This document shows, piece after piece, positions 1-64,000 of a stretch of DNA of 64,000 nucleotides. A program made the position numbers and the translations under genes. The notes beneath the pieces are model-generated. The model was given only the letters and a program-made list of their open reading frames with translations. It was not told where the DNA came from and did no database searches. How positions within the stretch are numbered: the stretch's first letter is position 1; each line of letters opens with the position of its first letter. Source of the DNA: a bacterium (lineage in GTDB: Bacteria; Zhuqueibacterota; Zhuqueibacteria; Oceanimicrobiales; Oceanimicrobiaceae); the NCBI GenBank assembly GCA_037446635.1, contig JBBIIG010000014.1:16294-80293 (forward strand), given 5' to 3'.

Positions 1-1
1 G

Positions 2-178
2 CAGCGTACGGACAACCGCAGTGACTACGGAATGCAATGCCGGGTCTATTTTGTGGATGGCCATTTCACCGGCGTACCGAGTAAGCAAATGATTCAGGTA
101 GCCTTGCAGCACGCGCTGGCTGAGCAACAGGGAATCTCAGTCTTAATTACACGGAGCAATAATGGAGGATTGAATTGA
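2..178 (+). CDS. 3' end of a gene that begins upstream of the window (partial); hypothetical protein
   Basis: Frame 2 is open from the window edge to TGA at 176-178 (...GMQCRVYFVDGHFTGVPSKQMIQVALQHALAEQQGISVLITRSNNGGLN*). No motif recognised. Confidence 0.3.
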   Translation, partial: QRTDNRSDYGMQCRVYFVDGHFTGVPSKQMIQVALQHALAEQQGISVLITRSNNGGLN

Positions 179-259
179 TGGATTAATGAAAGACAAACCG
201 CATGAATCCACCGATCCATATATCCATTAATCCTTTGGAAATTTAGAGGAGAAAAGACG

Positions 260-1246
260 ATGACACTCAAAGTAATCTTCTTGACGGGTTTCATTATGGT
301 GTTGGCTTCCGCGCTCTACGCACAGTCAAAAGATTTGCCAGCGGAGTACAAACAGATTCTGCCGCGCGGACAAATTGCGGCCATCACGCAGCCGCAATTT
401 GTTCCAGCCGACAAAGCCGAAATCGCCGATGACTCGTGGGTGCTGGGCGTGGTCATCGACGGTCAGGCACGGGCGTACAGCTTGAATCTGTTGAACAGCC
501 ATGAAGTGGTGAACGACCAAATCGGAGAGCAGGCTTTTGCCGCGGTGTGGTGACCGCTGGCTAATACCGGCGTCGTGTACGACCGCAAATATCAAGATAA
601 AACCATCACGTTTGAAGCTTCGGGCGGGCTGCTAAACAGCGCGTTGGTCATGCAGGATCGCGAGACCGATAGTTACTGGCCGATTATGCAGGGCGAGGCC
701 ATCGCCGGCGAAATGAAGGGGACGAAGTTAAAAGAAATGCCGGTCGCTGAAAAAGTCCAGTGGAAGGATTGGGTCAAAAAGCACCCGAACACATTGGTGC
801 TCTCGGTGAACGGCCGCGAAGACGGCTTCAATCCCTACAAAACATATTTTGAATCGAAAGAAGGCTTTCGCGGGACGGCGGCAAAGGATCGGCGTTTGGC
901 AACTAAGGAGCCGATCTTCGCTTTTCATTATCAAGGAAAAAGTTACGCGGTACCTTATAAGAATTTTGAGGGCGGCAAAACCTTCGATTTGAATGGTGTG
1001 AAACTCTTTCTCTATCGTCCGCCAAAATCCGAAATTTTCTACTCCACCGCGGCCTTTGCGGCTGCGGGTGATGGGTTTAAGATCGAAAACGGAAAGTGGT
1101 ACCACGTGGATTCGGGCTGCCAGTTTAATCCGAATTCGGGTTCATTTGAAAAGGGACCGGGAGCGTGCCCGGAGAAATTTCATGGGTTTGATACCTTTTG
1201 GTACAATTGGAGTTTGTCCAATCCGGATACCCAACTTTTACGGTAA
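260..1246 (+). CDS. Secreted DUF3179-family protein with an in-frame TGA at 551-553 (candidate selenocysteine). The ORF track splits it into 260-553 and 575-1246.
   Basis: RBS AGAGGAG 8 nt before ATG 260. Signal peptide MTLKVIFLTGFIMVLASALYAQS. Both ORF-track pieces are in the same frame and only the TGA separates them. The read-through sequence ...FAAVW-U-PLANTGVVYDRKYQDKTITFEASGGLLNSALVMQDRETDSYWPIMQGEAIAG... matches what I recall of DUF3179 (..AVTYCPLCNSGIVFDR..FGVSGLLYNSNLVMYDRETxSLW..GEAIAG..), with the TGA at the first Cys. Confidence 0.55.
570..586 (+). promoter_or_regulatory. Candidate bacterial SECIS-like hairpin, 17 nt downstream of the in-frame UGA
   Basis: GGCGUCG-UGUA-CGAC(C)GC gives a 6-bp stem with a 1-nt bulge. 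The tetraloop contains GU, and the loop G is 24 nt after the UGA. Weak, and not validated against a SECIS model. Confidence 0.3.
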
Positions 1247-1354
1247 TTGTAATGAAATGGATTTAACTTTCCGAGAGGAGGTGAAAGAGGAGAGCAAGTA
1301 ACCCCTTTAACTCGCTGTCAAAATTATTCATTCACAAAAAACGGGAGGGTTCCA

Positions 1355-1978
1355 ATGAAAGCATTCAGGACTTTGGTCGTATTCGCTCTGGCAACGGTTG
1401 TAGCTTTTGCTCTGGTCAATCTTTCAGCGCAGGAAACCAAGCATCAGCCCAAACCGCTCACCGAAGAGCAAAAAATGATGATGAAAAACATGGCCATGAA
1501 AAACATGGATAAGTTCATGGCCAGCAAAGACGCCATGATGCAGCTACCTCAGCATCTGAAAAAAACCCAGGACGAATCTATTAAGCTGGGGGAAGAATTA
1601 TTTAATTCGAAGACCGCGCTCAGCACCAATGGCCAGGCTTGCGCCAGTTGTCACCCCGGCGGCGGCACCACCGGCGGCGAAGCCGAGACGCCTATGGCCA
1701 GCGAGGTGACGGGCAAACCGTATAAACTGCCCATCCCGACTCTCATTGGCTCGGCGGCCACGTTTCCGAAATACAAAATTCCTAATGATGCGGTTATTAC
1801 CGTGGGCGATATGGCCAACAACTGCATCATGATGTTTATGGCTGCGCAGCCGCTTGACCCCAAAAGCAAAGAATTTAAGGCGTTGTCTGCTTACGTGACC
1901 TCCTTGAGCAACGAGGACAAAGTGTCGGTGGGAGAAGTGCCAGAGATGATGAAAAAAATGATGGGCGAAAAGAAGTAG
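1355..1978 (+). CDS. Mono-heme c-type cytochrome with a Met-rich N-terminal segment, secreted
   Basis: RBS GGGAGGG. Signal peptide. Single CASCH heme motif. MMMKNMAMKNMDKFMASKDAMM is a Met-rich stretch resembling Cu(I)-binding Met motifs. Confidence 0.85.
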   Translation: MKAFRTLVVFALATVVAFALVNLSAQETKHQPKPLTEEQKMMMKNMAMKNMDKFMASKDAMMQLPQHLKKTQDESIKLGEELFNSKTALSTNGQACASCHPGGGTTGGEAETPMASEVTGKPYKLPIPTLIGSAATFPKYKIPNDAVITVGDMANNCIMMFMAAQPLDPKSKEFKALSAYVTSLSNEDKVSVGEVPEMMKKMMGEKK

Positions 1979-1996
1979 CTTTTCCATAACTGTGAT

Positions 1997-2029
1997 AACC
2001 CTGACGGGGTTCGCAACCCTGTCAGGGTT
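1997..2029. repeat. Palindromic element, family E (AACCCTGACGGGG..AACCCTGTCAGGGTT), immediately after the cytochrome gene stop
   Basis: Near-perfect inverted repeat. The same 15-bp core AACCCTGTCAGGGTT recurs at 37250-37281 and 56364-56379. No T-tract follows. Confidence 0.5.
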
Positions 2030-2058
2030 AAAACCATTGCACAAACTTTAAATTAGTC

Positions 2059-3072
2059 ATGAAGATTGTCAATATCTGTTTACTATTTGTGGTAGTAAGT
2101 TTGTCTATTGTAACCGCGCAAGATGGTGAAGATGCTGCGCGCTGGAAGAACACGCCGCAGGAGGCTTTCTTAAACAGCGAAATTGTTCAAACCTATCAAT
2201 GCACCAGTTGCCACACCATCGCCGAGCGCGGGGGTACCGTCGGGCCGATCCTGAATCAAGTGGGCAATCGCCGAACCGAAGAGTGGCTGCGCCGCTGGCT
2301 GGCCGACCCGCAGCAGGTTAAGCCCGGAACCAAGATGCCCAAGTTTGATTTCACGCCCGAGCAATTGGATGCGGTGGTCGGCTATTTGACCAACATGAAA
2401 AAAACGCTCCGCACCGATGCCATTCTCGCGCAAAACAAATCTTTAATCGAAACAGGCGAGATGCTGTTTGAGGATTACGATTGCCTGGCCTGCCATCGCG
2501 TGGGCTCCGACGGCAGATTTATCGGGCCGGACTTAACCTGGGTTGGGTTGCGAAAGACCGCGGCCTGGGAAAAAACCTGGCTGGCCGATCCCCCCGGATT
2601 TAAGCCCGATACCTTCATGCCTAATTTTCATATCCCGCAAAAGGGAATAGAAGCGCTGGCGGAGTATCTGCATAACCAGCAAGGACAGAAAAATGCCGAT
2701 TCGCAGGAGTGGGAATTTCGCACCAACTTCTTTCTGGGAAACAGCGATCGCGAACGCGGCGAATTGGTATTCAAGCGCTTTGCGTGTTGGGCGTGCCACG
2801 GTGAGAGCGGCAGCGGCGGCATCAAAAATCCCAACATGGCGCCCGACGAAATGATGCCGCCGCTGAAAGAAGCCGCGGTGAAATATACCGAAGCCGAGCT
2901 TTTGGCGCGGCTGAAAACGAAAACCGCGCCCCGGTCGCTGGATGGCAATAAACCAGCTCCGCCATTTTTCTGTCCGGACTATGGCAATTATATGGAAACT
3001 TCCGAATTCAGCGACCTTTACGCTTATTTGAAATCATTCGCGCCCAAGAAACTCAAGTGGCGGTTTAATTAA
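2059..3072 (+). CDS. Tri-heme c-type cytochrome (three class-I cytochrome c domains), secreted
   Basis: Signal peptide. Three CXXCH motifs (CTSCH, CLACH, CWACH), each followed by a Met-containing distal region. Confidence 0.85.
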   Translation: MKIVNICLLFVVVSLSIVTAQDGEDAARWKNTPQEAFLNSEIVQTYQCTSCHTIAERGGTVGPILNQVGNRRTEEWLRRWLADPQQVKPGTKMPKFDFTPEQLDAVVGYLTNMKKTLRTDAILAQNKSLIETGEMLFEDYDCLACHRVGSDGRFIGPDLTWVGLRKTAAWEKTWLADPPGFKPDTFMPNFHIPQKGIEALAEYLHNQQGQKNADSQEWEFRTNFFLGNSDRERGELVFKRFACWACHGESGSGGIKNPNMAPDEMMPPLKEAAVKYTEAELLARLKTKTAPRSLDGNKPAPPFFCPDYGNYMETSEFSDLYAYLKSFAPKKLKWRFN

Positions 3073-3130
3073 GTAAGCGGCATTATTCACAGACGGCAAA
3101 AGGTGAGGACGACATCTACATTGAAGTTTA

Positions 3131-3172
3131 TTAATCCAAATGGGAGTAATGGATTATTGGATCGTTGGATCG
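3131..3172. repeat. 8-bp-periodic GGAKTRWT repeat array, family F
   Basis: TTAATCCAAATGGGAGTAATGGATTATTGGATCGTTGGATCG. The same periodic motif is seen at 162-233, 13547-13642 and 25587-25826. A hairpin TGCCCGCC..GGCGGGCA follows. Confidence 0.45.
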
Positions 3173-3280
3173 TAACGCAAACCTCAGGTTTGCCCGCCTG
3201 CCTAAGGCCTCTGGCGGGCAGCTCAAAGCGGAGCTTTGAGTTACATATATAAAATTATCCAAGCTAAAAGGAGCAGAATC

Positions 3281-4012
3281 GTGTCAGTCAGGAAAGTTTT
3301 TTCGATAGCTTTGCTAGCGGTAGTTGCGCTCATCTATTTGGCCAATCATCGTACCTCCGAGGCCAGTTTAAACGGCGGCGCCGTCACCGGCGTGGTGCGA
3401 TTTCCTGGGGAGTATCCGGATCGCGAAAAGATCATGATCACCAAAGACCAGCAGGTTTGCGGCGCGTTTCAGTACTCGGAGATTTTTGTGGTGGCGGAAG
3501 AAAACCACGGGTTGAAAAACGTCGTGATTACGCTGGTAAATGTCAAAGGTGGGCAAGCGCCGGCCGCGGTAACGGCCACCATCGATCAGAAAGGGTGCCG
3601 CTATATGCCCCACGTGCAGGCCGTGCCGGTCGGCAGCAATTTGGAAATTCTGAATAGCGATGGCATCTTGCATAACATTCATGCCTATTACAATGGACTG
3701 GATCCTAAAAATACCGTCTTTAATAAAGCCCAACCTAAGTTTCTCAAAAAAATCACTCATACGCTGGATAAGGCCGGGATGTACTACTTCAAGTGCGATG
3801 TGCACAGTCACATGAGCGCGTATGTGGCGGTGATGGATCACCCGTATTATGCGGTGAGCGATGACTACGGTAAATTTACGATCGATAACGTGCCTCCCGG
3901 TTCCTATAAAATTCAAGCCTGGCATGAGGCTCTCGGCGTTTTAGAGAAGAACGTTACCGTCGCGGCTGGCAAAACCACTGATGTAAATTTTGATATTTTG
4001 CCAAATGAGTAA
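3281..4012 (+). CDS. Cupredoxin-like (type-1 copper) protein, secreted
   Basis: GTG 3281 is preceded by AAAAGGAGC (the ORF track starts at 3236). Hydrophobic N-terminus. Candidate ligands: His in ILHNIHAYY, then Cys, His and Met in FKCDVHSHM (C-x2-H-x2-M, amicyanin-like spacing). Confidence 0.7.
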   Translation: MSVRKVFSIALLAVVALIYLANHRTSEASLNGGAVTGVVRFPGEYPDREKIMITKDQQVCGAFQYSEIFVVAEENHGLKNVVITLVNVKGGQAPAAVTATIDQKGCRYMPHVQAVPVGSNLEILNSDGILHNIHAYYNGLDPKNTVFNKAQPKFLKKITHTLDKAGMYYFKCDVHSHMSAYVAVMDHPYYAVSDDYGKFTIDNVPPGSYKIQAWHEALGVLEKNVTVAAGKTTDVNFDILPNE

Positions 4013-4033
4013 TTTATCGAGAGAATGTGAATC

Positions 4034-4521
4034 ATGAAAAAGCTGTTCTTCTATTTTTTAGCCATTTCTAGTTTATTGTTAGTCTCGTGCAATAGTGACC
4101 AACCGTTGGGCAGCAATGACGGGGCAAATCCGAGTAAGTCGGGTTTCGGGGTCTCCGGACTTTTGTTTGAGAACAACCTGGTGATGTGGGATCGCGAGAA
4201 CCAAGGCAGCCGCAGCGAATTATTTCCACAAATGTATTTCACCCGCGCCGACGCCGCCGACTTTCCCACCTGGGACACATTTCCTTCCAACCAGATGGTT
4301 TCCGGCGGTCCGCCACGTGATGGCATACCTGCGCTGACCAATCCCAGAATCGTATCCTCAACTTCATAAGTAACGCGAATCCATTTCAGATGACTGATAA
4401 CGAGACCAACAGCGTTTGGAACATCAAAGGCGAGGCGATTTCCGGTGCACTCTCCGGCGTGAAGCTGACACAGATTCCCGCATACAATGTCAAATCTCAA
4501 TATCGTCGTTCCGATTGCTGA
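4034..4521 (+). pseudogene. Scrambled and truncated DUF3179-related remnant; the lipoprotein-like ORF 4034-4369 plus a frameshifted tail at 4390-4521
   Basis: ORF 4034-4369 has a lipobox (LLVSC). It then carries GFGVSGLLFENNLVMWDRENQGS (the DUF3179 central motif) before SGGPPRDGIPALTNPRIV (the DUF3179 N-terminal motif) and stops. A different frame at 4390-4521 encodes NETNSVWNIKGEAISGALSGVKLTQIPAY (the DUF3179 C-terminal region). Motif order is permuted, the CPLC region is missing, and the 3' end overlaps the convergent gene. Confidence 0.45.
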
Positions 4522-4907
4522 ATGGGGAGGTCGTTGGCGCTCATGTCTCTTCGCCTCATGAGACCCTCCTCATCGAACTCCCAGTGCTCGTTGCCGTGCG
4601 TACGATACCATTGACCGGTATCGGCATCGCGCCATTCGTATTCAAAGCGCACGGAAATGCGGTTATCTGTGTAAGCCCAGAGTTCCTTCATGAGGCGGTA
4701 ATCCAATTCTTTCGCCCACTTTCGTTTCAAAAACTCTTTAATCGCTTCTCTCCCGGTGAAAAATTCAGTGCGGTTTCGCCATTGGGAATCTTCCGTATAA
4801 GCGAGCACAACCCGTTCGGGGTCGCGGGTATTCCAGGCGTCTTCAGCAGCCTTTACTTTCGCCCGTGCGGTCTCTGCAGTGAATGGAGGTTTTATCGGTT
4901 GCTTCAT
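4497..4907 (-). CDS. DUF1348-family protein (NTF2-like fold)
   Basis: 136 aa. ...[43 protein letters not shown]...[40 protein letters not shown] matches my recall of the DUF1348 consensus. Confidence 0.8.
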
Positions 4908-4942
4908 TTTGTGGTTCTCCTCTTGGTAAATTGAATTTATTT

Positions 4943-5275
4943 TTATAAAAGCGTTTTCAGCCTCTCTGTCAACTCACTTTTTGAAATCACCCCGTTTAGT
5001 CGGTCGATCACTCTACCATTTTTGAAAAAGAGCATGGTTGGGATACATTCAATCCCAAATGTCGTGGCGATCGCAGGGTACTCGTCCGCGTTTATTTTCG
5101 CAAAATTAGCTTTACCAGAGAATTCCAGCGCCAAATCTTCGACGATGGCTGTCATGATTTCAGAAGCCCCACTCCAACTGGTCGAGAATAGCACCAGAAC
5201 CGGGAGTACGTTTTCGAGGACCCGGTGATTGAAATTCTTGCTCGTTAATATGATCGTTCTATTGGTTCTCGGCAT
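4943..5275 (-). CDS. Thioredoxin-fold protein lacking the catalytic cysteines (WSGAS instead of WCGPC)
   Basis: Aligns to thioredoxin (..[40 protein letters not shown]..). The likely start is the internal Met at 5273-5275; the ORF track's GTG at 5323 is less likely. Confidence 0.7.
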
Positions 5276-5295
5276 CGATGTTTTTATGTCATTCG

Positions 5296-5898
5296 TTACA
5301 ACCGAATTCTTGCTGGGCAACACGATCTTAAAATATCCGGGTTTAATTTAGCGATTTCTTCGGCAATTTCTTCACTGGTGAATCGGGGTGTGATATGCTG
5401 CGGGCAGTTCCAATCAAAAGCCTGGATTTTGAAAATGATCAGACGCTCAATGTTGGCTTTGTAATCGGGCATCTTCAGTTCTTTTAACAATTCAGCATTC
5501 TGCTCGGCGTCGATCATTTCTGATTCAGCCCATATTTTCAGACGTTGTTGAGAAGGATAGTCCATTAAGAATAGTGACGCTTTACGGCTCGAATTGATGT
5601 TGCCAACACTGATGTATTGCATGTTGCCGCGAAAATCGGCATAGCCGAGCGTGGTGCTATCGATTACTTTCAGAAATCCTTTCGGACCACCGCGGAATTG
5701 CACATACGGCCAGCCGTTTTCGCCAACGGTAGCCATGTAAAAGCTGTCCCTTGATTCAATAAAAGAAATTTCTCTGTTTGTTAGAACATATTGGTTGCCG
5801 GACGCTTCCACACGGGCGTAGGATTGGCGAGAGCCGTACCGTTGCTGAGCCCTTCTAACGCTATCGGTGAAAGCAAACTTGGTGAAATTCTGGTTCAT
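5296..5898 (-). CDS. Pyridoxamine 5'-phosphate oxidase-like FMN-binding (split-barrel) protein
   Basis: 200 aa. ..FYMATVGENGWPYVQFRGGPKGFLKVID..GNMQYISVGNI..ASLFLMDY is typical of PNPOx-like flavin-binding proteins. Confidence 0.7.
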   Translation of the reverse strand: MNQNFTKFAFTDSVRRAQQRYGSRQSYARVEASGNQYVLTNREISFIESRDSFYMATVGENGWPYVQFRGGPKGFLKVIDSTTLGYADFRGNMQYISVGNINSSRKASLFLMDYPSQQRLKIWAESEMIDAEQNAELLKELKMPDYKANIERLIIFKIQAFDWNCPQHITPRFTSEEIAEEIAKLNPDILRSCCPARIRL

Positions 5899-5961
5899 GA
5901 TTTTCCTTTTCTTAAACCTCGAAGCCGCGACAGTGAGCCTGCCGCGGCCTTGAGTTTCCGG

Positions 5962-6975
5962 TTATTTCTCCGCGACCAGTTCAAGCTTCGTTGTCAAAAA
6001 GTTTCGGATGTAGCTGGCAATTAGCTCACCATCCTCTTCGAGCGCAAAATGACCCGTGTCCAGCAAATGAAATTCGATGTTCTTTAAGTCACGTTTGTAG
6101 GGATGAGCCCCTTCCGCCGGGAAGATGTAGTCATTCTTGCCCCAAACGATGAGTGTCGGCGGTTGATACTCTCTGAAATAGGCTTGCCAGCGGGGGTACA
6201 AAGGAACATTGGTTTGATAATCATAAAATAATTGCAGCTGTATGGCGGGATTGCCTTCACGTGTCAGATGTCTCAAGTCCATGTTCCACGTGTCGGGGCT
6301 AATGACTTCTTTATTCCTGACGCCATGGGTAAATTGCCATTCGACGCCTTCCTTGGTTATGAATCCTTTGAGCGGCTCCGCATTTTCGGGCGTCCTATCA
6401 TTCCAATATTTCTTTATTGGAACCCAGAACTCTCTCAGTCCTTCGTCGTAGGCGTTGCCATTCTGTACGATGAGCGCTTGCACTCTTTCTGGATGCTTTG
6501 CCGCGATTCGGAAACCCACCGGGGCGCCGTAGTCCATCAAATATATTGAATAAGATTGGATGCCGAGCTGATCCAGAAACTTCTCGATTAGCAGACTATA
6601 ATTATCAAAGCTGTATTCAAACTTGTCCATGGTTGGCTGATCGCTATTTCCAAAGCCCGGGTAGTCGGGAGCAACCAAATGGAACTGATCAGAGAGGGAT
6701 GGGATCAAGTTGCGAAACATGTGGGAAGAAGTCGGAAAACCGTGCAGCAGCAGAATCGTTGGTGCATTGTCAGGTCCGGCCTCGCGATAGAAGATGTTCA
6801 GGCCATCTACATTAACAGTTTTGTAAAAGGTGCGCTGAGTTCTTGAATCAGTTTTGGCCGTCTCTGCCGAGACCGGTTGTGCATCTTTTGTAAACACGGA
6901 CAAGCCAATAACACCGATGATTACAACTGCCGCCAGCATCAGGGCTTTCTGAAAATTAACTTGTAAATGCTTCAT
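5962..6975 (-). CDS. Alpha/beta-fold hydrolase (epoxide hydrolase/haloalkane dehalogenase-like), secreted or membrane-anchored
   Basis: [55 protein letters not shown]. Start chosen at MKHLQVNF.. (6973-6975), which has a hydrophobic N-terminus; the ORF track extends to 7041. Confidence 0.85.
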
Positions 6976-7083
6976 GGTCTTAAATCCTTTCTTTATTGAC
7001 TTCATCGTTTTTTCATGATGGAGAGCATTGGGGCTGCCCATCAGCTACAAGCGGACAGCCCAAGTCCTTTCCTTCATTGTTAA

Positions 7084-7830
7084 TTAATTAGTAGCGGTTG
7101 CTTGTTTGATGGCTTCGACGGCTTCCTCGGTGGTCCAAACGGCATTGGCGATGAAACGAAAATTGACCAGGGCCGCCGCATAGCCGTCGCCGTCGGGGAT
7201 GACAGCCGCTGCCGTTGCATCTTTGACCACGGCAACTTCAAAACCCTGTTCCAGCAATTCGCGCAAATGTGATTCGGTACACAGATTTGCCGACATGCCG
7301 GCGAGGATAACTTTGTCGATGCCCCGCTTGCGTAGTTGCAAAACCAGGTCATTTGCTTCCGGTCCGTAAACCTTGTGAGGGCTGGTAACCACGGTTTTGC
7401 CATCCTGAATGTAGGGTTTATAAATTTCGAGAAAGTCGGCGCCGGAGCCTTCAAAGCCGTCCAGGCTCAAGGCGTCTTTGCGGTCGAACATGCCGATGTT
7501 GTGCATCAGCACCTCCAGAGCGCCTCCGAATTTCCATCCTTTGTCCGTCGGGTAGTAATAGTGAGGCGAAACAAAAACCGGAAGGTTGTTTGCTTTCGCT
7601 ATTTTTAACAGGGCCTCAATGTTGGCGACCGTGTTGTTTTCCGTTACACTTTTTCCAACCACCCCCCAGGTCACACCGTCCGGACTCAAAAAGTCGTTTT
7701 GTGGGTCTGTGATGACGATTGCCGTACGCTGCGGATCGATTTTCATCCCTGGATTGGGAAGTTGTGCCATGCCAACTGAGACGATGCCCATCAAAAAAGC
7801 GACTACGATTGTTATTCTTACTGCTTTCAT
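7084..7830 (-). CDS. Isochorismatase-family cysteine hydrolase, secreted
   Basis: Strong RBS AAGGAGGA before ATG at 7828-7830 (MKAVRITIVVAFLMGIVSVGMAQ). ..KVILAGMSANLCTESHLRELL.. carries the catalytic Cys of the isochorismatase/CSHase family. Confidence 0.85.
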   Translation of the reverse strand: MKAVRITIVVAFLMGIVSVGMAQLPNPGMKIDPQRTAIVITDPQNDFLSPDGVTWGVVGKSVTENNTVANIEALLKIAKANNLPVFVSPHYYYPTDKGWKFGGALEVLMHNIGMFDRKDALSLDGFEGSGADFLEIYKPYIQDGKTVVTSPHKVYGPEANDLVLQLRKRGIDKVILAGMSANLCTESHLRELLEQGFEVAVVKDATAAAVIPDGDGYAAALVNFRFIANAVWTTEEAVEAIKQATATN

Positions 7831-8062
7831 CTTCGTCCTCCTTAATAAGGATTCCTGATTGAGTTTAATTGATTGGTGATGATCATCACTACGGTCGAAG
7901 GCAAGGTGTATGCCACCTGAAATGGCGCAGGAAAATACCAGAGGCAATGGACTGATTATCTAATGGCTTAGGAGACCATCAGACATGTTTTGAAGAGAAT
8001 GAATGGTAGGAATAGAATCTTTGGGATTTCGTAGAACCGCGAAATATCACAGAAAAATGGGG

Positions 8063-9613
8063 CTAGACCGGTTTCCTGATGCCCAGCTTCTGCATGCGAG
8101 AGCGCAGGGTATTGGGATTAATTCCTAACCGCAAGGCCGCACCCTTCGGTCCTTCGATGCGCCACTTCGTTTCCTGAAGAACCGATATGATATGATTTCG
8201 TTCAACATCCTCAAGGGTGGCGACGCTTAAAGCCGGGCTTGATGGCTTTTTCAAGAGTTCTAAGCTTTCATCCACTTGCAGAGTTTTGCCTTTTGCGAGA
8301 ATGATCGCTCGTTCGATAATGTTTTCCAATTCTCTGACATTTCCCGGAAAATGATAGCCTTGCAGAGTCTGCATGACTTGTTGTGACACTTGGGAAATCT
8401 TCTTTCCCATTTTTGCTCCGTATTTTTTGACGAAATGGTTGATGAGCAACGGAATGTCTTCCCGGCGTTCCCGAAGTGGCGGGAGCCTAATAGGAAACAC
8501 ATTCATTCGGTAGAAAAGATCATTCCGGAACTCACCGGATTGAACGGCGTGTTCCAGGTCCCGATTGGTAGCAGCTATCACCCGAACATTTACTTTGAGA
8601 GTCTGCGTGCCGCCGACTCTTTCAAATTCACCTTCTTGCAAAACACGCAGAAGTTTAGCCTGTAAGTCCAAAGGCAACTCACCAATCTCATCCAGAAAAA
8701 TAGTACCGCCATTTGCCAATTCAAAACGGCCTTGCTTGCGAGACAGGGCTCCCGTAAATGCTCCTTTTTCGTGGCCGAAGAGTTCGCTTTCGATCAAATT
8801 GGCAGGCAATGCAGCGCAGTTAACTTTTACGAGCGGTCTTTCCCTGCGCGGACTAATCGTATGTAACGCGCGCGCAATGAGTTCCTTGCCGGTGCCGGTT
8901 TCTCCCAATATGAGCACCGTCGCATCTGTTACAGCTACCCTCTCCACATTTCTCAGGACTTTCTTAAACGGCTTACTCGTGCTAATGATTTCATCAAAGT
9001 TGTGTTCGAGTTTGATTTCTTCCTGTAAATAGACGTTTTCGGCCTGGAGCCGGTTTTTCAATTCCACAACTTCTGAGAAAAGCTGGGCGTTTTTAATTGC
9101 AATGGCCGCCTGGTTGGCAAAAACGGCCAGTCGATCAAATTCTGCCGGCGTCATGACCCGACGGCTGAACATGGCAATGACGCCAAGCAATTCACCGCGA
9201 AAGATAAGTGGGTGGCCTGCAAAGGACTGCAACATGTTCTCCACGAGCCACTTTTTGTTTGGGAGCCGATCATCGTTCAGCACATCATTTGTGGACAGCG
9301 GTTCTCTACTCTGGCCAATTTCTCCGATCTTTAATGCACCGAGAGGAACTCGCCGATACCCCCCATGCGTGCGTGTGTACATCCCGGCACTGGCCTTCAG
9401 GTGTAAGCATTGTTCTCGGCTGGAGCAGCTATCCGCTTTGTAGCATTCCGCGCACAGGTCGCCCGGACCGAGCAGCCAGATGCGTGCAAAGGCCGCGTCT
9501 AATTCATCTACCAGACCTTGGGTAATTGTGGTAAGCACTTCCTGAAGGTTCAGACGCGAGGTCATCTGGAGTGTGATACGCTCGAAACTGTCGTCTTTGA
9601 GTTTTTGCTTCAT
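8063..9613 (-). CDS. Sigma-54-dependent Fis-family transcriptional activator with an N-terminal GAF domain
   Basis: GAF region, AAA+ sigma-54 interaction domain ([43 protein letters not shown]) and C-terminal Fis HTH. Confidence 0.9.
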
Positions 9614-9750
9614 GAATGAATCAGCCTAACATATTATGAGCAGACGCGCCGCTTGCTGTCACAAATAATCTGGAGTGGGCAGAAAAGCAAGGCCTGAAGT
9701 CAACAATCGCGGCGGCAAATGTGTCGACCGGACGGATGTTGTTAATAATC

Positions 9751-10446
9751 TCAGAAAATCTCAGCTTTCAAAACTTCAGGTTTACAAATGGTGAGCGATT
9801 TTGTCGTGAAGTCGATGACGCTTTCCGCGCGCAGTTCGTTCAAAACCGTGGCGACGGTTTGGCGGCTGGCGCCGGTGAGGTGGGCGATTTCTTCCTGGGA
9901 GAGAAATTTGGGCACAGAGATTTGGCGATCCTTAACTGTGCCAAAGTCTTCCGCAAATCGCAGCAGAAAAATGATGATGCGCTGCCGCACATTTTTAAAA
10001 ATTAGATCTTCGATTTTCGACTCCACCTTGCGCAGCTTTAAGCCCATCAATTTGAGCATGCGCAGGTTGAGCTTTGGATTCTTTTCAAGAAACTTAATGA
10101 AGTCGTTTTTATTCATCGCACAAATCAGCACCTCGTCGAGCGCCTCGGCCATTTCGACGTAGATTTCTCCCTCATCTTCCGCCAGCGCCAACTCTCCAAA
10201 AATTTCGCCCGGTCCGATAACATCCAGAATCGTCTGGCGTCCCTCTGGAGAAAGCCGGGTGATCTTCACATGCCCGGTTTTTAGAAAATAAATATTCTTT
10301 GATTGCGCCTCCGGAAAATAAATGACGCTGTTTTTCCGAAGTTGGCTCATAGAAGTGCGTGCGGCGAGCGCCCTCAATTCCCTCTCGGACAATCCCTCAA
10401 GAATGTTGATGTTTTTTAGATACCAGAGTTTGGTTTTTTCTGACAT
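9751..10446 (-). CDS. Crp/Fnr-family transcriptional regulator
   Basis: cNMP-binding domain (GEIFGELAL) plus C-terminal HTH (EEIAHLTGASRQTVATVLNEL). Confidence 0.9.
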   Translation of the reverse strand: MSEKTKLWYLKNINILEGLSERELRALAARTSMSQLRKNSVIYFPEAQSKNIYFLKTGHVKITRLSPEGRQTILDVIGPGEIFGELALAEDEGEIYVEMAEALDEVLICAMNKNDFIKFLEKNPKLNLRMLKLMGLKLRKVESKIEDLIFKNVRQRIIIFLLRFAEDFGTVKDRQISVPKFLSQEEIAHLTGASRQTVATVLNELRAESVIDFTTKSLTICKPEVLKAEIF

Positions 10447-10621
10447 TATCTATCATTAAAGTTTTGCTCGCGCTTCTAATCAACATCGCGAACGAATTAA
10501 ATATTTCTGCTTTATCTGTTGCTGAACAGTTCTACGGAAGAAAAAGGGATTGAATTTTGTCATTAATATAGTAACTTTATGTAGCTAATGAAATAAGCTC
10601 TTAAATCGAGCGGAAAATCCA

Positions 10622-12943
10622 ATGCCCGCTTTTCGTTTGCCATCTCAAAAGAATTTCATTATACTCATTACCTCAGTATGTGTGATCGCCGTTCTTGTCG
10701 TGTTCGGCCGATCCATCTTCACGCCGTCCTCGGGTTCACATTCATTTTCAGCGGAGGCTTTGCCAGTGCAATCTGATTCCAGCAAATTTAAAAATACTAT
10801 TGAAGCCGTCATCCAGCGTCATCTCGCGGCTGGTGAAAAACCGAATCGGCTCATCCATGAAAAAAGTCCGTACTTGCTGCAGCACGCCTTTAATCCCGTG
10901 CATTGGTATCCGTGGGGCGAAGAAGCGTTCGAAAAAGCGCGCCGGGAAGATAAGCCGATTTTTCTGTCGATTGGATACTCCACTTGCTACTGGTGTCACG
11001 TGATGGAGCGAGAGGTGTTTGAAAACGACTCCCTCGCCGCGCTCATGAACCAGTACCTGGTGAGCATCAAAGTTGATCGCGAGGAGCGCCCGGACGTGGA
11101 CCGCGTTTACATGACAGCGCTGCAGGCCATGACCGGCAGCGGCGGCTGGCCCATGTCCATGTTTTTGACGTCGGATCTCAAGCCATTTTACGGCGCCACT
11201 TACATTCCACCGCACGCCAAGTGGGGGCGGCCCGGTTTCGGCGAAATCATCACCCGAATTCATGAGGTGTGGACCAGTAATCGCCAGGTCGTTTTGGAGA
11301 ACAGCCAGAAGATGGCGGATTACCTGAAGCAAGTGTCGATCCCCAAATTAGATGCGGCCAAAGCCGATCAGCTCGCGCTGCAGCGTGGGTTCGAGTCCTT
11401 TGCTGAAAGTTTTGATTCTGTCACCGCCGGCTTTGGCGGCGCCCCGAAATTTCCGCGGCCCGTGGCGTTCAATTTTCTTTTGCGCTACTACAGCCGAACT
11501 GGCGAGAAAAAAGCGCTCGACATGTCCCTGGCGACCCTCATTAATATGGCGAAAGGCGGCATGTACGATCACATCGGCGGCGGCTTTCACCGCTATGCCA
11601 CCGATGAGCGCTGGCACGTTCCCCACTTCGAAAAAATGTTGTACGATCAGGCGCAGTTGGCGATTTCTTATCTTGAGGCTTTTCAAATTACCAACGAGCC
11701 GTTTTACGCCGATGTCGCTCAGGATGTGCTGTCCTATGTCCAGCGCAACTTGACCCACTCCGAAGGCGGATTCTACTCCGCGGAAGATGCGGAGAGCGCC
11801 GTTGATCCCCAAAAGCCGCAGGAAAAGGAAGAGGGGGCGTTTTACGTTTGGACCAAAAGTGAAATCGACGAGCTCCTCTCGCCCGAGGAAGTCCGTTTGT
11901 TCGACTTTCATTTTGGTGTGAAAAACGACGGCAACGTGATCGCCGATCCCCATCAGGAATTTGTGGGAGAAAATATCCTCTATATTGCCCACACGCCGGA
12001 AGAGACGGCAAAGCAATTTAATATCTCAATCGATGAGGTGCTCGCCGCACTTTCGTCGGCACGGCAAAAATTATTTCAGGCCCGGGAAAAACGGCCGCGT
12101 CCCCATCTCGATGATAAGATTTTGGTGTCGTGGAACGGGCTGATGATTTCGGCGTTTGCGCGCGCGCATCAGGTTCTCGACGAGGTGAAATATCGTGACG
12201 CCGCGGAGCGCGCCGCGAAATTCATTTTGACGAAGTTGTATAATGAAAAGAAGAAGCAGCTTTTGCGGCGCTACCGCGCTGGCGAAGCCCGCTTCGACGC
12301 TCATCTCGAGGATTATGCGTTTTTGATTCAGGGACTAATCGATTTGTATGAATCTACATTTGACATACAGTGGTTGATGACAGCCATCGAATTGACCGAG
12401 CAACAAACCCAACTTTTTTATGATCAAGACGCGGGCGGATTTTTTGATACCTCAGGCGAAGACAAATCCATTCTCGTCCGCACCAAAGAATCGTACGACG
12501 GCGCGGAGCCCACCGGCAATTCCATTGCCATTTTGAATCTGCTGCGGTTGTCGCAAATGATCGACCGTCAGAAGTGGCGCGTGCTGGCAGAAAAATCGCT
12601 GGCTTATTTTGGCAGCCAGATGCTGAATATTCCGCAAGGGCTGGCGCAATTCTTGGTCGCACTTGATTTCAGTTTGTCGAAACCGAAACAGATTATCATT
12701 GCGGGAAAAGCCGACGATCCGCACACTGGCAACCTGCTGGCAGAGGTTCACAAGCGATTTATCCCCAACAAAATAATTTTGCTGGCCGATGGCGCGCAAG
12801 GCCAGAAAACGCTGGCTTCGTACGTTCCATTTATCGACAGTGTGCGAATGATCGATGGCAAGCCCACGGCGTATATTTGCGAAAATTATGCGTGCCAGTT
12901 GCCGACTTCTGATCCGCAAACAATGGTAAAATTGCTGCAATAA
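10622..12943 (+). CDS. YyaL/DUF255 thioredoxin-domain protein with a C-terminal six-hairpin glycosidase-like domain
   Basis: ..[49 protein letters not shown].. is the hallmark of the YyaL/SSP411 family. 773 aa. Confidence 0.9.
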
Positions 12944-13034
12944 ATAATAAAATTGGGAACTAAAGAAAAGCTGACGGATTAAAAAACACGTCAAACCAAT
13001 CAATTCAACATATCAAAATTTCAAGGAGGTAATC

Positions 13035-13517
13035 ATGAATCGTCCCCCGCGTCTATTGACTTGTTTGTTCAGCATGGTCGTTCTTCTCATGTTTGGCCTT
13101 GCCGCCGGCTTTACGCAGGAACACCCCGAACATCCGAAGCAGGAACATCCGAAAAAAGAGCACCCGAAGGCCGCCGTTAATATCACTAAAGAATCGCTGG
13201 CCGAAGCGATTGAAGGCTACATCCAAAAAGACACGGCTTTGAAAGGCGGCTTTTTCTGCGTTTATGATGCGCAGGCAAAAGCTCCGCTGGCGCTCAAGTT
13301 GGACAAAGTGCATCAGGACAAATTGGCGAAGGTGAGCGATGGCCTCTATTTCGCGTGCAGCGACTTCAAGACCGCCGACGGCAAAACCTACGATCTCGAT
13401 TTCTTTATGAAGGCCACCGACTCCGGGCTGGAAGTGAGTGAGGTGATGATCCACAAAGAAGCCGGCGTCGCCCGCTACGGCTGGGTGGAAGAAGGCGGCG
13501 TGTGGACGCGCAAATAA
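13035..13517 (+). CDS. Secreted hypothetical protein with His-Pro repeats (EHPEHPKQEHPKKEHPK)
   Basis: RBS AAGGAGG. Signal peptide. A short HP(E/K) repeat region suggests metal binding. No family recognised. Confidence 0.6.
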   Translation: MNRPPRLLTCLFSMVVLLMFGLAAGFTQEHPEHPKQEHPKKEHPKAAVNITKESLAEAIEGYIQKDTALKGGFFCVYDAQAKAPLALKLDKVHQDKLAKVSDGLYFACSDFKTADGKTYDLDFFMKATDSGLEVSEVMIHKEAGVARYGWVEEGGVWTRK

Positions 13518-13546
13518 CGCTTTGCCTGAAAGAGTCGGCGTTAAGT

Positions 13547-13642
13547 GATTGGAGTGATGGAGCGTCCATCGTGAAGTGATAAAGGGGAGTAATGGAAAAA
13601 CAACGCATCAATCCATTAATCCAGCAATCCATCACTCCATTA
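13547..13642. repeat. 8-bp-periodic GGAKTRWT repeat arrays in inverted arrangement, family F
   Basis: GATTGGAGTGATGGAG..GGGGAGTAATGG on the + strand, then CATCAATCCATTAATCCAGCAATCCATCACTCCATTA in reverse-complement orientation. It lies just upstream of gene 13668. Confidence 0.45.
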
Positions 13643-13667
13643 TATATTAACTTGGGAGAATAGCCGC

Positions 13668-14663
13668 TTGAACAAAATAACGCTTTTGCTTTTCATTAGC
13701 CTCGCCGGTGCCGCCGGTCTTCTTTCCTGCACAAAATCCCCCGCACATTCCAACGATTTGACGAGAAGAATTCAGTTCTCGTATGCCTTCACCGTGAAAA
13801 ACATCCCGCCAGATGCCAAGCGCGTTGACATCTGGGCGCCCGTTCCGCAATCGGATGCGTGGCAAAGCATTTCGAACCTCGAAGTTAGGTGCCAAGCTCC
13901 GTACTCGTTCGAGACCGAGCCGGAATATGGCAACTCGATTCTTCGGGTATCCGCGAATGGCAGCGTTCCCGACAGCCTTTCGGTGGTGATGAATTTTTCG
14001 GTGACGAGGACGGGCTACCACCTTTTGAAAGGCGAGGATGAATCTGTGGGGGCGGTTTCCGAAAAAATCCGCCAGCGTTTTCTCGCTCCGGATCGCTTGA
14101 TTCCCATCGACGGCAAAATCGCGGAGGAAGCAAAAAAAGTCGTGCGCGAGGACATGCCGCCGCTCGAAAAAGCCCGCGCCATTTATGATCACGTCGCCCG
14201 CACGCTCAAGTATGACAAAAGCGGCGCCGGCTGGGGCCTCGGGGACGCGCTCTACGCTTGTGATGTCCGCGCCGGCAATTGTACCGATTTCCATTCGCTG
14301 TTTATCGGCATGGCGCGCGCCAGCGGCATCCCCGCGCGTTTTGTGATTGGATTTCCGCTGCCGGAAGATGCGGCCGTAGGCGAGATTCCCGGCTATCATT
14401 GCTGGGCGGAATTTTATATCGATGGCAGGGGATGGCTGCCGGTGGATGCTTCGGAAGCTAGCAAACATCCGGAAAAATGGCATGATCTCTTCGGCGGTCT
14501 CGATCCTCACCGTGTCCAGTTCACAGTTGGCCGCGACATTCAAATCCCGTCTTTAGCTCAGTCTGAGCCCCTCAATTATCTCATTTATCCCTATGTGCTG
14601 ATCGATGGCCAGCCACATGAGAAGGTAGAGCGGCAGTTCCGGTTTTCGGAGTTGACGAATTGA
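13668..14663 (+). CDS. Transglutaminase-like cysteine-protease-domain lipoprotein
   Basis: TTG start with RBS GGGAGA. Lipobox LLSC. ..YACDVRAGNCTDFHSLFIGMARASGIPARFVIGF..GYHCWAEFYIDGRGWLPVDASE has the Cys-His-Asp transglutaminase-core signature. Confidence 0.85.
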   Translation: MNKITLLLFISLAGAAGLLSCTKSPAHSNDLTRRIQFSYAFTVKNIPPDAKRVDIWAPVPQSDAWQSISNLEVRCQAPYSFETEPEYGNSILRVSANGSVPDSLSVVMNFSVTRTGYHLLKGEDESVGAVSEKIRQRFLAPDRLIPIDGKIAEEAKKVVREDMPPLEKARAIYDHVARTLKYDKSGAGWGLGDALYACDVRAGNCTDFHSLFIGMARASGIPARFVIGFPLPEDAAVGEIPGYHCWAEFYIDGRGWLPVDASEASKHPEKWHDLFGGLDPHRVQFTVGRDIQIPSLAQSEPLNYLIYPYVLIDGQPHEKVERQFRFSELTN

Positions 14664-14675
14664 ACGCGGAGTGAA

Positions 14676-15425
14676 TTGTTGACATCAAAAAAAATCACCC
14701 TGACGGCGCTCCGAAAAGCGCTGCGCCAGGTTGCGGAAAAAGAGCGGGTGCCGGTGCTCATGCGCTTTTTCAAAACCGGAAAAGGAGAATACGGCTACGG
14801 CGATGTTTTTTTAGGCGTCACGGTGCCGAACAGCCGCAAGGTCGCCAAGCAATTCGCTGCCCTTTCATTTCCCGATCTCGAGACACTGCTGCACTCGAAA
14901 TTCCACGAGGAGCGGCTTGTGGCTTTGCTGATTTTGGTTAAAAAATTTGCTCGTGCGGATGAGTCAACGAAGAAGCAGATATACCAGTTCTATCTCGCAG
15001 AGACAAAATGGATAAACAATTGGGATTTAGTCGATCTTTCTGCCGAATACATCATCGGGGAATATTTGCTTTCACATCCGGCGGAAAATGGGGGCATACT
15101 CGCTGAGCTCGCCGTTTCGCCCAATCTTTGGGAGCGGCGCATTGCGGTGCTTTCGACCTTCGCTTTCATCAAAGCCGGCCGGGCAGAAGAGACGATGCGC
15201 ATCGCGGAGATGTTGCTCTCTGATAAGCATGATCTCATTCACAAAGCCGTTGGCTGGATGCTGCGCGAAGTGGGCAAGCGTGTTTCGAAAGAAGAAGAAA
15301 AGAAGTTTCTCGATGCTCATGCGCACCGCATGCCGCGCACCATGCTGCGCTACGCCATCGAGCATTTCCCAGAGTCTGTGCGCAGAAAGTACCTGTCCAT
15401 GAAAGCGGCCAGAGCTTCCAACTAA
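14676..15425 (+). CDS. DNA alkylation repair enzyme (AlkD/AlkC-like HEAT-repeat glycosylase family)
   Basis: ..FFKTGKGEYGYGDVFLGVTVP..WINNWDLVDLSA..LWERRIAVLSTF.. is typical of the DNA_alkylation family. Confidence 0.8.
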   Translation: MLTSKKITLTALRKALRQVAEKERVPVLMRFFKTGKGEYGYGDVFLGVTVPNSRKVAKQFAALSFPDLETLLHSKFHEERLVALLILVKKFARADESTKKQIYQFYLAETKWINNWDLVDLSAEYIIGEYLLSHPAENGGILAELAVSPNLWERRIAVLSTFAFIKAGRAEETMRIAEMLLSDKHDLIHKAVGWMLREVGKRVSKEEEKKFLDAHAHRMPRTMLRYAIEHFPESVRRKYLSMKAARASN

Positions 15426-15681
15426 TCTCATTCGCACCAATAGACAAATAAACCCGATATTTCGATCCCCCTGAAATATCGGATTCTACCTCGATTTTTT
15501 CCCTCAACTAATCCTTATTTCAAAGCCCCGTAAGTTTCTTTATCAACATCCGTTTGTAATTCCAAGCAGGCGGCTGTTTTTATTTTGGCACAGCGCTTGT
15601 TTAATCCTGAGCCGTCGACAAACTCAGTTTTGGCTAATTAGCTGTACAATTTACAAACCTTGAAAATAAGGAGAACAATTA

Positions 15682-16169
15682 ATGAAAAAATTAACCCTTT
15701 TCTCGGCCATTTTTTTTCACTGCGCTGACGCTCGCGATGGCCGGCTCGGTTTTTACCGTTCAAATGACGAAGTCGGAAACGCGCAGTAATATCGAACGCT
15801 ACAATCTCGATGACACCCGCATTGCGCTGGCCGACTACAGCCCGGTTTCCCATTTCGAAAAAAGGCAAAACCGAGCGCGGCAAGAAGGAATTCAAAGCCG
15901 AGCATCGCGGCATCAAGTACTACTATTTCACCAGCGAGGCTCAGCGGCAGAAATTTCTGAATAACCCCGAAAAGTACGAGCCGGCGTTTGGCGGCGGAGT
16001 CGAATTGAGCTTGGCCGGAAATCAGGTTTTTCAACGGGCAAAAAGCGGCGACACCAGCGGCGTCTTTTCCGTGGTGGAGCTGGTTTCTCGGCCGGGAACT
16101 GGAGTTTATTTTGTCCAACTGGACACCACCAAACAGACCATCGTTCGTCAAGTCACTTTGCAAAAATAA
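15682..16169 (+). pseudogene. YHS-domain-like secreted protein, apparently disrupted by two +1 frameshifts at homopolymers (T8 at 15710-15717 and A6 at 15858-15863)
   Basis: Strong RBS AAGGAG before ATG 15682. Three successive frames (15682-15789, 15737-15964, 15810-16169) join into one coherent ~161-aa protein if one base is removed from each run. The joined protein has a signal peptide and reads ..ADYSPVSHFEKGKTERGKKEFKAEHRGIKYYYFTSEAQRQKFLNNPEKYEP.. These may be sequencing errors. Confidence 0.6.
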
Positions 16170-16234
16170 CCCGCCAATAGATTTCAAATCATCTCATGAA
16201 GGCGCGCCTGCCTTCTGAGTTTCTGATTTTCAAG

Positions 16235-16270
16235 CCCCCGGAGGCAGCAAGTCTTCGGGGGTTTTTATTT
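16235..16270 (+). terminator. Rho-independent terminator after the YHS-like gene
   Basis: CCCCCG-GAGGCAGCAAGTCTT-CGGGGG followed by TTTTTATTT. Confidence 0.6.
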
Positions 16271-16473
16271 CACCCAATCTTCACCTGCCCTTAAGTGAAT
16301 TGTAACTCTCCGAGTCTATATTTTTCTCGCGAAATTAGTTTTGAAAAATTAGACGCGAACACCAGCGACGGACACTTTACTGAAAATTTACTCATTCTTA
16401 AGAAATGTGTAACACGGTAATGTTAAGTATGAACACAAGAATTTCAATTACAGATTCCGAGGCCCTCGACCTG

Positions 16474-17169
16474 ATGACGAAGCGCATTTTAATTGTTGAA
16501 GACGAAGCGGATATCAATATGCTGATCAACCAGCATCTTAGTAATTCCGGTTTCGAGGTGGACTCTGTGTACGATGGGTTCCAGGCGTTGGAAGCTGTGG
16601 AATACGGCCGCTTGGATCTGGTGGTGCTTGACATATTATTGCCCGGAATAGATGGCTGGGAAGTGTGCCAGTTTTTGCGGAAGTCGCACACTACCGTGAA
16701 TGTGCCAATCGTGTTTCTTTCGGCGCTCAACAGCGAAGTGGAGCGCATCAAGGGGTTTGATCTGGGCGGCGACGATTATTTAGTCAAACCGTTTTCGCCG
16801 CGCGAGTTGGTGTCGCGAATCAAAGCGGTGCTCAAGCGCAGCGAAAACGGCGCCGCGGGAAAAAACCTGCACAGCGTCGGCGATTTGAACATCGATGATT
16901 TAAAGCATCAGGTGAATGTGGACGGCAGGCACCTTCATTTGACCGGCAGTGAATTTCTGCTTCTTCATCTACTAATCTCACATGAAGGCAGAGTCTTTTC
17001 GCGCCAGGAACTACTTGATGCCATTGGCGGCGAAAATCAAGTTTTGGAGTATGGCAACGTTGATGTGCACGTTCATAACATCCGCCAAAAAATCGAAAAA
17101 AATCCCAAACAGCCGCAATACATTCAAACGGTTTGGGGCGTGGGTTATCGCTTCAGAAATTCCAAATGA
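16474..17169 (+). CDS. OmpR/PhoB-family response regulator (REC plus winged-helix); no adjacent histidine kinase
   Basis: KRILIVEDEADI..LDLVVLDILLPGIDGWEV..YLVKPFSPRELVSRIKAVLKR..QTVWGVGYRF. Start taken at ATG 16474 (MTKRIL...); the ORF track begins at 16405. Confidence 0.85.
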   Translation: MTKRILIVEDEADINMLINQHLSNSGFEVDSVYDGFQALEAVEYGRLDLVVLDILLPGIDGWEVCQFLRKSHTTVNVPIVFLSALNSEVERIKGFDLGGDDYLVKPFSPRELVSRIKAVLKRSENGAAGKNLHSVGDLNIDDLKHQVNVDGRHLHLTGSEFLLLHLLISHEGRVFSRQELLDAIGGENQVLEYGNVDVHVHNIRQKIEKNPKQPQYIQTVWGVGYRFRNSK

Positions 17170-17190
17170 GCTTAAATAAGGAGTTGTGCT

Positions 17191-17460
17191 ATGAATGTAG
17201 TAATAAAGCGCTTGCAAATTTTTTCAGCCAGCGTTTCGCACCAGTCGCAATGGCAGTTAGTGCTGACCACGATGGCGCATTCATTCTGGCTGCTTGCGAA
17301 GAGCCTCAAGATCGTGGCGATTTTGCACAAGGAGATGTTTGACTATTTGCTTGGCCGCATGGATTCGGGCATTGTCATGAAACGCAATATCTTCAATCGT
17401 TATGGGACCTGGTTCGTGGATATTCGCGAACTGATTCATGAGGAAATGGGAGTGAAATAA
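17191..17460 (+). CDS. Small hypothetical protein (89 aa)
   Basis: Good RBS AAGGAG 7 nt before ATG. No recognisable domain. It immediately follows the response regulator. Confidence 0.5.
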   Translation: MNVVIKRLQIFSASVSHQSQWQLVLTTMAHSFWLLAKSLKIVAILHKEMFDYLLGRMDSGIVMKRNIFNRYGTWFVDIRELIHEEMGVK

Positions 17461-17495
17461 ATTCTTTCAAAACTAAAACTCGAGGTGAAGTAAGA

Positions 17496-20360
17496 ATGAA
17501 AGTGATCAAAATGTTTTTTGCCGTGGGTGTGATTGTTGTGGTTAGCAGTACTTCGGTGTTCGCGAATGGTTACGCGCGCATCACTGGCACGCTGGTCGAT
17601 GCCGAAACCGGCGAGCCGCTGATTGGCGCCAACGTGTTTTTGGAAAACACCACCATCGGCGCCGCCAGCGATCTCGAAGGCCGCTTTACCATCGCCAAAA
17701 TTCCTTCCGGAAATTACACGGTGGTGGTTTCCATTATTGGCTATTCCACCCGCAAGCTGGCCGATGTTAAAATCGTTGCCGGGGAAACAGTCACTCTTAA
17801 TTTGGCGTTGACGCCGGAAGCCGTTGCCACCGCGGACGTGATTGTCACCGCTGCACTGTTAACCAACACCGAGGCCTCGCTTCTGCGGCAGCGCCAGAAA
17901 TCCATTGCCGTTAGCGACGCCATCAGCGCCGAGGCGATTTCGCGTTCGGCGAGCGGATCGGCTGCCGATGCTATGGAGCAGGTGACTGGCGCCTCCATCG
18001 TCGATGGGCGATACATTTACGTGCGCGGTCTCGGCGATCGTTATATGAACACTCAGCTCAACGGCACGCTTCTCCCCAGCGCCGATCCCAACCGCAACAC
18101 GGTTGCGATGGATTTGTTTCCCGCAAAGTTTATCGAGAACATCGTCACCACCAAAACCTTCACGCCGGACAAACCCGGCAACTTCACCGGCGGCAGTGTA
18201 AACATCACCACCAAGTCGTTTCCCGAGCGCTTCTCCATGTCCTTTTCGGCCTCGTCTGCGTTCAATACTCAGACCTCACTGAAAAGCGGACTGACTTATC
18301 CCGGCGGCGATTTAGATTGGCTGGGATTCGATGATGGCACCCGCGATATTCCAGATCCGCTGACGGATCCGAACGTCGTGATCCCGAACATTGGTTCAGC
18401 GTTTACTAATCGCGAACAAGCGTTGGAGTTGGATCGGCTATCAAAGGCATTCAATCCGGTTATGTCGGTCTCCTCAAAAGACGCGCCGGTGGATCAAAGC
18501 TACGCTTTTTCAGTGGGAAACCAGTTGAGTTTGTTGGGCAAGCCGCTGGGATTTTTTATGAGCCTCAGTTACAATCGCAGCTTTTCTTCCTATCATGATG
18601 GACTCACGGCGCAATACAATTTGAGCGGCAAAGTGGCCGAGGTTAACGAGCTGACGAACCTGTTGGAGTTGAACGACTCCAAGAGTTCGGAAGAGGTGTT
18701 GTGGGGCGGTTTGGCCAGCCTCTCTTTCAAGCCCAGCGCCAGCCACAGCCTTCAGGCCAACTTCACCTACAATCGCACTGGTGAATCGCAGGCGCGTTAT
18801 CAAGTCGGTTCGATGCCGCGCGACCTTGCCCCCGGGACGTTTTACGAAACGCGTGTTTTGAAATGGGTCGAGCGCGACCTGCGCTCATTGCAGTTTAGCG
18901 GCGATCACTATTTCAAGAGTCTCTTGAATATGCGGGTGGATTGGGCCAGCTCGCTCACCGGCTCCAAGCAGGATGAGCCAGACCTGCGCTTCTTCAGCAA
19001 CGACTTTACGCCCTCCGTTCGCCAGGGACGAGATACGACCTTCTACGCCATTTCGGTGTCAAACTATTCGCGCCCCGTGCGTTATTACCGCAACCTCGAG
19101 GAAAATATTTGGGACTCGTATCTCAACATTTCCATTCCATTCAAGCAATGGAGCGGTTTGGGCAGCTCGTTCAAATTTGGCGGCGCTTACGGATTGAAAG
19201 ATCGCACCTTTCGCGAGCGGCGCTACGAATATTTTCAATCATCCATTCGCTACAGCGGCGATCCGGAATCGTTTTTCGCCCCAGAAAATGTCGGCATCGT
19301 TGACAGCACCTCGGGCCGGTTCTACCGGTTTGGCAACTACATTGTGGACGCGACTCAGCCCTCCAGCAACTACGATGGCGAACAGGATATTTACGCTGCT
19401 TTTGCCATGATCGATATGCCACTGCTCCGGCGGCTGCGGCTGATCACCGGCTTGCGGTATGAGACGACGCGCATCGAGGTTGCGAGTCAGGATGCCAGCA
19501 AACAAGCAGGCCAGCTTTCAACAAACGATATCTTGCCGGCCACAAACTTGATTTTTCAATTGACTGAAAATATGAACCTGCGCGCGGCGTACGGCCGGAC
19601 TTTGGCGCGCCCGACATTCCGCGAGTTGGCGCCATTCGCTTCTTTCGATTTTATTGGCGATTTCATTTTCGTCGGCAATGCCAATCTCGAACGCACGCTC
19701 ATCGACAACTTCGACCTGCGCTGGGAATGGTTCTCGCGCCCCGGCGAGATTTTTGCGGTCAGTGGATTCTACAAGAATTTCAAAAATCCCATCGAGCGTG
19801 CCATTGTCTCCAACAACAACAACGGACAATTTCAAAATGTTGACAACGCGCGCGTGATTGGGCTGGAATTTGAGCTGCGCAAGCGCCTCGATCAGATTCA
19901 CCCGATTTTGAGCAACTTTCAAATCGGCGGCAATTTCACTCTCATAAATTCGCGAGTGGATATCCCGCAAAAAGAGCTGTTGCCCATTCTCGCGCTCGAC
20001 CCGAATGCCTCGCATCAGCGCCCATTGCAGGGGCAGTCGCCGTACGTTCTGAACCTCGACCTCGGTTACGACAACAACGCCACGGGCACGGCGGTAAGCG
20101 TGTTCTACAATCTGTTTGGCAGGCGCTTGTCCGAAGTCAGTCTCGGCGGCACACCTAATGTGTTCGAGCAAGCGCGCAGCACGCTGGACGTCACGCTTTC
20201 GCAGAAAATCTGGAAAGGGTTCGCATTGAGAGCTTCCGCAAAGAACCTGCTCGATACCAGTGTTCGCAAGTCACACGCTTATAAAGGCCAGGAGTTTGTG
20301 GTTTCCGAGTACAAGTTGGGGCGCACCTTGTCATTTGGAACAAGCTTCAGTATTAATTGA
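17496..20360 (+). CDS. TonB-dependent outer-membrane receptor with an N-terminal carboxypeptidase-regulatory-like domain
   Basis: Signal peptide. CarbopepD_reg-like segment (GTLVDAETGEPLIGANVFLENTTIGAASDLEGRFTI..GNYTVVVS). Plug domain (..VTGASIVDGRYIYVRGLGDRYMNTQLNG..). Barrel ends in ..SFGTSFSIN. Confidence 0.9.
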   Translation: MKVIKMFFAVGVIVVVSSTSVFANGYARITGTLVDAETGEPLIGANVFLENTTIGAASDLEGRFTIAKIPSGNYTVVVSIIGYSTRKLADVKIVAGETVTLNLALTPEAVATADVIVTAALLTNTEASLLRQRQKSIAVSDAISAEAISRSASGSAADAMEQVTGASIVDGRYIYVRGLGDRYMNTQLNGTLLPSADPNRNTVAMDLFPAKFIENIVTTKTFTPDKPGNFTGGSVNITTKSFPERFSMSFSASSAFNTQTSLKSGLTYPGGDLDWLGFDDGTRDIPDPLTDPNVVIPNIGSAFTNREQALELDRLSKAFNPVMSVSSKDAPVDQSYAFSVGNQLSLLGKPLGFFMSLSYNRSFSSYHDGLTAQYNLSGKVAEVNELTNLLELNDSKSSEEVLWGGLASLSFKPSASHSLQANFTYNRTGESQARYQVGSMPRDLAPGTFYETRVLKWVERDLRSLQFSGDHYFKSLLNMRVDWASSLTGSKQDEPDLRFFSNDFTPSVRQGRDTTFYAISVSNYSRPVRYYRNLEENIWDSYLNISIPFKQWSGLGSSFKFGGAYGLKDRTFRERRYEYFQSSIRYSGDPESFFAPENVGIVDSTSGRFYRFGNYIVDATQPSSNYDGEQDIYAAFAMIDMPLLRRLRLITGLRYETTRIEVASQDASKQAGQLSTNDILPATNLIFQLTENMNLRAAYGRTLARPTFRELAPFASFDFIGDFIFVGNANLERTLIDNFDLRWEWFSRPGEIFAVSGFYKNFKNPIERAIVSNNNNGQFQNVDNARVIGLEFELRKRLDQIHPILSNFQIGGNFTLINSRVDIPQKELLPILALDPNASHQRPLQGQSPYVLNLDLGYDNNATGTAVSVFYNLFGRRLSEVSLGGTPNVFEQARSTLDVTLSQKIWKGFALRASAKNLLDTSVRKSHAYKGQEFVVSEYKLGRTLSFGTSFSIN

Positions 20361-20392
20361 GGCACTCAAGGATTATCAATAGGTGAACCAAC

Positions 20393-20916
20393 ATGAATCC
20401 GCGCGCAAAAACCCATACGAGCCGACTATCAACCCAGTTTGTTTTTGGAATTCTGTTCGTGGCCGGCGTCGCCATCGGCCAGCCTCCGACCGGTTTGACT
20501 TTCAAAGAAACGCGTCAATTGTTTCCATGGGCGGATATGTTTAAACCCATCAAGGATATCAATGAGACGACGAAGATTGCCGAAGTTTGGGATACCGACG
20601 ACCCCATCGAATTGCTTGGTTGGGCGATCGTGAAGGAGATGGCTTACGAGGACCGCGAATTCTCACTCGTCTTAGGCATCAAAAAACAAGATCGCGCGAT
20701 TTCAAAAATCATGATCTCCCACAGGACTTCCTCGCGCAATTCGAGGGCCGAAGCTTGCGCCATAGTTTTGAGATTGTTAAAACGCCGGAGGACGAAATGT
20801 TCTTGCCCCGAAAAGTCAGGCCAATCCGGGATCGCATTGAGCTTTCCGAGGAAATTGCCAAGAGCGTGGAAGAGGTGCTTTCCCTGTTTCAGAAAATGAG
20901 CGAAAACGTCAACTGA
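20393..20916 (+). pseudogene. FMN-binding-domain membrane protein, apparently disrupted by a single-base frameshift near 20718-20725
   Basis: Frame A (20393-20899) gives ..EFSLVLGIKKQDRAISKIMISH. Frame B (20587-20916) continues ..(H)QDFLAQFEGRSLRHSFEIVKTPED.., matching the FMN_bind consensus (..KI..HxETPGLG..FLxQFxGKS). Inserting one C into the CCC run would restore KIMISHQDFLAQFEG. Confidence 0.55.
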
Positions 20917-20985
20917 AGATTTGCTAACTCACTCAAATAACCTAATCGAATGACTAATCCTAAACCAGAAGGAGAGGAGGTCTAA

Positions 20986-22647
20986 ATGAAGCGTTGGACA
21001 TTTGTTTTGTTAATCCTGTTATTTCCGGCTGTGCTTGCCGCACAAGGCGTCGTGCAGGTGTTTGATGCGGATATAGTTGGGGATGTGCTTTGGACTAAGA
21101 ACAACACCTACGTTTTGAACGGTTTGGTATTCGTGGAGGACGGCGAGACCTTGACCATCGAAGCTGGCACGGTGGTGAAAGGGAAGCCGGGGCAAGCGGA
21201 GGCGGCGAGTGCGTTAATTGTGGCGCGCGGCGGGAAGATTTTTGCGGAGGGCACGCCGACGCAGCCGATAATTTTCACCGCGGAGGCGGACGACGTGACA
21301 GACCCGAACGATTTGCCGGCGAACACGCGCGGCTTGTGGGGCGGCGTGATTATCTTGGGCCGCGCGGTGATCAACGTGGCAGGCGGGGAGCAGGACATCG
21401 AAGGCATTCCGGTGACGGAGCCGCGGGGGGTTTATGGCGGCACGGACGACGATGACAACAGCGGAGTTTTTCGGTACGTATCGATTCGCTACGGCGGCAC
21501 CAACATCGGGGCCAACAACGAGATCAACGGCTTGACGATGGGCGCGGTGGGGCGCGGGACGACAATTGAATTTGTAGAAGTGTTCAACAACGCGGACGAC
21601 GGCTACGAGTGGTTTGGGGGGACGGTGAACACGCGTTATTTAGTGAGCGCCTTCAACGATGACGACGGTTTTGATTATGATGAAGGGTGGCGCGGCCACA
21701 ACCAATTCTGGTTTTTGATTCAGGCGGAAGACGCCGGCGGTTCGGGCGGTGAGCATGACGGCGGCACGACGCCGGAGGATGGCTTGCCGTTTGCGATCCC
21801 GTTGATTTACAATGCGACGTATATTGGCAGCGGCGCCAGTTCAGCTAACACGCGCAGTGACTTTGCTTTGAACATTCGGGACAACGCGGGCGGGAAGTAT
21901 TACAACAGTATTTTCACGGATTTCTTTGGGCGGGCGGTTCAGATTGAAGATTTGGCGAGTGGGGAAGACAGTCGGGCGCGTTTGGACGCCGGCGATTTGG
22001 TGCTGCAAAACAACATTTGGTTTGGGTTTGGCGCCGGCAGCGCGACCACGGATTTGTTTGCGCAGGATTTCGTGCATACATACATGACCGACGCTGCCAA
22101 CAACAATCGCTTCGTCGATCCCATGCTGAATGGCGTCAGCCGCGCCGCCGATGCCGGCCTTGATCCACGTCCCGATGATGCAAGTCCAGCGTTGAGCGGA
22201 TTCGTTCAGCCGCCGACTGACGGTTTTTTTGCGCCCGTCGATTATGTCGGAGCGTTTGGCGACCAAAACTGGGCAGCCGACTGGACGTTCCTTTCAGAGG
22301 CCGGCTATCTGACGACCGCTGGCGCCCGTACGCCCAACGTGGTCACTTCAGTGGAGGAAGAGCGAATTCCAAACGTTCAGCCCACCAGATTTACGCTCAG
22401 CCAGAATTATCCGAATCCGTTCAACCCGACCACCAACATCAACTATGATTTGGTAACGACTACCCAGGTTCGGTTGACGGTGTACAACCTGCGCGGCCAG
22501 AAAGTCGCCACGCTAGTGGATGGTGTGCGCCCTGCTGGCAGCTACACCGTTACCTGGGATGCCGCAAATCTTTCGAGCGGAATATACATCTACCGTTTGG
22601 AAGCTGGCAAAAATGCCGTCTCGCGTATGATGACGCTTTTGAAGTAA
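20986..22647 (+). CDS. T9SS-sorted secreted protein (Gly/Asp-rich, beta-helix-like passenger plus a T9SS C-terminal sorting domain)
   Basis: Strong RBS GGAGAGGAGG. Signal peptide. The C-terminus ..FTLSQNYPNPFNPTTNINYDL..VRLTVYNLRGQKVATLVDGVRPAGSYTVTWDAANLSSGIYIYRLEAGKNAVSRMMTLLK is a classic Por_Secre_tail domain. Confidence 0.8.
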   Translation: MKRWTFVLLILLFPAVLAAQGVVQVFDADIVGDVLWTKNNTYVLNGLVFVEDGETLTIEAGTVVKGKPGQAEAASALIVARGGKIFAEGTPTQPIIFTAEADDVTDPNDLPANTRGLWGGVIILGRAVINVAGGEQDIEGIPVTEPRGVYGGTDDDDNSGVFRYVSIRYGGTNIGANNEINGLTMGAVGRGTTIEFVEVFNNADDGYEWFGGTVNTRYLVSAFNDDDGFDYDEGWRGHNQFWFLIQAEDAGGSGGEHDGGTTPEDGLPFAIPLIYNATYIGSGASSANTRSDFALNIRDNAGGKYYNSIFTDFFGRAVQIEDLASGEDSRARLDAGDLVLQNNIWFGFGAGSATTDLFAQDFVHTYMTDAANNNRFVDPMLNGVSRAADAGLDPRPDDASPALSGFVQPPTDGFFAPVDYVGAFGDQNWAADWTFLSEAGYLTTAGARTPNVVTSVEEERIPNVQPTRFTLSQNYPNPFNPTTNINYDLVTTTQVRLTVYNLRGQKVATLVDGVRPAGSYTVTWDAANLSSGIYIYRLEAGKNAVSRMMTLLK

Positions 22648-22660
22648 CAGTCGACGACTT

Positions 22661-22692
22661 GCCACGCACTTCAAAAGTGCGTGGCACGTTTT
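22661..22692 (+). terminator. Intrinsic terminator hairpin, family A palindrome (GCCACGCACT-TCAAA-AGTGCGTGGC) plus T-tract
   Basis: Perfect 10-bp stem 14 nt after the stop of gene 20986-22647, followed by ACGTTTTG. Confidence 0.6.
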
Positions 22693-22706
22693 GAGTAACC
22701 TGGAAT

Positions 22707-22739
22707 TGCCTGGCACTTTAAAAGTGCCAGGCAATTTTA
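22707..22739 (+). repeat. Family A palindromic hairpin, copy 2 (TTGCCTGGCACT-TTAAA-AGTGCCAGGCAA plus TTTT)
   Basis: Perfect 12-bp stem. Nearly identical to the hairpins at 32757-32790 and 40786-40820. A degenerate half-copy sits at 22745-22775. Confidence 0.6.
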
Positions 22740-22818
22740 ATCCCGTGCCATGCCCTTCAAAAGTGCCTGGCAAGTGTATAACCAAAAACTCCCTTCACTC
22801 TCGAACCTTTCCTCGAGT

Positions 22819-22857
22819 CAGGCGCTGGGCTAAGTTAGCCGGCGCCTGTTTTATTTT
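22819..22857 (+). terminator. Terminator-like hairpin with T-tract (CAGGCGC..GCGCCTG TTTTATTTT), orphan in an intergenic region
   Basis: 7-bp GC stem with a long loop, followed by a T9-like tract. There is no annotated gene immediately upstream, so it may terminate a small transcript. Confidence 0.45.
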
Positions 22858-22868
22858 GAAGTGCACAA

Positions 22869-22900
22869 GTGCCAGGCACTTTCAAAGTGCCTGGCACTTT
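22869..22900 (+). repeat. Family A palindromic hairpin, copy 3 (GTGCCAGGCACT-TTCAA-AGTGCCTGGCAC plus TTT)
   Basis: Perfect 12-bp stem. Confidence 0.6.
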
Positions 22901-22986
22901 GTCTCCCCGGCTTTTCTGTTGCATTTCAGGACGATTTGTTTTAAAATTCAACAAAATTCAACAAACAATTTTAGCCGCGATGACTC

Positions 22987-23979
22987 ATGAAACCACAACC
23001 GCAGAAGCTAGCGTTCGTCTACTTCGTTCTGGTTATTTGTGGCTGTCTCAACGACGCCGACCGCAACAACCCGCTCGATCCCGCTTCTCCAAATTTTAAA
23101 AACACCGGGGGCATTTCCGGGCAAACACTTAGTTTTTACTCGCCGTTTTCTCCTATCGCCGATGTGGAAGTTCGTTTAGACCCCGGCCCGCTGTTGACGA
23201 CCAGCGACGCTCAAGGCCGATTTAGTTTTGCAAATTTACTCGCGGCGGCCTACCAGATTCGCGCCTCCAAAGATGGGTATGCCGCAGTTTTCGACACGGT
23301 CGAAGTTCCGCTGCAGCAACTGGCACAAATAAGTTTGAATCTGGACGCCTTGCCCGTGATCACGAACCCCCGCGTCAGCTCCAGCCACATCAGCCGCTGG
23401 TGGCCGCAGACCGATTTGTATTTGCTCGCGGCCAACGTTCGAGTGGAGGATTTAGACGGCGTCAACGACATCGCCACCATCGAGTTGCTGATTCCGGATT
23501 TGAGTTTCGTCGATACGTTGTCGATGACGGCCGCGCCGGGAGTGTTTCAGATTCAGGTTCTGGAATCGCAGTTGCCGGGGCGCAACTTGCAGGAGGTGTT
23601 GGGACGAGAGATTTTGATTCGCGCCAAAGATCGCGCAGGCTTCAACAGCACGTCGGCGCCGCAGTTCATCGCCCGCATTATTGAGGAGGTGCCAATAACG
23701 TTATCTCCGCAGGGATTAGAAACCGTTGCCACCGCCAATCCCACTTTGCAGTGGCAGGCACTGAACCAGCCCTATCGCTTCACGTATCGCGTTGAGTTGT
23801 ATCGCGTGGATTTTGGCATTAACAATCTGGTTTGGCAACGTGGCGAGATTGATCGCGCTACCACAGAAATCATCGTCCCGGAAAATCTGACTCCCGGAAC
23901 TTATTTCTGGACTATCGCCGTAGTTGATGAATTTGGCAACCTGAGCCGCTCGAAAGAGGCCTCGTTTCAAGTGAATTAA
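22987..23979 (+). CDS. Hypothetical lipoprotein with a carboxypeptidase-regulatory-like / Ig-like beta-sandwich region
   Basis: Signal peptide plus lipobox (VLVICGC). ..DVEVRLDPGPLLTTSDAQGRFSFANLLAAAYQIRASKDGY.. No catalytic motif recognised. Confidence 0.7.
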   Translation: MKPQPQKLAFVYFVLVICGCLNDADRNNPLDPASPNFKNTGGISGQTLSFYSPFSPIADVEVRLDPGPLLTTSDAQGRFSFANLLAAAYQIRASKDGYAAVFDTVEVPLQQLAQISLNLDALPVITNPRVSSSHISRWWPQTDLYLLAANVRVEDLDGVNDIATIELLIPDLSFVDTLSMTAAPGVFQIQVLESQLPGRNLQEVLGREILIRAKDRAGFNSTSAPQFIARIIEEVPITLSPQGLETVATANPTLQWQALNQPYRFTYRVELYRVDFGINNLVWQRGEIDRATTEIIVPENLTPGTYFWTIAVVDEFGNLSRSKEASFQVN

Positions 23980-24010
23980 CCGGAGTAAAACGCTTAAGCG
24001 TTTCACTCCG
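23980..24010 (+). repeat. Family C palindromic hairpin (CGGAGTAAAACGC-TTAA-GCGTTTCACTCCG) directly after the stop codon
   Basis: 13-bp stem with one mismatch. A related partial copy lies at 29702-29724, also directly after a stop. Confidence 0.55.
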
Positions 24011-24018
24011 AAGTCTAT

Positions 24019-24042
24019 AGGGGCGTATGACTATACGCCCCT
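24019..24042. repeat. Family B palindrome (AGGGGCGTAT-GACT-ATACGCCCCT)
   Basis: Perfect 10-bp stem. A related copy TAGGGGCGTATGG|CCATACGCCCCTAC lies at 32804-32831. Confidence 0.5.
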
Positions 24043-24059
24043 GCGAAGTGAACCACCAA

Positions 24060-25547
24060 ATGCAAATCAAATCCAACAACTCGCGCTCTTCCCTCGAAGC
24101 CCTTTCCGAAATCGCGCAGGTGATCAACACCATTCAGGAGATCGATCCCCTGCTCGAAAAAGTTTTGGAGATCGCAATGGCCACGCTGGAAGCGGAGCGC
24201 GGATTCGTGCTGCTAAAATCTGCCGCGGCGCCGCAGGGTTTCGAAATCCGCAGCAGCCGCAATTTCGCCGAAACGCAGATTTCCGATCTCACCCGCATTT
24301 CCACCAGCGTGGTGCAAGCGGTGCTGAGCGCCGGCGAACCGTTGCTGGTTTATGAAGCGCAGACCGATCCCAAATTCCGCGAGACCGAGAGCGTGGTGCT
24401 GCAAAAAATCCAGTCCATTGCCTGTGTGCCGCTGCGGCTGAAAGCCAAACAGATCGGCGCCATTTATCTCGACAGCCTCACCCGCCGCAGCAAATTCACG
24501 CAGGACAGCCTGCCGTTTCTGACGGCGTTCGCCAATCAGGCCGCCATCGCCATTGAAAATGCCAAGCTCTATCACGCCCTGCGGGATGAAAATCGCCGGC
24601 TGCGCTCTGAGGTGCAGCGGCTGCACGGTTTCAAAGAGATCATCGGGCAGAGCCCGAAGATGCGCGCGGTGTTCGACATGCTGAGCCGGGTAGTGGAGTC
24701 CGATGCCACCGTGCTCATCGAAGGCGAGAGCGGCACCGGCAAAGAACTGATCGCCCGCGCGCTGCATTACAACGGGCCGCGCAAAGACCAGCCGTTCATG
24801 GCGCTGTTTTGCGGCTCGCTGCCGGACTCGCTGTTGGAAAGCGAGCTCTTCGGCCACAAAAAGGGCGCGTTCACCGGCGCGGTTTCGGACAAACGCGGAC
24901 TTTTTGAAGCGGCGGACGGCGGCACGTTTTTTCTCGATGAAATCGGCGATCTCAGCCCGCAAATTCAAACCAAGCTGTTGCGCGTTTTGCAGGAGGGCGA
25001 AATCAAACGCGTGGGCGAAAATCAAATTCGCAAAGTGGACGTGCGCATCGTCTCCGCTACCAACAAAGTGCTCAAAGATTTGGTGAAAGCCGGCAGCTTT
25101 CGCGAAGACTTGTTTTATCGCCTCAACACCATCAACATCGTGTTGCCGCCGCTGCGCCAGCGCAAAAGCGACATCCCGCTTTTAGCGCATCACTTTCTCG
25201 ACAAGTATGCCGCCAAGAAAAAAAATCACATCAAAGGATTCGACAAATCCGCGCTCGAGGCGTTGACGAATTATTTGTGGCCCGGCAACGTGCGCGAGCT
25301 GGAAAACACGATCGAACGCGCGGTGGTGATGGCGCGCGGTGAGTTTATCACCGTCGCGGATTTGCAACTGCCGAAAAATGAGCCCGCGGCAGAAATCGAA
25401 TCCGGTTTAACTCTGGAAGAAGTCGAAAAGCGGTTGGTGCAAAAAACATTGCTGGATCAAAACCATAATATCTCCGAAACCGCGCGCGTGCTGGGCGTGT
25501 CGCGGCGCTGGCTGCATTATAAAATCAAAGAATGGAATATTTCGTGA
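24060..25547 (+). CDS. Sigma-54-dependent Fis-family transcriptional activator with an N-terminal GAF domain (second copy in the window)
   Basis: ..[94 protein letters not shown]. Start taken at ATG 24060, because ATG 24027 lies inside the family B palindrome. Confidence 0.9.
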
Positions 25548-25586
25548 GCAATTCGTAAATCGCTGAGCAAGGTGTTAATTAAGAGA

Positions 25587-25826
25587 ATGGAGTATTGGAT
25601 TGATGGAGTAATGGATTAATGCGCCAGCGTTCCCACTCCTTGCCAAGGAGGGGGTTAGGGGGGTCGGTGATCTGATGTGGAGTTGTGGAGTACTGGATTA
25701 ATAGATGACTGCTTTGGGACGATGCGCTCTTCGCTTGACCCGTACGAATGTGCGCTTTTTCATCACTCCACTACTCCATCAATCCATTACTCCAATAATC
25801 CAATAATCCAATAATCCATCAACTCC
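25587..25826. repeat. Composite ~240-bp element bounded by inverted 8-bp-periodic GGAKTRWT arrays, family F
   Basis: + arrays GGAGTATT GGATTGAT GGAGTAAT GGATTAAT (25587-25621) and TGGAGTTG TGGAGTAC TGGATTAA (25676-25705). Reverse-complement array CCATTACTCC AATAATCC AATAATCC AATAATCC ATCAACTCC (25762-25826). It fills the gap between the sigma-54 activator and the Ser/Thr kinase gene. Confidence 0.5.
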
Positions 25827-25846
25827 GTCATCGAAATTATCAAGAC

Positions 25847-27571
25847 ATGAAGACGACGAAAGAGATCGGGGGAATTCAAATTTTCGCCGAAATCCATTCG
25901 GGCGCCACCACGTTGGTGTTCAAAGGCTATCAGCCGGCGCTCGACCGCATGGTGCTGCTCAAAGTGCTGCGCCCGGAATTTAATCACGACGCCGAACTCA
26001 CCCGGCGCTTCGAGGAGGAGGCGCGCCTCACCGCCAAAATCCAGCATCCGAACGTGGCCGCGATTTACGATTACGGCCGCGCCGGCGACTGGCGCTACTT
26101 CGCCGCCGAATTTGTGGAAGGGTTTAATTTAGGAGAAATCATTCATCAGCGAAAACTGCCGCCGGAATTGGCCGCGTTCATTTTGTTGGAATGTGTGCGC
26201 GGACTGAAAGCCGCTCACGACAAAAAAATTTTGCACCGCGATCTCAAACCTTCGAACATCTTGATTTCCCACGAAGGTCAGGTGAAGCTCACCGACTTCG
26301 GCATGGCTTCGCTGCGGCCAAGCGCAGAGCAGCAACTTGAAGAAAAAATTTCCGGAACGTTAGCCTATCTCGCGCCCGAACAAATTTTGGGAAAGCCTGC
26401 CAGTCCCTCCTCCGATATTTTTTCGCTGGGCGCGACTTTCTTCGAAATGGTGACCGGCGAACCGGCATTTGCCGGTGAAAATCCCGGCAATATATTCGAG
26501 GTAATATTGCATTCAGATCCTTTCGCAAAAATTTCCAGCGCCGCTTTCCCGGAAATATGGCGGCGAATTTGTGCGAAGATGCTGGCAAACGATCCGGCGC
26601 AACGATACAGCGAGTGCTCTGCGCTGATCGCAGACATTGAGGTCGCTGGCGTTTTTGTAAATTCTTCTGACTTGAAAAGTTATTTGTTCGATCCAGTTAG
26701 TTATTTAGAAAAAGTCGTGATCGCCCCGGGTTCCGTTTCCAGGTTTTCGCCGACTGCCACGGAAGGTGCTCGTTCGGGATTTTTCCGCCTGCGCGGGCAG
26801 GCAATTCCGCACGCTACGTTGCGCCGAGTCTGGCCGGCAGCCGCGGCGATAATCCTTATCGTTATGGCTGCGGCTATTGGGTTTTCATTTTTGCAAAAGA
26901 AAGAAAAACTAGCTTTGCGCGAAGAGCAGCAGGCAGCATTTTTATCACCATCAGACTCAAACGCCATTCAAAATAATCAATCAAAATTTGTTGATGAGCC
27001 GAAGCCAACCACAACCGTCGCAGCACGCGAAGCTGAAATTAATGCGCCAGCGCAACCGCAGCCAGGGCAAATGATGATTGGGATTGAAAAAGACGCAACC
27101 CCATCAGCCCAAATTCCGGCCGAACATCCGGCGCCGGAGTTTGGCTATTTGACTATCATCTGCACGCCGTGGGCAGCGGTTTTTGTCAACGGCGATTCGC
27201 TCACCACGACGCCGCTGCGCTCGCCGATAAAATTACCGCTCGGCCGCCATGAGTTGATTTTGCGAAATCCGCAATTTCCAGAATTCAAGCAGTGGATCGA
27301 ATTAAGTGAGGAAAATACGACGATCGAAATTTCGCTGTGGAGTCTGGTCGGCACGCTCAAATTAGAAGTGAGTCCGTGGGCGGAAGTTTATGTCGATGGC
27401 CAATACCAAGACACGGTGCCGCCGCAGCGGCGGCCGCTGATTTTGTCGCCGGGCCAGCACGTGCTCATGCTCAAACATCCGCAATTAGGCGCGTGGGAGA
27501 CGCCTATTGAGATCGCCGCCGGCAAAAATTTGGAGATGAAATTTAATCTTCAAACCCTGCTGTCAAAATAG
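25847..27571 (+). CDS. Ser/Thr protein kinase with a transmembrane segment and C-terminal PEGA-like domains
   Basis: Hanks kinase motifs (HRDLKPSNILIS, KLTDFGMA, GTLAYLAPE). TM helix (WPAAAAIILIVMAAAIGF). C-terminal PEGYLTIICTPWAAVFVNGD.. and a second PEGA-like repeat. Confidence 0.85.
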   Translation: MKTTKEIGGIQIFAEIHSGATTLVFKGYQPALDRMVLLKVLRPEFNHDAELTRRFEEEARLTAKIQHPNVAAIYDYGRAGDWRYFAAEFVEGFNLGEIIHQRKLPPELAAFILLECVRGLKAAHDKKILHRDLKPSNILISHEGQVKLTDFGMASLRPSAEQQLEEKISGTLAYLAPEQILGKPASPSSDIFSLGATFFEMVTGEPAFAGENPGNIFEVILHSDPFAKISSAAFPEIWRRICAKMLANDPAQRYSECSALIADIEVAGVFVNSSDLKSYLFDPVSYLEKVVIAPGSVSRFSPTATEGARSGFFRLRGQAIPHATLRRVWPAAAAIILIVMAAAIGFSFLQKKEKLALREEQQAAFLSPSDSNAIQNNQSKFVDEPKPTTTVAAREAEINAPAQPQPGQMMIGIEKDATPSAQIPAEHPAPEFGYLTIICTPWAAVFVNGDSLTTTPLRSPIKLPLGRHELILRNPQFPEFKQWIELSEENTTIEISLWSLVGTLKLEVSPWAEVYVDGQYQDTVPPQRRPLILSPGQHVLMLKHPQLGAWETPIEIAAGKNLEMKFNLQTLLSK

Positions 27572-27659
27572 TGGAACGCCATTTGCCTTTTTCATGGCCG
27601 GTTTGGCTCGGACCATTCATCAGCGGGAAAAATTTGCACAATAAACTGGAATTTTCAAC

Positions 27660-28910
27660 ATGAAACAGATCGTCTTTTTTTTGATTGTGCTTGGTTGGTT
27701 GGTGTGGGTTGAGGACATCTCGGCGCAAGCCGGCTGGATTTTCAAAACGCCGATGCCCACGGCGCGCGCCGGCATTTGCGCCGCGGTGCTCGACGGCAAA
27801 GTCTATGTGATGGGCGGCCGCAGCAGCAGCGGCCAGGTGCTCGATTTGGTGGAGCGATACGACCCGCAAAACGACCGTTGGGAAAGTTCGCCGCGTTTGC
27901 GGGATGGGCGCGAGAACGCCGCGGCGGTGGTTTATGATGGCACCATCTTTGTGCTCGGCGGCCGCGATCACGAAGGAGAAGTCATAAAGAAGGTAGAATT
28001 TTTTAATCACAATAGAAATGAATGGGAGGGCTTTGATGATATGTTAGAAAAGCGGGAGGGGCTCGGCGCCGTAGTGGTGAATGGTCTTCTGTATGCCGTG
28101 GGCGGTGGCGATGAACACGAAGTGTTGTTGGATGGCGTGGAATTTTTTGATCCAAGCCAGCGGAAATGGATTAAAGCGAATGACTGGCAGCTGATTTTGC
28201 CGGCGGCATCGCTGGTCGCGGTGGCGGTGCGGGATTCCGCCTTCACCATCGGCGGATTTGGGGGCGTGTTGGGACCGCTGAATATTGTGCAGCGGTACTA
28301 CGCCGGCTTGGAAACGGCGGTGCGTGCCTCCCTGCTGATTGGGCGCGGGGGGTCGGCTGTCGTCGCCCGCGGCGACTCCATTTTCGTTTTGGGAGGAAGC
28401 GGATTGTTGGGCACGTTAAATTCCGTTGAGGTGTTCATCCCGAAATTCAATCGCTGGGAAAGCTTCTCATCTCTGCAAACCGCCCGCGAGAACTTCGCCG
28501 CGGTGGCGGTGGATCACACGCTGTTCGTCTTTGGCGGCCGCGGCGCCAACGGCCACGCCCTCAACTCCGTGGAAGCGTATGAGCTCGTGACCGCGGTGGA
28601 AGACGAGCCGCCGATTTTGCCGCTCGGTTTTGCGCTGGAGCAAAACTATCCCAATCCCTTCAATGCTGGCACGAAGATCGTTTTTCGTGTTCCAGCCTCT
28701 AACAGTACGGCGGCGATTCGATTAGAGATTTTTAATGTGCGCGGCGCGCGCGTGGCAACTTTGGTCGATGGGCCGCGGCTGCCAGGCGAGTACGAAGTGT
28801 TTTGGGACGGCGCTGATTTTCAAAAGCGGCCGGTTGCCAGCGGAATTTATGTGTACATATTAGAAATGGGCGGACAACGCATCGCCAAAAAAATGATCCT
28901 GAGCCGATGA
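27660..28910 (+). CDS. Kelch-repeat protein with a T9SS C-terminal sorting domain
   Basis: Signal peptide. Repeated Kelch motifs (..AAVLDGKVYVMGGR..RYDPQNDRWE..). C-terminus FALEQNYPNPFNAGTKIVF..IYVYILEMGGQRIAKKMILSR. Confidence 0.85.
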   Translation: MKQIVFFLIVLGWLVWVEDISAQAGWIFKTPMPTARAGICAAVLDGKVYVMGGRSSSGQVLDLVERYDPQNDRWESSPRLRDGRENAAAVVYDGTIFVLGGRDHEGEVIKKVEFFNHNRNEWEGFDDMLEKREGLGAVVVNGLLYAVGGGDEHEVLLDGVEFFDPSQRKWIKANDWQLILPAASLVAVAVRDSAFTIGGFGGVLGPLNIVQRYYAGLETAVRASLLIGRGGSAVVARGDSIFVLGGSGLLGTLNSVEVFIPKFNRWESFSSLQTARENFAAVAVDHTLFVFGGRGANGHALNSVEAYELVTAVEDEPPILPLGFALEQNYPNPFNAGTKIVFRVPASNSTAAIRLEIFNVRGARVATLVDGPRLPGEYEVFWDGADFQKRPVASGIYVYILEMGGQRIAKKMILSR

Positions 28911-29701
28911 AACCTACTATTATTTTTCTGATTCTATTTTTGCAGGCTACCGTTTTTGGACAGGGCGCCGAGCGCGATCTGATTGAAGAAATTCAAACGG
29001 CGTACAATCAATTGAATTACCCGGAAGCGGAAATCAAAGCGCAGGCGGCGCTCAAAGATTTCCAGCGCTTCACTCCCGCCCAGTTGACCGAGATTCACAA
29101 AATTTTAGCTCTCATTTATTTTTCTCAAAACCAAGAAGACGCCGCCCGTTTGCAATTTGAAAATGCGCTGTCGCTCTCGCCGGATTTAAAACTCGACCCG
29201 CTGTTTGTCTCGCCCAAGATCGTGGAGTTTTTTGAGGACATAAAAAAAGCGCGCGCGGCAAAGGTGAATGATGCCGGCGCGCCGCGAGCGGATGTGCGGT
29301 ACGTGCTAGTGCAAGACCCGCGTCCGGCCGCGGCCATGCGCTCGATGATTTTGCCGGGCTGGGGCCAGCTTTATAAAGGCGAGAAAACCAAAGGTCGCGT
29401 GCTGCTCGGACTCTGGAGCGCCGGCGTCATAGGAACCGTCGCCGCACACATTGCCCGCGCCAACGCCGAGGACAAATACCTTGCGGAAACCGATCCCAAT
29501 CGCATCGAATCCCGTTACGACGCCTTCAACCGTTATCACAAGCTGCGCAACAACCTGTTGATTTTCTCCGGCGGCGTCTGGCTCTTCAGCTACCTCGACG
29601 CCATCGTCAAAAAACAAAATCCCAATTATTCCTCTCAAAATTCCGTTCTCATTCTCCCAAATTTCGACAAACCGCAGGTGAGCTTCGTCGTTCGTTTCTA
29701 A
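28907..29701 (+). CDS. Secreted hypothetical protein with TPR-like N-terminus and DUF5683-like C-terminus
   Basis: Start overlaps the Kelch gene stop (ATGA). ..SMILPGWGQLYKGEKTKGRVLLGLWSAGVIG..RYDAFNRYHKLRNNLLIFSGGVWLFSYLDAI resembles DUF5683 of Bacteroidota. Confidence 0.55.
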   Translation: MKPTIIFLILFLQATVFGQGAERDLIEEIQTAYNQLNYPEAEIKAQAALKDFQRFTPAQLTEIHKILALIYFSQNQEDAARLQFENALSLSPDLKLDPLFVSPKIVEFFEDIKKARAAKVNDAGAPRADVRYVLVQDPRPAAAMRSMILPGWGQLYKGEKTKGRVLLGLWSAGVIGTVAAHIARANAEDKYLAETDPNRIESRYDAFNRYHKLRNNLLIFSGGVWLFSYLDAIVKKQNPNYSSQNSVLILPNFDKPQVSFVVRF

Positions 29702-29998
29702 CCGGAGTGAAACGCTTTAGCGTTGCAGTTTCCCTGTGGAGTGCCAAACTTTAGTTGGCCTACGTCACCTAAAGCTTGACACTCCTCGCCTGCGCAAACT
29801 TTTCTCACGCCATTGCAAACCCTGCGCATACCAATTTTTCAACGACTCAATTGGGCGCGTTAAATCACGAATCGTAAACCATCACAAGATTACCACTTAA
29901 CGCCCCTCGATTGTGACGCGACCGCGCTGGCATCGCCTTTGCGTGATGAACGTCCAAACCAATTCACCCAATTTATTTCAAAAATAGGAGGATTTGTC

Positions 29999-32740
29999 AT
30001 GCCAACGGTACGGTTTACAAAATCAATTTTATGGACGTTGCTGGCGAGCGCGATATTGCTGGCCGCAACGAACCTGTGGGCGGCGGGAGAATTCGTTCTA
30101 TCCACGCGCTCCGATTTTTCCACCAATGATCGCATTTTCACCCGCGACGACACGCTGTTCATGAAAGTCATTGTGCCCAATATCGATGTCACTGAAATTC
30201 ACGACAACGAATTTCGTTTGCACGCTGAGAGCGGCGGCGGAAATTTCGAGGGCAAATTCACCAACCATCTGAACGGCACCTTCACCGCGAAGCTGGCGCT
30301 AAAAAACGCCGATCCCGGCGAAGCTAACTGGGAATGGCGCGGCCGCATCCGCGATCGCCACGGCCGCGAATTTGAAGCCGAAGTGAATCTGCAAATCGTC
30401 GCCAGCATCAATGGCGATATCGAAGTGAGGCTCAAGGGTAAGATTGAGGCACTGGGTGCGGATTTTGTCGTTGTCCAAAAAACGAAAGTCTTTGTGGATG
30501 CCCATACCCAAATCGTTGATGAAAATGGACAGGCGTTGACGTTCGTCGATTTGCGCGTCGGGCAGTCGGTGACAGTGACCGCGGTACGGAAAGAGAACGG
30601 CGATCTACTGGCGCGGCGCATCGCGTTTGTTTCGCGTTCGGAAAACGAACTGGAGTTGAAAGGCGTCATCGAAAGCATCGACGAAAGCAGTCTCGTGGTG
30701 CTTGGTCTCACGTTCAAGGTCGATGCCAACACCGAAATTGAAGACCACGACAACAACCCGATTTCGTTGAATGATTTATCGGTTGGCCAGTTCGTGGAAA
30801 TCAAAGCGAAAATTCAGAGCGACGGCTCGCGGCTGGCGCTGCGCATCCGCGTTGAAGATCACTCCGGTGAAATCGAATTGAAGGGGAAAATTGAAGCGCT
30901 GGGCGACCACAGTTTGGTTGTCTCCGGCGTGACGTTTGAAGTTACAGCGAATACCGAAATCCTCGGCGACGATAACCAGCTTATTTCGTTTGCCGATTTG
31001 CAGGTCGGCTTTTTGGTGGAGGTGAAAGGCATTCCAACTCAAGGGGAAACGATCATGGCAACGCGCATCAAAGTGGAGGGAGAATTATTTGTCGATGATG
31101 AAATCGAGTTTACCGGGCTGGTGTTCGAGGTCGGCGATCATTTCATCGTGGTTTCCGGGTTGCGATTTGAAGTGAGCGCCGCCACCGTGATTTTAGATGA
31201 CGACAATCATCCCATTACTTTGGCCGACATTCGCGCCGGCGTGTTTGTGGAAATTCGCGCGGACGTTGCCGCCGATGGCTCATTGCAAGCGACCAAAATT
31301 AAAATCGAAGATCGCTTCGACGATGAGGTCGAATTGACCGGCGAAATCGAAAGCATCGGAGAAAACACCCTGACGGTCGATGGCAAAGTTTTTGTGGTCA
31401 ACGAAAGCACGGTGGTGCTGGACAACCGGAACCTGCCGATTCCCTTCAGTGCGCTGCAGGTTGGGATGCTCGTCGAAGTGCGCGCTGATTTGCAGTTGGA
31501 CGGCTCGCTGCTGGCGACGCGCATCAAAATCGAAGATCGCGATGACGACGAAGTGGAGCTGACGGGCCGCATTGAGGCGATTGTTGGCCAAACGCTGGTG
31601 GTCGGCGGCTTCACGTTCACCGTGGACGCCAACACCGTTGTTCTCGACAACCGCAATAACGCAATCGCCTTTGCCGACCTGCGCGTTGGGTTGATTGTGG
31701 AGATTCGCGCCGATAAGCAATTGGACGGAACGCTGCTCGCCACCCGCATCAAAATTGAAGACCGCATGGCAGACGAAGTGGAAATCACCGGATTGATTGA
31801 AGCCCTCACCGAGTCCGCGATCACCGTCGCAGGCCAAACCTTCCTGTTCACGGAAAACACCATCGTGCTGGATAATAACAATTTGCCCATTCCGCGCGCG
31901 AATCTTTCGGTGGGGCAGCGGGTGGAAATCAAAGGCGATCTTTTGGCGGACGGCACGCTCATCGCGCTGCGAATAAAATTAGAGGACGGCGCCAACAACG
32001 AAGTGGAGGTTGAAGGGCCAATCTCCGCGGTTGGTCTCGGCACGCTTGCGGTTCTGGAAAATAATTTCATCGTCAACCTCGGCACCGAGATTCTCGACAT
32101 CAACAATTTGCCAATCACATTGGGCGATTTGTTAGTTGGACAGGTCGTGAAAGTGCGCGCTGTGCTGGAACTGAACGGCACGCGCATCGCTACGCGCATT
32201 CAGTTGAAAAACGTGGTTGTGATGTCAGGCAATATCGCGCAGGTGAACGTGAATAGCGTGGTGATTTTGAATAAAGTTGTGAAGATTGATGCCAACACGT
32301 TGATTCTGGCCGAACAGAATCGCGCCATCGCTTTTGCGGATTTGAAAGTCGGCGACCGCGTGGAAGTGCGCGGTGAGCCGCAGCCCAACGATGAAGTAAA
32401 CGCGACGAAAATCAAAACTCAGCAGCCGAATGTGATTACCGGTATCGGCGATTCTGATGCGGGTTCCAACCTTCCCAAGCAGTTTGCGCTGGAGCAGAAT
32501 TATCCCAATCCCTTCAACCCGAGCACGAACATCAGTTACAATCTCGCGCGCGACGGCCGGGTTCGTCTCGCGGTGTACAACTTGCTGGGTCAGCGAGTCG
32601 CCACGCTGGTGGACGAGGTTCGCCCGGCTGGGAGTCACACTTTAACCTGGAATGCCGCGAATCTTCCCAGCGGCATTTACATCTACCGTCTGGAAGCCGG
32701 CGGCAATGTGTTGTCGCGGCGGATGACACTTTTGAAGTGA
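29999..32740 (+). CDS. Large T9SS-sorted protein built from ~10 tandem DUF5666-like repeats
   Basis: RBS AGGAGGA before ATG 29999 (the ORF track starts at 29939). The repeat unit is ..EVELTGxIEAIGxxTLVVxGxTFxVxANTxVLDxxNxPIxFADLxVGxxVEVRAxxQxDGSLLATRIKIED. C-terminus FALEQNYPNPFNPSTNISYNL..GIYIYRLEAGGNVLSRRMTLLK. The antisense ORFs across the repeats look spurious. Confidence 0.8.
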   Translation: MPTVRFTKSILWTLLASAILLAATNLWAAGEFVLSTRSDFSTNDRIFTRDDTLFMKVIVPNIDVTEIHDNEFRLHAESGGGNFEGKFTNHLNGTFTAKLALKNADPGEANWEWRGRIRDRHGREFEAEVNLQIVASINGDIEVRLKGKIEALGADFVVVQKTKVFVDAHTQIVDENGQALTFVDLRVGQSVTVTAVRKENGDLLARRIAFVSRSENELELKGVIESIDESSLVVLGLTFKVDANTEIEDHDNNPISLNDLSVGQFVEIKAKIQSDGSRLALRIRVEDHSGEIELKGKIEALGDHSLVVSGVTFEVTANTEILGDDNQLISFADLQVGFLVEVKGIPTQGETIMATRIKVEGELFVDDEIEFTGLVFEVGDHFIVVSGLRFEVSAATVILDDDNHPITLADIRAGVFVEIRADVAADGSLQATKIKIEDRFDDEVELTGEIESIGENTLTVDGKVFVVNESTVVLDNRNLPIPFSALQVGMLVEVRADLQLDGSLLATRIKIEDRDDDEVELTGRIEAIVGQTLVVGGFTFTVDANTVVLDNRNNAIAFADLRVGLIVEIRADKQLDGTLLATRIKIEDRMADEVEITGLIEALTESAITVAGQTFLFTENTIVLDNNNLPIPRANLSVGQRVEIKGDLLADGTLIALRIKLEDGANNEVEVEGPISAVGLGTLAVLENNFIVNLGTEILDINNLPITLGDLLVGQVVKVRAVLELNGTRIATRIQLKNVVVMSGNIAQVNVNSVVILNKVVKIDANTLILAEQNRAIAFADLKVGDRVEVRGEPQPNDEVNATKIKTQQPNVITGIGDSDAGSNLPKQFALEQNYPNPFNPSTNISYNLARDGRVRLAVYNLLGQRVATLVDEVRPAGSHTLTWNAANLPSGIYIYRLEAGGNVLSRRMTLLK

Positions 32741-32756
32741 CCCGGAATTGCCCGGA

Positions 32757-32790
32757 ATTGCCTGGCACTTCAAAAGTGCCAGGCAATTTT
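32757..32790 (+). terminator. Family A palindromic terminator (ATTGCCTGGCACT-TCAAA-AGTGCCAGGCAAT plus TTTT), 17 nt after the stop
   Basis: 13-bp perfect stem, the same sequence as 22707-22739, followed by a T-tract. Confidence 0.65.
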
Positions 32791-32803
32791 AACCCCACGT
32801 TGT

Positions 32804-32831
32804 GTAGGGGCGTATGGCCATACGCCCCTAC
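32804..32831. repeat. Family B palindrome (GTAGGGGCGTATGG|CCATACGCCCCTAC)
   Basis: Perfect 14-bp inverted repeat. The same core as 24019-24042. Confidence 0.5.
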
Positions 32832-33042
32832 TGTGAAATGATTCTGTAACCCGGGGGGGCGATTCATGAATCGTCCCTCCGGGATCCCATAATTATCGCC
32901 TTTCTCCTTAAATCAAAAGCAGGCGCGGACGTTTGAAAGTCTCGCGCCTGCTTTATTTTTCTGGATGAAATTTTTCATTCAAAGGGTTGCCTTAGTTGCA
33001 AAGATTGTTAGATTGATGGATTAATTCAAGGAGACCAAATTC

Positions 33043-34434
33043 ATGCCGACCGAAAAATTCGACGCCATCGTCATCGGCTCCGGACAGGGTGGGGGGCCGC
33101 TTGCCACCACCCTCGCCAACGCCGGCTGGAAAAGCGCGCTCATCGAAAAAGAGCACGTGGGCGGCACCTGTGTGAACGAAGGCTGCACGCCGACGAAAAC
33201 TATGGTCGCCAGCGCCCGCGTGGCGTATTTGACGAGGCGCGCTGCGGACTACGGGGTCCACACCGGGCCGATCAGCGTGGATATGAAAAAAGTGCGCCAG
33301 CGCAAGCGGGACATCGTCACCAGCTTCCGCAGCGGCAGCCAGAAGCGAATGGAGAGCACTAAAAATCTCGAGCTGATTTTTGGCGAAGCGCGCTTCACGG
33401 CGCCGAAAACCATCGAAGTGAAATTGAACGCGGGCGGCGTGCGACAAATGGCCGCCGATAAAATTATCATCAACACTGGCACGCGGCCGGTGAATCCACC
33501 GGTGCCGGGACTCGATCAGGTTCCCACGCTCAACTCAACTTCGATCATGGAACTCGACACCGTGCCGAAGCGCCTGCTGGTAATGGGCGGCGGCTACATC
33601 GGTTTGGAGTTCGGACAAATGTTCCGGCGTTTCGGCAGCGAGGTGACGATTGTCCAGCGCGGCAAGCAACTGCTGGCGCGCGAAGACGACGACGTAGCCG
33701 ATGAGGTCGCAAAAATTCTGCGCGCAGATGGCATCGAAGTGCTGCTGGAAACCGAAGCCGTGAGCGTTTCAAAAAATTCGAATGGCGAAATTAATCTCAA
33801 AGTCAAAAACAGCGCGGGCGAACGAACGCTGACCGGGACGCATTTTCTGGTGGCGGTGGGTCGTATTCCCAACAGCGATCGCCTCAACCTCGAATCCGCC
33901 GGCGTGAAGCTTGACAAACGCGGCTTCATTCAAGTAAACGAGCGGCTCGAAACCTCGGCGGCGGAGGTGTACGCCCTCGGCGATGTGAAGGGCGGACCGA
34001 TGTTCACTCACATTTCTTACGATGATTTTCGCATCCTGCGCGCCAATCTTTTGGAAAAGGATGGCGCCGCGATCACGGGGCGGCTGGTGCCCTACACGGT
34101 GTTCATCGATCCGCAATTAGGCCGCGTGGGATTGACCGAAACCGAAGCCCGCGAAAGAGGCTTGAATTTCAAAGTCGCGAAAATGCCCATGAATTACGTC
34201 GCTCGCGCGTTGGAAATGGACGAGTCCCGCGGCTTCATGAAAGCCGTTGTGGATGCCGGCAGCAAACAAATTCTCGGCGCCGCGATTTTTGGCATCGAGG
34301 GCGGGGAGATGATGGCGGCCCTGCAAATAGCGATGATGGGCAAGCTGCCGTACACCGTATTGCGCGACGCCGTCTTTGCGCACCCCACTTTAGCGGAGGC
34401 CTTCAACAATCTTTTCTCGACATTGGATTCGTAG
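33043..34434 (+). CDS. Class-I pyridine nucleotide-disulfide oxidoreductase (FAD/NAD(P)-dependent; dihydrolipoamide dehydrogenase/mercuric reductase-like core, without an HMA domain)
   Basis: RBS AAGGAG. FAD site [12 protein letters not shown]. Redox disulfide [16 protein letters not shown](P) site [14 protein letters not shown]-terminal dimerisation-domain His (AHPTLAE). Confidence 0.85.
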
Positions 34435-34477
34435 AAGACAGTCCGAAATTGTAGCCAAAGTTGTCCGCAGCGGACGC

Positions 34478-35428
34478 GTGGAGAGCAGCCACCGTGGGCA
34501 CATTACTGTAGTCGATGCCGACGGAAATTTGCACGCGTCTGTGGGCGATCCTAACCACGCTACCTACATGCGCTCCGCCGCCAAGCCGGTGCAGATCATG
34601 CCGCTGCTCGAAGACGGCGTGGACCAACATTTCGGACTCACCGATTCGGAGCTGGCAGTGATCATGGCTTCGCACAACGGCGAGGAGGTTCACGTTCGCG
34701 CCGTTGAAAGCATCCTCAAAAAAATTGGACTCACGGACAGCAATCTCAAATGCGGCTTTCATCCCCCGATGTACGGACCCGCCGCGGCTCATCACATCCA
34801 ACAAAATCTTCCCAAATCCCCGATTTACAACAACTGCTCCGGCAAGCACTCCGGCATGTTGGCGGTGGCTAAATTTCACAACTGGCCGCTGGAGAATTAC
34901 CTCGATCCCCATCATTCCCTGCAAAGTCGCATCAAAGAACGGATGGCGTTTTTCTCGGGTTTAAATGAAGATGAAATCGGCGTGGGCGTGGATGGCTGCA
35001 GCGCGCCGGTGTTTTATCTGCCCCTCAAAAACATGGCGCTGATTTATGCGAAGTTAGCCGCGGGTGTGACTCAATCCGCCAACCGAGTTTTTGAAATCAT
35101 GACTGCTCATCCGGAAATGATTGCCGGCACCGGCCGCTTCGATTCTGAATTGATGCGAGTGACGTCCGGCCGCATGATCAGCAAAGTCGGCGCGGAGGGA
35201 ATTCGGTGCGTTGGAGTTGTGGGTGAGCGGCCGCTGGGTATTGCTCTCAAAATTGCAGACGGCAGCAAACGCGCTTCGGAGGCGGTGATGCTGGAGGCGC
35301 TGGGGCAATTGAAGTTGATTTCTGAAGCCGAATTGGATGCTCTGGCAGATTTTTATCGTCCCGAGATTGTGAATTTTGCGGGAATTGAGACGGGCGTCAT
35401 TCGTCCGGAGTTTGAGTTGCGGCTCTAA
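34478..35428 (+). CDS. L-asparaginase II family protein (PF06089). The true N-terminus probably begins ~10 codons upstream, without a canonical start.
   Basis: ..VESSHRGHITVVDADG..YMRSAAKPVQIMPLL..IMASHNGEEVHV..IYNNCSGKHSGMLAVA... The in-frame upstream residues EIVAKVVRSGR also fit the family N-terminus, but no ATG/GTG/TTG precedes them. Confidence 0.8.
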   Translation: MESSHRGHITVVDADGNLHASVGDPNHATYMRSAAKPVQIMPLLEDGVDQHFGLTDSELAVIMASHNGEEVHVRAVESILKKIGLTDSNLKCGFHPPMYGPAAAHHIQQNLPKSPIYNNCSGKHSGMLAVAKFHNWPLENYLDPHHSLQSRIKERMAFFSGLNEDEIGVGVDGCSAPVFYLPLKNMALIYAKLAAGVTQSANRVFEIMTAHPEMIAGTGRFDSELMRVTSGRMISKVGAEGIRCVGVVGERPLGIALKIADGSKRASEAVMLEALGQLKLISEAELDALADFYRPEIVNFAGIETGVIRPEFELRL

Positions 35429-35508
35429 ACACCGGGGTCTTTAAGACGCCGGAGTTTCATTGATCTACTTTCGTGCAAACTCCGGGGTCTTTAAGACCCG
35501 GAGTTTTA
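35427..35508 (+). repeat. Two copies of family D palindrome (AAACTCCGGGGTCTTTAAGACCCGGAGTTT), terminator-like, after the asparaginase gene stop
   Basis: Copy 1 at 35427-35460 has one mismatch. Copy 2 at 35477-35508 is followed by TTTTAGT. A third copy lies at 37088-37120. Confidence 0.55.
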
Positions 35509-35707
35509 GTGAGTTTCTCTCACTTTTGCGTTTCCGTTTATCAGAAATAAGAAAAGTTCTCTCCCCACGGAAATCTCCCAATTCAGCAGAGCTTTATAAA
35601 TCAGTCGGTTAAACTCCTCTAGAATCTCACCCAAAATCTGGCATCATTTTCGCTTGAGCGACTTAAACCTTTGCAAGGTTTTTTGAAATCAAACCGAGGA
35701 GAACATA

Positions 35708-37084
35708 ATGCAATTCCCTGCTGAGCCGTTCAAAATCAAAGTCGTGGAAAAAGTCAAACGCACTACCCGCGAGGAGCGCGACCGGCTGCTGCGGGAGGGC
35801 GGATTCAATGTTTTCAATTTGCCGGCGGAGAGCATCTACATCGATCTGCTCACCGACAGCGGCACCGCGGCCATGAGCGACTACCAGTGGGCCGGCCTGA
35901 TGATGGGCGATGAGTCCTACGCCGGCAGCCGCAATTTTTACAACTTCCAAAATGTTGCGCGCGAGATTTTCGGGTTCAAACACATCGTGCCCACTCACCA
36001 GGGGCGCGTGGCGGAGAACCTGCTGTTCTCGGTGGTGCTGAAAGAGGGCGACATCGTCCCCAACAATATCCACTTTGACACCACGCGCGCCAACGTGGAG
36101 TATCACAAAGCCCGCGCCGCGGATCTGGTAATCGATGAGGGCTTGGACCCGAGCAGCGAGTTTGCGTTCAAAGGCAACATAGATTTGCGGAAGTTGGAGG
36201 CCGTGATCAAAGAGTACGGACGCGAGCGCATCCCGCTGGTGATGATGACCATCACCAACAACTCCGGCGGCGGCCAGCCGGTATCGATGCAGAATATTCG
36301 CGAGACCAAAGCGCTTTTACAGAAATACAACATCCCGCTCTTTTTCGACGCCTGCCGTTTTGCCGAGAATTGTTATTTCATCAAAGAGCGCGAGCCGGGC
36401 TGCGAAAACAAAACCATCCTCGAAATCGCGCAGGAATTGTTTTCTTACGGCGACGGCTGCACCATGAGCGCCAAAAAAGACGGATTGGTGAACATCGGCG
36501 GGTTCCTCGCCACCAACAATGACGAGTGGGCCGAGCACATCAAGAATCTCGAAATTTTGATAGAGGGCTTTCCCACCTACGGCGGACTCGCCGGCCGCGA
36601 CCTCGAAGCCATGGCGCGCGGCCTGCAGGAAGTGCTGGATGAAGATTACCTGCGCTTCCGCATCAGTCAAGTCCGCAATCTCGGTGAGCAGTTGATCGCC
36701 GCCGGCGTGCCGATTGTCAAGCCCGTGGGTGGCCACGCGGTTTATCTCAATGCCCGCGAGTTTCTGCCGCACATTCCGCAGGAACAATTTCCGGCGCAGG
36801 CGCTGACGGTGGCGCTCTATCGCGAAGCCGGCATCCGCGCGGTGGAAATCGGCAGCTTGATGTTCGGCTCGAAAGACCCGAAGACCGGCAAAGTCACGTA
36901 TCCCAAGTTGGAATTGGTGCGGCTGGCGATTCCGCGGCGAGTTTATACGACGATGCATATCAACTACGTGGCGGAATCGATCATCGAGATTTTCAAGAAT
37001 CGCGAGTCGTTGAAGGGGCTGCGAATCGTGAAAGAAGCGCCGTTTCTGCGTCACTTCACGGCGGTGTTGGAGGAGGTGGGGTGA
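35708..37084 (+). CDS. PLP-dependent beta-eliminating lyase of the tryptophanase/tyrosine phenol-lyase family (closest to TPL)
   Basis: RBS GAGGAG. ..FPAEPFKIKVVE..IYIDLLTDSGTAAMSDYQWAGLMMGDESYAGSRNFY..FGFKHIVPTHQGRVAENLL..MSAKKDGLVNIGGF. By my recall of both sequences it matches TPL more closely than TnaA. Confidence 0.85.
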   Translation: MQFPAEPFKIKVVEKVKRTTREERDRLLREGGFNVFNLPAESIYIDLLTDSGTAAMSDYQWAGLMMGDESYAGSRNFYNFQNVAREIFGFKHIVPTHQGRVAENLLFSVVLKEGDIVPNNIHFDTTRANVEYHKARAADLVIDEGLDPSSEFAFKGNIDLRKLEAVIKEYGRERIPLVMMTITNNSGGGQPVSMQNIRETKALLQKYNIPLFFDACRFAENCYFIKEREPGCENKTILEIAQELFSYGDGCTMSAKKDGLVNIGGFLATNNDEWAEHIKNLEILIEGFPTYGGLAGRDLEAMARGLQEVLDEDYLRFRISQVRNLGEQLIAAGVPIVKPVGGHAVYLNAREFLPHIPQEQFPAQALTVALYREAGIRAVEIGSLMFGSKDPKTGKVTYPKLELVRLAIPRRVYTTMHINYVAESIIEIFKNRESLKGLRIVKEAPFLRHFTAVLEEVG

Positions 37085-37087
37085 TCT

Positions 37088-37120
37088 AAACTCCGGGGTC
37101 TGGAAGAACCCGGAGATTTA
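37088..37120 (+). terminator. Family D palindromic hairpin (AAACTCCGGGGTC-TGGAAGAA-CCCGGAGATTT), 4 nt after the lyase stop
   Basis: Shares its arms with the two hairpins at 35427-35508. Confidence 0.5.
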
Positions 37121-37130
37121 TAAGCAATTT

Positions 37131-37178
37131 TCGAAAATCGGATAACGTTATTCGGTTTTCGATTTCCGATTTCCGAAT
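37131..37178. repeat. 7-bp-period ATTTCCG/CGGAAAT-type repeat cluster, family G
   Basis: TCGAAAATCGGATAACGTTATTCGGTTTTCGATTTCCGATTTCCGAATCC. It is related to the tandem array at 41831-41923. Confidence 0.4.
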
Positions 37179-37249
37179 CCCAAAAATAAGCCTTGAAAAT
37201 CCACCTTTATTATCCTATATTGTGGCGTTTTATTCTTGAAAATAAACCG

Positions 37250-37281
37250 AACCCTGTCAGGGTTTCAAACCCTGACAGGTT
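37250..37281. repeat. Family E palindromic element (AACCCTGTCAGGGTT-TC-AAACCCTGACAGGTT)
   Basis: Two abutting copies of the 15-bp palindromic core seen at 1997-2029 and 56364-56379. Confidence 0.5.
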
Positions 37282-37298
37282 ATGACAGCGGAGGTTAA

Positions 37299-37973
37299 TT
37301 GCTCAAAGCCGTGCTCTTTGATTACGATGGCGTATTAGTTGACAGCATGAATTATCATGTGCAGGCCTGGCAGATCGTGTTCAAAGAATTCAACATCGAG
37401 ATTCGCCCCGAAGAGGTGTTGCTTGCCGAAGGCGCCCGTTCCATTGAGTTGGCGCGTCAAATTTTGTCCCAAAATAACATTCTCATTGCGGAAGATAAAT
37501 TAGTGGAGTTTGTAGAAAAGAAGCAGCGGACTTATCATGAAATCACCGGCGCCAAATTTTTGGAGGATGCGCGAAAGTTGATTCTGAAAGTAAAGAAGCG
37601 TGAGATGCGCGTGGGAGTGGTGAGCGGCGGCGCGCGCTTCGATATTGAAAATTCGCTGCCGCCGGACGTGCGCGGGCAAATCGATGTGATTATTTCCGGC
37701 GAAGACGTTCGCCGCGGCAAACCCGACCCCGAAGGATACCTGAACGCCGCGCAGAAGTTAGGGGTATTGCCAGCCGAGTGTTTGGTGATCGAGAACGCGC
37801 CGTTTGGCATTGAGGCCGCGAAACGCGCCGGGATGAAAGTGGCCGCGGTGGCGACGACCTTGCCGCGGCATCTGTTAAATGGCGCCGATTTTCACGCCGA
37901 TGATCTCGCGCACTTGAATAAACAATGGCCATTAATTTTTAAGCCGCAAGTCCAAACCCAGAAAGTCGATTGA
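37299..37973 (+). CDS. HAD-superfamily hydrolase (subfamily IA, beta-phosphoglucomutase/phosphatase-like)
   Basis: TTG start after GGAGG. Motif I LKAVLFDYDGVLVDS. Motif II VGVVSGG. Motif III/IV K..GDV..GKPDP..IENAPFGIEAA. Confidence 0.85.
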   Translation: MLKAVLFDYDGVLVDSMNYHVQAWQIVFKEFNIEIRPEEVLLAEGARSIELARQILSQNNILIAEDKLVEFVEKKQRTYHEITGAKFLEDARKLILKVKKREMRVGVVSGGARFDIENSLPPDVRGQIDVIISGEDVRRGKPDPEGYLNAAQKLGVLPAECLVIENAPFGIEAAKRAGMKVAAVATTLPRHLLNGADFHADDLAHLNKQWPLIFKPQVQTQKVD

Positions 37974-37996
37974 TCTTTTTACCCAAGGAATGGTTC

Positions 37997-39166
37997 GTGC
38001 CAGTTAATCGTACTATTCGAAGTTTTGTTATTCATCTCTTCCTTCTCGTTTTATTTTTTTCTTGCACACAGAATCCCATCCAGGTTGATGTCCGCGTCTC
38101 GCCGGAGCTATCCGAGCTTATTGTGCCGGCGCTGGTGTACAATCAATCTGCCCGCAAACACGTGATCTCGGTTAAAGTGGTAGATCCCCAGGGCGTAGCG
38201 GACATTTCGCAAGTATCGCTCACGATTACCAAAGCCGGCGAGTCCGTTCCGGCGCTGCAAAAAAATCTGGTGGATGACGGAACTCAGGGGGACATCATTC
38301 CCAAGGATGGCGTGTTCGCGGCGCAAATTGATGGCAACTTCGCTGGGGGCGAGGTCGGCGAGTTTCGCGCAGCGGCATCGGCCACCGACTTAAGCGGTAA
38401 CCAGAGTAACACGCTGGAGGCGACCATCACCGTCGCGGCGGGCGCCGAGAATCTGCCGCCGGAAATTAAAAATGTTTCGGCGCCGAGTTCGGTGGCAGTG
38501 GATGTGCCGTCGGATTTTATTGTGCAAGTGGAGATCACCGATCCCAATGGTCTGGAAGACGTGCTTCTCGTGCGCTCGGAATTTTTTCCGCCAGCTCACC
38601 CAACTCCAACAAAAGTTGACACTCTCAACGATGATGGCCTGAATGGCGATATCGAAGCCGGCGACGGGGTTTACACCGCCACGTTTAGCTCAAGCCAATT
38701 TCGGGAAGCAGCGGATTATTTTCTGCGCATTGTGGCGGAAGACCGCGCGGGCGATTTCAGCGCGGCGGCGGTGGCCGGAATCCGCGGCGTATTTTTGAAT
38801 CCACGCGCGCCAGTGATCTCCAATTTAGTGGCGCCCGACACCGTTCGGGTGGACCCCAATCAGGTGGTGCAGATTTTAATGACCATCGACGCCTCCGACC
38901 CGCAGGGTTTGTCGGACATCGATTTCGTGCGCTTCCGCAGCTTCCTGCCCGATGGCCGGGAAGCCACCGACAGCCCGTTTGAAATGGCCGACGACGGCAA
39001 CCGCGCCCGCAGCGGCGATCTGATTGCCGGCGACGGCACCTACAGCATCATCATCAATCTGCCGCCAGGGACCACGCCCGGAAATTTTCGTTTCGTGTTT
39101 GAAGCCAAAGATAAATCGAATTTGTTCAGCAACCAAATCGAACATATTATCACGGTGATTCAGTGA
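37997..39166 (+). CDS. Hypothetical lipoprotein with repeated Ig-like modules carrying the DDGxxGDxxAGDGVY motif
   Basis: GTG 37997 is preceded by AAGGAA; the ORF track starts at TTG 37970, overlapping the HAD stop. Lipobox LFFSC. Three repeats (..DDGTQGDIIPKDGVFAAQ.., ..NDDGLNGDIEAGDGVYTATF.., ..ADDGNRARSGDLIAGDGTYSII..). Confidence 0.7.
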   Translation: MPVNRTIRSFVIHLFLLVLFFSCTQNPIQVDVRVSPELSELIVPALVYNQSARKHVISVKVVDPQGVADISQVSLTITKAGESVPALQKNLVDDGTQGDIIPKDGVFAAQIDGNFAGGEVGEFRAAASATDLSGNQSNTLEATITVAAGAENLPPEIKNVSAPSSVAVDVPSDFIVQVEITDPNGLEDVLLVRSEFFPPAHPTPTKVDTLNDDGLNGDIEAGDGVYTATFSSSQFREAADYFLRIVAEDRAGDFSAAAVAGIRGVFLNPRAPVISNLVAPDTVRVDPNQVVQILMTIDASDPQGLSDIDFVRFRSFLPDGREATDSPFEMADDGNRARSGDLIAGDGTYSIIINLPPGTTPGNFRFVFEAKDKSNLFSNQIEHIITVIQ

Positions 39167-40776
39167 AAAATTTATCCGCTCGACAAGGATTTGTTATCCT
39201 CGTCGAACAATTATTTGGGGGATTTAATCCCTTTTCAATGATTCGCGGGAATTGGGACTGCATTGACTGTGTCAATGCTGCTGCAGCGACACAGTCGCCG
39301 CACTCCAAGAGGTTATTTTTTCCGAGACGATTGGTTTTAATAGCTGTTCTTTTGTTAGCGCCCTTTTTTAGCTTCTCCAACTCCTTCTCCCAAATTCTTC
39401 ACAAATACGCTTTCCGTCTCGATGCCCAGCCCAAACCCGGATTGGCCAGCAACACCATCACCGACATTAAAGTTTTCGGCAGCGCAATCTGGTTTGGCAC
39501 CGGCGACGGCCTGAGTCGCACCAAAGATGACGGCCTGTCATTCGAATCCTTTCGGCACGAGCAGGAGATTGGCCGCGGCGGCGTTTCAGGGTTGGCAATT
39601 GGCGACGGCATTATCTGGGTGGCCACGGGGTTTGATTCCACCACTCCGTTGGGCCGTTTTCAAACCGGCGGCGGCCTGGCCTATTCGAAGGATGACGGCC
39701 AGACCTGGGTGTTCGTTCCGCAGCCCGGCCCGACTCCCATCAACAACATTACATTTGATATTGCGCTGCGCGGCGACGAAGTGTGGATCACCAGCTTTGC
39801 CGGCGGCCTGCGCAAATCGGTGGATCTCGGACAGTCGTGGGAGATCGTTTCGCCGGATTCGTTCATTTTCGATCCGGTGGCGCACCTCAACCACCGCGTG
39901 TTTTCGGTGACCGTGGTGGACAGCATTCTTTGGGTGGGCAGCGCCGGCGGCATCAATCGCTCCAACGATGGCGGCATCACCTGGACTAAATTCAGCCATC
40001 AAAATCAAGCGCGTCCCATTTCCGGAAATTTTGTGGTGGCAATTGGGCGGCAGCGTTATGCCAACAAAGACATCATTTGGGCTGCCACGCGCGAGACCAC
40101 CATCGAGTCCGGCGACGAAACCGAATTTCGCGGCGTGTCGTGGAGCGAGGACCAGGGCTTCACCTGGCGCACGGCCTTGGAGGGCGAAACCGTTCACAAT
40201 TTTGCTTTCGATGATTCGGTGGTGTACGCAGCTTCGGATAACGGCCTGTGGAAATCCATTGACGGCGGCGAAACCTGGGCGCTGTTTCCCAACATTGTAG
40301 ATGTCTCGAATGGCCGGCAGATTCTTGCTAATGAAGTTTTTTCGGCCGGCGTCAGCGCGGGGCACACGCTGTGGGTTGGCACACGCAATGGTTTAGCCAA
40401 AACTTCCGATAACGCGCTCACCTGGGAAGTCTTTCAAGTATTTGAACCCACCGGCCGCGACGGCGCGCCGCGCACCTATGCGTATCCCAATCCTTTTTCG
40501 CCCAGCGTTCACAACAATTTGGGCGGAAGAGGACACGTACGCTTTCAGTACAACACCATCAACCCCACGCAGGTTACATTAAAAGTCTATGATTTTGCGA
40601 TGAAGCTGGTGCGAACCGTGGTGGCGGATGCGCCGCGCCCCGGCAGCAGCGACATTTATGAAACCTGGGATGGCACCGATGAAGGCGGCCGGCAGGTGGA
40701 CAACGGCGTCTATTTTTATCGGCTGGAGTTGTCCGGCGACGGCACGTATTGGGGAAAATTGGTTGTTCTGAATTAA
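39163..40776 (+). CDS. BNR/Asp-box repeat protein (sialidase/Ycf48-like beta-propeller) with a T9SS-type C-terminal sorting domain
   Basis: Six SxDxGxTW repeats (SKDDGQTW, SVDLGQSW, SNDGGITW, SEDQGFTW, SIDGGETW, TSDNALTW). C-terminus ..VTLKVYDFAMKLVRTVV..GVYFYRLELSGDGTYWGKLVVLN. The start is uncertain: GTG 39163, ATG 39238 or TTG 39331. Confidence 0.8.
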   Translation: MKNLSARQGFVILVEQLFGGFNPFSMIRGNWDCIDCVNAAAATQSPHSKRLFFPRRLVLIAVLLLAPFFSFSNSFSQILHKYAFRLDAQPKPGLASNTITDIKVFGSAIWFGTGDGLSRTKDDGLSFESFRHEQEIGRGGVSGLAIGDGIIWVATGFDSTTPLGRFQTGGGLAYSKDDGQTWVFVPQPGPTPINNITFDIALRGDEVWITSFAGGLRKSVDLGQSWEIVSPDSFIFDPVAHLNHRVFSVTVVDSILWVGSAGGINRSNDGGITWTKFSHQNQARPISGNFVVAIGRQRYANKDIIWAATRETTIESGDETEFRGVSWSEDQGFTWRTALEGETVHNFAFDDSVVYAASDNGLWKSIDGGETWALFPNIVDVSNGRQILANEVFSAGVSAGHTLWVGTRNGLAKTSDNALTWEVFQVFEPTGRDGAPRTYAYPNPFSPSVHNNLGGRGHVRFQYNTINPTQVTLKVYDFAMKLVRTVVADAPRPGSSDIYETWDGTDEGGRQVDNGVYFYRLELSGDGTYWGKLVVLN

Positions 40777-40785
40777 TTTCTCACA

Positions 40786-40820
40786 AATGCCAGGCACTTA
40801 GAAAGTGCTTGGCATTTTCT
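40786..40820 (+). terminator. Family A palindromic terminator (AATGCCAGGCACTT-AGA-AAGTGCTTGGCATT plus TTTCT), 10 nt after the stop
   Basis: 14-bp stem with one G-U pair. The same family as 22707-22739 and 32757-32790. Confidence 0.6.
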
Positions 40821-40842
40821 TGTAAATGAAGGAGCTGATTTT

Positions 40843-41823
40843 TTGACCCATTTTTTTAAGACGATTTTTTTGGTCTTTTGCCTGCTGGTCTCCGCCACCA
40901 CGGCGCTGGCGCAGGCCGGTAAGGCCGGCGCCTTTTTACGGCTGGGCGTCAGCGCCCGCGCCAAAGCCATGGGCGACGCCTACACCGCGATGGCGCGTGG
41001 CGCCGAAGCCAGTTATTACAATCCGGCGGGATTGCCTTTTCTCGAGCACAAGGAAGTTGCGGCGTCGTACTGGCTGCTTTCCCTCGATCGCCAATTCACT
41101 TACATCGGTTTTGGATTGCCCATTCACCCAAAGGAAGATAGCACTGGCCGCGGCGCCTTCGACGGCGGCTTCGCGCTTTCGTGGATTCACGCCGGCGTGG
41201 ACAATATCGATGGCCGCGACACCGACGGCCAGTCCTTTGGCGACATCTCCAACTCGGAAGACGCGTTCGTGTTTTCGTTTGCGCTGAATCCGGTGCAGAA
41301 ATTATCGCTGGGACTTTCGGTGAAGATTTTGTGGAACCGCTTTCCCGATCTCGGAATTGATGGGCAAACCATCTCCGCCACCGGCGTGGGCTTCGATTTT
41401 GGCGCCCTGCTGACGCCGGCGCCGTGGCTCACGTTGGGCGTTTCGGTGCGCGACATCAATTCCAAATATACCTGGAACACGCAGGATTTGTACGGCGAAG
41501 ATGACGGCTCCGAAACCACTAACAAGTTTCCAAAAATTTTGCGGGTGGGCGCCGCCTTTCAGCCGCCGCAAATTCCGAACGTGACCTTGGCATTTGATTT
41601 TGAGGACAGCAAAGAGCTGGACAACCGGGTTCACTTCGGCGCAGAGGCGGTACTGGGAAACCATCTGTTTCTCCGCAGCGGCTTTGATGACGGTTCGCTC
41701 GCTGCCGGCGCCGGCTACGGTTTCGGCGTGTTCGGCAGGATGTCGCAGATCAATTATGGCTTTGCCTCCGCTGGTGACCGTCCGGAGGCCGAGCATGTTT
41801 TCAGTTGGGTGTTTCAGTTTTAG
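40843..41823 (+). CDS. PorV/PorQ-family T9SS-associated outer-membrane beta-barrel protein (paralog 1)
   Basis: TTG start with RBS AAGGAG. Signal peptide. N-terminal family signature ..AGAFLRLGVSARAKAMGDAYTAMARGAEASYYNPAGL.. C-terminal aromatic residues ..VFSWVFQF. Confidence 0.75.
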   Translation: MTHFFKTIFLVFCLLVSATTALAQAGKAGAFLRLGVSARAKAMGDAYTAMARGAEASYYNPAGLPFLEHKEVAASYWLLSLDRQFTYIGFGLPIHPKEDSTGRGAFDGGFALSWIHAGVDNIDGRDTDGQSFGDISNSEDAFVFSFALNPVQKLSLGLSVKILWNRFPDLGIDGQTISATGVGFDFGALLTPAPWLTLGVSVRDINSKYTWNTQDLYGEDDGSETTNKFPKILRVGAAFQPPQIPNVTLAFDFEDSKELDNRVHFGAEAVLGNHLFLRSGFDDGSLAAGAGYGFGVFGRMSQINYGFASAGDRPEAEHVFSWVFQF

Positions 41824-41830
41824 GTGTCGC

Positions 41831-41923
41831 AAATCGGAAATCGGAAAACGGAAATCGCAAACCGGAAAACGTAAACCGTAAATCGGAAATCGAAAAACGT
41901 TATTCGATTTCCGTTATTCGATA
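41831..41923. repeat. Tandem 7-bp repeat array (AAATCGG/AAAACGG/AAACCGT, ~10 units) followed by inverted units (TATTCGA TTTCCGT TATTCGA)
   Basis: aaatcgg aaatcgg aaaacgg aaatcgc aaaccgg aaaacgt aaaccgt aaatcgg aaatcga aaaacgt tattcga tttccgt tattcga. It lies between the two PorV/PorQ paralogs. Confidence 0.6.
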
Positions 41924-41947
41924 TGCGGAATTGCATAGGAGTACAGC

Positions 41948-42868
41948 GTGAGAAATATTCAAATTACAACCGTATTGATTTGCTCGCTCGGCGTTTTTTT
42001 GAACTCAGCCTTTGCCCAAACCGGCAGCGCCGGCGCCACCGGGCTGGCGTTTCTGAAATTGGGCGTTGGCGCGCGCGCTAACGGCATGGGGGAGGCCTTT
42101 GTCGCGGTTGCCAATGACGCCGCCGCCACGTTCTGGAATCCGGCCGGTCTTTCCCAACTCGAACGTTCGCATTTCACCTTCACGCACAGCGAATGGATTC
42201 AGGATATTTCCAGCGAGTTTCTGGCGTTGGCGTTTCCGGCTTTTGGCGGCGTGACCGGCTTCAGCGTTTACGTCAACAATGTGGGCGGCATTGAACGCCG
42301 CGTCAACCCTTCTGAAGAACCGCTTGGAACCATTGACGCCAACGATGTTGCTCTGGGCGTCTCGTATGGCCGCTCGTTGGGTTCATCCATGCAGGCCGGC
42401 ATCACGGTAAAATATCTTTACGAGAAAATTTACCTGGAAAGCGCTTCGGGGTATGCTTTTGATTTCGGCCTGAATGTTCAACCTTTTGGCAGCGCGTTAA
42501 ATTTGGCGGTCGCGGCGCAGAATTTAGGCTCAATGAATGAGCTGCTGGCCGAGTCCATCGATTTGCCGAAAACCCTGCGCTTCGGCGCCGCTTATTCGTT
42601 TCCGCTGGCCGCGCTCGATGGCGCGGTGGTGCTGGCTGCAGAGGGCGTCAAAGTTGTGGAGAACGATCTGCGCGGCAGCTTCGGCGCCGAAGTGCAATTG
42701 AAAAAAATGCTGGCTTTACGCTTGGGATACCAGAGTGGCTACGAGGATAGAAGCTTGGCCGGCGGGTTTGGTTTGTCCTTCCAGCGCTACCACCTCGATT
42801 ATGGCTACACCCCGGTTGGTTCGAATTTAGGCGATACCCATCGTTTTTCCTTCGGCCTGGATTGGTAA
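41948..42868 (+). CDS. PorV/PorQ-family T9SS-associated outer-membrane beta-barrel protein (paralog 2)
   Basis: Signal peptide. ..GATGLAFLKLGVGARANGMGEAFVAVANDAAATFWNPAGLSQL.. is a textbook PorV/PorQ N-terminal signature. Ends ..HRFSFGLDW. Confidence 0.8.
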   Translation: MRNIQITTVLICSLGVFLNSAFAQTGSAGATGLAFLKLGVGARANGMGEAFVAVANDAAATFWNPAGLSQLERSHFTFTHSEWIQDISSEFLALAFPAFGGVTGFSVYVNNVGGIERRVNPSEEPLGTIDANDVALGVSYGRSLGSSMQAGITVKYLYEKIYLESASGYAFDFGLNVQPFGSALNLAVAAQNLGSMNELLAESIDLPKTLRFGAAYSFPLAALDGAVVLAAEGVKVVENDLRGSFGAEVQLKKMLALRLGYQSGYEDRSLAGGFGLSFQRYHLDYGYTPVGSNLGDTHRFSFGLDW

Positions 42869-43128
42869 AACTCGGAATTCGAAGCTATACGCCAGAACTG
42901 ATCCCGCCTTCGGCGGAAATCGGCCCGCAAAAATTAGGGGTGAAGAGGCGGATCTGCTGCTAAGAAGGCTTATTGGATTTGCTTGTATTTCGAGTTTCGA
43001 TATTCGGAATTTGTAAGTTGCTCTAAAAAAATAACTATCAAGATTGCCATTGACTGCAGCTAAAAATTATCGTATTATTTGCCGTATTTTTTGTGTTGTT
43101 TCCCAAGTCTTTATGAGGAGGAATCAGT

Positions 43129-45297
43129 TTGAAGCGGATCAATATTGCGTTCGGAATTCACAATCATCAGCCGGTGGGCAATTTCGATTTTGTGTTTGAA
43201 GGCGCGTACAACGACGCCTACCTGCCCTTTCTCGAGGTTCTCGAAAAGCATCCCAAAATTCGCATCGCCCAGCATTACACGGGCATTCTCTTTCAGTGGA
43301 TAAAAGATCACAAGCCGGAATTCATCCCGCGACTCAGAAAGTTAGTGAAATCCGGACAGATCGAAATGATGACCGGCGGATTTTATGAACCGATTCTGTC
43401 GGTGATTCCGTACCGCGATAAAATCGGCCAGATCAACAAGCTCACTAAGTTTGTGAAAGAACACACGGGCTACGATCCGCAGGGGATGTGGCTGGCGGAG
43501 CGCATTTGGGAGCCGCAGCTTCCCAAGCCCATCAGCGAGGCCGGGGTGACCTACGTTGTATTGGACGATTCCCATTTCAAAAGCGCCGGCTTGCAAAACG
43601 AGCAGCTCCTCGGCTATTACATTACCGAAGAGGAGGGCGCGCCGGTTTTTCTGTTTCCCATCAGTGAGACCTTGCGTTACACCATTCCATTTCAAAAGCC
43701 GGAAAAGACCATCGAGTATTTGCGTTCGATTGCCACGGAGGGCGGGCAAACGCTCGTGGTGTTTGCGGATGACGGCGAGAAATTCGGCGTCTGGCCGGGC
43801 ACCCATAAACACTGTTATAAAGATGGCTGGCTGGAGCAATTCTTCCAACAGCTCGAAGCCAATCTCGATTGGATCAACATCCTGCATTTTTCGGAAGCGC
43901 TGAAAAAGATTAAACCTTTGGGGCGAATTTATTTGCCCACCGCTTCATATCGGGAGATGATGGAATGGGCCATGCCCACCCGCGCGATCCATCAGTATGA
44001 GGAGTTCGAAAATATTCTCAAAAAGAATCACCTGCATGATCAATACAAAGTTTTTGTGCGCGGCGGCTTCTGGCGCAATTTCATGGCCAAGTATCCTGAG
44101 GCCAACAACATGCACAAAAAGATGCTGCACATTAGCGACCGCCTCGCGCGTCTCGACGCCAAACATCGCACGTCTAAGGCCTTTCAGGAAGCGCAGGATC
44201 ACCTCTGGGCCGGTCAGTGCAATTGTCCCTACTGGCACGGCGTGTTCGGCGGGCTTTATCTCAACCATTTGCGGTTTGCCACCTACCGCCAGTTTATTGA
44301 AGCCGAGCGCATTTTGGAGCGCTTGGAAAAGAGCGCCGAAGAATTTAAAAACGGCTGGGTCGATCTCCAAACCTGCGATTACGACAGCGACGGCCTGGAC
44401 GAAGTCATCGTGACCAACAAAGTCATGAATCTTTACTTTGCTCCGGAAAACGGCGCGTCGTTGTTCGAGTGGGATTACAAACCCAAAGCCATCAATCTGC
44501 TTGACACCATGACCCGGCGCGAGGAAGGTTATCATAAAAAGCTGTTGCAGCATCAACAAAATCATCACCAAAAAAATGAAGGCGAGATCGCCAGCATTCA
44601 TGACTTAGTGGTGATGAAAGAAGAAGGGCTGCAAAATTTTTTGCATTATGATTTTTACCGCCGCGCCTCACTGCTTGATCATTTTTTGAAGGATGACGCC
44701 ACGCTGGACTCATTCGCACAATCTCAATACGAGGAAGCCGGCGATTTTCTAACCGCGCCCTACGAATGGTCGCGCAGCGAATTGAAAAATGGCCGCACCA
44801 TTGAGTTTTGGCGATCGGGCCGGGTGAGTGGTTCCCACGGAGCGAGCGCAGTGTGGTTGGAGAAGCGGATCACGGTGCTCAATTCGGAGGCCCGCATCGT
44901 CGTCGATTATAAGATAAAGAACGACGAACAGCAGGAGCGGGCGTTCTGGTTTGGCAGCGAATTGGATTTTGCGCTGCTGGCCGGCGACGCGGACGATCGT
45001 TACTTCGTTTTTCCGGGGCGCGAATTGAATGGCGCGCGCCTGCGCAGCACGGGTGAAATAAAAGACGCCAACCAGGTGTATTTGGTTGACGAATGGCTGG
45101 GCCTGCGGATTGGGCTCAAATTTGAACCATCCGGCTGCATCTGGCGTTTTCCCATCGAAACCATCTCGCAATCGGAAGCCGGCTTCGAGCGCGTCTATCA
45201 AAGCTCGGTGGTGTTCCCCAATTGGAAATTTAAGTTGCAACCCGGAGCCGTGTGGAGCAATAAACTCGAAATCACGATTGAAGATTTGAAGAGGTAA
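43129..45297 (+). CDS. Glycoside hydrolase family 57 protein (alpha-amylase/4-alpha-glucanotransferase-like) with a DUF1926-type C-terminal domain
   Basis: TTG start after GAGGAGGA. ..NIAFGIHNHQPVGNF..HYTGILFQWI..EMMTGGFYEPIL..WLAERIWEP..VVLDDSHF.. are the GH57 catalytic-core motifs. Confidence 0.9.
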   Translation: MKRINIAFGIHNHQPVGNFDFVFEGAYNDAYLPFLEVLEKHPKIRIAQHYTGILFQWIKDHKPEFIPRLRKLVKSGQIEMMTGGFYEPILSVIPYRDKIGQINKLTKFVKEHTGYDPQGMWLAERIWEPQLPKPISEAGVTYVVLDDSHFKSAGLQNEQLLGYYITEEEGAPVFLFPISETLRYTIPFQKPEKTIEYLRSIATEGGQTLVVFADDGEKFGVWPGTHKHCYKDGWLEQFFQQLEANLDWINILHFSEALKKIKPLGRIYLPTASYREMMEWAMPTRAIHQYEEFENILKKNHLHDQYKVFVRGGFWRNFMAKYPEANNMHKKMLHISDRLARLDAKHRTSKAFQEAQDHLWAGQCNCPYWHGVFGGLYLNHLRFATYRQFIEAERILERLEKSAEEFKNGWVDLQTCDYDSDGLDEVIVTNKVMNLYFAPENGASLFEWDYKPKAINLLDTMTRREEGYHKKLLQHQQNHHQKNEGEIASIHDLVVMKEEGLQNFLHYDFYRRASLLDHFLKDDATLDSFAQSQYEEAGDFLTAPYEWSRSELKNGRTIEFWRSGRVSGSHGASAVWLEKRITVLNSEARIVVDYKIKNDEQQERAFWFGSELDFALLAGDADDRYFVFPGRELNGARLRSTGEIKDANQVYLVDEWLGLRIGLKFEPSGCIWRFPIETISQSEAGFERVYQSSVVFPNWKFKLQPGAVWSNKLEITIEDLKR

Positions 45298-45304
45298 TTT
45301 AAAG

Positions 45305-46891
45305 ATGAAACAGTATCGCAGAAGCTTTCTCGTCATTTCCTCGGTTACTTTGCTGTTTTTAATTTTGGCGTGGCGCTTTGACGCCCAAACCAAAACCGGA
45401 AACATCTACGAACAGAGCCAGCGCTTCATCGAAGTGATGCGGGCGGTGAAAGAATTTTATGTGGAAGATTTGGACACCGGCGAAATGGTGGAGGGCGCCA
45501 TCAACGGCATGTTGGAACGGTTGGACCCGCATTCGGTTTTTATCCCCAAAGAAAAGGTGCAGGAAATCAACGAACAATTTGAGGGAGAATTCGAGGGCAT
45601 TGGCGTGGAGTTCGTCATTAACAATAAATTGCCGACGATCGTTTCCCCCATCGCTGGTTCGCCTTCGGAAAAGGTGGGGCTGCGCGCTGGCGATCGCATT
45701 GTCCGCATCGAAGGCGTTTCGACCTATGGATTCACCGAGGATCAAGTACGGGAAAAACTGTTGGGCCGCAAAGGCGCCAAAGTGACCATTGAAATTTTGC
45801 GCCCCGGTTTGGAGGAGCCGTTCACGGTGACCATCACTCGCGACAAAATTCCGGTGTACAGCGTGCTGGCGGCTTTCATGCTCGACGCGCGCACCGGCCT
45901 GATCAAAATCGGGCGCTTTGCGCGCACCACCAATGAGGAGTTTCAGAAGGCGCTGCTCGACTTAAGGGGCAGGGGCATGAGGCGGCTCATTATCGATTTG
46001 CGCGGCAATGCCGGCGGCTATCTCGAACAAGCGGTGGAGATGGTCGATCACTTTTTGGGCGGCGAAAAGCGCATTGTTTACACTCGCGGCCGCACTCCCA
46101 ACTCCAGCGAAGATTACTTTGCCACCGCCGCCGGCGATTACGAGCAATTGCCGCTGGTGGTGTTGATCGATCACGGTTCGGCCAGCGCCGCAGAAATTGT
46201 GGCCGGCGCGATTCAAGATTGGGATCGGGGATTGGTCGTGGGGCAAACCAGTTTTGGAAAAGGGTTGGTGCAGCAACAAATTCCTTTAAAAGACGGCTCG
46301 GCCTTGCGGGTAACCATCGCCCGCTACTACACGCCCAGCGGCCGGATGATCCAGCGCCCCTACGAGTATGGCCTCGAAAGCTATTTTGCCGAGGGTTTGG
46401 ATGATCGCGATCCCAACGCGGAGGCGGACAGCGCCTCCGGTCGTCCGGTCTTTTTAACCAGCGGCGGACGGAAGGTTTATGGCGGCGGCGGGATCTCGCC
46501 GGATGTGATCGTCAAACCCGAAGTGATTTCGCTCACCTCGGTTAGATTACTACAACAGCAGATTTTCTTTGAATACGGCACCACCTACGCCGCGCAGCAT
46601 CGTAGTTTGGCCAGCAATTTTCTGGGGTTTCGCGATCGTTTTCAGGTTGATGAGCAGATGGTGAACGACTTTATCGGCTTGGCGCGCCGCCGTGGCGTCG
46701 AGGTGAACGATCAACATGTTGCGCAGGACAGCGGCTTCATCAAACGGAGGATCAAAAGCGAGCTCGCCCGCAATTTGTGGGGTACACGGGAGTTTTATCA
46801 AATCGAAGCGCTGGGGGACCAGCAGGTGGTGGAGGCCAGAAAACTCTTCGAGCGCGCCGCGAAGATCGCCGGGCTGAAACTCGAAGGCTAA
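45305..46891 (+). CDS. Carboxyl-terminal processing peptidase, family S41 (PDZ plus S41 domain)
   Basis: TM/signal N-terminus. PDZ (..SPIAGSPSEKVGLRAGDRIVRIEG..). S41 catalytic region (..LVVLIDHGSASAAEIVAGAIQDWDRGLVVGQTSFGKGLVQ..). Confidence 0.9.
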   Translation: MKQYRRSFLVISSVTLLFLILAWRFDAQTKTGNIYEQSQRFIEVMRAVKEFYVEDLDTGEMVEGAINGMLERLDPHSVFIPKEKVQEINEQFEGEFEGIGVEFVINNKLPTIVSPIAGSPSEKVGLRAGDRIVRIEGVSTYGFTEDQVREKLLGRKGAKVTIEILRPGLEEPFTVTITRDKIPVYSVLAAFMLDARTGLIKIGRFARTTNEEFQKALLDLRGRGMRRLIIDLRGNAGGYLEQAVEMVDHFLGGEKRIVYTRGRTPNSSEDYFATAAGDYEQLPLVVLIDHGSASAAEIVAGAIQDWDRGLVVGQTSFGKGLVQQQIPLKDGSALRVTIARYYTPSGRMIQRPYEYGLESYFAEGLDDRDPNAEADSASGRPVFLTSGGRKVYGGGGISPDVIVKPEVISLTSVRLLQQQIFFEYGTTYAAQHRSLASNFLGFRDRFQVDEQMVNDFIGLARRRGVEVNDQHVAQDSGFIKRRIKSELARNLWGTREFYQIEALGDQQVVEARKLFERAAKIAGLKLEG

Positions 46892-47021
46892 AAAATCGGC
46901 GCCGGGCGCAACAAAAAAAGAGTTGACTTTTTAACAAAAATTATTTATACTTTTGCAAATTTTTGAAATTAAAGGGTGTTATGCGAGTAATTTAATCACT
47001 TATTTGGGAGGAGAAACCGTA

Positions 47022-47657
47022 ATGAATTTGCTGAAAATGTTCCACGACGGCGGCGGTTTTATGTGGCCGATTTTAGCCTGTCTGATCCTCGGAATCGCAA
47101 TTAGCTTGGAACGATTTTGGACCCTATCAAGAGCTTCAGTTAATACTCGAAAGTTTCTCGCCACCATTAAAAAAGCGCTGCAAGAGGGTGGGGTGAAGGC
47201 GGCGACGGAGGTGTGCACCAACACTCGCGGGCCCGTGGCCTCGATTTTTCACGCCGGGCTGCTGCGCGTTGATCGTGGAATCGAACACGTTGAGAAAGCG
47301 ATCATGAACGCTGGCAGCATTGAAATGGCCTTCCTCGAAAAGGGCCTGGTATGGTTGGCTACCATCGTCAGCGTAGCGCCCATGTTGGGCTTCCTCGGCA
47401 CCGTGTGGGGCATGATCTTAGCGTTCGATCAGATCGCCCTTGCTAACGACATTTCTCCCGCCATCGTGGCCGGTGGTATTTCGGTAGCGCTTTTGACCAC
47501 CCTGTTTGGTCTGGTGGTCGCCATCATCATTCAAACTGCCAACAACTATTTCATCTCTCGTGTTGACAAGCTCATCGTCGATATGGAAGAGAGCTCGGTT
47601 GACTTTGTTGACACGCTCATCGAAATGGAAAAAGAAGGCCGGCTCAAAAAGGCGTAA
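47022..47657 (+). CDS. exbB: MotA/TolQ/ExbB-family proton-channel protein
   Basis: RBS GGGAGGAG before ATG 47022 (the ORF track starts at 46953). Three TM segments. ..ATIVSVAPMLGFLGTVWGMILAF... Confidence 0.85.
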   Translation: MNLLKMFHDGGGFMWPILACLILGIAISLERFWTLSRASVNTRKFLATIKKALQEGGVKAATEVCTNTRGPVASIFHAGLLRVDRGIEHVEKAIMNAGSIEMAFLEKGLVWLATIVSVAPMLGFLGTVWGMILAFDQIALANDISPAIVAGGISVALLTTLFGLVVAIIIQTANNYFISRVDKLIVDMEESSVDFVDTLIEMEKEGRLKKA

Positions 47658-47696
47658 TCGAGTTTTGAGGCAGTATTTTTTAAGGAGCATTCAAAT

Positions 47697-48098
47697 ATGC
47701 TGGTAGAAAAAAAGAAAAGTCGCATGACAGAAATTCCGTCGGCGTCGTTGGCTGATATCGCATTTCTACTCCTGATCTTTTTCCTGGTTACCACCACTAT
47801 CGACGTGGATAAAGGCATCGGTTTGACGCTGCCTGCCAAGGGCGAGGAGACCCAGGTTCGCACCAAAAATATCACCAATCTATTGATCAATGCCCAGGGC
47901 CAAGTTTTGCTGGATAACGAATTGATCGAGATTGGCGATATTAGCCGAATCGTTCAGGAAAAGATCCGCGAGAACGAAAATTTGATCGTCTCCGTCAAAA
48001 CCGATCGCGAAACCAAATACGAAGTCTTCGTTCAGGCTTTGGACCAATTGAAAATAGCCAACGCATCGCGTATTTCAATTGCCGAACCCGAGAAGTAA
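47697..48098 (+). CDS. exbD: ExbD/TolR-family biopolymer transport protein
   Basis: ..EIPSASLADIAFLLLIFFLVTTT.. single TM plus periplasmic domain. 133 aa. Confidence 0.85.
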   Translation: MLVEKKKSRMTEIPSASLADIAFLLLIFFLVTTTIDVDKGIGLTLPAKGEETQVRTKNITNLLINAQGQVLLDNELIEIGDISRIVQEKIRENENLIVSVKTDRETKYEVFVQALDQLKIANASRISIAEPEK

Positions 48099-48114
48099 AA
48101 AGGAGGGTGCAAAT

Positions 48115-48528
48115 TTGAAATTCTCGAAAAAGCAAAATGTGCAAGCAGGCATCCCGTTGGCGTCGTTGCCGGACCTGGTCTTTTTGCTATTGATATTTTT
48201 TATGGTGTCATCGGTTTTCAAGGAATTTTCCGGCATCCCGGTGCGGCTGCCGAACGCCTCGAAGATTGAAAAATTGTCCGGCAAACGTGACGTCGCCTAC
48301 CTTTGGCTCAGCAGAGACGGCCAAATCTCCATCGACGATAAATTCGTCAACCTGTCGGATGTTTCGAAAATCATGTACCAGAAACGTATCGACCCCATGC
48401 ACCCATTGAAAGTGGTGTCGTTGAAAATCGATAAGGAAACGGAAATGGGGAGAGTTACCGACATCCACGAGCAGCTCCGTGAAGCCGACGCGCTAAATAT
48501 CAATTACTCCGCAAAACCTTCATCATGA
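48115..48528 (+). CDS. exbD: ExbD/TolR-family biopolymer transport protein (second copy)
   Basis: TTG 48115 is preceded by AAGGAGGG; the ORF track starts at 48079. ..GIPLASLPDLVFLLLIFFMVSSVF... Confidence 0.8.
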   Translation: MKFSKKQNVQAGIPLASLPDLVFLLLIFFMVSSVFKEFSGIPVRLPNASKIEKLSGKRDVAYLWLSRDGQISIDDKFVNLSDVSKIMYQKRIDPMHPLKVVSLKIDKETEMGRVTDIHEQLREADALNINYSAKPSS

Positions 48529-48538
48529 GAGGTGATGT

Positions 48539-49177
48539 ATGAAAAAGAATCCAGAGGCGAACTTGAAGCTCAAATACCGTAAAGTATTTGAAGTGAGCTT
48601 GATCATCACGCTGGTGGTGCTGATCGTTTTCTTTCAAATGCTGCGCGCCATCAGCTTGGAGGCCACCGAAGCCAAAACTCCGGAAATTAAGATCGAGGTA
48701 GCAGACATTCCGCCCACCGAGCAGATAAAACGTCCGCCTCCGCCTCCCAAGCCTTCGGTGCCGATTCCCACTGAAAATGAGGACATTCCGGAGGATTTGA
48801 CGATTGAAAGCACCAACCTCGATTTAACCGAAATACCGCCTCCGCCTCCGCCTCCCGAGGACGACGGCGAAGTCAATATTTTTGTGCCGTATGATGAACC
48901 CCCAAGCCCAATCGGAGGCTTTGCCGCTATTCAGCGCGCCTTGAAATATCCGGAAATTGCGCGCAAAGCCGGCATCGAAGGCAAGGTTATCGTGCAGGTG
49001 CTGGTCTCCGAAAAAGGGGAAGTGGTGGATACCAAAGTGATTAAATCCCTGGGACACGGCGGCATGGATGAAGCGGCAGTGAATGCTATTCGCAGCGTTA
49101 AATGGAAACCCGCTTTGCAAAGAGATAAACCCGTCAAAGTTTGGGTGGCTATTCCGGTTATTTTCAAGCTCAAATAA
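48539..49177 (+). CDS. tonB: TonB-family energy transducer
   Basis: N-terminal TM. Pro-rich spacer (PPPPPKPSVPIP..PPPPPPEDD). C-terminal TonB domain (..GKVIVQVLVSEKGEVVDTKVIKSLGHGGMDEAAVNAIRSVKWKPA..). Confidence 0.85.
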   Translation: MKKNPEANLKLKYRKVFEVSLIITLVVLIVFFQMLRAISLEATEAKTPEIKIEVADIPPTEQIKRPPPPPKPSVPIPTENEDIPEDLTIESTNLDLTEIPPPPPPPEDDGEVNIFVPYDEPPSPIGGFAAIQRALKYPEIARKAGIEGKVIVQVLVSEKGEVVDTKVIKSLGHGGMDEAAVNAIRSVKWKPALQRDKPVKVWVAIPVIFKLK

Positions 49178-49212
49178 TTGGGGCTAAAAATTGCCTTCAG
49201 ATTTTTTGTAAA

Positions 49213-49245
49213 AGCGGCGACCGAGAACCGGCGCCGCTTTTTTTG
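49213..49245 (+). terminator. Rho-independent terminator of the exbB-exbD-exbD-tonB operon
   Basis: AGCGGCG-ACCGAGAACCGG-CGCCGCT followed by TTTTTTTG. Confidence 0.7.
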
Positions 49246-49264
49246 TTGTGAATGAGTTAATGCT

Positions 49265-49783
49265 ATGAGTCCACAGCTCCGCAATTTCCCTTTCGTGGTT
49301 TTGATTTTGCACTTTGCGGCGTGCTTCAATCCTTTCGCTCCGAGCCTGGATAAAGCTCCCGATTTCTCTAACATCATTACCGAGCAGCGAAGTCCGGAAG
49401 AGGTGCTGCAGAATTTTAAATATGCCTATACTTTCAAAGACTCTCTCCTCTACCACGACGTTTTGGAAGAGTCGTTTGTATTTGAATATTTCGATCCCAA
49501 TCTCGCGCCTTCGGGCGGGTTTCGCACCTGGGGCCGCGATGTTGACTTAAAAACGACTGGCCAGCTTTTTCGCAATTTTGACGTGATTGACCTCGAATGG
49601 CTGGCCACCCTGTTTTCAGAATCGGACGGAGAATTTGAGCGGCGGTTCATGCGATTCAACCTGAATCTGGTCGGGCCTAATTTTAATTTTATTGTGAGCG
49701 GGACCGCCATTTTCACCTTCCGGCGCTCCGACCTCGATAACAAGTGGCGGATCGTCCGCTGGAAGGATGAATCGGATCTCTAA
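49265..49783 (+). CDS. Hypothetical (lipo)protein
   Basis: Hydrophobic N-terminus with Cys (ILHFAACFN). No family recognised. Confidence 0.5.
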   Translation: MSPQLRNFPFVVLILHFAACFNPFAPSLDKAPDFSNIITEQRSPEEVLQNFKYAYTFKDSLLYHDVLEESFVFEYFDPNLAPSGGFRTWGRDVDLKTTGQLFRNFDVIDLEWLATLFSESDGEFERRFMRFNLNLVGPNFNFIVSGTAIFTFRRSDLDNKWRIVRWKDESDL

Positions 49784-49961
49784 CAGCTAACAGGCTGTTT
49801 GAAACTCACCTGGAGTTTTTTAGCAACCTAATGTAACCCAAGTAAATTTTCCGGAATATTTTTTTTGAAGCCCATGTTCACTCTTTTGAATCACGTCAGA
49901 AGTATCGCCCAGTTCTTATTCCTGTGTAATTTAATTAAGAGCATTTTGGAGGATTTCGTTG

Positions 49962-50615
49962 ATGGAACAAGAGTGTCGCCGCTTTTCAAATCTAATCACC
50001 GCGCTGGTGGATGACGAATTGCAAAGCGCAGAAAAGAGTGAAGTTGAAAATCACTTCAAAATCTGCCCCCCCTGCCACCAGCGCTATCAGAATGAAAAGC
50101 GGGTTAAAAGGGTGGTTGCCGATCGTTTGCCTGTTATCAGCGCGCCGGCGTATCTGGTGCAGCGAATCCGCCATCATCTGCAATCGGGCAGAGCGTGGCC
50201 GGGTTTCTGGGAGTTGCTGCGCGATTTGTTTGTTTACCATCCTCTTTCTGCATCCTTTGCGGCTGCGGCGTTGATTTTAATCGTGGCGCTGCCGACATAT
50301 TTTCTCTCCATCCACCGTGATCAGACCGCGAATTTCGCGGGTGAGTTGAATGGCAAAGTTGTTGAGCTCCAGGGGCAAATCATCTGTTTGGATTGTGCAT
50401 ACACCTATCACGATGAACAGAATCAAACGCCGCACACTGAGATTCATCGCATCGGGATCCGCTGCGCCGCCGATCAAATCTGGACGTTTCTTGATACCCG
50501 TCCGCACCAGGAACTGCTGCACGATCCGAAGTATTTGCAGCGGAATGTTCTCGTCAAGGGCGTCGTTTATCAAGATGCGCGCTATGTTTTCATTAAAGAC
50601 TACCAACTATTGTAA
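49962..50615 (+). CDS. Putative zinc-finger (zf-HC2-like) anti-sigma factor-like membrane protein
   Basis: RBS GGAGGA. N-terminal ..HFKICPPCHQRY.. (H/C cluster), then a TM helix (FAAAALILIVALPTYFL) and a C-terminal domain. No ECF sigma gene is adjacent, so the assignment is tentative. Confidence 0.5.
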   Translation: MEQECRRFSNLITALVDDELQSAEKSEVENHFKICPPCHQRYQNEKRVKRVVADRLPVISAPAYLVQRIRHHLQSGRAWPGFWELLRDLFVYHPLSASFAAAALILIVALPTYFLSIHRDQTANFAGELNGKVVELQGQIICLDCAYTYHDEQNQTPHTEIHRIGIRCAADQIWTFLDTRPHQELLHDPKYLQRNVLVKGVVYQDARYVFIKDYQLL

Positions 50616-50657
50616 TACCTTCCCACGGTTTTTCATCGAGCCCAAACCTGAACCAGC

Positions 50658-51560
50658 ATGTTCAAACGAATCAGCGTGGTGGTTAATCCCGTTGCTGGCG
50701 GAAAGAAAGACAAATCGCAGCTCATCGCCAGGCTCACGAAGTTGCTTTCCGCCCCCGGGCGCAGCCTCTCCATTCAGTACACCGAAAAATCCGGCGACGC
50801 CAACCGCTTGGCTCGCGAAGCCGTGCAGCAAAATTCACAGCTCGTGGTGGTGATCGGCGGCGACGGCACCGTAAACGAAGTCGGCTCGGCCCTGGTTGAT
50901 ACCGACGTGCCCATGGCCATTATCCCGCGCGGCTCGGGAAACGGCTTTGCCCGGACGCTGCGGCTGCCGCCGCAATTAGAAGACGCCGCGGCTTTAATCA
51001 ATGATGGAGCGATTTCGCTAATCGACGTTGGGCAGGCGAACGAGCGCTACTTTTTTATGCTAATGGGAGTTGGCTTTGATGCCCGGATCGGCGAGCGATT
51101 TAACGCGCACTCCTCACGGGGGCCGCTGCCGTACTTCTATCTCAGCGCCAAAGAATTTTTTAACTACCGGCCCGCGCCGCTTCAAATCAACTTCAACGGA
51201 AAAGCTTTAGCGCTGGCGCCGTTTATGATTATCATCGCCAACGCCCAGCAGTTTGGCAACAACGCGCGCATAGCGCCGCACGCGATTTTGAACGACGGCC
51301 TGCTCGATATTTGCATCGTGCGCCGCCTCTCTTTTTTCGATCTACTCTTCGCACTGCCCAAACTTTTCAGCGGCCGCATTCACAATTATTCCGGTGTCGA
51401 GTTTTATCAAGCCCAACAGGTTCAGTTACAGCGCGAGCGCGCGGATTTTATCAACCTCGATGGCGAAGCCGTTTGGGAGGAAGCGGTGGTCAACGTTAGG
51501 GTGCTGCCGCGGCGCCTGAAAGTCATCACCCCAAAATTTTGCCCGGCGTTGGCGCCATGA
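50658..51560 (+). CDS. Diacylglycerol-kinase catalytic-domain lipid kinase (YegS/BmrU-like)
   Basis: ..RISVVVNPVAGGKKD..LVVVIGGDGTVNEVGSAL..MAIIPRGSGNGFAR.. are the DAGK_cat motifs. Confidence 0.85.
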   Translation: MFKRISVVVNPVAGGKKDKSQLIARLTKLLSAPGRSLSIQYTEKSGDANRLAREAVQQNSQLVVVIGGDGTVNEVGSALVDTDVPMAIIPRGSGNGFARTLRLPPQLEDAAALINDGAISLIDVGQANERYFFMLMGVGFDARIGERFNAHSSRGPLPYFYLSAKEFFNYRPAPLQINFNGKALALAPFMIIIANAQQFGNNARIAPHAILNDGLLDICIVRRLSFFDLLFALPKLFSGRIHNYSGVEFYQAQQVQLQRERADFINLDGEAVWEEAVVNVRVLPRRLKVITPKFCPALAP

Positions 51561-52213
51561 ATTCTCTGGTCATTTTTGTCAAACATCCCGCACCCTACAA
51601 GGTGAAAACCCGGCTCGGAGCGCAAATTGGTTATGCCTTAGCCGCCGACTTGTATAAAATTTTTATTGAACAAACCATCACGATGGCGGCGCGCAGCTCC
51701 GCCGACCGCGTGTTGATTGCGTATGAGTCGGCCGAGCGCGCTGACGACGTTAATTTGGCATTGCCCGCGGCGATGGCGGCGTTTCCGCAAACTGGCAGGG
51801 ATTTAGGCCAGCGGATGTTCAACGCTTTTCAACACACGTTTGCAGAAGGAGCCCATTCCACCGTGATCATCGGCAGCGACAGCCCCACGCTGCCGCGGCA
51901 TTTTCTAAAGCGAGCGTTCGATTATTTGGAACATAAAGATTTAGTGCTTGGCCCGGCGCAAGATGGCGGCTATTATTTGATCGGTTTAAAAACTCCCGTG
52001 CAAAAACTTTTTGAAAACATCGAATGGAGCTCGCCAGTTGTTTTGGAAAAAACGCTGGCGCGCGCCGAACAATTGCAGCTCTCTTTTGATTTGCTGCCCG
52101 TCTGGTACGACGTCGATGAAATCGAATCGCTGAAGCGCGCCGCCCACGATGACGCCAGCGGCCAGATTAAAAACTTCCTGCTGCGAAACTGTCCCACCAT
52201 CCAGCTTGATTGA
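51557..52213 (+). CDS. DUF2064-family (TIGR04282-like) putative nucleotidyl/glycosyltransferase
   Basis: ATG overlaps the previous stop (ATGA). ..LVIFVKHPAPYKVKTRLGAQIG..VIIGSDSPTLP..DGGYYLIGLK.. fits DUF2064. Confidence 0.7.
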   Translation: MNSLVIFVKHPAPYKVKTRLGAQIGYALAADLYKIFIEQTITMAARSSADRVLIAYESAERADDVNLALPAAMAAFPQTGRDLGQRMFNAFQHTFAEGAHSTVIIGSDSPTLPRHFLKRAFDYLEHKDLVLGPAQDGGYYLIGLKTPVQKLFENIEWSSPVVLEKTLARAEQLQLSFDLLPVWYDVDEIESLKRAAHDDASGQIKNFLLRNCPTIQLD

Positions 52214-52214
52214 A

Positions 52215-52910
52215 ATGATTTTAGCCGCCCACCAACCTGGCTATTTGCCGACGATTGATTTTTTCTACAAAATGTCGCGCGCGGATGTTTTTGTTTTGGC
52301 GGACGATCTGGTTTTTACGACCCACTCGGATATTAATCGCGCCAAAATTAAAACCGCCCGCGGCCCGAGTTGGCTGACGGTGCCAGTTCGCACGAAGAGC
52401 CGGCGCGGCCAGCTCATTCATCAAGTCGAAACCGATCACCAGCAAAATTGGCGCGCCAAGCATTGGAACACCCTGCGCATGAATTACGCCTACGCGCCCT
52501 ATTTCGAGCTGCACTCCGACTACTTTGAAACTCTTTACTTGTTCGGCGATCCTCCGGCCCGTTTGTTTGAATGGAACGCCGCCGTCATCGATTATCTCGC
52601 GGCCTCGCTGAAATTAAAAACTAAATTGATTCGCAGTTCGGGCCTTAACGTTCACGCCCGCGGCCAGGAGTGGGTTTTCGGCGTCGCCGCCGCCACTGGC
52701 TGTCGCACTTATTTGGCGGACGCAGCCTTCGCGAGGTATCTATCAAAAGAAAAATTTGCTCAACATGGACTCGCCCTGCAATTCTTGCAAAATCCCAAAT
52801 TGCGATACCACCAACAATTTGGCGATTTCATCAGTGGACTTTCTATTGTCGATCTCCTGTTCAACGAGGGAGAACGCAGCCGCGAAATTTTGATGGAGAA
52901 CTCGCCGTGA
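52215..52910 (+). CDS. WbqC-like family protein
   Basis: ATG is 1 nt after the previous stop. MILAAHQPGYLPTIDFFYKMSRADVFVLADDL..WRAKHWNTLRMNYAYAPYF is consistent with PF08889. Confidence 0.7.
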   Translation: MILAAHQPGYLPTIDFFYKMSRADVFVLADDLVFTTHSDINRAKIKTARGPSWLTVPVRTKSRRGQLIHQVETDHQQNWRAKHWNTLRMNYAYAPYFELHSDYFETLYLFGDPPARLFEWNAAVIDYLAASLKLKTKLIRSSGLNVHARGQEWVFGVAAATGCRTYLADAAFARYLSKEKFAQHGLALQFLQNPKLRYHQQFGDFISGLSIVDLLFNEGERSREILMENSP

Positions 52911-53590
52911 AGGTAGTCGTCATCATCCCGGCTTTCAATGAGGAGCAGTCCATCGGTCTGGTTTTACAGGATATTCCGCGGCAGCTTGTTGACGCCGTGA
53001 TCGTCGTCGATAACGGCTCGCGCGATCGCACTGCGGAACTCGCCCGGCTTGGCGGCGCGGAGGTGGTTCGCGAAACACGCCGCGGCTACGGCAGCGCCTG
53101 CCTCGCCGGCATTAAACACGCAAAAACAATGAACCCCGACGCCGCGGTTTTTCTCGACGCGGATTTCAGCGATCACCCGCAGGAGCTGGTCGCACTTTTG
53201 GAAAAGATCGAAAGCGGCTTCGATCTTGTCATCGGTTCCCGCACTCTCGGAAAGGCCGAGCCCGGCGCGCTGCTGCCGCAGGCGCGTTGGGGAAACTGGT
53301 TGGCGGTTTCGCTGATTAAATGGTTCTTTGGATTTCGTTACACCGACCTCGGGCCATTCCGTGCCATCAAGTGGGACAAGCTGTTGGCGCTGGATATGCA
53401 GGATCGCAACTTTGGCTGGACCGTTGAAATGCAGGTGAAGGCAGTAAAAGCAGAATTGCGGATTACCGAGGTTCCGGTGAGTTACCGCAAACGCATTGGC
53501 ATCTCGAAAGTAACCGGCACGATTTCGGGAACCATCAAAGCCGGTTACAAAATCATTTTCACCATCTTAAAATATGCGTTTCGGAAATAA
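52907..53590 (+). CDS. Family 2 glycosyltransferase (dolichyl-phosphate/polyprenyl-phosphate glycosyltransferase-like)
   Basis: GTG overlaps the previous stop (GTGA). ..KVVVIIPAFNEEQSIGLVLQDIP..VIVVDNGSRDRTAELA..FLDADFSDHP... Confidence 0.85.
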   Translation: MKVVVIIPAFNEEQSIGLVLQDIPRQLVDAVIVVDNGSRDRTAELARLGGAEVVRETRRGYGSACLAGIKHAKTMNPDAAVFLDADFSDHPQELVALLEKIESGFDLVIGSRTLGKAEPGALLPQARWGNWLAVSLIKWFFGFRYTDLGPFRAIKWDKLLALDMQDRNFGWTVEMQVKAVKAELRITEVPVSYRKRIGISKVTGTISGTIKAGYKIIFTILKYAFRK

Positions 53591-53612
53591 CGAGCAGAGC
53601 GTCTCCTGTTCG

Positions 53613-53702
53613 CTCCCACGCGGGGCGTGGGAGCGAGAGAGCTCTCGTGGTAGCAAGAGGCTACTGAATGACTTGTTCCCACGCTTTTTGCGTGGGAACA
53701 AG
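53613..53702. terminator. Pair of hairpins between convergent genes (CTCCCACGC-GGG-GCGTGGGAG and CTTGTTCCCACGC-TTTTT-GCGTGGGAACAAG); likely a bidirectional terminator
   Basis: Both share the core CCCACGC..GCGTGGG. The second has a perfect 13-bp stem with a T5 loop. Confidence 0.55.
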
Positions 53703-53705
53703 CTG

Positions 53706-54290
53706 CTAAAAACTCGCGCCAGACAAGGCCTGTGAATGAGGATGTGAATCGGCGATGACGGTGACATATTTTATCATCACCGAGTATTTGTTGGCAAGCG
53801 ATTCCACCGGGTTGACGCGAATTCCAAAATTATAAAAAAAGGATTTTTCGTCGCTGTCAAAACAGGCGCGCAGCGGCGCCCTGCTGCAGTCGAACAACTT
53901 GATGGCCAGCAGCGAAAAATCGAATTCAAAATCCAGGGCAAGATCATAACTCGATTTTTGCAGATGCTGCTTGAGCGCGTTTTTGGGCAGGCCCAGCAGG
54001 TTGATATCTTCTTTGGAATAGGGCAGGATATCCAATTTGAGGCGGCTGTCGATAAAACTCACCATTTCAAGTTGAGCGACCACCGTGATGCGCCAGTTCG
54101 GGCGCTTTTCCCGCAGCTTCTCCAAAGCTTTGAGCGCGACGCCAAAATGCTCGACTTTAACCGGCATGAAAATTAAAATTTTCTGCGCTTTAGCCAATCG
54201 TTCCACCACGTCAACCGCGCCTGCTTTTTCAGAAATTCGAAATTTCAATCGCAGCGCCGCGCTGGCAAGTTTAGCGAGAGGAGGAGTCAT
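53706..54290 (-). CDS. Hypothetical protein with weak similarity to the N-terminal Rossmann half of GT9 heptosyltransferases
   Basis: ..QKILIFMPVKVEHFGVALKALEKLREKRPNWRITVVAQ.. resembles the GT9 N-terminal region. At 194 aa it is shorter than a full GT9 enzyme. Confidence 0.45.
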   Translation of the reverse strand: MTPPLAKLASAALRLKFRISEKAGAVDVVERLAKAQKILIFMPVKVEHFGVALKALEKLREKRPNWRITVVAQLEMVSFIDSRLKLDILPYSKEDINLLGLPKNALKQHLQKSSYDLALDFEFDFSLLAIKLFDCSRAPLRACFDSDEKSFFYNFGIRVNPVESLANKYSVMIKYVTVIADSHPHSQALSGASF

Positions 54291-54355
54291 TCGAGTAGCG
54301 AGAGTTGGTTAGCCATTTTGGCGGAATATAATCATAAAACCCGTTTCGAGCAAGA

Positions 54356-56344
54356 TTAAATTTTGAGATCGATTTGCACGCCGAAGCGTCGGTCGCGTTG
54401 GCCTTGAATTTCGTCGGCGCCGCTGCCGATGACGTCGGTATCGTCGCGAAAGGTCTCCGCATATTTCGCCGAGAACCCCATGAACCTGAACTGGTAGTTT
54501 ATAAGTACATACCAACGCGCGCCCTCGCCGAATAAGCTGCGGTTGGTGGCCAAGCCGGGCAGATCGGGCTCGTATTGAAACACCGCGGAGTCGAAGGAGT
54601 CGGTGTCAAAAATGGTTAAACGCGCGGTCAGGGTCAGGGCTTTCGTGGGCTGGAGGCGAACATCCTGGTACATCAAAAAACCCTGCTCATCGGTTTCTGC
54701 GACCGCCGAGTTGAAGCGATTCGTTTTGAACGAAACGAATTCCCAGCGGCTGCGCAACCGCAGCTGCCGGCTGAGATCGTAATCCAATTGCAGCCGCCCC
54801 TGCCGTTTTAGAATCTCAACGAATTCGCGCCGCTCCCGCATTAATTCATCCTCGAACGTTTCAGTTTCTTGTTTTTGATTTTCGCGATAGCGCAGCGTCA
54901 GCCGCAGACGGTTGGAGAATCGCTGCTCAATCTGCGCCAAAAATTCGTTGCCATCGAACGGCAGCGGCTCAAAAAACGTCCGCCACGGATGGGTGAAAAT
55001 ATCGTAGTAGGCGCTGACCGCGGTGCGCTCGCCAATTTTGAAATGAAGGCCGGAATAATACCCGCGCTCGTTTTGGGTGCTGCCGTTGGCGTCGGCGAAG
55101 GCGAAGCCGTGCAGGTTCTGAAAATCTTTTCCGTAATCGCGAAACAGAAACGCCAGTTGGATTTTTTTGAAGTCGAGCAGGGCGCCGGCCAGCAGCGCGC
55201 GGCCGCCGTTTTTTGATCCCGCTGCTTCTCCAAAAAGATTGGCGCTGGGAATTCGCCAATCCCAGTGAAATCCGGCCACGGCGTTTTTTCTGCCGCGAAA
55301 TGCGAAGCGCTGCCGGACAAGATCGGGATCGTTGATGGTTTTGTCGAATTTTGAAAAGTAAAAGCTGCCGCCAACCGTAAGCTGCAACGGCAGTTGCAAT
55401 CGCAGCGCCGCGCCGGCCAGCGATTCCGTGAGCGCGTCCTTTTTGCTGAGCTCGTTTTCGTTGCGGTGGAAACCAGTGGCGAAAAGTCCGGAGACTTCAT
55501 TTTCGGAAGTGAGAGTAGCATCCAACTTGGCGCGCGACGCAAAAATGGTGGCGGCGAAATGTTTCAAAGTCACATGCGCGACCCCGCCGTGCAGCGCGGC
55601 GTTTTCATCTACTGTGCTGTAGCCGCGAAATTCACGGCCGCGTTTTTTGATGGGGAAAATCGCGTCGGCGCTTTTGGAAAAGCCGTACGGCCCCCACAGC
55701 GTCAGCCCCTGCCCGATTTGCAGCAGATAATTTCCAACCAGAAAAGAGAAGTTTGGGTGGGCGTCCACGGCGACGTAGTAGAGCCGCAGATCGTCCCAGC
55801 GCCGTTCGCCGCTGTCTTTCTCCAATAAAAATCCGCCGGAAATTTTTTCAGCGATTTGATATTGAATGCGGTGATAAATTTTTTGCGGCGAGTAGAGATA
55901 ATCGCCCTCCTCGAAGCCAACCGGCCGATCGACGCGATCGCTCAGCCGGCTGCGCAGGTTGAGGCGAATGCTTTTTGGGGCGGGCCGCGCCGGCTTTTTT
56001 ACAAACACCAGCTCGCGCAAATATTCGTACGTTTCGGCATTCACCCCGTCAACGCGCAGTAATTCTTCGACGCGCTTAAATTCGCCGCGCCGCTGGCGGT
56101 AGCGCAAAATGTTGTCGCGCAGAACCGGGGTGAGTCCGGGAATGATCTCCAATTCCTCCAGCGTCGCCGAGTTGAGATCGAGGGGATATTCTTTCAAGTT
56201 CAAAAGAATTTCGTAAAGCTCGGATTGTTCCGAGCTTTCTTCCTGGCTTTCCAGCAGTTTTTCCGCCATGGTTTCCTGGGCGAAAAGGGGGGCAGAAAGG
56301 CAAAGATAAATTACGAAGAAAGATGTTGTAGATAGGTTTTTCAT
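54356..56344 (-). CDS. Outer-membrane beta-barrel-like protein with an N-terminal ComEA-like helix-hairpin-helix (HhH) DNA-binding domain
   Basis: Signal peptide. ..LDLNSATLEELEIIPGLTPVLRDNILRYRQRRGEFKRVEELLRVDGV.. is a ComEA-type HhH. About 520 aa follow with alternating beta-strand-like segments. The protein ends ..FGVQIDLKI, an outer-membrane beta-signal-like C-terminus. Confidence 0.7.
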   Translation of the reverse strand: MKNLSTTSFFVIYLCLSAPLFAQETMAEKLLESQEESSEQSELYEILLNLKEYPLDLNSATLEELEIIPGLTPVLRDNILRYRQRRGEFKRVEELLRVDGVNAETYEYLRELVFVKKPARPAPKSIRLNLRSRLSDRVDRPVGFEEGDYLYSPQKIYHRIQYQIAEKISGGFLLEKDSGERRWDDLRLYYVAVDAHPNFSFLVGNYLLQIGQGLTLWGPYGFSKSADAIFPIKKRGREFRGYSTVDENAALHGGVAHVTLKHFAATIFASRAKLDATLTSENEVSGLFATGFHRNENELSKKDALTESLAGAALRLQLPLQLTVGGSFYFSKFDKTINDPDLVRQRFAFRGRKNAVAGFHWDWRIPSANLFGEAAGSKNGGRALLAGALLDFKKIQLAFLFRDYGKDFQNLHGFAFADANGSTQNERGYYSGLHFKIGERTAVSAYYDIFTHPWRTFFEPLPFDGNEFLAQIEQRFSNRLRLTLRYRENQKQETETFEDELMRERREFVEILKRQGRLQLDYDLSRQLRLRSRWEFVSFKTNRFNSAVAETDEQGFLMYQDVRLQPTKALTLTARLTIFDTDSFDSAVFQYEPDLPGLATNRSLFGEGARWYVLINYQFRFMGFSAKYAETFRDDTDVIGSGADEIQGQRDRRFGVQIDLKI

Positions 56345-56363
56345 TAGCGTTTTCGAAAGTGTT

Positions 56364-56379
56364 AAACCCTGTCAGGGTT
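56364..56379. repeat. Family E palindrome (AAACCCTGTCAGGGTT) between the two HhH-barrel genes, followed by T7 on the + strand
   Basis: The same core as at 1997-2029 and 37250-37281. Confidence 0.45.
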
Positions 56380-56388
56380 GTAATTTTT

Positions 56389-57513
56389 TTAATTGCTTTC
56401 TAAAGTTACAAATGGTTTGATTTTCTCCAGTTTGTTTTTTCCGATTCCCGGGACGTTGAGTAAATCGTCAATTTTTTGGAAGGGGCCGTTTTGCTCGCGA
56501 AATTCCAAAATGGCGCGCGCCAAACTCTCGCCGATGCCCGGCAGTTTTTTGAGATCATCAATCCTGGCGGAATTGATGTTAATTTTGCCGGGCGGAGATT
56601 CCGGATCCGGCGCCGGTTCGATTTTAGTCGAATCGATAGGCAGGATTTCGGGAGAAACCTCCACCACCGGTTTGGGTTCGGGCGGCGGTTGTTTTCCAAA
56701 ATGAATGGCCAGCGAAGTTTGATGAGTGAGCCCGAGATCGTTGTGGGTGAAGAAGGCGTAATCAATGGCGACGCGCTGGATGGCGACGCCGAATCCCGCG
56801 GAGAAGCGGCTGGGGTGATTGGCCGCGCCGGCGCGAATGGCTAAATTTGCCAGCGGCTTGAATTCGCAGCCGAAACGCGCCTCTGCGGCAAAGCGCACGT
56901 CTTTGAAAATTTCAAAATTCAAAATAAGATTGTTGAGGGGATGAACCGAAACGCCACTAGAAAAAATTTGCGGCGCATGTTCGTCGGTTTGTCCAATGGT
57001 GGGACGGTTGACGTTTTTGGCGACGAATCCAAGATTGATCTCAGACGAGAGTGGTACTAAAATTCCAAGATCGAGTCCTACTGCGCCGCCGGAGCCGTAG
57101 CCCTCGATGTGAACGGTTTGATAGCGCAGGCCCACGCCGTAAAAAAGCTTGCGCTGATAGTGGTGGCTGAACGTTAGGCTGAGCGCCTGCTCGCGGTAGA
57201 GGCCGTTGCCAAAGGTGAGCGCACCCAATCCCACGCGCCGATTCCAAATCGGGAAACTGAGGGCGAGAGTTCCAAAGTTGATCTCGGAAAGCCCGAACGG
57301 CTTTTGATAAAAAATCGCCAGCTCGGTTCCAACCAACTGACCCAACCCGCCGACGTTGAGAAAGACGGCGTCGGCGGTGTTGGCCAGCGCCACATAGGTG
57401 GCGCCCATTCCCAGCGACCGAGCGCCCACCGGCCACTCTTCCGCGCCCACTGGCTCTGGAACGTACAATAGTGCAACCACCGCGAAGAAGAAAAAAATCT
57501 TGCGTTGAGTCAT
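56389..57513 (-). CDS. PorV/PorQ-like outer-membrane beta-barrel fused to a C-terminal ComEA-like HhH domain
   Basis: Signal peptide. N-terminal ..WPVGARSLGMGATYVALANTADAVFLNVGGL.. matches the PorV/PorQ signature of the genes at 40843 and 41948. Pro-rich linker. C-terminal ..ININSARIDDLKKLPGIGESLARAILEFREQNGPFQKIDDLLNVPGIGKNKLEKIKP is a ComEA HhH. Confidence 0.7.
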   Translation of the reverse strand: MTQRKIFFFFAVVALLYVPEPVGAEEWPVGARSLGMGATYVALANTADAVFLNVGGLGQLVGTELAIFYQKPFGLSEINFGTLALSFPIWNRRVGLGALTFGNGLYREQALSLTFSHHYQRKLFYGVGLRYQTVHIEGYGSGGAVGLDLGILVPLSSEINLGFVAKNVNRPTIGQTDEHAPQIFSSGVSVHPLNNLILNFEIFKDVRFAAEARFGCEFKPLANLAIRAGAANHPSRFSAGFGVAIQRVAIDYAFFTHNDLGLTHQTSLAIHFGKQPPPEPKPVVEVSPEILPIDSTKIEPAPDPESPPGKININSARIDDLKKLPGIGESLARAILEFREQNGPFQKIDDLLNVPGIGKNKLEKIKPFVTLESN

Positions 57514-57614
57514 CTTCGCCTCGCAACAATTAGCTTGACATTCATTGACGGTTTTATCTATATTTTTTCAAAATCAGTGTAAAATCTGGACACCCATTCC
57601 GGGAGGTCGCGTCC

Positions 57615-58505
57615 GTGGCAACCACGAAACTCTCTTATTTGCGCTTCCAAATGCTTCCCCTCCTTTCCTCGATAAGTTTAGCAATTGCGGTTCTGCTGCC
57701 TTCACGGGCAGCGGCGCAGGCGGTGAAGGCGAACGTGAACGTTATCATCGATAAGCTGCCTATTGAAAAACAGGAAAAAATGAGAAACTTCCACCGCGTC
57801 GTCAAAGACTACATCGAAAACGCCAATTGGTTTTTGGATGACGACGCCGTGCCCATCGAAGTGACCCTGCAAATGTTTCTCACCGATATTCCCTCCAACA
57901 TCGAAGATCGCTATCTCTGCGAGCTACTGGTCTCAAGCGCGGACGTGCAGTACTTCGATAAGCGCTTCCGTTTTCCGTTTCAACCGGGAACGCAATTGGT
58001 TTACAGCGAACAAGCGATTGACCCGCTTACCGGCGTGATCGATTTTTACCTGAACCTGGTTTTAGGCAATGAGCTGGATAAATACAGCGGCTTTGGGGGA
58101 GACGTTTACTACAAACGAGCGCAAAGCATTGCGGCGCTGGGCAAGTTCGTGCGCACGGAATTTGTGCGCGGCTGGCCCGAGCGCGAACAACTGATTAAAC
58201 GGGTGTTCGAGGAGCCATTTATCACCTTCCGCAAAATGAAGGATTTCTATTTTTATGGGCTGTACGTCCGCGAAAAAAATCTCGCCGACGCCCGCAAAAA
58301 TGTGAAGATTGCTTTGGACATGCTCGAAACTGTCATCGAGAAGAAAGGCGATCTGGATGAGCCGCGACAGTTTTTAAACGCGCACTACTTGGAGTTTATC
58401 GATCTTTTCAAAGACTACGAAAACAAAAAAGAGATTTTCAAAAAGTTGATCAAGTTAGATTCGGCTCACAGAGAATTGTATGAAGCGCACGTTGGGGAGT
58501 CGTGA
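57615..58505 (+). CDS. Secreted hypothetical protein (DUF4835-like)
   Basis: Signal peptide. About 296 aa. No catalytic motif. The DUF4835 assignment is from memory only. Confidence 0.5.
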   Translation: MATTKLSYLRFQMLPLLSSISLAIAVLLPSRAAAQAVKANVNVIIDKLPIEKQEKMRNFHRVVKDYIENANWFLDDDAVPIEVTLQMFLTDIPSNIEDRYLCELLVSSADVQYFDKRFRFPFQPGTQLVYSEQAIDPLTGVIDFYLNLVLGNELDKYSGFGGDVYYKRAQSIAALGKFVRTEFVRGWPEREQLIKRVFEEPFITFRKMKDFYFYGLYVREKNLADARKNVKIALDMLETVIEKKGDLDEPRQFLNAHYLEFIDLFKDYENKKEIFKKLIKLDSAHRELYEAHVGES

Positions 58506-58724
58506 GTGAACAGCGACAATTTATAAATTGTTTGGAATAAGTCAAGAGCTTTTTTTCACTGACATCATTTTATACATTAGTATTACGCAACAAGTACACT
58601 CTTTAGTATTTCAATTACGGTCGAAGTTTTGATTGCGACAGATCAGTGAAAGGCAAGGGAACCGTGACTACTGTGCCACTTGTAAGTGTGCCCACGCTTC
58701 GTCCTCCTCTGGGCGATTCCAATC

Positions 58725-58772
58725 AACCGCCAGGGCTTCTTCCCTTAGCAGGGCGGTTATATTCAGTTTTTT
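58725..58772 (+). terminator. Orphan terminator-like hairpin (AACCGCC-AGGG-CTTCTT-CCCT-TAGCAG-GGCGGTT) plus T6, in a 630-bp gene-free interval
   Basis: 7-bp outer stem with an inner 4-bp stem. TTTTTT follows 9 nt downstream. No CDS is supported upstream of it in this interval. Confidence 0.4.
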
Positions 58773-59136
58773 CGTCAAGAGCTAAGATGGTTACAGGCGC
58801 ACGATTAAATGGATGGGGACGAGCTTTGATCAACCCACGGGCGTGCCGGATGTCTCGGCCAATGCAATTGGGATTGGATATCGGCATCCTCGTGCAAAAC
58901 CTGTTTCCACACTGGACGCTCTCCAGACAAAGCGAGTCGTTCCCCAAACGCTTTCGCAAGTTTGACCGCCCACCTGCGGCTGGGTTTCAGGGACTCTCCT
59001 TTGGCCTGGCGCTGGCCTGTTGACTGTCGCCGGCCAACTGTTGGCGGATTTGGGGCCGGGTGAAATTAGGAAGGCTTCAGTCGCAAATCTCAAAATGGTT
59101 TGGAAGAGATTGCCCAGATAATCCGTTAGCTTAAAC

Positions 59137-62100
59137 TTACCGCATCACCACCAACTTCTCCACCACCTCCACCTGCTCGTCGCCGCGGCGGGCGATGAGT
59201 TTGTATAAATACACGCCGTTCGCCAGCGCGTCGCCGTCGAAGTCGCGGGCGTTCCAGTGAAATTGATTGAAGCCGACGCGCGCCGGTAGAAAGTCCGCTT
59301 CGTGGATCAGACGGCCCGCGACGGTGTAAATTTTCAAGCGCACTTCATCGGCGTCCTGGGAGAGAATGTAGGTGAACGCGGTTTCGTTTTGAAAGGGATT
59401 GGGATAGTTCAGCACCTCGGTGATCTGGAAACGCGAGCTCACCTGAAACGCCTGCTCGAAATAATTGAGGTTGCCAGACGGGTCGCGGGCAAACACTTCG
59501 ATTTGATGATCGCCCTCGGAAAGGTTTGCGGTGAACAGGACCAGCGCTTTCAAATCGCGCTGCTCGGGGTTGGACTGCGGCAGAAATTGCGCCTGGCTCG
59601 CGCCGCTGCCGTAACTCACCTTTTGCTGATCGAGATAGACCACCACCTGCGAGGTGTCGGTGAACTGCGCCGGTCCGCGGTCGCGGATTTCCACCACCAC
59701 TTGCGGCGCGGCGGAAACAAAATCGCCGGCGGCCACCGTGCGGCCATCCATCTGTACGCGGATGACCGGCGCCAGCGTGTCGCGCACCACCCATAAACTG
59801 AAATCAGCGGCGTTGTTGGTCTCATCCAATTCCGTGATGCGATCATCCGCATCGAGTCGCACCGTCAGTTCGATTTTTCCGCTCAAACCACTAGTGGAAA
59901 TCAACGCCGGGTATTCGCGGATTTCATCCACCTGCAATCCGCCGACTTTCATTTTCTGCACTTCAGTTGCGCCCCGGAACATACTCACGAAGAAACTATC
60001 AGCGGCGGCGAGGCCAAAGTTGGCCGCGCCGATCGTGACCTGCGCTTCCGCGCCCACTTCGACTGTATCCTGCTGCACGTGAATCTCACTTTTGACGGTG
60101 GCGAGATCCGGCGGCGGAGAAAAATCCACTGACCATGACTGCAGCCGCGGCGTCGTCAATCCATTCGCGCTGGTGAGCGCGGCTGCCAATTGGATTTGTG
60201 GATAAGCCTGCGCCGGGATTTGCGAGAGGTCAATTTCGGCGGCGGAAAAGTTGGAGATCAACGTATCCAATGCGCTGCTGCCGCGCGGTTTTCCGATCAC
60301 CGAAAATATGATTTGATTTTGCTGATCTGATTCAAATGCGAGCCGCGCCGATTTCCACTCCAGCGCCGGCCCAATGAGCGGCGAAATCATGCGCCCGTTT
60401 TTCGCAAAACGATACAGCGTATCCGCGATGGCGATGGCGCCCTCCCCAACTTTTTTCCATTCTTCCGGCACCGTTCCAATGGCCGCACCCTTGCGCCCGA
60501 TGATCGCCCAGGCGTCGCGAAAGCGCACCTGCCGCGTGAATTGGCTGCCGATGCTTTCCAGCGCCAAATAGGCGCTTTCGGTCATGGAGACGCTGCCGTC
60601 ATCGCGAATGGCGGCGAGCACGATTCTGCCCTCTGGCAGCGCGTTGATGAACTGCGCCAGCGCCTCGGCGTTGGCGGTCGCGCCGTAGGTGTCGAAGCTG
60701 GCGCGATCCAGCAGCGCGCCGTCAGTCTCATCGAATACCGCGAGATTGTGGCCGCGCCTGTTGAGACTGACGTGCTCGTCGTTGCGCCACAGCCGCGCAA
60801 AGTTGCCGTCGCTGAACCCCGCCGATTCCGCCAGAAATGAAAGCTGGTTTTGTCGCAGCACCGCAAAGCGCGGCGTCACGCTAACGTTCTCCAAAAAATT
60901 GTTTTCAAATTGTTCGGCGCGCTGCTGCCGCCATTGCCCCGACGTTTGCGGCGAATAGGTGAACGATGCCGTCGCCCACGGCCCAAATTGTTCGCCGTCG
61001 AAGGTGCGGACGCGCCAGTAGTAAACGCCGGCCTGCGAAAGGTTCGGCTGCCAACGCGTGGTCAATCTCCCTTCGTCAATGGGCGGCGAGGCCTGGCGCA
61101 GCGGGCTGTCGAACGCCGCGCTGGTGTCGATTTCAAAAAAATAAACCAATCCCGCGATTTGAATTTTCGAATTGTTGGCGACCAGTTCCGGATTCGCGTT
61201 TTGCACCACGCCAAAATTCAGCGGCTTGATCAAAGTTAAGTCCGATGAGAAAACGGTAACCGTTTGTTCGGCAAAATTGTTGTTTTTGTCTGTTTCCGAA
61301 ATGCGATTTTGCGGATCGATTTCCACTTGAATGCGATACGCTCCGGGTTCATCCGGGAGACGCCACGACACCGTCACCGAATCGCGAAAGCCGGTTGGCG
61401 GGCGGATGAGCGCAGCGATCGGTGTCGAGTTGTTTTCGAAATCCAAAATCGAAATTTGCCCGGCCACGCTGTCAACCGGCTGCAGTCCGAAATTGCGAAT
61501 GACGGCGGAGATGGCCGCCGTGGAATCGGTGGTGAGCAGCAACTCGGGGGCGACGGTGATGTCCTCGTTTTGAATGCTCAACTCCGGTTGTGTGGGAATG
61601 TTCAACGCCAGCGCTGGGTCGCCGATGAGGATGTACTGGTCGATGACAAATTTGCTGCGCGGCTGGCCGCCGAGCCGCTGCCACAGTTGATACTTCGCGG
61701 AAGTGGTCGCCGCGCCCACGCTGCGCAAGGTGTCTTTGGTCACCGCGCGAAACAAACCATCGAGCAGAAAATAATCCTGAGTAATGTACCCAAAGCCCGC
61801 CGAGCCCCAGTATGCCGCTGCGCCGTTGGGGTGCAGCACAAACTCTTCGCTGAGACTGTTCAGCACGGGTTCGGCGAAGCGGGCGGAGTGGCAGGACATG
61901 CCGGTGATGAACGGGAACACCTCGCGGTTTTGCCAGTCGTCCGGGTGGCCGATGTCGATGTCCCACACCTGGCTGCCGGCGTGGCCGATGAAATTAACCC
62001 AGAGAACGCCATCGTGAATTTTCTCCGAAGCGGTACGTTTAAAATTCAGGGTGATGGCCTCATTGGTGGTTTTGTTGTACGGGATGGCGAGGCCGCTGAA

Positions 62101-64000
62101 GGGCGCCGGCGCGACGTGGTCGTTGACGAGTCGGGTGCCCTGCGAAAGAAAAATAGCTTGCTCGGTGGCGTTGATGCCGCCATTGGCAAAGGCAATTTCT
62201 TTGTTCCACGCGCCGAAGGGCAAGCGCTCGTACGCCATGATTTTGTCGATGACGATGGCCGCCTGCTCCGCGGTTTCGACCGGAATGCGCCCGACGAACA
62301 GATCCGGCAGCACATCGTCCGGGCCGTCGAGCAGGGCGTACCAGTTGTCGGCGACGAGGATGCCGTAGGAAGGAACGTAATTGGTTTTCACCGCGCCCGC
62401 CGATAGTTTTTTCGGATCCCACGAAGCGTCGCCGAGCAGAACCAAATAGGTGGGCGCCGGCTTTTCCCAAAACTCAAAGGCGTAACTCAAAAACGATTTG
62501 ATGGCTTCGGGCGCAATGATGCCGAAATTGAATTCGTCATAAATATCTTGCACATCGACGACCGCTGTCCGGAAGCCATTCCGATCGCGGCGGTAGTCTG
62601 CCAGCCTCTGCGCTTCATCCAAAAAATTTTTGTGGGTGATGATGATGTAATCCGCGGCGCTGGCGGTTGAATGCAGATCGCTATTTTTTTCTTTTTCAAT
62701 GCGGCTGATTTTTTTGAGGCCGGATTTCGACGCGGCGAAATAAAATGTCGCCGCGCTGGTGTCCGTGAACCCAGCCGAGTAGCCCAGCGCCGACTCGCCC
62801 CGCAGCGTGTCGCTGACTGCGGCCGGTCCGCTCAATCTCCTCGAAAGAACTTCTTTAGCCGAGCCCACCACCGCGCCCTTGCGGCCGACGAACGCCCAAC
62901 TATCGCGGAACGCAACTTGCCGAATGAGGCCGCTGCCAGCGGACTCATAAGCTTGATACACCGCTTCGTTCAAGTTGGTGGCGCCTTCGTCGCAAATGCC
63001 GGCCAGCACGATTTGACCCGCAGGCAGGGAATTCAAATAGGCCGCCAGTTCATCGGCGGCGGCCGGCGCGCCGAAGGGATCGAAGCGGCGAATTTCCGAG
63101 GCCCCGGTTTGGGGATCGATGGTCATGATGTGATGGCCGCGGCTGCGGAATTCCTGCACCTCAAAATGGGCGATGAGCTTCACAAAGTTGCCGTCGTTGA
63201 AGCCGGCGGATTCCACTTGAAAAAAAGAGGCGCGGTCGATTAGCGGTTGCCACCGCCTGCCTTTTAGAGGATCGAAAATGGTGATCTGTGAATCCGAAAA
63301 ATTGTGCAGCAAATAATTTTTGATGACGCGGCCGGGGTTGTCGGCTTTGAATTTGAAATGACTTTGCGCCGCGGCCGGCGTTCGTGGGTAGATGACGTCC
63401 ACCCAATCGAGATAGATTTGATTCACCAGCGCGCCGCTGCCGCCGACGAGATGCAGGTCGAAACGATTCTGGCCGTTGACGAAAAGCGACGTCGGCAGAA
63501 TTAGATTCCACAGCAGCTCTTCGCGATCGTCAAAGAAATTTTCGCCGACGAGTTGATTATTAATAGTGAGCCGGACGTGGTGATCCGGATTCACCGGATC
63601 TTGGGTCGTTCCCTGCAGCCGCAGTTTGAGCGTGCAATTTTCCACGGCGTAGTGCAGGCCACTTAAATTGAAACTGAAAATGTCGTGTTCGTTTTCAAAA
63701 ATGTAGCGGCCAATCCAGCCTTCATCCGGGTCGATTTCGCTGGAGCTGTTGGAGCGATGAAAGATAACTTCGCGCTCGAGATGCAGGGTTTCCCAATAAA
63801 ATGGGTCGGGCTGGTTTTGTGAAATTCCGGATGGAATCAATTGGTAGCGCGGCCCGGGGTCGCCATCGTCCGTGAGAAAATAGACATTGGTGTCGGTGTA
63901 AAAATCGTAGTAGCGATCGCTTGCCTGCGCAGGCAGGCGGCCGCGATGCCAGTCGGCGTAAAAGTAAATGGTGTCCAGCGGAGAAAATGTGACATTCTGC
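59137..64000 (-). CDS. Giant C25 (gingipain/PorU-like) cysteine peptidase with a duplicated ~170-aa domain and a T9SS C-terminal sorting domain; the N-terminus lies beyond the window edge
   Basis: The frame stays open to position 64000; the ORF track's start at 63840 is an internal TTG. C25 His/Cys dyad context ..WVNFIGHAGSQVWDI.. and ..FPFITGMSCHSARF.. Two paralogous internal domains (..SFFQVESAGFNDGNF..GQIVLAGICDEG.. and ..SFLAESAGFSDGNF..GRIVLAAIRDDG..). C-terminus ..VRLKIYTVAGRLIHEADF..GVYLYKLIARRGDEQVEVVEKLVVMR. Confidence 0.75.
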   Translation of the reverse strand, partial: QNVTFSPLDTIYFYADWHRGRLPAQASDRYYDFYTDTNVYFLTDDGDPGPRYQLIPSGISQNQPDPFYWETLHLEREVIFHRSNSSSEIDPDEGWIGRYIFENEHDIFSFNLSGLHYAVENCTLKLRLQGTTQDPVNPDHHVRLTINNQLVGENFFDDREELLWNLILPTSLFVNGQNRFDLHLVGGSGALVNQIYLDWVDVIYPRTPAAAQSHFKFKADNPGRVIKNYLLHNFSDSQITIFDPLKGRRWQPLIDRASFFQVESAGFNDGNFVKLIAHFEVQEFRSRGHHIMTIDPQTGASEIRRFDPFGAPAAADELAAYLNSLPAGQIVLAGICDEGATNLNEAVYQAYESAGSGLIRQVAFRDSWAFVGRKGAVVGSAKEVLSRRLSGPAAVSDTLRGESALGYSAGFTDTSAATFYFAASKSGLKKISRIEKEKNSDLHSTASAADYIIITHKNFLDEAQRLADYRRDRNGFRTAVVDVQDIYDEFNFGIIAPEAIKSFLSYAFEFWEKPAPTYLVLLGDASWDPKKLSAGAVKTNYVPSYGILVADNWYALLDGPDDVLPDLFVGRIPVETAEQAAIVIDKIMAYERLPFGAWNKEIAFANGGINATEQAIFLSQGTRLVNDHVAPAPFSGLAIPYNKTTNEAITLNFKRTASEKIHDGVLWVNFIGHAGSQVWDIDIGHPDDWQNREVFPFITGMSCHSARFAEPVLNSLSEEFVLHPNGAAAYWGSAGFGYITQDYFLLDGLFRAVTKDTLRSVGAATTSAKYQLWQRLGGQPRSKFVIDQYILIGDPALALNIPTQPELSIQNEDITVAPELLLTTDSTAAISAVIRNFGLQPVDSVAGQISILDFENNSTPIAALIRPPTGFRDSVTVSWRLPDEPGAYRIQVEIDPQNRISETDKNNNFAEQTVTVFSSDLTLIKPLNFGVVQNANPELVANNSKIQIAGLVYFFEIDTSAAFDSPLRQASPPIDEGRLTTRWQPNLSQAGVYYWRVRTFDGEQFGPWATASFTYSPQTSGQWRQQRAEQFENNFLENVSVTPRFAVLRQNQLSFLAESAGFSDGNFARLWRNDEHVSLNRRGHNLAVFDETDGALLDRASFDTYGATANAEALAQFINALPEGRIVLAAIRDDGSVSMTESAYLALESIGSQFTRQVRFRDAWAIIGRKGAAIGTVPEEWKKVGEGAIAIADTLYRFAKNGRMISPLIGPALEWKSARLAFESDQQNQIIFSVIGKPRGSSALDTLISNFSAAEIDLSQIPAQAYPQIQLAAALTSANGLTTPRLQSWSVDFSPPPDLATVKSEIHVQQDTVEVGAEAQVTIGAANFGLAAADSFFVSMFRGATEVQKMKVGGLQVDEIREYPALISTSGLSGKIELTVRLDADDRITELDETNNAADFSLWVVRDTLAPVIRVQMDGRTVAAGDFVSAAPQVVVEIRDRGPAQFTDTSQVVVYLDQQKVSYGSGASQAQFLPQSNPEQRDLKALVLFTANLSEGDHQIEVFARDPSGNLNYFEQAFQVSSRFQITEVLNYPNPFQNETAFTYILSQDADEVRLKIYTVAGRLIHEADFLPARVGFNQFHWNARDFDGDALANGVYLYKLIARRGDEQVEVVEKLVVMR

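Follow-up and report, generated by a model that had tools for sequence, protein, structure and literature searches.

Reading frame, annotation, and surroundings of the gene

The window analysed here is a 64,000-nucleotide (64-kb) stretch of a bacterial contig. Its forward strand holds a single frame, read directly from the sequence, which starts at ATG 260, meets TGA 551–553, and ends at TAA 1244–1246 with no other in-frame stop. The ORFs 260–553 and 575–1246 are one gene, and this TGA is its sole interruption. With the stop replaced by Cys, the 328-aa product matches PF11376 (DUF3179) in Pfam with an E-value of 4.7e-55 and a score of 187.5 bits against a cutoff of 27. The match is full-length and above the gathering threshold, and its alignment runs unbroken across the TGA, from residues 37–324 to profile positions 2–292 of 292. 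An earlier note on this DNA had described one gene split only by the TGA, and the single frame and the unbroken profile match bear this out. In tblastn, the matches from 80 genome loci cover residues ~1–328 in one frame. None of the NCBIfam models matches the product. The N-terminus looks like a signal peptide, as the same note had read it, and the homologues have equivalent hydrophobic N-termini; the product is probably exported via a Sec-type signal peptide. A Shine-Dalgarno site precedes ATG 260, while inspection of the sequence upstream of GTG 575 revealed no such site. The features of the locus are collected in Table 1.

Table 1. Positions of the gene, its elements, and its neighbours (window coordinates unless a relative locus is named)
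Feature	Position	Strand	Remarks
Shine-Dalgarno GAGGAG	246–251	+	8 nt 5′ of ATG 260; read directly from sequence
Complete CDS of the proposed selenoprotein, DUF3179 member	260–1246	+	328 codons including UGA-98; stop TAA 1244–1246
Probable Sec-type signal peptide MTLKVIFLTGFIMVLASALYA	260–322	+	Lys4, hydrophobic core, ASA/LYA small-residue sites; inferred from sequence
UGA, very probably read as selenocysteine; residue 98, motif W-U-P-L-A-N	551–553	+	TGA at the same column in 146/160 loci
SECIS-like hairpin, family-wide register	567–585	+	567–573 pairs with 579–585; apical loop CGUGU 574–578
SECIS-like hairpin, alternative register (that of the earlier note)	570–586	+	GCGUCG/CGA(C)CGC, 6 bp, UGUA loop, one bulged C; local MFE −5.9 kcal/mol
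GTG inside the hairpin loop, second Val codon; predicted false start of a 223-aa 'protein'	575–577	+	P0001 and dozens of database entries
Two extra Cys codons, C287 ('DSGC') and C303 ('GACPE')	1118–1168	+	1118–1120 and 1166–1168; only in some Sec forms
SoxA/TsdA-type cytochrome c	1355–1978		Downstream gene
Three-domain cytochrome c	2059–3072		Downstream gene
CarboxypepD_reg protein	3236–4012		Downstream gene; Copper-bind match below Pfam threshold
Second DUF3179 gene, canonical type, degraded	4034–4500	+	N-terminal motif SGGPPRDGIPALTNP
DUF1348 gene	4497–4907	−	Overlaps the second DUF3179 gene
Thioredoxin-family protein	4943–5323	−	PF00085, E 6e-19
Type IX secretion features	20986–22647, 27660–28910, 29939–32740, 41948–42868	+	
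Divergent ECF sigma / anti-sigma genes in relatives	L001 2091–2690; L002 2175–2774; L161 1035–2340	−	

In public databases, the only stored product of the window gene is P0001 (NCBI, 223 aa, 100% identical), which starts at GTG 575. Dozens of entries of ~223 aa begin here with MYDR..., and the closer homologue group (56–70% identical, about 200–235 aa) begins just after the TGA column, mostly with 'MYDR...' as well. The truncated entries start at the GTG of the hairpin loop or at a nearby CTG or TTG. The same split is found in locus L161, where a 99-aa and a 223-aa call both match PF11376. Judged from where they begin, the homologues of about 200–235 aa are gene-caller truncations at the Sec codon.

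TGA is used as a normal stop by 13 of the 41 window ORFs of at least 200 aa, which agrees with the remark of the earlier note that many genes here end on it, and Pfam domains finish shortly before several of these other TGA stops. Since TGA is a normal stop in so many ORFs of the window, a global reassignment of TGA is excluded. The 64-kb window contains no credible second selenoprotein or UGA read-through candidate. One same-frame pair on the forward strand, 13668–14663 and 14676–15425, with TGA and 12 nt in between, was considered and rejected; it consists of two unrelated complete genes, for a transglutaminase-like core and a DNA alkylation repair enzyme. Neither selA, selB, and selD nor tRNA-Sec is present within the 64-kb window, a scope too small to argue against Sec decoding.

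Three genes for two cytochromes c and a CarboxypepD_reg protein follow downstream. The cytochromes c and a 'cupredoxin' had been taken as a sign of a periplasmic redox role. However, the Copper-bind match is below the Pfam threshold, and the cytochrome c and CarboxypepD_reg/Copper-bind genes are found within 3 kb of the gene in 0 of 80 relatives, so that the argument from a 'periplasmic redox operon' is not supported. All-against-all clustering of flanking ORFs gave no universal partner; only zf-HC2 anti-sigma-like and ECF sigma genes came out, at a minority of loci. Specifically, in the closest relatives a divergent ECF sigma factor (Sigma70_r2/r4_2) and an anti-sigma gene are located about 300 nt upstream of the Sec-DUF3179 gene (L001, L002, L004–L006, L008, L010, L013, L015, L111, and L161). 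The window starts 259 nt 5′ of ATG 260, and the position that the sigma gene takes in the relatives lies outside it. Further loci have zf-HC2 anti-sigma-like ORFs near the Sec-DUF3179 gene. Directly 3′ of this gene, a 1-Cys peroxiredoxin (AhpC-TSA and 1-cysPrx_C) is encoded in L161 (3695–4192, minus strand), L105, and L106.

The window has other features of its own. The ORF of the second, canonical-type DUF3179 gene ends after 111 aa and misses the C-P-L-x region, and a later motif, TDNETNSVWNIKGEAISG, is found in another frame; it probably reflects either the remnant of a pseudogene or a fault of the assembly. In the thioredoxin-family protein encoded nearby, W-S-G-A-S replaces W-C-G-P-C, both redox Cys being changed to Ser. 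The type IX secretion features are C-terminal Por_Secre_tail or CHU_C sorting domains in a 553-aa protein, a Kelch-repeat protein, and a 933-aa protein with nine DUF5666 repeats, together with a PorV-like outer-membrane protein. Taken with the nearest DUF3179 relatives, these features agree with an organism of the FCB group, e.g., KSB1 or Calditrichota.

The TGA column and the downstream hairpin

We inspected the codon at the aligned column across 160 related loci, half genomic and half metagenomic, and found 146 TGA, 11 TGC/TGT, and 1 TGG. The 80 genome loci, each from a different species, have 78 TGA, one TGC (L070), and one TGG (L042); the 80 metagenome loci have 68 TGA and 10 Cys codons, with 2 unmatched. 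The metagenome scan was seeded on purpose with Cys forms, and Sec forms still dominate it. Hence, the WxPLAN clade is Sec-dominant, with about 146 Sec against 11 Cys among the sampled loci, or ~90% Sec. The 80 genomes span Calditrichota, candidate division KSB1, several Acidobacteriota classes, Gammaproteobacteria, Latescibacterota, Krumholzibacteriia, Polyangiaceae, and Pirellulaceae, and UGA and hairpin are arranged in the same way in the closest relatives, which are KSB1 and Calditrichota MAGs.

The TGA of the window gene lies in the local context AAVW-[TGA]-PLANTGVVYDR. Full-length homologues (about 320–345 aa, 45–55% identical) have Cys at exactly the TGA column, in AVVW-C-PLAN. A canonical DUF3179 paralogue located beside the Sec-type gene in L046 has VVSF-C-PLT-GSGLVYD, which aligns residue for residue with AAVW-U-PLA-NTGVVYD. 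The conserved Cys of DUF3179 lies in the C-P-L-x loop after the 'ND' strand, and the window gene has UGA at this column. The earlier placement of the TGA on a conserved DUF3179 Cys column is thus confirmed by the homologue alignment, with TGA in about 90% of relatives, and Cys and Sec orthologues, which it had proposed to look for, do share the column. The mean identity between the window product and 134 Sec-form relatives is 69% over the 70 aa 5′ of the TGA versus 54% downstream.

The column is not absolutely fixed. In L042 (around 3300), it is TGG, giving Trp in AAVWWPLAN, and five full-length homologues (P0035, P0044, P0055, P0081, and P0098) have Ser in VWSPMAN or VWSPIAN.

Comparison across the family supports a conserved SECIS-like hairpin downstream of the UGA. 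In the family-wide register it occupies 16–34 nt after the UGA and has a 7-bp stem and a 5-nt loop. The stem was assessed by pairing alignment columns 17–23 with 29–35, which correspond to window 567–573 and 579–585, with slid-register and shuffle controls. Among 74 genome-derived sequences, the stem is 90.0% paired versus 20–50% in slid registers, and its covariation is 0.129 against a shuffled mean of 0.053, a value reached by 0 of 500 shuffles. The 63 metagenome sequences, from which the window was left out, behave alike: 91.6% paired, covariation 0.193 against 0.100, and again 0 of 500 shuffles; over both sets, the slid controls are 20–53% paired. Compensatory double changes occur at three pairs, namely 18:34 (GC to UA), 20:32 (CG to GC), and 21:31 (CG to UA/AU).

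These changes can be followed in the codons. The stem and the G-U apical loop are encoded in Thr/Ala-Gly/Ala-Val-Val-Tyr-Asp/Gly/Ser-Arg codons. In the stacked DNA, the Val-Val-Tyr codons GUC GUG UAC (572–580) hardly vary at the wobble base, while the flanking wobbles vary freely, with third-position entropies of 0.2–0.6 bit versus 1.0–1.9 bit. The codons flanking the loop covary as GCC...GGC, GCU...AGC, GGC...GCC, and GGA...UCC. Pair 18:34 ties the wobble base of the Thr/Ala codon ahead of these to the CGN-to-AGR change in the following Arg codon, and the two covary. As the hairpin is written into codons, the RNA constraint fixes the wobble positions in Sec forms and likewise the Val-Val-Tyr residues. 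The stem cells are paired to 91% in 130 distinct Sec forms versus 61% in 11 Cys forms, the loop block GTCGTGTAC is present in 111 of 130 Sec forms versus 2 of 11 Cys forms, and Val-Val-Tyr is kept as protein in 129 of 130 versus 6 of 11.

The register in the window itself is ambiguous. G575 and U576, which are 25–26 nt from the U of UGA, are invariant and lie in or next to the apical loop in both registers. The hairpin at 570–586 that the earlier note had pointed out does exist and overlaps the conserved SECIS-like hairpin; as a register, it reaches 81.5% pairing over the family, but its covariation does not exceed that of shuffles, and the family instead follows 567–573/579–585. Still, the window's own sequence folds at lower energy in the 570–586 register, because the family register carries two mismatches there among its seven pairs (C568·C584 and G570·A582).

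A covariance model built from the metagenome set only, without the window, has its sole strong match in the 64 kb at 551–595 (58.9 bits, E about 1e-13), the next-best match scoring 13 bits. A sequence-only model gives 46.6 bits, which means that much of the covariance-model score is coding-sequence similarity. Rfam, searched with the whole window at gathering thresholds and with 400–800 at E up to 10, gave no SECIS and no other credible family. The single-sequence fold of 545–620 (76 nt) is no better than shuffled sequences (z = −0.45), and RNAalifold at defaults with the 74 sequences missed the hairpin, returning an unconvincing 4-bp structure without covariation. The evidence for the hairpin is hence comparative rather than thermodynamic.

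Following established bacterial Sec biology, UGA 551–553 would be decoded as Sec by a SelB·GTP·Sec-tRNA(Sec) complex, and this complex would be recruited by the SECIS hairpin immediately 3′ in the mRNA.

Alternative readings of the TGA

The TGA might have arisen from TGC through an error in sequencing or assembly, or it might be an inactivating mutation private to this genome, in which case the gene would be a pseudogene. The assembly is MAG-like, the second DUF3179 gene in the window is truly degraded, and one relative has TGG at the column, all of which fit such an origin. However, the same-column TGA is present in 146 of 160 independent loci; moreover, both halves of the gene are conserved as protein, the upstream half more so, and the downstream hairpin is specific to Sec forms. 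We consider this origin exceedingly improbable, and the caveats about sequencing error and pseudogene made in the earlier note are refuted by the recurrence of the TGA together with the Sec-specific hairpin. If the UGA were instead a real stop, as it is elsewhere in the window, the locus would give two products, a 97-aa secreted peptide and a 223-aa protein re-initiated at GTG 575. This is how gene callers annotate it, in P0001 and in the fragments of L161. Yet GTG 575 lacks a Shine-Dalgarno sequence ahead and serves as the second Val codon of the hairpin loop, which is invariant; in this single-domain family, the 223-aa fragment would lose the first ~60 positions of the profile along with the signal peptide, and the Cys-form homologues are single full-length proteins. 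Two separate products are, to our judgement, highly improbable.

The UGA could also be read through without Sec, either by near-cognate insertion of Trp or Cys or in a lineage that has lost its Sec machinery and can bear a low level of read-through. Termination at UGA-C is weak, and this general property would favour such read-through, as would the Trp of L042 and the Ser of five homologues at the column. No Sec machinery is encoded within the 64-kb window, a scope too small to weigh either way. On the other hand, a SECIS-like hairpin with an invariant loop G-U is kept in the window, which would be unexpected without SelB, and the closest KSB1 and Calditrichota MAG relatives keep the same arrangement. 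We regard read-through without Sec as quite improbable. Three hallmarks of a bacterial selenoprotein gene are found together at this locus: an in-frame UGA on the Cys of the homologues that is kept as UGA in orthologues, same-frame protein conservation on both sides of it, and a SECIS hairpin on its 3′ side with a conserved loop G(U), the exact register of which is ambiguous in the window. Taken together, the comparative sequence data indicate that TGA 551–553 is very probably a genuine selenocysteine codon, and we are highly confident that 260–1246 encodes one exported DUF3179-family selenoprotein.

Protein fold, possible function, and comparison with known systems

The closest full-length Cys homologue, P0002, was used to describe the fold. 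Its AlphaFold (AF2) model has a pLDDT of 90.7 and a pTM of 0.86 and is mostly β. The Cys ends the strand 95–102, ahead of a tight P-L-A-N turn and the next strand, and the N-terminus is modelled, at low confidence, as a helix that stands apart from the fold. The model has Rieske-like fold matches, e.g., 2qpz_A, 3gce_A, 3dqy_A, and 1vm9_A, and the predicted likeness is at the fold level only. PDB sequence-profile searches gave no support for a Rieske link, and Foldseek against PDB returned nothing significant. Different from a Rieske [2Fe-2S] domain, the WxPLAN clade is devoid of the CxH...CxxH ligands; it has one conserved Cys/Sec column, and position +3 is Ala instead of His. Nor does the product resemble the thioredoxin-fold UxxC/CxxU oxidoreductases, as the fold is mostly β and there is no partner Cys at +3. 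By sequence and model, the product would have an all-β fold with one Rieske-like domain lacking Rieske ligands, preceded by the signal peptide, and Sec-98 would be located at the end of a β-strand where the tight P-L-A-N turn starts.

The Sec-98 column is the only universally conserved Cys/Sec in the clade. The motif had been given earlier as CPLC; the clade reads C/U-P-L-A, so there is no CxxC-type partner Cys. Of 138 Sec forms, 38% have a Cys at the position of C287 and 37% at that of C303; among 10 Cys forms, none has either. The two residues may be joined in a structural, periplasmic disulfide. A role as obligate resolving Cys was considered for them and rejected, as they are present in only about 38% of Sec forms. 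With low confidence, we suggest that Sec-98 could serve in the cell envelope either as a single nucleophile with redox activity (selenenic acid or selenenylsulfide chemistry) or in binding a metal, perhaps within an ECF-sigma stress regulon like that of the closest relatives. The presence of Ser in five homologues and Trp in one at the Sec column weakens a strictly redox or metal role. A broader picture, which we offer tentatively and hold to be rather doubtful, is that the W-U-P-L-A-N clade is a distinct, Sec-dominant (~90%), and widespread exported subfamily, which would use a Rieske-like fold without ligands for a single-Sec redox or metal reaction in the envelope under ECF-sigma control, and in which the SECIS loop would be fixed in the Val-Val-Tyr codons, the RNA dictating the protein.

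The family hairpin can be compared with the SECIS of Escherichia coli fdhF, to which SelB binds directly 3′ of the UGA. It differs in its shorter 7-bp stem, its 5-nt loop C-G-U-G-U, and the lack of a conserved bulged U in the family register; no Rfam model matches it. The two are alike in that the hairpin is inside the CDS, starts about 16 nt after the UGA, and has an apical-loop G-U at +25/+26 from the U of UGA. In this, G575/U576 of the window lie close to the position of their counterparts in the fdhF loop, G23/U24.

DUF3179 is an already known selenoprotein family, and the window gene is a further mis-annotated member of it. DUF3179 (PF11376) with the motif UxxC/T is listed among prokaryotic selenoprotein families by Zhang et al. 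2022 (PMC9312934) and again in a 2026 AEM review (PMC13188914). Both reviews credit the study of the Olavius symbiont metagenome (Zhang & Gladyshev 2007 NAR, PMC1976440), where TGA-containing families that have Cys homologues and SECIS-like stem-loops were reported as new. In NCBI, too, the Cys-form members P0036 and P0084 of the WCPLAN clade are already called 'DUF3179 domain-containing (seleno)protein'. The proposal of a new selenoprotein family in the earlier note is overtaken by these two listings and by the NCBI names. Recognition of the UGA as Sec would restore the full-length exported protein, and its value is mainly in annotation, with dozens of orthologues truncated alike. What is new here are small details of the clade: the U-P-L-A motif, the Sec share of about 90%, and the predicted Rieske-like fold without Rieske ligands. 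The Sec dominance, the lone Sec/Cys without a CxxC partner, the Rieske-like fold, and the ECF sigma/anti-sigma neighbours in close relatives are clues for biochemistry.

Compared with the published DUF3179 selenoproteins, the window gene belongs to the same Pfam family, has Sec at the same Cys column, has Cys homologues, and has a bacterial-type stem-loop after the UGA. The published form is UxxC/T, with Cys or Thr at +3, and Thr is what the canonical paralogue in L046 has; in contrast, the window gene and its whole clade read U-P-L-A, and 58 of the 59 homologues that were aligned have Ala at +3. The clade also differs from the published form in the strong dominance of its Sec form, at roughly 146 Sec versus 11 Cys among the loci sampled.

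Follow-up and report, generated by a model that had tools for sequence, protein, structure and literature searches.

DUF3179 genes lie at both ends of a small set of genes for heme and copper proteins in this DNA, which raises the question of whether DUF3179 forms part of a heme/copper module, as a preliminary description had proposed, and what such a module would do. We analysed the whole stretch of 64,000 nucleotides, referred to as the window. The five consecutive + strand genes described at 260-4521 are all present as ORFs, with unchanged coordinates, and encode exported proteins (g1 to g5); signal peptides were assigned by eye where a charged N-terminus and a hydrophobic core were followed by a site resembling A-x-A. 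We lean towards reading the locus as a composite, in which a conserved core of g2, g3 and g4 moved to this place and the two DUF3179 genes are optional neighbours. At the edge of the window lies the 3′ end of a DUF2703-like gene (2..178, + strand; label from Pfam), which extends past the window start and whose translation matches the C-terminus of the gene preceding the DUF3179 gene of the selenocysteine (Sec) type in a related locus, L127.

g1 is a DUF3179 gene with a conserved in-frame TGA

The first gene, g1 (260..1246, + strand), encodes a DUF3179 protein that is secreted and, by prediction, a selenoprotein; it belongs to the W-U-P-L-A-N subfamily. Its product matches PF11376 over the full length of the model (187.5 bits with a cut-off of 27, 4.7e-55; residues 37-324 on model positions 2-292). 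The gene consists of a single reading frame, the sole interruption of which is a TGA at 551-553 (+ strand). This TGA is predicted to be a selenocysteine codon on the basis of frame continuity, alignment with Cys and TGA conservation: it takes the position of the Cys of VWCPLAN in full-length homologues, and among the 80 closest homologues from different species 77 have a TGA within W*PLAN. The gene had been put forward as a Sec candidate, which the conserved in-frame TGA bears out. The Cys/Sec position is the only strongly conserved Cys of DUF3179, although it is Ser in some homologues. It is the key conserved site of the family, in a fold without a solved relative; the structure model of P0002, the closest full-length Cys homologue of g1, has a pLDDT of 92.

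Sec in DUF3179 is already known. The family has been catalogued in prokaryotic selenoproteome surveys, and the NCBI name for its members is 'DUF3179 domain-containing (seleno)protein'. g1 belongs to the same family (PF11376) and likewise has Sec as the first residue of the C-P-L-x motif, but the surveys give UxxC/T, whereas the subfamily of g1 has UxxA and its Cys forms CxxA. The CPLC motif at first ascribed to this subfamily is wrong, since Cys and Sec forms alike carry C/U-P-L-A, and nothing was found that links the C/U-P-L-x motif to copper. A 'CxxC redox motif' for DUF3179 was considered and rejected, because these subfamilies have Ala or Thr at the second position. g1 itself belongs, as an ordinary member, to a Sec-containing DUF3179 subfamily that is widespread and already known. 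When searching the window for Sec machinery, no tRNA was found, nor were SelA, SelB or SelD among the ORFs scanned with Pfam. Exact-sequence look-ups of the truncated g1 product and of g3 returned no contig on record.

A SECIS-like hairpin follows the UGA codon

At 567..585 (+ strand), 16-34 nt downstream of the UGA, lies a SECIS-like hairpin. Its stem is 7 bp long, and its loop, CGUGU, starts 23 nt after the U of this codon. It was recognised by inspecting 76 sequences and by explicit pair counts, and is supported by both pairing and covariation. Across the 76 sequences 90.6% of the cells are paired, compared to 20-50% in slid controls, and both sides have changed in 25 cells, compared to 4.7 in shuffles. 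The Val-Val-Tyr codons at the hairpin are invariably GUC GUG UAC, and the stem of g1 itself has one G-A mismatch. Folding the post-UGA region as a single sequence was no better than folding shuffles (z -0.11), and RNAalifold on a 63-nt alignment yielded a stem that was weak and different. No Rfam family matched in the window at gathering score, hence no catalogued SECIS family.

g2 and g3 encode a SoxA/TsdA-fold cytochrome and a tri-heme cytochrome

The Met-rich mono-heme cytochrome c of the preliminary description is g2 (1355..1978, + strand), which contains one CASCH and the Met-rich stretch MMMKNMAMKNMDKFM. Its assignment as a generic cytochrome c had to be corrected, as it is a SoxA/TsdA-domain cytochrome (PF21342, 51.3 bits, cut-off 27). 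The lone non-heme Cys, Cys157, aligns with Cys114 and Cys222, which ligate heme in Rhodovulum sulfidophilum SoxA (1h31); none of 16 homologues lacks it, and the 50%-identity representatives retain it. Judging from this alignment, the single heme of g2 is probably His/Cys-ligated through Cys157. The residues invariant in the 16 homologues are M48, N50, M51, M55, M153, N155, N156, C157, M160 and F161. Met153, four residues before Cys157, is also invariant in the 50%-identity representatives, whereas in TsdA/SoxA an invariant Arg119 stands four residues ahead of the ligand Cys123 (PMC4423706). As counted from the sequence, about 10% of the residues of mature g2 are Met, and N-terminal stretches rich in Met are found repeatedly among the 50%-identity representatives. 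Because g2 has Met153 in place of the Arg that binds thiosulfate in SoxA/TsdA, a Met/Asn-lined Cys and Met-rich arms, its substrate is probably not thiosulfate. The family is small, with 19 clusters (50% identity, E <= 1e-30) among 1.84 billion representatives, and its hosts are sediment-dwelling KSB1, Calditrichota and Acidobacteriota.

The second cytochrome gene, g3 (2059..3072, + strand), encodes the tri-heme cytochrome c described before, with the motifs CTSCH, CLACH and CWACH in three class-I domains, the first of which is SoxX-like. Its score with the SoxX model TIGR04485 is 83.2 bits (cut-off 61), a value that is summed over two of the three domains, SoxX itself being mono-heme. The closest solved relatives of g3 are generic cytochrome domains of oxidases and bc complexes. 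Between g2 and g3 lies a 16-bp hairpin without a U tail (1996..2030, + strand; -28.4 kcal/mol, z-score -6.0), which is conserved in L127.

Together these two genes resemble SoxAX of Sox thiosulfate oxidation, especially its mono-heme SoxA forms: a gene for a SoxA/TsdA fold with the aligned distal Cys adjoins one for a SoxX-like class-I cytochrome, and both systems are periplasmic. SoxAX of Starkeya novella is reported to be a heme-copper protein, a report that PMC4423706 cites. They differ from SoxAX in having Met for the invariant active-site Arg, three hemes instead of one in the partner, a cupredoxin gene joined to the operon, and no SoxYZ, SoxB or SoxCD genes nearby. With TsdA/TsdB they share the fold of the catalytic domain, the His/Cys heme motif and a separate multi-heme acceptor encoded alongside. 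However, a single TsdA chain carries two hemes, and Arg109, Arg119 and Ser127 surround its substrate (PMC4423706), whereas g2 has one heme and a Met in place of Arg119.

It is conceivable that g2 and g3 are a true thiosulfate dehydrogenase or SoxAX that passes sulfur-derived electrons to the cupredoxin, as could be argued from the SoxA/TsdA domain and ligand Cys of g2, from the score of g3 above the SoxX cut-off and from the label 'thiosulfate dehydrogenase' that JGI gives to several homologues. However, g2 scores only 52.4 bits with the SoxA equivalog TIGR04484, far under the cut-off of 110, and lacks an electron-transfer domain beside its one heme. Moreover, SoxY, SoxZ and SoxB are absent from the scanned ORFs of the window and from the annotated flanks of five related loci (L081, L083, L085, L127 and L130). 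We therefore consider thiosulfate oxidation by g2 and g3 quite unlikely.

g4 encodes an amicyanin-like cupredoxin

The ORF of g4 spans 3236-4012, and its likely start is the GTG at 3281, which is preceded by AAGGAG (3281..4012, + strand). From the AlphaFold model, Foldseek and the predicted ligands, its product is a type-1 copper cupredoxin of the amicyanin-like kind with an N-terminal signal/anchor helix. The amicyanin-like C-x2-H-x2-M spacing reported earlier is present (CDVHSHM), and we additionally found a C-terminal CarboxypepD_reg domain. The score with Pfam Copper-bind (PF00127) is 20.5 bits, just short of the cut-off of 21.2. The AlphaFold model has a pLDDT of 93, and Foldseek matched it to amicyanin, plastocyanin and pseudoazurin with probability 1.0 and a TM of about 0.7 of target. 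The predicted copper ligands His131, Cys172, His175 and Met178 do not vary among 35 homologues. g4 thus shares the cupredoxin fold and the His-Cys-His-Met set with these three proteins, but differs from them in the extra prealbumin-like CarboxypepD_reg domain and in an extra conserved Cys pair.

Distant homologues of g4 occur alone, in unrelated contexts. This would fit a set of soluble electron carriers without catalytic function, which serve a respiratory enzyme encoded elsewhere and have the DUF3179 genes as bystanders; the resemblance of g3 to oxidase and bc-complex domains and the lack of a conserved enzyme gene adjoining g2, g3 and g4 point in the same direction. The invariant lone Cys of g2, its M-x-x-N-C-x-x-M-F pocket and its conserved Met-rich arms, on the other hand, point to a ligand or substrate site, and SoxA/TsdA-fold cytochromes of known function are catalytic (PMC4423706). 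A role as carriers only is very improbable in our view.

The conserved unit is the g2-g3-g4 triad

On nearly every contig that is long enough, g3 directly follows g2, and g4 comes next in most of them. The conserved unit is the g2-g3-g4 triad and not DUF3179. This conserved order suggests that the three genes may be co-transcribed. The gap between g3 and g4 is 208 nt in the window and the hairpin between g2 and g3 is strong, which calls for caution on this point. When scanning for promoters and terminators, sites were no more frequent than in shuffles.

The neighbouring genes give no support to a general link between DUF3179 and cytochromes or copper. Within 8 kb of the 80 closest DUF3179 homologues (different species), no homologue of g2 or g3 was found, and a g4-like gene was found twice. 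Genes with CxxCH are not enriched near Sec-type DUF3179 genes, with 9 of 379 within 3 kb compared to 8 of 394 farther away. Clustering of the neighbours at 80 Sec-DUF3179 loci gave an ECF sigma factor as the only recurrent neighbour (20 loci). Outside the window, g1 and g2 are adjacent only in L127 and L128 (g2 95% identical). In L127 the g1 counterpart lies 14 nt after its upstream gene and 228 nt before g2. We read g1, which adjoins cytochrome genes only in this lineage, as the last gene of a separate group lying upstream (DUF2703 and redoxins in L127).

With the triad as the starting point, the picture is different in part. In four related lineages (L081, L083, L086 and L091) the triad is closely followed by another DUF3179 paralogue, a lipoprotein with CPLT, the gap being 8 nt in L086, and in L117 a DUF3179 gene lies directly upstream of a g2 relative. 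The triad without any DUF3179 was found in L085, L130, L101, L124, L118, L120 and L121. The test of whether DUF3179 genes keep cytochromes as neighbours thus has a divided outcome, with the Sec type speaking against a link and the lipoprotein paralogue and L117 speaking for one. Of the proposal that DUF3179 is part of the heme/copper module, its recurrence as a neighbour of the triad stands, whereas it is dispensable and not integral.

The triad was relocated and its DUF3179 paralogue decayed

The last gene, g5 (4034..4521, + strand), had been called a degenerate DUF3179 remnant, and it is indeed a scrambled pseudogene. It has the lipobox LLVSC, and the lipoprotein signal model matched. When the intact paralogues of L081, L083, L086 and L091 were compared to g5 by tblastn, only three pieces were found and these are out of order, with paralogue residues of about 127-161 followed by 41-68 and 314-349; the first of these pieces shares an ORF with the lipoprotein signal. 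g5 is a decayed copy of the lipoprotein DUF3179 paralogue found after the triad in relatives.

In L081, L083 and L091, the triad and the DUF3179 paralogue lie between an anti-sigma and a DAGK-family kinase gene, and L086 and L089 have the same upstream block. The flanks of the operon in these five loci are contiguous in the window at 45305..52213 (+ strand), as found by phmmer with the L081 flank proteins (E-values 1e-56 to 1e-220). The gene order at this site is S41 protease, ExbB, ExbD, ExbD, TonB, hypothetical, anti-sigma, DAGK-family kinase and DUF2064, and only 42 nt separate the anti-sigma gene (49959-50615) from the kinase gene (50658-51560). Because the ancestral site is empty at 50.6 kb of the same window, we conclude that the operon was relocated and that its own DUF3179 then decayed. 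The starting arrangement would have been that of related KSB1-like genomes, with the triad between an ECF sigma/anti-sigma pair and the kinase gene, followed by the lipoprotein paralogue. From there the block shifted by about 46 kb to where it now lies, the ECF sigma gene was lost and the accompanying paralogue decayed to g5. Comparison of the relocation junctions to relatives by blastn gave similarity within coding regions alone and delimited no breakpoints.

These data bear on whether DUF3179 works as a partner of the heme/copper module, perhaps as a Cys/Sec-based carrier or chaperone like SoxY for SoxAX, with the upstream Sec copy having replaced the decayed paralogue. The paralogue is co-oriented with the triad in the four lineages that have it and travelled with it on relocation, L117 offers a second placement, and the sole strongly conserved Cys is the Sec position, while SoxA-type enzymes conjugate substrates to protein cysteine (PMC4423706). 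However, none of the 80 Sec-type homologues has such cytochromes nearby, the triad does without DUF3179 in at least seven contexts, and the relative (a MAG) that holds both L001 and L081 has its Sec-type gene on a separate contig. In addition, the paralogue is a pseudogene here, the Cys/Sec position can be Ser, and the spacing in L127 sets g1 apart from g2. We regard such a partnership as rather unlikely.

DUF3179 accompanies the g2 family in three arrangements, with the paralogue downstream, with the Sec type upstream, or as in L117. Because three arrangements exceed chance expectation, DUF3179 may have a real accessory role, and it would be an accessory at most.

Function of the triad

Most likely, the triad transfers electrons in the periplasm, as a chain oxidising some substrate that is not thiosulfate. 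In this chain g2 is the SoxA/TsdA-fold cytochrome, with a putative His/Cys heme, a Met- and Asn-lined Cys and Met-rich arms at both termini. The tri-heme SoxX-like partner g3 would take electrons from g2, and g4, as a dedicated amicyanin-like blue copper protein, would hand them to the respiratory chain. We would expect the substrate of g2 to be soft or uncharged, the leading guess being Cu(I) and the second candidate a thiol.

g2 resembles the periplasmic Cu(I) proteins that are rich in Met (CueO Met-rich domain, CopI, PcoC/CopC; PMC11494321 and PMC13308877) in its conserved MxM/MxxM clusters and in being exported, redox-active and encoded beside a cupredoxin. Only the Met-rich composition is common to them, however, as g2 has no sequence homology to these proteins, uses heme as redox centre and has no copper-resistance genes nearby. 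None of the proteins of the cluster matched CopC, PcoC or a multicopper oxidase in Pfam or NCBIfam, and no cop, cus or cue genes were found near any triad in the flanks of L081, L083, L085, L127 and L130.

In a specific form of the oxidising chain, the triad would oxidise Cu(I), or otherwise handle it, in the periplasm by means of heme and independently of oxygen, with DUF3179 as an optional chaperone or redox partner. The Met-rich arms would capture Cu(I) at the Met/Asn-lined His/Cys heme, electrons would exit via the three hemes to the blue copper protein, and the single conserved Cys or Sec of DUF3179 would have an optional accessory role. The gene context gives no support to Cu(I), and Met-rich regions could serve other roles. 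We consider this specific form unlikely.

If thiosulfate is not what the triad acts on, this would widen the chemistry of Cys-ligated SoxA-fold cytochromes and correct the automatic label 'thiosulfate dehydrogenase' that is spreading in metagenome data. The small g2 family in sediment-dwelling groups could be a marker of a metal or sulfur process that is specific to a niche. Should Cu(I) be the substrate, the triad would represent the anaerobic equivalent of CueO, and its chemistry would be new to the SoxA fold.

Gene content of the exported redox cluster

Five ORFs were found on the + strand within positions 260-4521 of the window, and their N-termini, judged by eye, all look like signal peptides. 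Together with the family matches, this confirmed the preliminary description of the region as a run of genes for exported proteins. The Sec-type DUF3179 gene g1 (260-1246, +) is a single reading frame broken only by a TGA codon (551-553); when Cys was put in at this codon, the Pfam DUF3179 model was matched from end to end (187.5 bits). The Met-rich mono-heme cytochrome g2 (1355-1978, +) contains one CxxCH motif and a SoxA/TsdA cytochrome c domain (PF21342; 51.3 bits, cut-off 27), and its score with the SoxA equivalog model was 52 bits, under the cut-off of 110. The tri-heme cytochrome g3 (2059-3072, +) harbours three CxxCH motifs and lies above the cut-off of the SoxX model (83 compared to 61, the score being a sum over two domains). 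Among solved structures it is closest to generic class-I cytochrome domains from oxidases and bc complexes.

The cupredoxin gene g4 (+) has a probable GTG start at 3281, ends at 4012 and encodes a cupredoxin-like half and a CarboxypepD_reg domain. Its AlphaFold model (pLDDT 93) matches amicyanin, plastocyanin and pseudoazurin, and His131, Cys172, His175 and Met178 are invariant in 35 homologues. More distant g4 homologues are solitary and occur in unrelated contexts. The last ORF, g5 (4034-4521, +), holds DUF3179 fragments after a lipoprotein signal.

The - strand genes 3′ of g5 (DUF1348, a thioredoxin-fold protein, a PNPOx-like protein, a hydrolase and others) are unrelated. The thioredoxin-fold ORF (4943-5323, -; Pfam Thioredoxin, 6e-19) is probably redox-inactive, because W-S-G-A-S replaces the expected W-C-G-P-C. 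Elsewhere the window encodes two GAF-domain sigma-54 activators (8063-9613, -; 24027-25547, +), and the genes at 20986-22647 and 29939-32740 carry Por secretion tails, which fits a member of the FCB group or of KSB1/Calditrichota.

A predicted selenocysteine codon in g1

In full-length homologues the position of the g1 TGA is taken by the Cys of V-W-C-P-L-A-N, and many database homologues of about 223 amino acids are truncated gene calls that begin just past the TGA. One genome per species was scanned; of the 80 loci returned, 77 have TGA in the W*PLAN context. A 7-bp stem with a CGUGU loop lies 16-34 nt 3′ of the UGA; over 76 distinct sequences 90.6% of its cells are paired, compared to 20-50% in slid controls. 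Both sides of the stem were changed in 25 cells versus 4.7 in shuffles, for instance C-G to U-A where Gly GGC became Ser AGC and Ala GCC became GCU. The copy in the window has one G-A mismatch. The alignment, the conservation and the covarying hairpin bear out the earlier suggestion of a candidate Sec, and from sequence we predict g1 to be a selenoprotein of an already known family. DUF3179 appears as UxxC/T in the selenoprotein family lists of two reviews (PMC9312934, PMC13188914), and members are called 'DUF3179 domain-containing (seleno)protein' at NCBI. To this the UxxA variant adds a minor extension.

Two full-length homologues, P0035 and P0098, have Ser at the Cys/Sec position (VWSPIAN and VWSPMAN), so this residue is not strictly needed in every member. 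An extra Cys pair (SGC... / ...CP) near the C-terminus is common to the Sec type (g1 residues ~283 and ~300; window 1100-1170). This pair, possibly a disulfide, is missing in most aligned full-length Cys-type homologues and present in the Ser-type P0098. The closest full-length Cys homologue has a confident AlphaFold model (pLDDT 92), and a PDB search with this model and its sequence returned neither a fold nor a sequence relative; the fold therefore offers no functional lead.

The g2-g3-g4 triad is conserved

Look-ups seeded with g2 and a metagenome scan yielded 46 loci. On nearly every contig of sufficient length g3 comes next after g2, and in most loci g4 follows g3. This pattern breaks down in a distant group whose g3 is shorter, in a few others and in locus L117, where no g3 lies behind a distant g2 relative. 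Two tandem g2 paralogues precede g3 in the more distant metagenome loci L107, L108, L110 and L122. The family is small, with 19 clusters at E <= 1e-30 and 95 at E <= 1e-10 among 1.84 billion representatives.

The 80-nt gap between g2 and g3 contains a perfect 16-bp hairpin (1996-2030; -28.4 kcal/mol, z -6.0) with no U tail, which is kept in the close relative L127 and absent from L081 and L086. Possible roles are in mRNA processing or stability, or in setting the g2:g3 expression ratio.

The only non-heme Cys of g2, Cys157, is invariant among aligned homologues and aligns with the heme ligands Cys114 and Cys222 of Rhodovulum sulfidophilum SoxA. It lies in the motif M-x-x-N-C-x-x-M-F, whose first residue, four positions ahead of the Cys, is an invariant Met; SoxA and TsdA have an invariant Arg there (Arg119 in TsdA; PMC4423706). 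Met makes up about 10% of mature g2, as counted from the sequence; the N-terminal helix is Met-rich, with M48, N50, M51 and M55 invariant, as is the C-terminal tail (PEMMKKMM). In representatives at 50% identity, other Met-rich N-terminal runs occur, for example MMKMMGMGDM.

DUF3179 is a facultative neighbour of the triad

From DUF3179 at both ends of the cluster, a role in extracytoplasmic copper or redox handling had been proposed, with enrichment beside cytochrome c or cupredoxin genes as the test. For the Sec type such an association was not borne out: no g2 or g3 homologue was found within 8 kb of the g1 homologue at any of the 80 species loci, and a g4-like gene was found near it in two related genomes. 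CxxCH genes numbered 9/379 within 3 kb versus 8/394 beyond. When all neighbours were clustered, an ECF sigma factor was present in 20 loci, and the other families were weaker and scattered. These counts indicate that Sec-type DUF3179 is not generally tied to cytochromes or cupredoxins.

Overall, the interpretation is partly supported. DUF3179 occurs within three genes in six of about 17 dereplicated triad/g2 contexts with usable flanks, which exceeds chance for a family at an estimated few copies per genome. The six trace to about three events: an ancestral downstream paralogue, the Sec type 5′ of the triad in this lineage, and the CPLC-type DUF3179 of L117, which directly precedes the g2 relative. 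Against participation in a heme/copper module, L085, L130, L101, L124, L118, L120 and L121 have an intact triad with no DUF3179, and in the window the paralogue is dead. In our view DUF3179 is not a component of the triad; it is a facultative neighbour and possibly an accessory.

The 5′ neighbour of g1 is a DUF2703-like gene. The same gene precedes g1 in L127 and L128, where g2 is 95% identical to that of the window. In L127, g1 starts 14 nt past this gene, which is preceded by a redox group (1-7800: two AhpC/Redoxin genes, YceI, an FGE-sulfatase and a 680-aa FAD/Fe-S oxidoreductase) that may be the true functional context of g1. Window positions 323-3193 share 78.7% DNA identity with L127 in g1 and 92.2% in g2-g3, so g1 and g2-g3 differ in divergence or history. 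In the MAGs with the closest g1 homologues (L001 and L002, 68-69%) the triads are found on other contigs (L081 and L130), and no DUF3179 is near the L130 triad.

Relocation of the triad and origin of g5

In L081, L083/84 and L091 the order is ExbB, ExbD, ExbD, TonB, a hypothetical gene, ECF sigma, anti-sigma, g2, g3, g4, one or two outer-membrane barrel genes and the DUF3179 paralogue, a lipoprotein of 367-423 aa with a CPLT motif; DAGK and DUF2064 come next in L081 and L083/84. L089 agrees as far as its contig reaches, through the first barrel gene. In L086/87 the upstream block is the same, barrel genes are absent, and 8 nt separate g4 from the paralogue.

By tblastn, g5, which the preliminary description had recognised as a degenerate DUF3179, is a remnant of this paralogue: a matching lipoprotein signal is followed by pieces of residues ~127-161, 41-68 and 314-349, in the wrong order and without the C-terminus. 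The ancestral flanks lie at 45305-52213 of the window (S41 protease, ExbB, ExbD, ExbD, TonB, hypothetical, anti-sigma, DAGK, DUF2064). Anti-sigma (49959-50615) and DAGK (50658-51560) are now direct neighbours with no gene between them, and no ECF sigma gene, the partner of anti-sigma in relatives, was found at 45.3-52.2 kb. The empty site and the g5 remnant indicate that the triad and the paralogue moved together. The block was placed downstream of g1, and the paralogue decayed afterwards.

Possible function of the triad

The unit kept together across phyla consists of a SoxA-fold heme protein that has the ligand Cys, its tri-heme partner and a type-1 copper protein. Oxidation would take place at the predicted His/Cys heme of g2, from which electrons would pass via g3 and g4 to the respiratory chain. 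The exchange of Arg for Met and the Met-rich arms of g2 speak against thiosulfate and favour a soft cation or an uncharged thiol. Cu(I) is our leading guess for the substrate, a tentative one that we hold to be rather unlikely; there are no copper-resistance genes near the triad. Sec-DUF3179 had been known before; the triad is a variant of the SoxAX/TsdA-type systems that has not been described.

What the first reader, a model, noticed from the sequence alone, without database searches (positions are those of the whole stretch)
25587..25826. Dispersed 8-bp-periodic GGAKTRWT repeat arrays in inverted arrangement upstream of + strand genes
Arrays of 8-mers such as GGAGTATT GGATTGAT GGAGTAAT GGATTAAT recur at 162-233, 3131-3172, 13547-13642 and 25587-25826. 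Each is intergenic and within ~100 bp upstream of a + strand start (the DUF3179, cupredoxin, transglutaminase-like and Ser/Thr kinase genes). Each contains units in both orientations, so the arrays form long imperfect inverted repeats. The recurring core GGATTAATCC is itself a perfect 10-bp palindrome. The largest element (25587-25826) has three arrays and fills the whole gap between a sigma-54 activator and the kinase gene. No ORF explains them. The periodicity and conservation suggest binding-site arrays for an unknown regulator, structured 5' leader RNAs, or a MITE-like element.
Basis: seen in the sequence. Interest (0 to 1): 0.65.

Follow-up and report, generated by a model that had tools for sequence, protein, structure and literature searches.

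The report
Gene-less inverted octamer-repeat hairpin elements
The 8-base repeat arrays are real, and they look like the empty "arms" of a small, widespread, probably selfish element that in its complete form brackets a four-helix-bundle (23S-rRNA-intervening-sequence / Avd-like) protein gene, rather than control sites for the genes next to them.

Summary
The 8-bp periodic arrays are real: 23 unit-dimer matches against about 1 expected. They lie at the four stated sites plus a fifth at 33002-33025. The claimed GGATTAATCC palindrome does not occur. Units are TGGA[G/T]T plus two freer bases, usually about 4 per arm. A G-rich arm is followed by its reverse complement.

A pattern scan found the same arrays in more than 120 genome loci from many phyla, in every gene-orientation context. 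In 9 of those loci such inverted arrays bracket a ~140-aa PF05635/TIGR02436 "four-helix-bundle" gene (23S rRNA intervening-sequence protein, Avd-like). The same holds in most of 64 metagenome loci sampled by protein alone. Repeat period and unit sequence change with the protein clade. The one studied member, the Coxiella 23S IVS, has this layout: four heptamers and a 28-bp stem cut by RNase III.

The window has no such gene, so its arrays are gene-less copies. A second, heptamer family is also present. In relatives, the kinase-upstream element is much smaller, different, or absent.

Best reading: orphan arms of an IVS-type cassette. They probably form RNase III-type stems in read-through transcripts and are probably bound by a cognate four-helix-bundle protein. 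They are not operators for neighbouring genes. I found no description of the general gene-array link.

The parts
163..186 (+). Element A, G-rich arm: TGGAGGAT TGAATTGA TGGATTAA (3 units)
203..234 (-). Element A, C-rich arm (4 units read on the - strand: AGGATTAA TGGATATA TGGATCGG TGGATTCA). It lies 26 nt before the DUF3179 start at 260.
   Evidence: fold z -2.2
3131..3173 (+). Element B: one ATTAATCCA unit, then 4 forward units (GGGAGTAA TGGATTAT TGGATCGT TGGATCGT). The partner arm is degenerate (ATTATCCA near 3256).
13550..13600 (+). Element C, forward units: TGGAGTGA TGGAGCGT (13550-13565) and GGGAGTAA TGGAAAAA (13585-13600)
13606..13639 (-). Element C, C-rich arm (4 units: TGGAGTGA TGGATTGC TGGATTAA TGGATTGA on the - strand)
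   Evidence: fold z -3.9
25588..25619 (+). Element D, outer G-rich arm: TGGAGTAT TGGATTGA TGGAGTAA TGGATTAA (4 units). The left boundary is shared with relative L310 up to 25602.
25678..25701 (+). Element D, inner G-rich arm: TGGAGTTG TGGAGTAC TGGATTAA (3 units)
25763..25826 (-). Element D, C-rich arm: 7 units plus one degenerate unit, about two arms' worth. It includes three identical AATAATCC units at 25791-25818 and ends 21 nt before the kinase start.
33002..33025 (+). Element E (not in the finding): one-armed AGATTGTT AGATTGAT GGATTAAT. It lies 18 nt before the start at 33043 and downstream of a terminator-like hairpin.
37129..37178 (.). Second family, heptamer element H1: AAATCGGA-type arm followed by (TTTCCGA)n
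41827..41925 (.). Second family, heptamer element H2: about 10 AATCGGA-type units followed by 3 inverted units (CGTTATTCGATTTCCGTTATTCGA)

Best explanation
The arrays are gene-less copies of the two repeat arms of an 'intervening-sequence-type' cassette. In its complete form the element is (G-rich 7- or 8-nt unit) x ~4, then a ~140-aa PF05635/TIGR02436 four-helix-bundle gene (S23p / 23S-rRNA-IVS protein, a homolog of the DGR accessory protein Avd), then (reverse-complement unit) x ~4. It occurs in intergenic gaps, often inside operons, in many bacterial phyla. The window carries only arm pairs or single arms: five copies of the octamer family TGGA[G/T]TRN and two of a heptamer family. How it works, with the basis for each step. 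(1) Shown for the Coxiella member, inferred here: when the gap is transcribed, the two arms pair into a ~28-32-bp imperfect duplex that RNase III cuts. This separates whatever lies between the arms from the host transcript and cuts the host transcript at that point, as with the 23S rRNA IVS. (2) Inferred: the conserved hexamer of each unit is read by a cognate four-helix-bundle oligomer encoded elsewhere in the genome. That would explain why the hexamer is kept while the two spacer bases drift, and why unit sequence and period track the protein clade. (3) Shown by comparison: the arms grow and shrink quickly in place by gain and loss of units. How new copies are seeded is unknown. The arrays are not operators for the adjacent DUF3179, cupredoxin-like, transglutaminase-like, kinase or oxidoreductase genes.
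For: About 45 of these loci have a GGA arm followed by a TCC arm, against 1-2 in the reversed order. Gene link: in 9 of the 120 loci a PF05635/TIGR02436 gene sits directly between or against the arms (L085, L027, L040, L043, L102, L057, L023, L100, L095). Only 3 such genes lie elsewhere in about 0.9 Mb. Reverse test on loci chosen by protein only: a period-7/8 array lies upstream of 45/64 four-helix-bundle genes against 4/73 other ORFs, and downstream of 31/64 against 5/73. The two arrays are reverse complements of each other in 35/64 against 1/73. The upstream arm is G>C in 49 cases and C>G in 3. Unit follows protein clade: TGGAGT, TGGAAT, TGGATT/TGGATG/TGTATG octamers in one large clade and assorted heptamers in the rest. 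Arm size has a mode of 4 units (3:22, 4:50, 5:23, 6:5), and the window arms have 3, 4, 4, 4, 4, 3 and 7 units. The window units share the biases that my arm definition did not impose: position 7 is a purine in 89% against 92%, and position 8 is A>T in both. Hexamer kept, spacer free: the variable dinucleotides of the two arms are no more complementary in register than shuffled units (0.495 vs 0.505, p=0.79). Experimental precedent: the Coxiella 23S IVS has three GACAGAT heptamers plus a degenerate fourth before the S23p ORF, with copy number varying between strains, and 28-bp terminal inverted repeats cut by RNase III at the first repeat (PMC4990558). The proteins match pentameric PDB entries 2GSC and 2RLD. 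Avd is an RNA-binding pentamer (bioRxiv 10.1101/2023.10.23.563531). Turnover: relative L310 is 84-88% identical across the flanks but has 2+1 units where the window has 4+3+7. L312 has a different 4-unit array there. In L314 the two genes overlap with no element. The window elements fold better than shuffles (z -2.2 to -5.8).
Against: No PF05635 gene lies in the 64-kb window, and there is no remnant of one inside element D. A cognate protein in this genome is therefore assumed, not shown. RNase III cutting is transferred from one studied relative. Because the spacer dinucleotides are not complementary, the stems carry regular 2x2 mismatches. Co-variation of unit and protein could come from co-inheritance of a cassette alone, without any protein-repeat recognition. 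Arms have 4 units while the solved homologs are pentamers. There is no target-site duplication and no conserved interior, so the way copies spread is unexplained. Gene-less hairpins cannot arise from full cassettes by simple recombination between inverted arms. My genome scan was ascertained on the TGGAKT pattern. A reversed-motif control in viral contigs also gave 32 hits against 77, mostly perfect microsatellites, so part of the 120 genome hits (for example L019, L053, L080) are ordinary tandem repeats.
Confidence: 0.6

Rival explanations
1. Operator arrays: a host transcription factor (for example a ribbon-helix-helix protein, which is known to bind tandem 7-8-bp sites) binds the arrays and regulates the gene immediately downstream.
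For: All five window copies end 18-110 nt before a start codon. The hexamer is conserved while the spacer is free, as expected for protein contacts. From memory, not tested here: MetJ binds tandem 8-bp metboxes, the omega repressor binds heptad arrays in either orientation, and ParG binds ACTC boxes at 8-bp spacing.
Against: In other genomes the arrays occur in ++, --, convergent and divergent gaps (36/31/10/8) and often directly after stop codons. The downstream genes here share no function. Element D lies between two genes that overlap in relative L314, so it is inside an operon. No sigma-70-like promoter is predicted in or next to D. The same arrays bracket a gene on both sides, including its 3' end.
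Confidence: 0.08
2. Classical MITE: a non-autonomous DNA transposon whose terminal inverted repeats are bound by a transposase supplied in trans by an IS element.
For: The arms are inverted, the elements are small, and there are several dispersed intergenic copies. Relatives show presence/absence and size polymorphism. L231 has two hairpins with near-identical loops. In Geobacter metallireducens, analogous octamer pairs are frequently next to IS110- and IS481-family elements (PMC2700814 supplement).
Against: There is no target-site duplication signal: the longest shared flank word averages 3.49 against 3.38 +/- 0.09 in mismatched pairs across 95 elements. The inverted repeat does not extend beyond the arrays. 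The interiors of the window copies are unrelated. The only gene repeatedly enclosed is a 140-aa helical bundle with no known catalytic motif. Unit number differs between arms and between orthologous sites.
Confidence: 0.1
3. Neutral by-product: imperfect microsatellites that expand by replication slippage and become inverted by template switching, with no function and no link to any protein.
For: Three identical adjacent units at 25791-25818 look like recent slippage. Unit number changes fast between relatives. A reversed-motif control also finds period-8 arrays in viral contigs.
Against: Adjacent units usually differ in the two spacer bases while the hexamer is intact, which is not what recent slippage produces. 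Arm length has a sharp mode at 4 units. The G-rich arm comes first in nearly all cases. The arrays are specifically placed around PF05635 genes. TGGAGT is retained across cassettes whose proteins are only 57-79% identical.
Confidence: 0.07
4. Cis-acting structured RNA (5' leader, attenuator or mRNA stabiliser) selected for the benefit of the flanking host genes, in the way REP elements stabilise upstream cistrons.
For: The elements give stable predicted hairpins. They lie inside transcription units. No U-tract follows the stems, so they would not act as simple terminators.
Against: There is no compensatory pairing at the variable positions, no conserved loop or register (registers shifted by 8, 16 or 24 nt pair equally well), and no Rfam family. 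The element is absent or very different at the same site in relatives that keep the same genes.
Confidence: 0.1

Closest known systems
23S rRNA intervening sequences carrying an S23p ORF (Coxiella burnetii, Leptospira; PMC4990558)
   Same: In full-length relatives, a PF05635 four-helix-bundle ORF is enclosed by terminal inverted repeats. In Coxiella the 5' arm is 3 tandem heptamers plus a degenerate fourth (about 4 units, purine-rich strand first), and copy number varies between strains. The 28-bp stem is cut by RNase III.
   Different: The window copies have no ORF, lie between protein-coding genes rather than in rRNA, and use 8-nt units (plus a separate 7-nt family). The published account treats the heptamers as a local feature of one IVS, not as a general family property.
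Paired tandem octa-/heptanucleotide repeat sites of Geobacter metallireducens ('predicted global regulator binding sites', classes 1-3; PMC2700814)
   Same: These are pairs of sites on opposite strands at variable distance. Each has 3-5 tandem 7-9-nt units (GTTGCTYN, TCTCCGTSY, MTYCTGA) with poorly conserved outer units. They are intergenic, including inside operons such as nifDK and proBA.
   Different: The unit sequences differ. The authors proposed IHF/HU or an unknown global regulator and reported no four-helix-bundle gene link. I could not examine that genome.
REP / BIME / REPIN elements
   Same: Short, abundant, intergenic, hairpin-forming repeats, often inside operons. They are present as inverted pairs and thought to depend on a protein encoded elsewhere.
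   Different: REPs are single imperfect palindromes of about 20-40 nt mobilised by RAYT (Y1 transposase-like) proteins. They are not arrays of 7-8-nt units and are not associated with PF05635 genes (from general knowledge; RAYT was not searched for here).
Cyanobacterial STRR heptamer repeats
   Same: Tandem 7-nt units dispersed in intergenic DNA, of unknown function. Two Calothrix MAGs were among the pattern hits (L028, L038).
   Different: I did not test STRR loci for inverted arrangement or for PF05635 genes. The resemblance is a lead only.
Avd, the accessory protein of diversity-generating retroelements
   Same: The same protein superfamily as the gene enclosed by full-length elements (PMC10053308). 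It is a pentameric, basic barrel that binds a defined RNA element.
   Different: Avd works with a reverse transcriptase and template/variable repeats. No RT, TR or VR lies next to the cassettes examined, and none is in the window.
Operator/centromere arrays of ribbon-helix-helix proteins (MetJ metboxes, omega heptads, ParG ACTC boxes)
   Same: Tandem 7-8-bp sites with a conserved core and a free spacer, functional in direct or inverted orientation (recalled from memory).
   Different: Those arrays sit in specific promoters or plasmid centromeres, next to the gene for the binding protein. No RHH gene association was seen or tested here.

Membership tests
IVS-type PF05635 (S23p / four-helix-bundle) cassette | A PF05635/TIGR02436 ORF lies between the two arms | tested here: not met
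   A profile of array-flanked proteins finds no hit among window ORFs of at least 60 aa. There is no remnant in the 139-nt interior of element D. The window copies are gene-less.
IVS-type PF05635 (S23p / four-helix-bundle) cassette | Two arms of tandem 7- or 8-nt units, the second the reverse complement of the first | tested here: met
   Elements A, C and D. B and E are one-armed.
IVS-type PF05635 (S23p / four-helix-bundle) cassette | G-rich arm first, C-rich arm second | tested here: met
   True of all two-armed window copies and both heptamer elements. Cassettes show 49 G>C against 3 C>G.
IVS-type PF05635 (S23p / four-helix-bundle) cassette | About 4 units per arm | tested here: met
   Window arms have 3, 4, 4, 4, 4, 3 and 7 units (the 7 being about two abutting arms). 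The cassette mode is 4.
IVS-type PF05635 (S23p / four-helix-bundle) cassette | The unit sequence matches one used by a protein clade | tested here: met
   TGGAGT and TGGATT units flank proteins of clusters 2 and 3 (L263, L266, L269, L271 and others). The purine bias at position 7 and the A/T bias at position 8 are shared.
IVS-type PF05635 (S23p / four-helix-bundle) cassette | The stem is cleaved by RNase III in the transcript | not testable with these tools
   Shown only for Coxiella (PMC4990558). The window elements give stable predicted stems.
MITE | Target-site duplication flanking the terminal inverted repeats | tested here: not met
   Across 95 two-armed elements the flank word match is 3.49 against a null of 3.38 +/- 0.09.
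MITE | Copies within a genome share a conserved interior | tested here: not met
   Window copies share only the arrays.
MITE | Ends match those of an autonomous transposase-encoding element | not tested
   No transposase lay next to the arrays in the loci I read. No systematic search was made.
REP / REPIN | A single imperfect palindrome unit of about 20-40 nt, with a RAYT gene flanked by the repeats | tested here: not met
   The sequence shows tandem 8-nt units rather than one palindromic unit. RAYT was not searched for.
Transcription-factor operator array for the downstream gene | Sites confined to promoter regions | tested here: not met
   Contexts are ++ 36, -- 31, convergent 10, divergent 8. 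Element D lies between genes that overlap in L314. No promoter-like site is predicted.
Transcription-factor operator array for the downstream gene | Downstream genes form a functionally coherent set | tested here: not met
   The downstream genes are DUF3179, a cupredoxin-like/CarboxypepD_reg protein, a transglutaminase-like protein, a Ser/Thr kinase and a pyridine-nucleotide disulphide oxidoreductase.
Structured cis-regulatory RNA | A defined structure supported by compensatory changes, or a match to a curated family | tested here: not met
   There is no register-specific complementarity at the variable positions. Several registers pair equally well. Rfam gives nothing at gathering threshold or at E<=1.
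CsrA/RsmA-type GGA sponge RNA | GGA motifs presented in hairpin loops | tested here: not met
   In every predicted fold the GGA triplets lie inside the stems, paired to UCC.
Cyanobacterial STRR | Tandem heptamers of the STRR consensus in cyanobacterial intergenic DNA | not tested
   This is only a resemblance. The window is not cyanobacterial: the nearest named homologs are KSB1 and a PorV-like gene is present.

The most novel reading that the evidence does not exclude
Inverted arrays of 7-8-nt units scattered through the intergenic DNA of many bacterial phyla may be the cis-elements of one very large family of selfish 'intervening-sequence' cassettes built around Avd-like four-helix-bundle proteins. 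This would include the unexplained 'global regulator sites' of Geobacter and perhaps the cyanobacterial STRR repeats. Each protein clade would read its own repeat word and period (7 or 8 nt). The paired arms would let the element be cut out of any host transcript, rRNA or mRNA, by RNase III. Gene-less arm pairs like those in this window would be its non-autonomous progeny.
Probability: 0.35. Interest if true: 0.85.

Novelty: new variant of a known kind. Interest (0 to 1): 0.68.

Why it matters
PF05635/TIGR02436 proteins are abundant, often multi-copy, and have had no known function since the 1990s except for the DGR member Avd. Dispersed hepta-/octamer repeat arrays have been recorded in several genomes without explanation. 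The data here tie the two together: most such genes sampled are bracketed by clade-specific inverted arrays, with a fixed polarity and about 4 units per arm. That gives both a testable hypothesis, a sequence-specific repeat-binding oligomer plus an RNase III-cleavable stem. It also affects annotation. These arrays should not be read as operators or riboswitches of neighbouring genes. When they lie inside operons, as between the sigma-54 activator and the kinase here, they may create processing sites that uncouple the cistrons. Repeat words that co-vary with a small protein could also yield programmable RNA- or DNA-binding modules.

Tried and rejected
(1) Looked for the GGATTAATCC palindrome: absent. 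(2) Rfam at gathering threshold on the whole window and at E<=1 on element D: nothing. tRNA scan: none. (3) I first took the >120 genome hits as far above chance, with about 0.5 expected from base composition. A reversed-motif control in viral contigs (32 stretches against 77 for the real motif, mostly perfect microsatellites in both) showed that estimate was invalid. I therefore relied on features the pattern did not impose: polarity, spacer variation, arm size and gene association. (4) Tried to recover the source contig through the exact kinase protein: not on record. The rest of the genome could not be searched for a cognate gene. (5) Searched the window and the element D interior for a four-helix-bundle gene or remnant: none. 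(6) Tested for target-site duplications and for extension of the inverted repeat beyond the arrays: none. (7) Tested for hairpin-register complementarity at the variable dinucleotides: none. (8) Considered CsrA-type GGA sponges, TRAP/HutP-type RNA-binding rings, DnaA boxes, Rho rut sites and ribbon-helix-helix operators from memory. None was testable beyond what the membership table states, and all are kept only as analogies. (9) Literature searches found the Geobacter description and the Coxiella heptamers. They found no paper linking PF05635 genes in general to flanking repeat arrays. The library lacks most subscription journals, so prior description cannot be excluded. (10) The Beggiatoaceae TAACTGA heptamers (PMC4679880) are direct repeats oriented towards start codons with almost no inverted partners, so I set them aside as a different phenomenon.
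Full report
THE OBSERVATION

The window contains period-8 arrays at the four stated places and at a fifth, 33002-33025. The unit-dimer pattern gives 23 matches with up to two mismatches, against 0.98 +/- 0.99 in shuffles. TRF reports the arrays independently. The units read TGGA[G/T]T followed by a purine and a mostly A/T base.

Three elements are two-armed: A at 163-234, C at 13550-13639, and D at 25588-25826. In each, a run of forward units is followed, after 16-140 nt, by a run of reverse-complement units. Element D has 4 forward units, then 3 forward units, then 7-8 reverse units. That looks like one arm pair nested beside another. B (3131-3173) and E are essentially one-armed.

The 'recurring GGATTAATCC palindrome' does not exist in the window. 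The remark that all copies lie upstream of + strand genes is uninformative, because nearly all genes nearby are on the + strand and each copy is also just downstream of one.

A second family with the same architecture but a 7-nt unit (AATCGGA / TCCGATT) lies at 37129-37178 and 41827-41925.

WHAT THE ARRAYS ARE NOT

- Rfam has no match at gathering threshold, or at E<=1 on element D.
- The elements fold well (z from -2.2 to -5.8), but any repeat arm pairs with any inverted repeat arm. In D, registers shifted by 8, 16 or 24 nt are about equally complementary.
- Across 82 two-armed elements from many genomes, the two variable bases of each unit are no more complementary between arms in the best register than after shuffling unit order (0.495 vs 0.505, p = 0.79). 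The hexamer is conserved and the dinucleotide is free. That is the signature of a recognised word, not of a structure maintained by compensatory change.
- The interiors of the window copies are unrelated.
- Across 95 elements there is no target-site duplication and no inverted repeat beyond the arrays.
- No promoter-like site is predicted in or beside D.

RELATED SEQUENCES ELSEWHERE

A scan of one genome per species for 3.5 units stopped at its 120-locus limit. Hits came from Desulfobacterota, Verrucomicrobiota, Planctomycetota, Bacteroidota, Acidobacteriota, Nitrospirota, Chloroflexota, KSB1, Chlamydiota and others.

My first estimate that this was far above chance was wrong. A reversed-motif control in viral contigs gave 32 stretches against 77 for the real motif, mostly perfect microsatellites in both sets. 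Period-8 tandem repeats of arbitrary sequence are therefore not rare, and some genome hits (L019, L053, L080) are of that ordinary kind.

The features the pattern did not impose are informative:
- Adjacent units usually differ in their spacer bases.
- About 45 loci have a GGA arm followed by a TCC arm, against one or two in the reverse order.
- The arrays sit in co-directional (36 and 31), convergent (10) and divergent (8) gaps without preference.

That distribution argues against operator sites for downstream genes.

THE KEY LINK

In L085 and L027 the two arms sit 3-20 nt from either end of a 144-aa ORF. The ORFs are PF05635 '23S rRNA-intervening sequence protein' / TIGR02436 'four helix bundle protein'. 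A profile of these proteins finds a gene directly against the arms in 9 of the 120 loci and only 3 elsewhere in about 0.9 Mb. The proteins are 57-80% identical between MAGs labelled Pseudomonadota, Deltaproteobacteria/Desulfobacterales, Planctomycetota and Bacteroidota, which points to horizontal spread.

I then sampled the opposite way, fetching 80 metagenome loci by protein similarity alone. Of 64 genes with enough flank:
- 45 have a period-7/8 array upstream, against 4 of 73 other ORFs in the same loci.
- 31 have one downstream, against 5 of 73.
- In 35 the two arrays are reverse complements of each other, against 1 of 73.
- The arm 5' of the gene is G>C in 49 cases and C>G in 3.

The unit follows the protein tree. 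One large clade uses octamers: TGGAGT, TGGAAT, TGGATT, TGGATG, TGTATG. The remaining clades use assorted heptamers such as AAGCGGG, GAGACAC, AAGTGAT, GGGTTTC, GGCAGTC and TAGGCAC.

Arms have a sharp mode of four units in this unbiased set (3:22, 4:50, 5:23, 6:5). The window arms have 3, 4, 4, 4, 4, 3 and 7 units. The window units share the cassette arms' purine at position 7 and A/T at position 8. Their mix of TGGAGT and TGGATT is the word used around cluster-2 proteins such as L263, L266, L269 and L271.

The window itself has no PF05635 gene and no remnant of one, so its copies are gene-less.

WHAT IS KNOWN

The family was named for ORFs inside the intervening sequences of 23S rRNA. In Coxiella burnetii the IVS is bounded by 28-bp terminal inverted repeats that form a stem cut by RNase III in vitro. 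The cut was mapped to the start of the first of three tandem GACAGAT heptamers; together with a degenerate fourth, these lead up to the S23p start codon. The number of heptamers differs between strains (PMC4990558). Four units of seven bases make a 28-bp arm with the purine-rich strand first, which is the architecture found here. That paper treats it as a peculiarity of one element.

The Geobacter metallireducens genome paper describes 24, 21 and 8 pairs of sites on opposite strands. Each site has 3-5 tandem octa-, nona- or heptanucleotides, some lie inside operons, and the authors attributed them to unknown global regulators or IHF/HU (PMC2700814).

The proteins match the pentameric PDB entries 2GSC and 2RLD. 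They are homologs of Avd, the basic pentameric barrel that binds a defined RNA element in diversity-generating retroelements.

My searches found no paper stating that PF05635 genes in general are bracketed by clade-specific inverted repeat arrays, or that gene-less copies are dispersed. The library lacks most subscription journals, so this is absence of evidence only.

COMPARISON WITH RELATIVES OF THE WINDOW

Kinase homologs at 81%, 65% and 64% identity lie in syntenic contigs.
- L310 aligns to the window at 84-88% nucleotide identity on both sides of element D, and the alignment runs up to window 25602, inside the first two units. There L310 has only TGGAGTAT TGGATTGT ... TCAATCCA in a 125-nt gap, where the window has 4+3+7 units in 300 nt.
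- L312 has a different array of four TCC-type units at the same place.
- In L314 the activator and kinase genes overlap and there is no element.

So the element lies inside what is probably an operon, is dispensable, and changes by gain and loss of units much faster than its surroundings. The three identical units at 25791-25818 fit recent slippage.

The nearest named homologs are from candidate division KSB1, and a PorV-like gene is present. The source is probably an uncultured FCB-group bacterium.

HOW IT MOST LIKELY WORKS

Shown here:
- The window arrays have the same word, polarity, arm size and spacer bias as the arms that bracket PF05635 genes.
- Those genes are bracketed by such arms as a rule.
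- Word and period follow the protein clade.
- The arrays turn over rapidly.

Shown elsewhere for one member: the paired arms are an RNase III substrate.

Inferred:
- In read-through transcripts the window's arm pairs form ~24-32-bp imperfect duplexes that RNase III can cut. For element D this would separate the activator and kinase cistrons. Four-helix-bundle genes share the strand of the upstream neighbour in 49 of 58 cases, which fits expression by read-through.
- The conserved hexamers are read by a cognate four-helix-bundle oligomer made elsewhere in the genome.
- The gene-less copies are non-autonomous relatives of the cassettes.

Not explained:
- how new copies arise
- why the G-rich arm always comes first
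- why arms have four units when the solved homologs are pentamers
- why one subfamily carries conserved sequence outside both arms

Co-inheritance of arms and gene could by itself produce the word-clade correlation. However, TGGAGT is retained around proteins that have diverged to 57% identity, while the two spacer bases vary, and that is hard to explain without selection on the word.

VERDICT

The element is best filed as a gene-less variant of the IVS-type four-helix-bundle cassette. It is a new variant of a known kind, and not a regulator site or leader RNA for the neighbouring genes.

Confidence that the arrays belong to this family is high. Confidence in the proposed RNA-processing and protein-binding mechanism is moderate. 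The general gene-repeat association that emerged is the more interesting result and deserves a proper census and a binding experiment.

Noticed in passing
window 37129-37178 and 41827-41925: A second dispersed repeat family with the same architecture but a 7-nt unit: AATCGGA-type units followed by inverted TCCGATT-type units. H2 has about 10 forward and 3 inverted units. The two copies share only the arrays.
   Followed up: partly
window 260-553 and 575-1246: The DUF3179 gene is split into two adjacent ORFs matching profile positions 2-61 and 74-292. This is a possible frameshift, pseudogene or sequencing error.
   Followed up: no
window 32918-32958: A classical terminator-like hairpin with a T-run (GCAGGCGCGGAC...GTCTCGCGCCTGC TTTATTTTT) lies between the gene ending at 32740 and array E. 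Array E therefore lies in the next gene's promoter/leader region.
   Followed up: no
window 3177-3243 and about 37253-37279: Three consecutive GC-rich hairpins follow array B. A perfect hairpin, CCTGTCAGGGTTTCAAACCCTGACAGG, lies downstream of heptamer element H1. They are unrelated to the arrays in sequence.
   Followed up: no
L247, L248, L250, L251, L256, L260, L265 (metagenome loci): In the TGGAAT subfamily, conserved sequence extends beyond both arms. On the left it is AAGTTAGTTCGCTTCGCTCACAAT. On the right it is TGGCATAAA...TTAAAAGATCTTTAATTTCAATCAATTGTAGAATTTCCGAGAC. Farther flanks differ, so the true element boundaries may lie outside the arrays in some clades.
   Followed up: partly
L231 832-1582: Two gene-less hairpins with near-identical loops (aaagaacgaaacgaacc and aaagaacgatatgaacc) lie on either side of a four-helix-bundle gene. 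This suggests that whole hairpins, loop included, can be copied.
   Followed up: no
L236 about 1985-2003, and the TGGAGT arrays in general: Each unit TGGAGTNN-TGG carries a GGAG and, 10 nt later, an NTG. These are Shine-Dalgarno and start-codon look-alikes repeated every 8 nt. In L236 the four-helix-bundle start codon lies inside the last unit.
   Followed up: no
Geobacter metallireducens (PMC2700814, supplementary table S4): IS110-family ISGme8 and IS481-family ISGme9 copies sit next to many of the class-1 paired octamer sites, reportedly at a fixed distance. Such arrays may be insertion targets for these IS families.
   Followed up: no
L080 (Metamycoplasmataceae MAG), L019 (Erwinia), L053 (Streptomyces): The search pattern caught long arrays that are perfect tandem repeats in L019 (and near-perfect in L053); L080 alone gave 183 matches in kilobase-long tracts whose sequence I did not inspect. 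These look like ordinary microsatellites or satellites rather than part of the family.
   Followed up: partly
proteins P0121-P0240: A cluster-2 four-helix-bundle protein has more than 1600 homologs at E<=1e-10, and the best 120 are 75-94% identical. Most are on contigs of about 0.5-3 kb, as expected if the cassettes are multi-copy and break assemblies. The collection's contigs are short in general, however.
   Followed up: no
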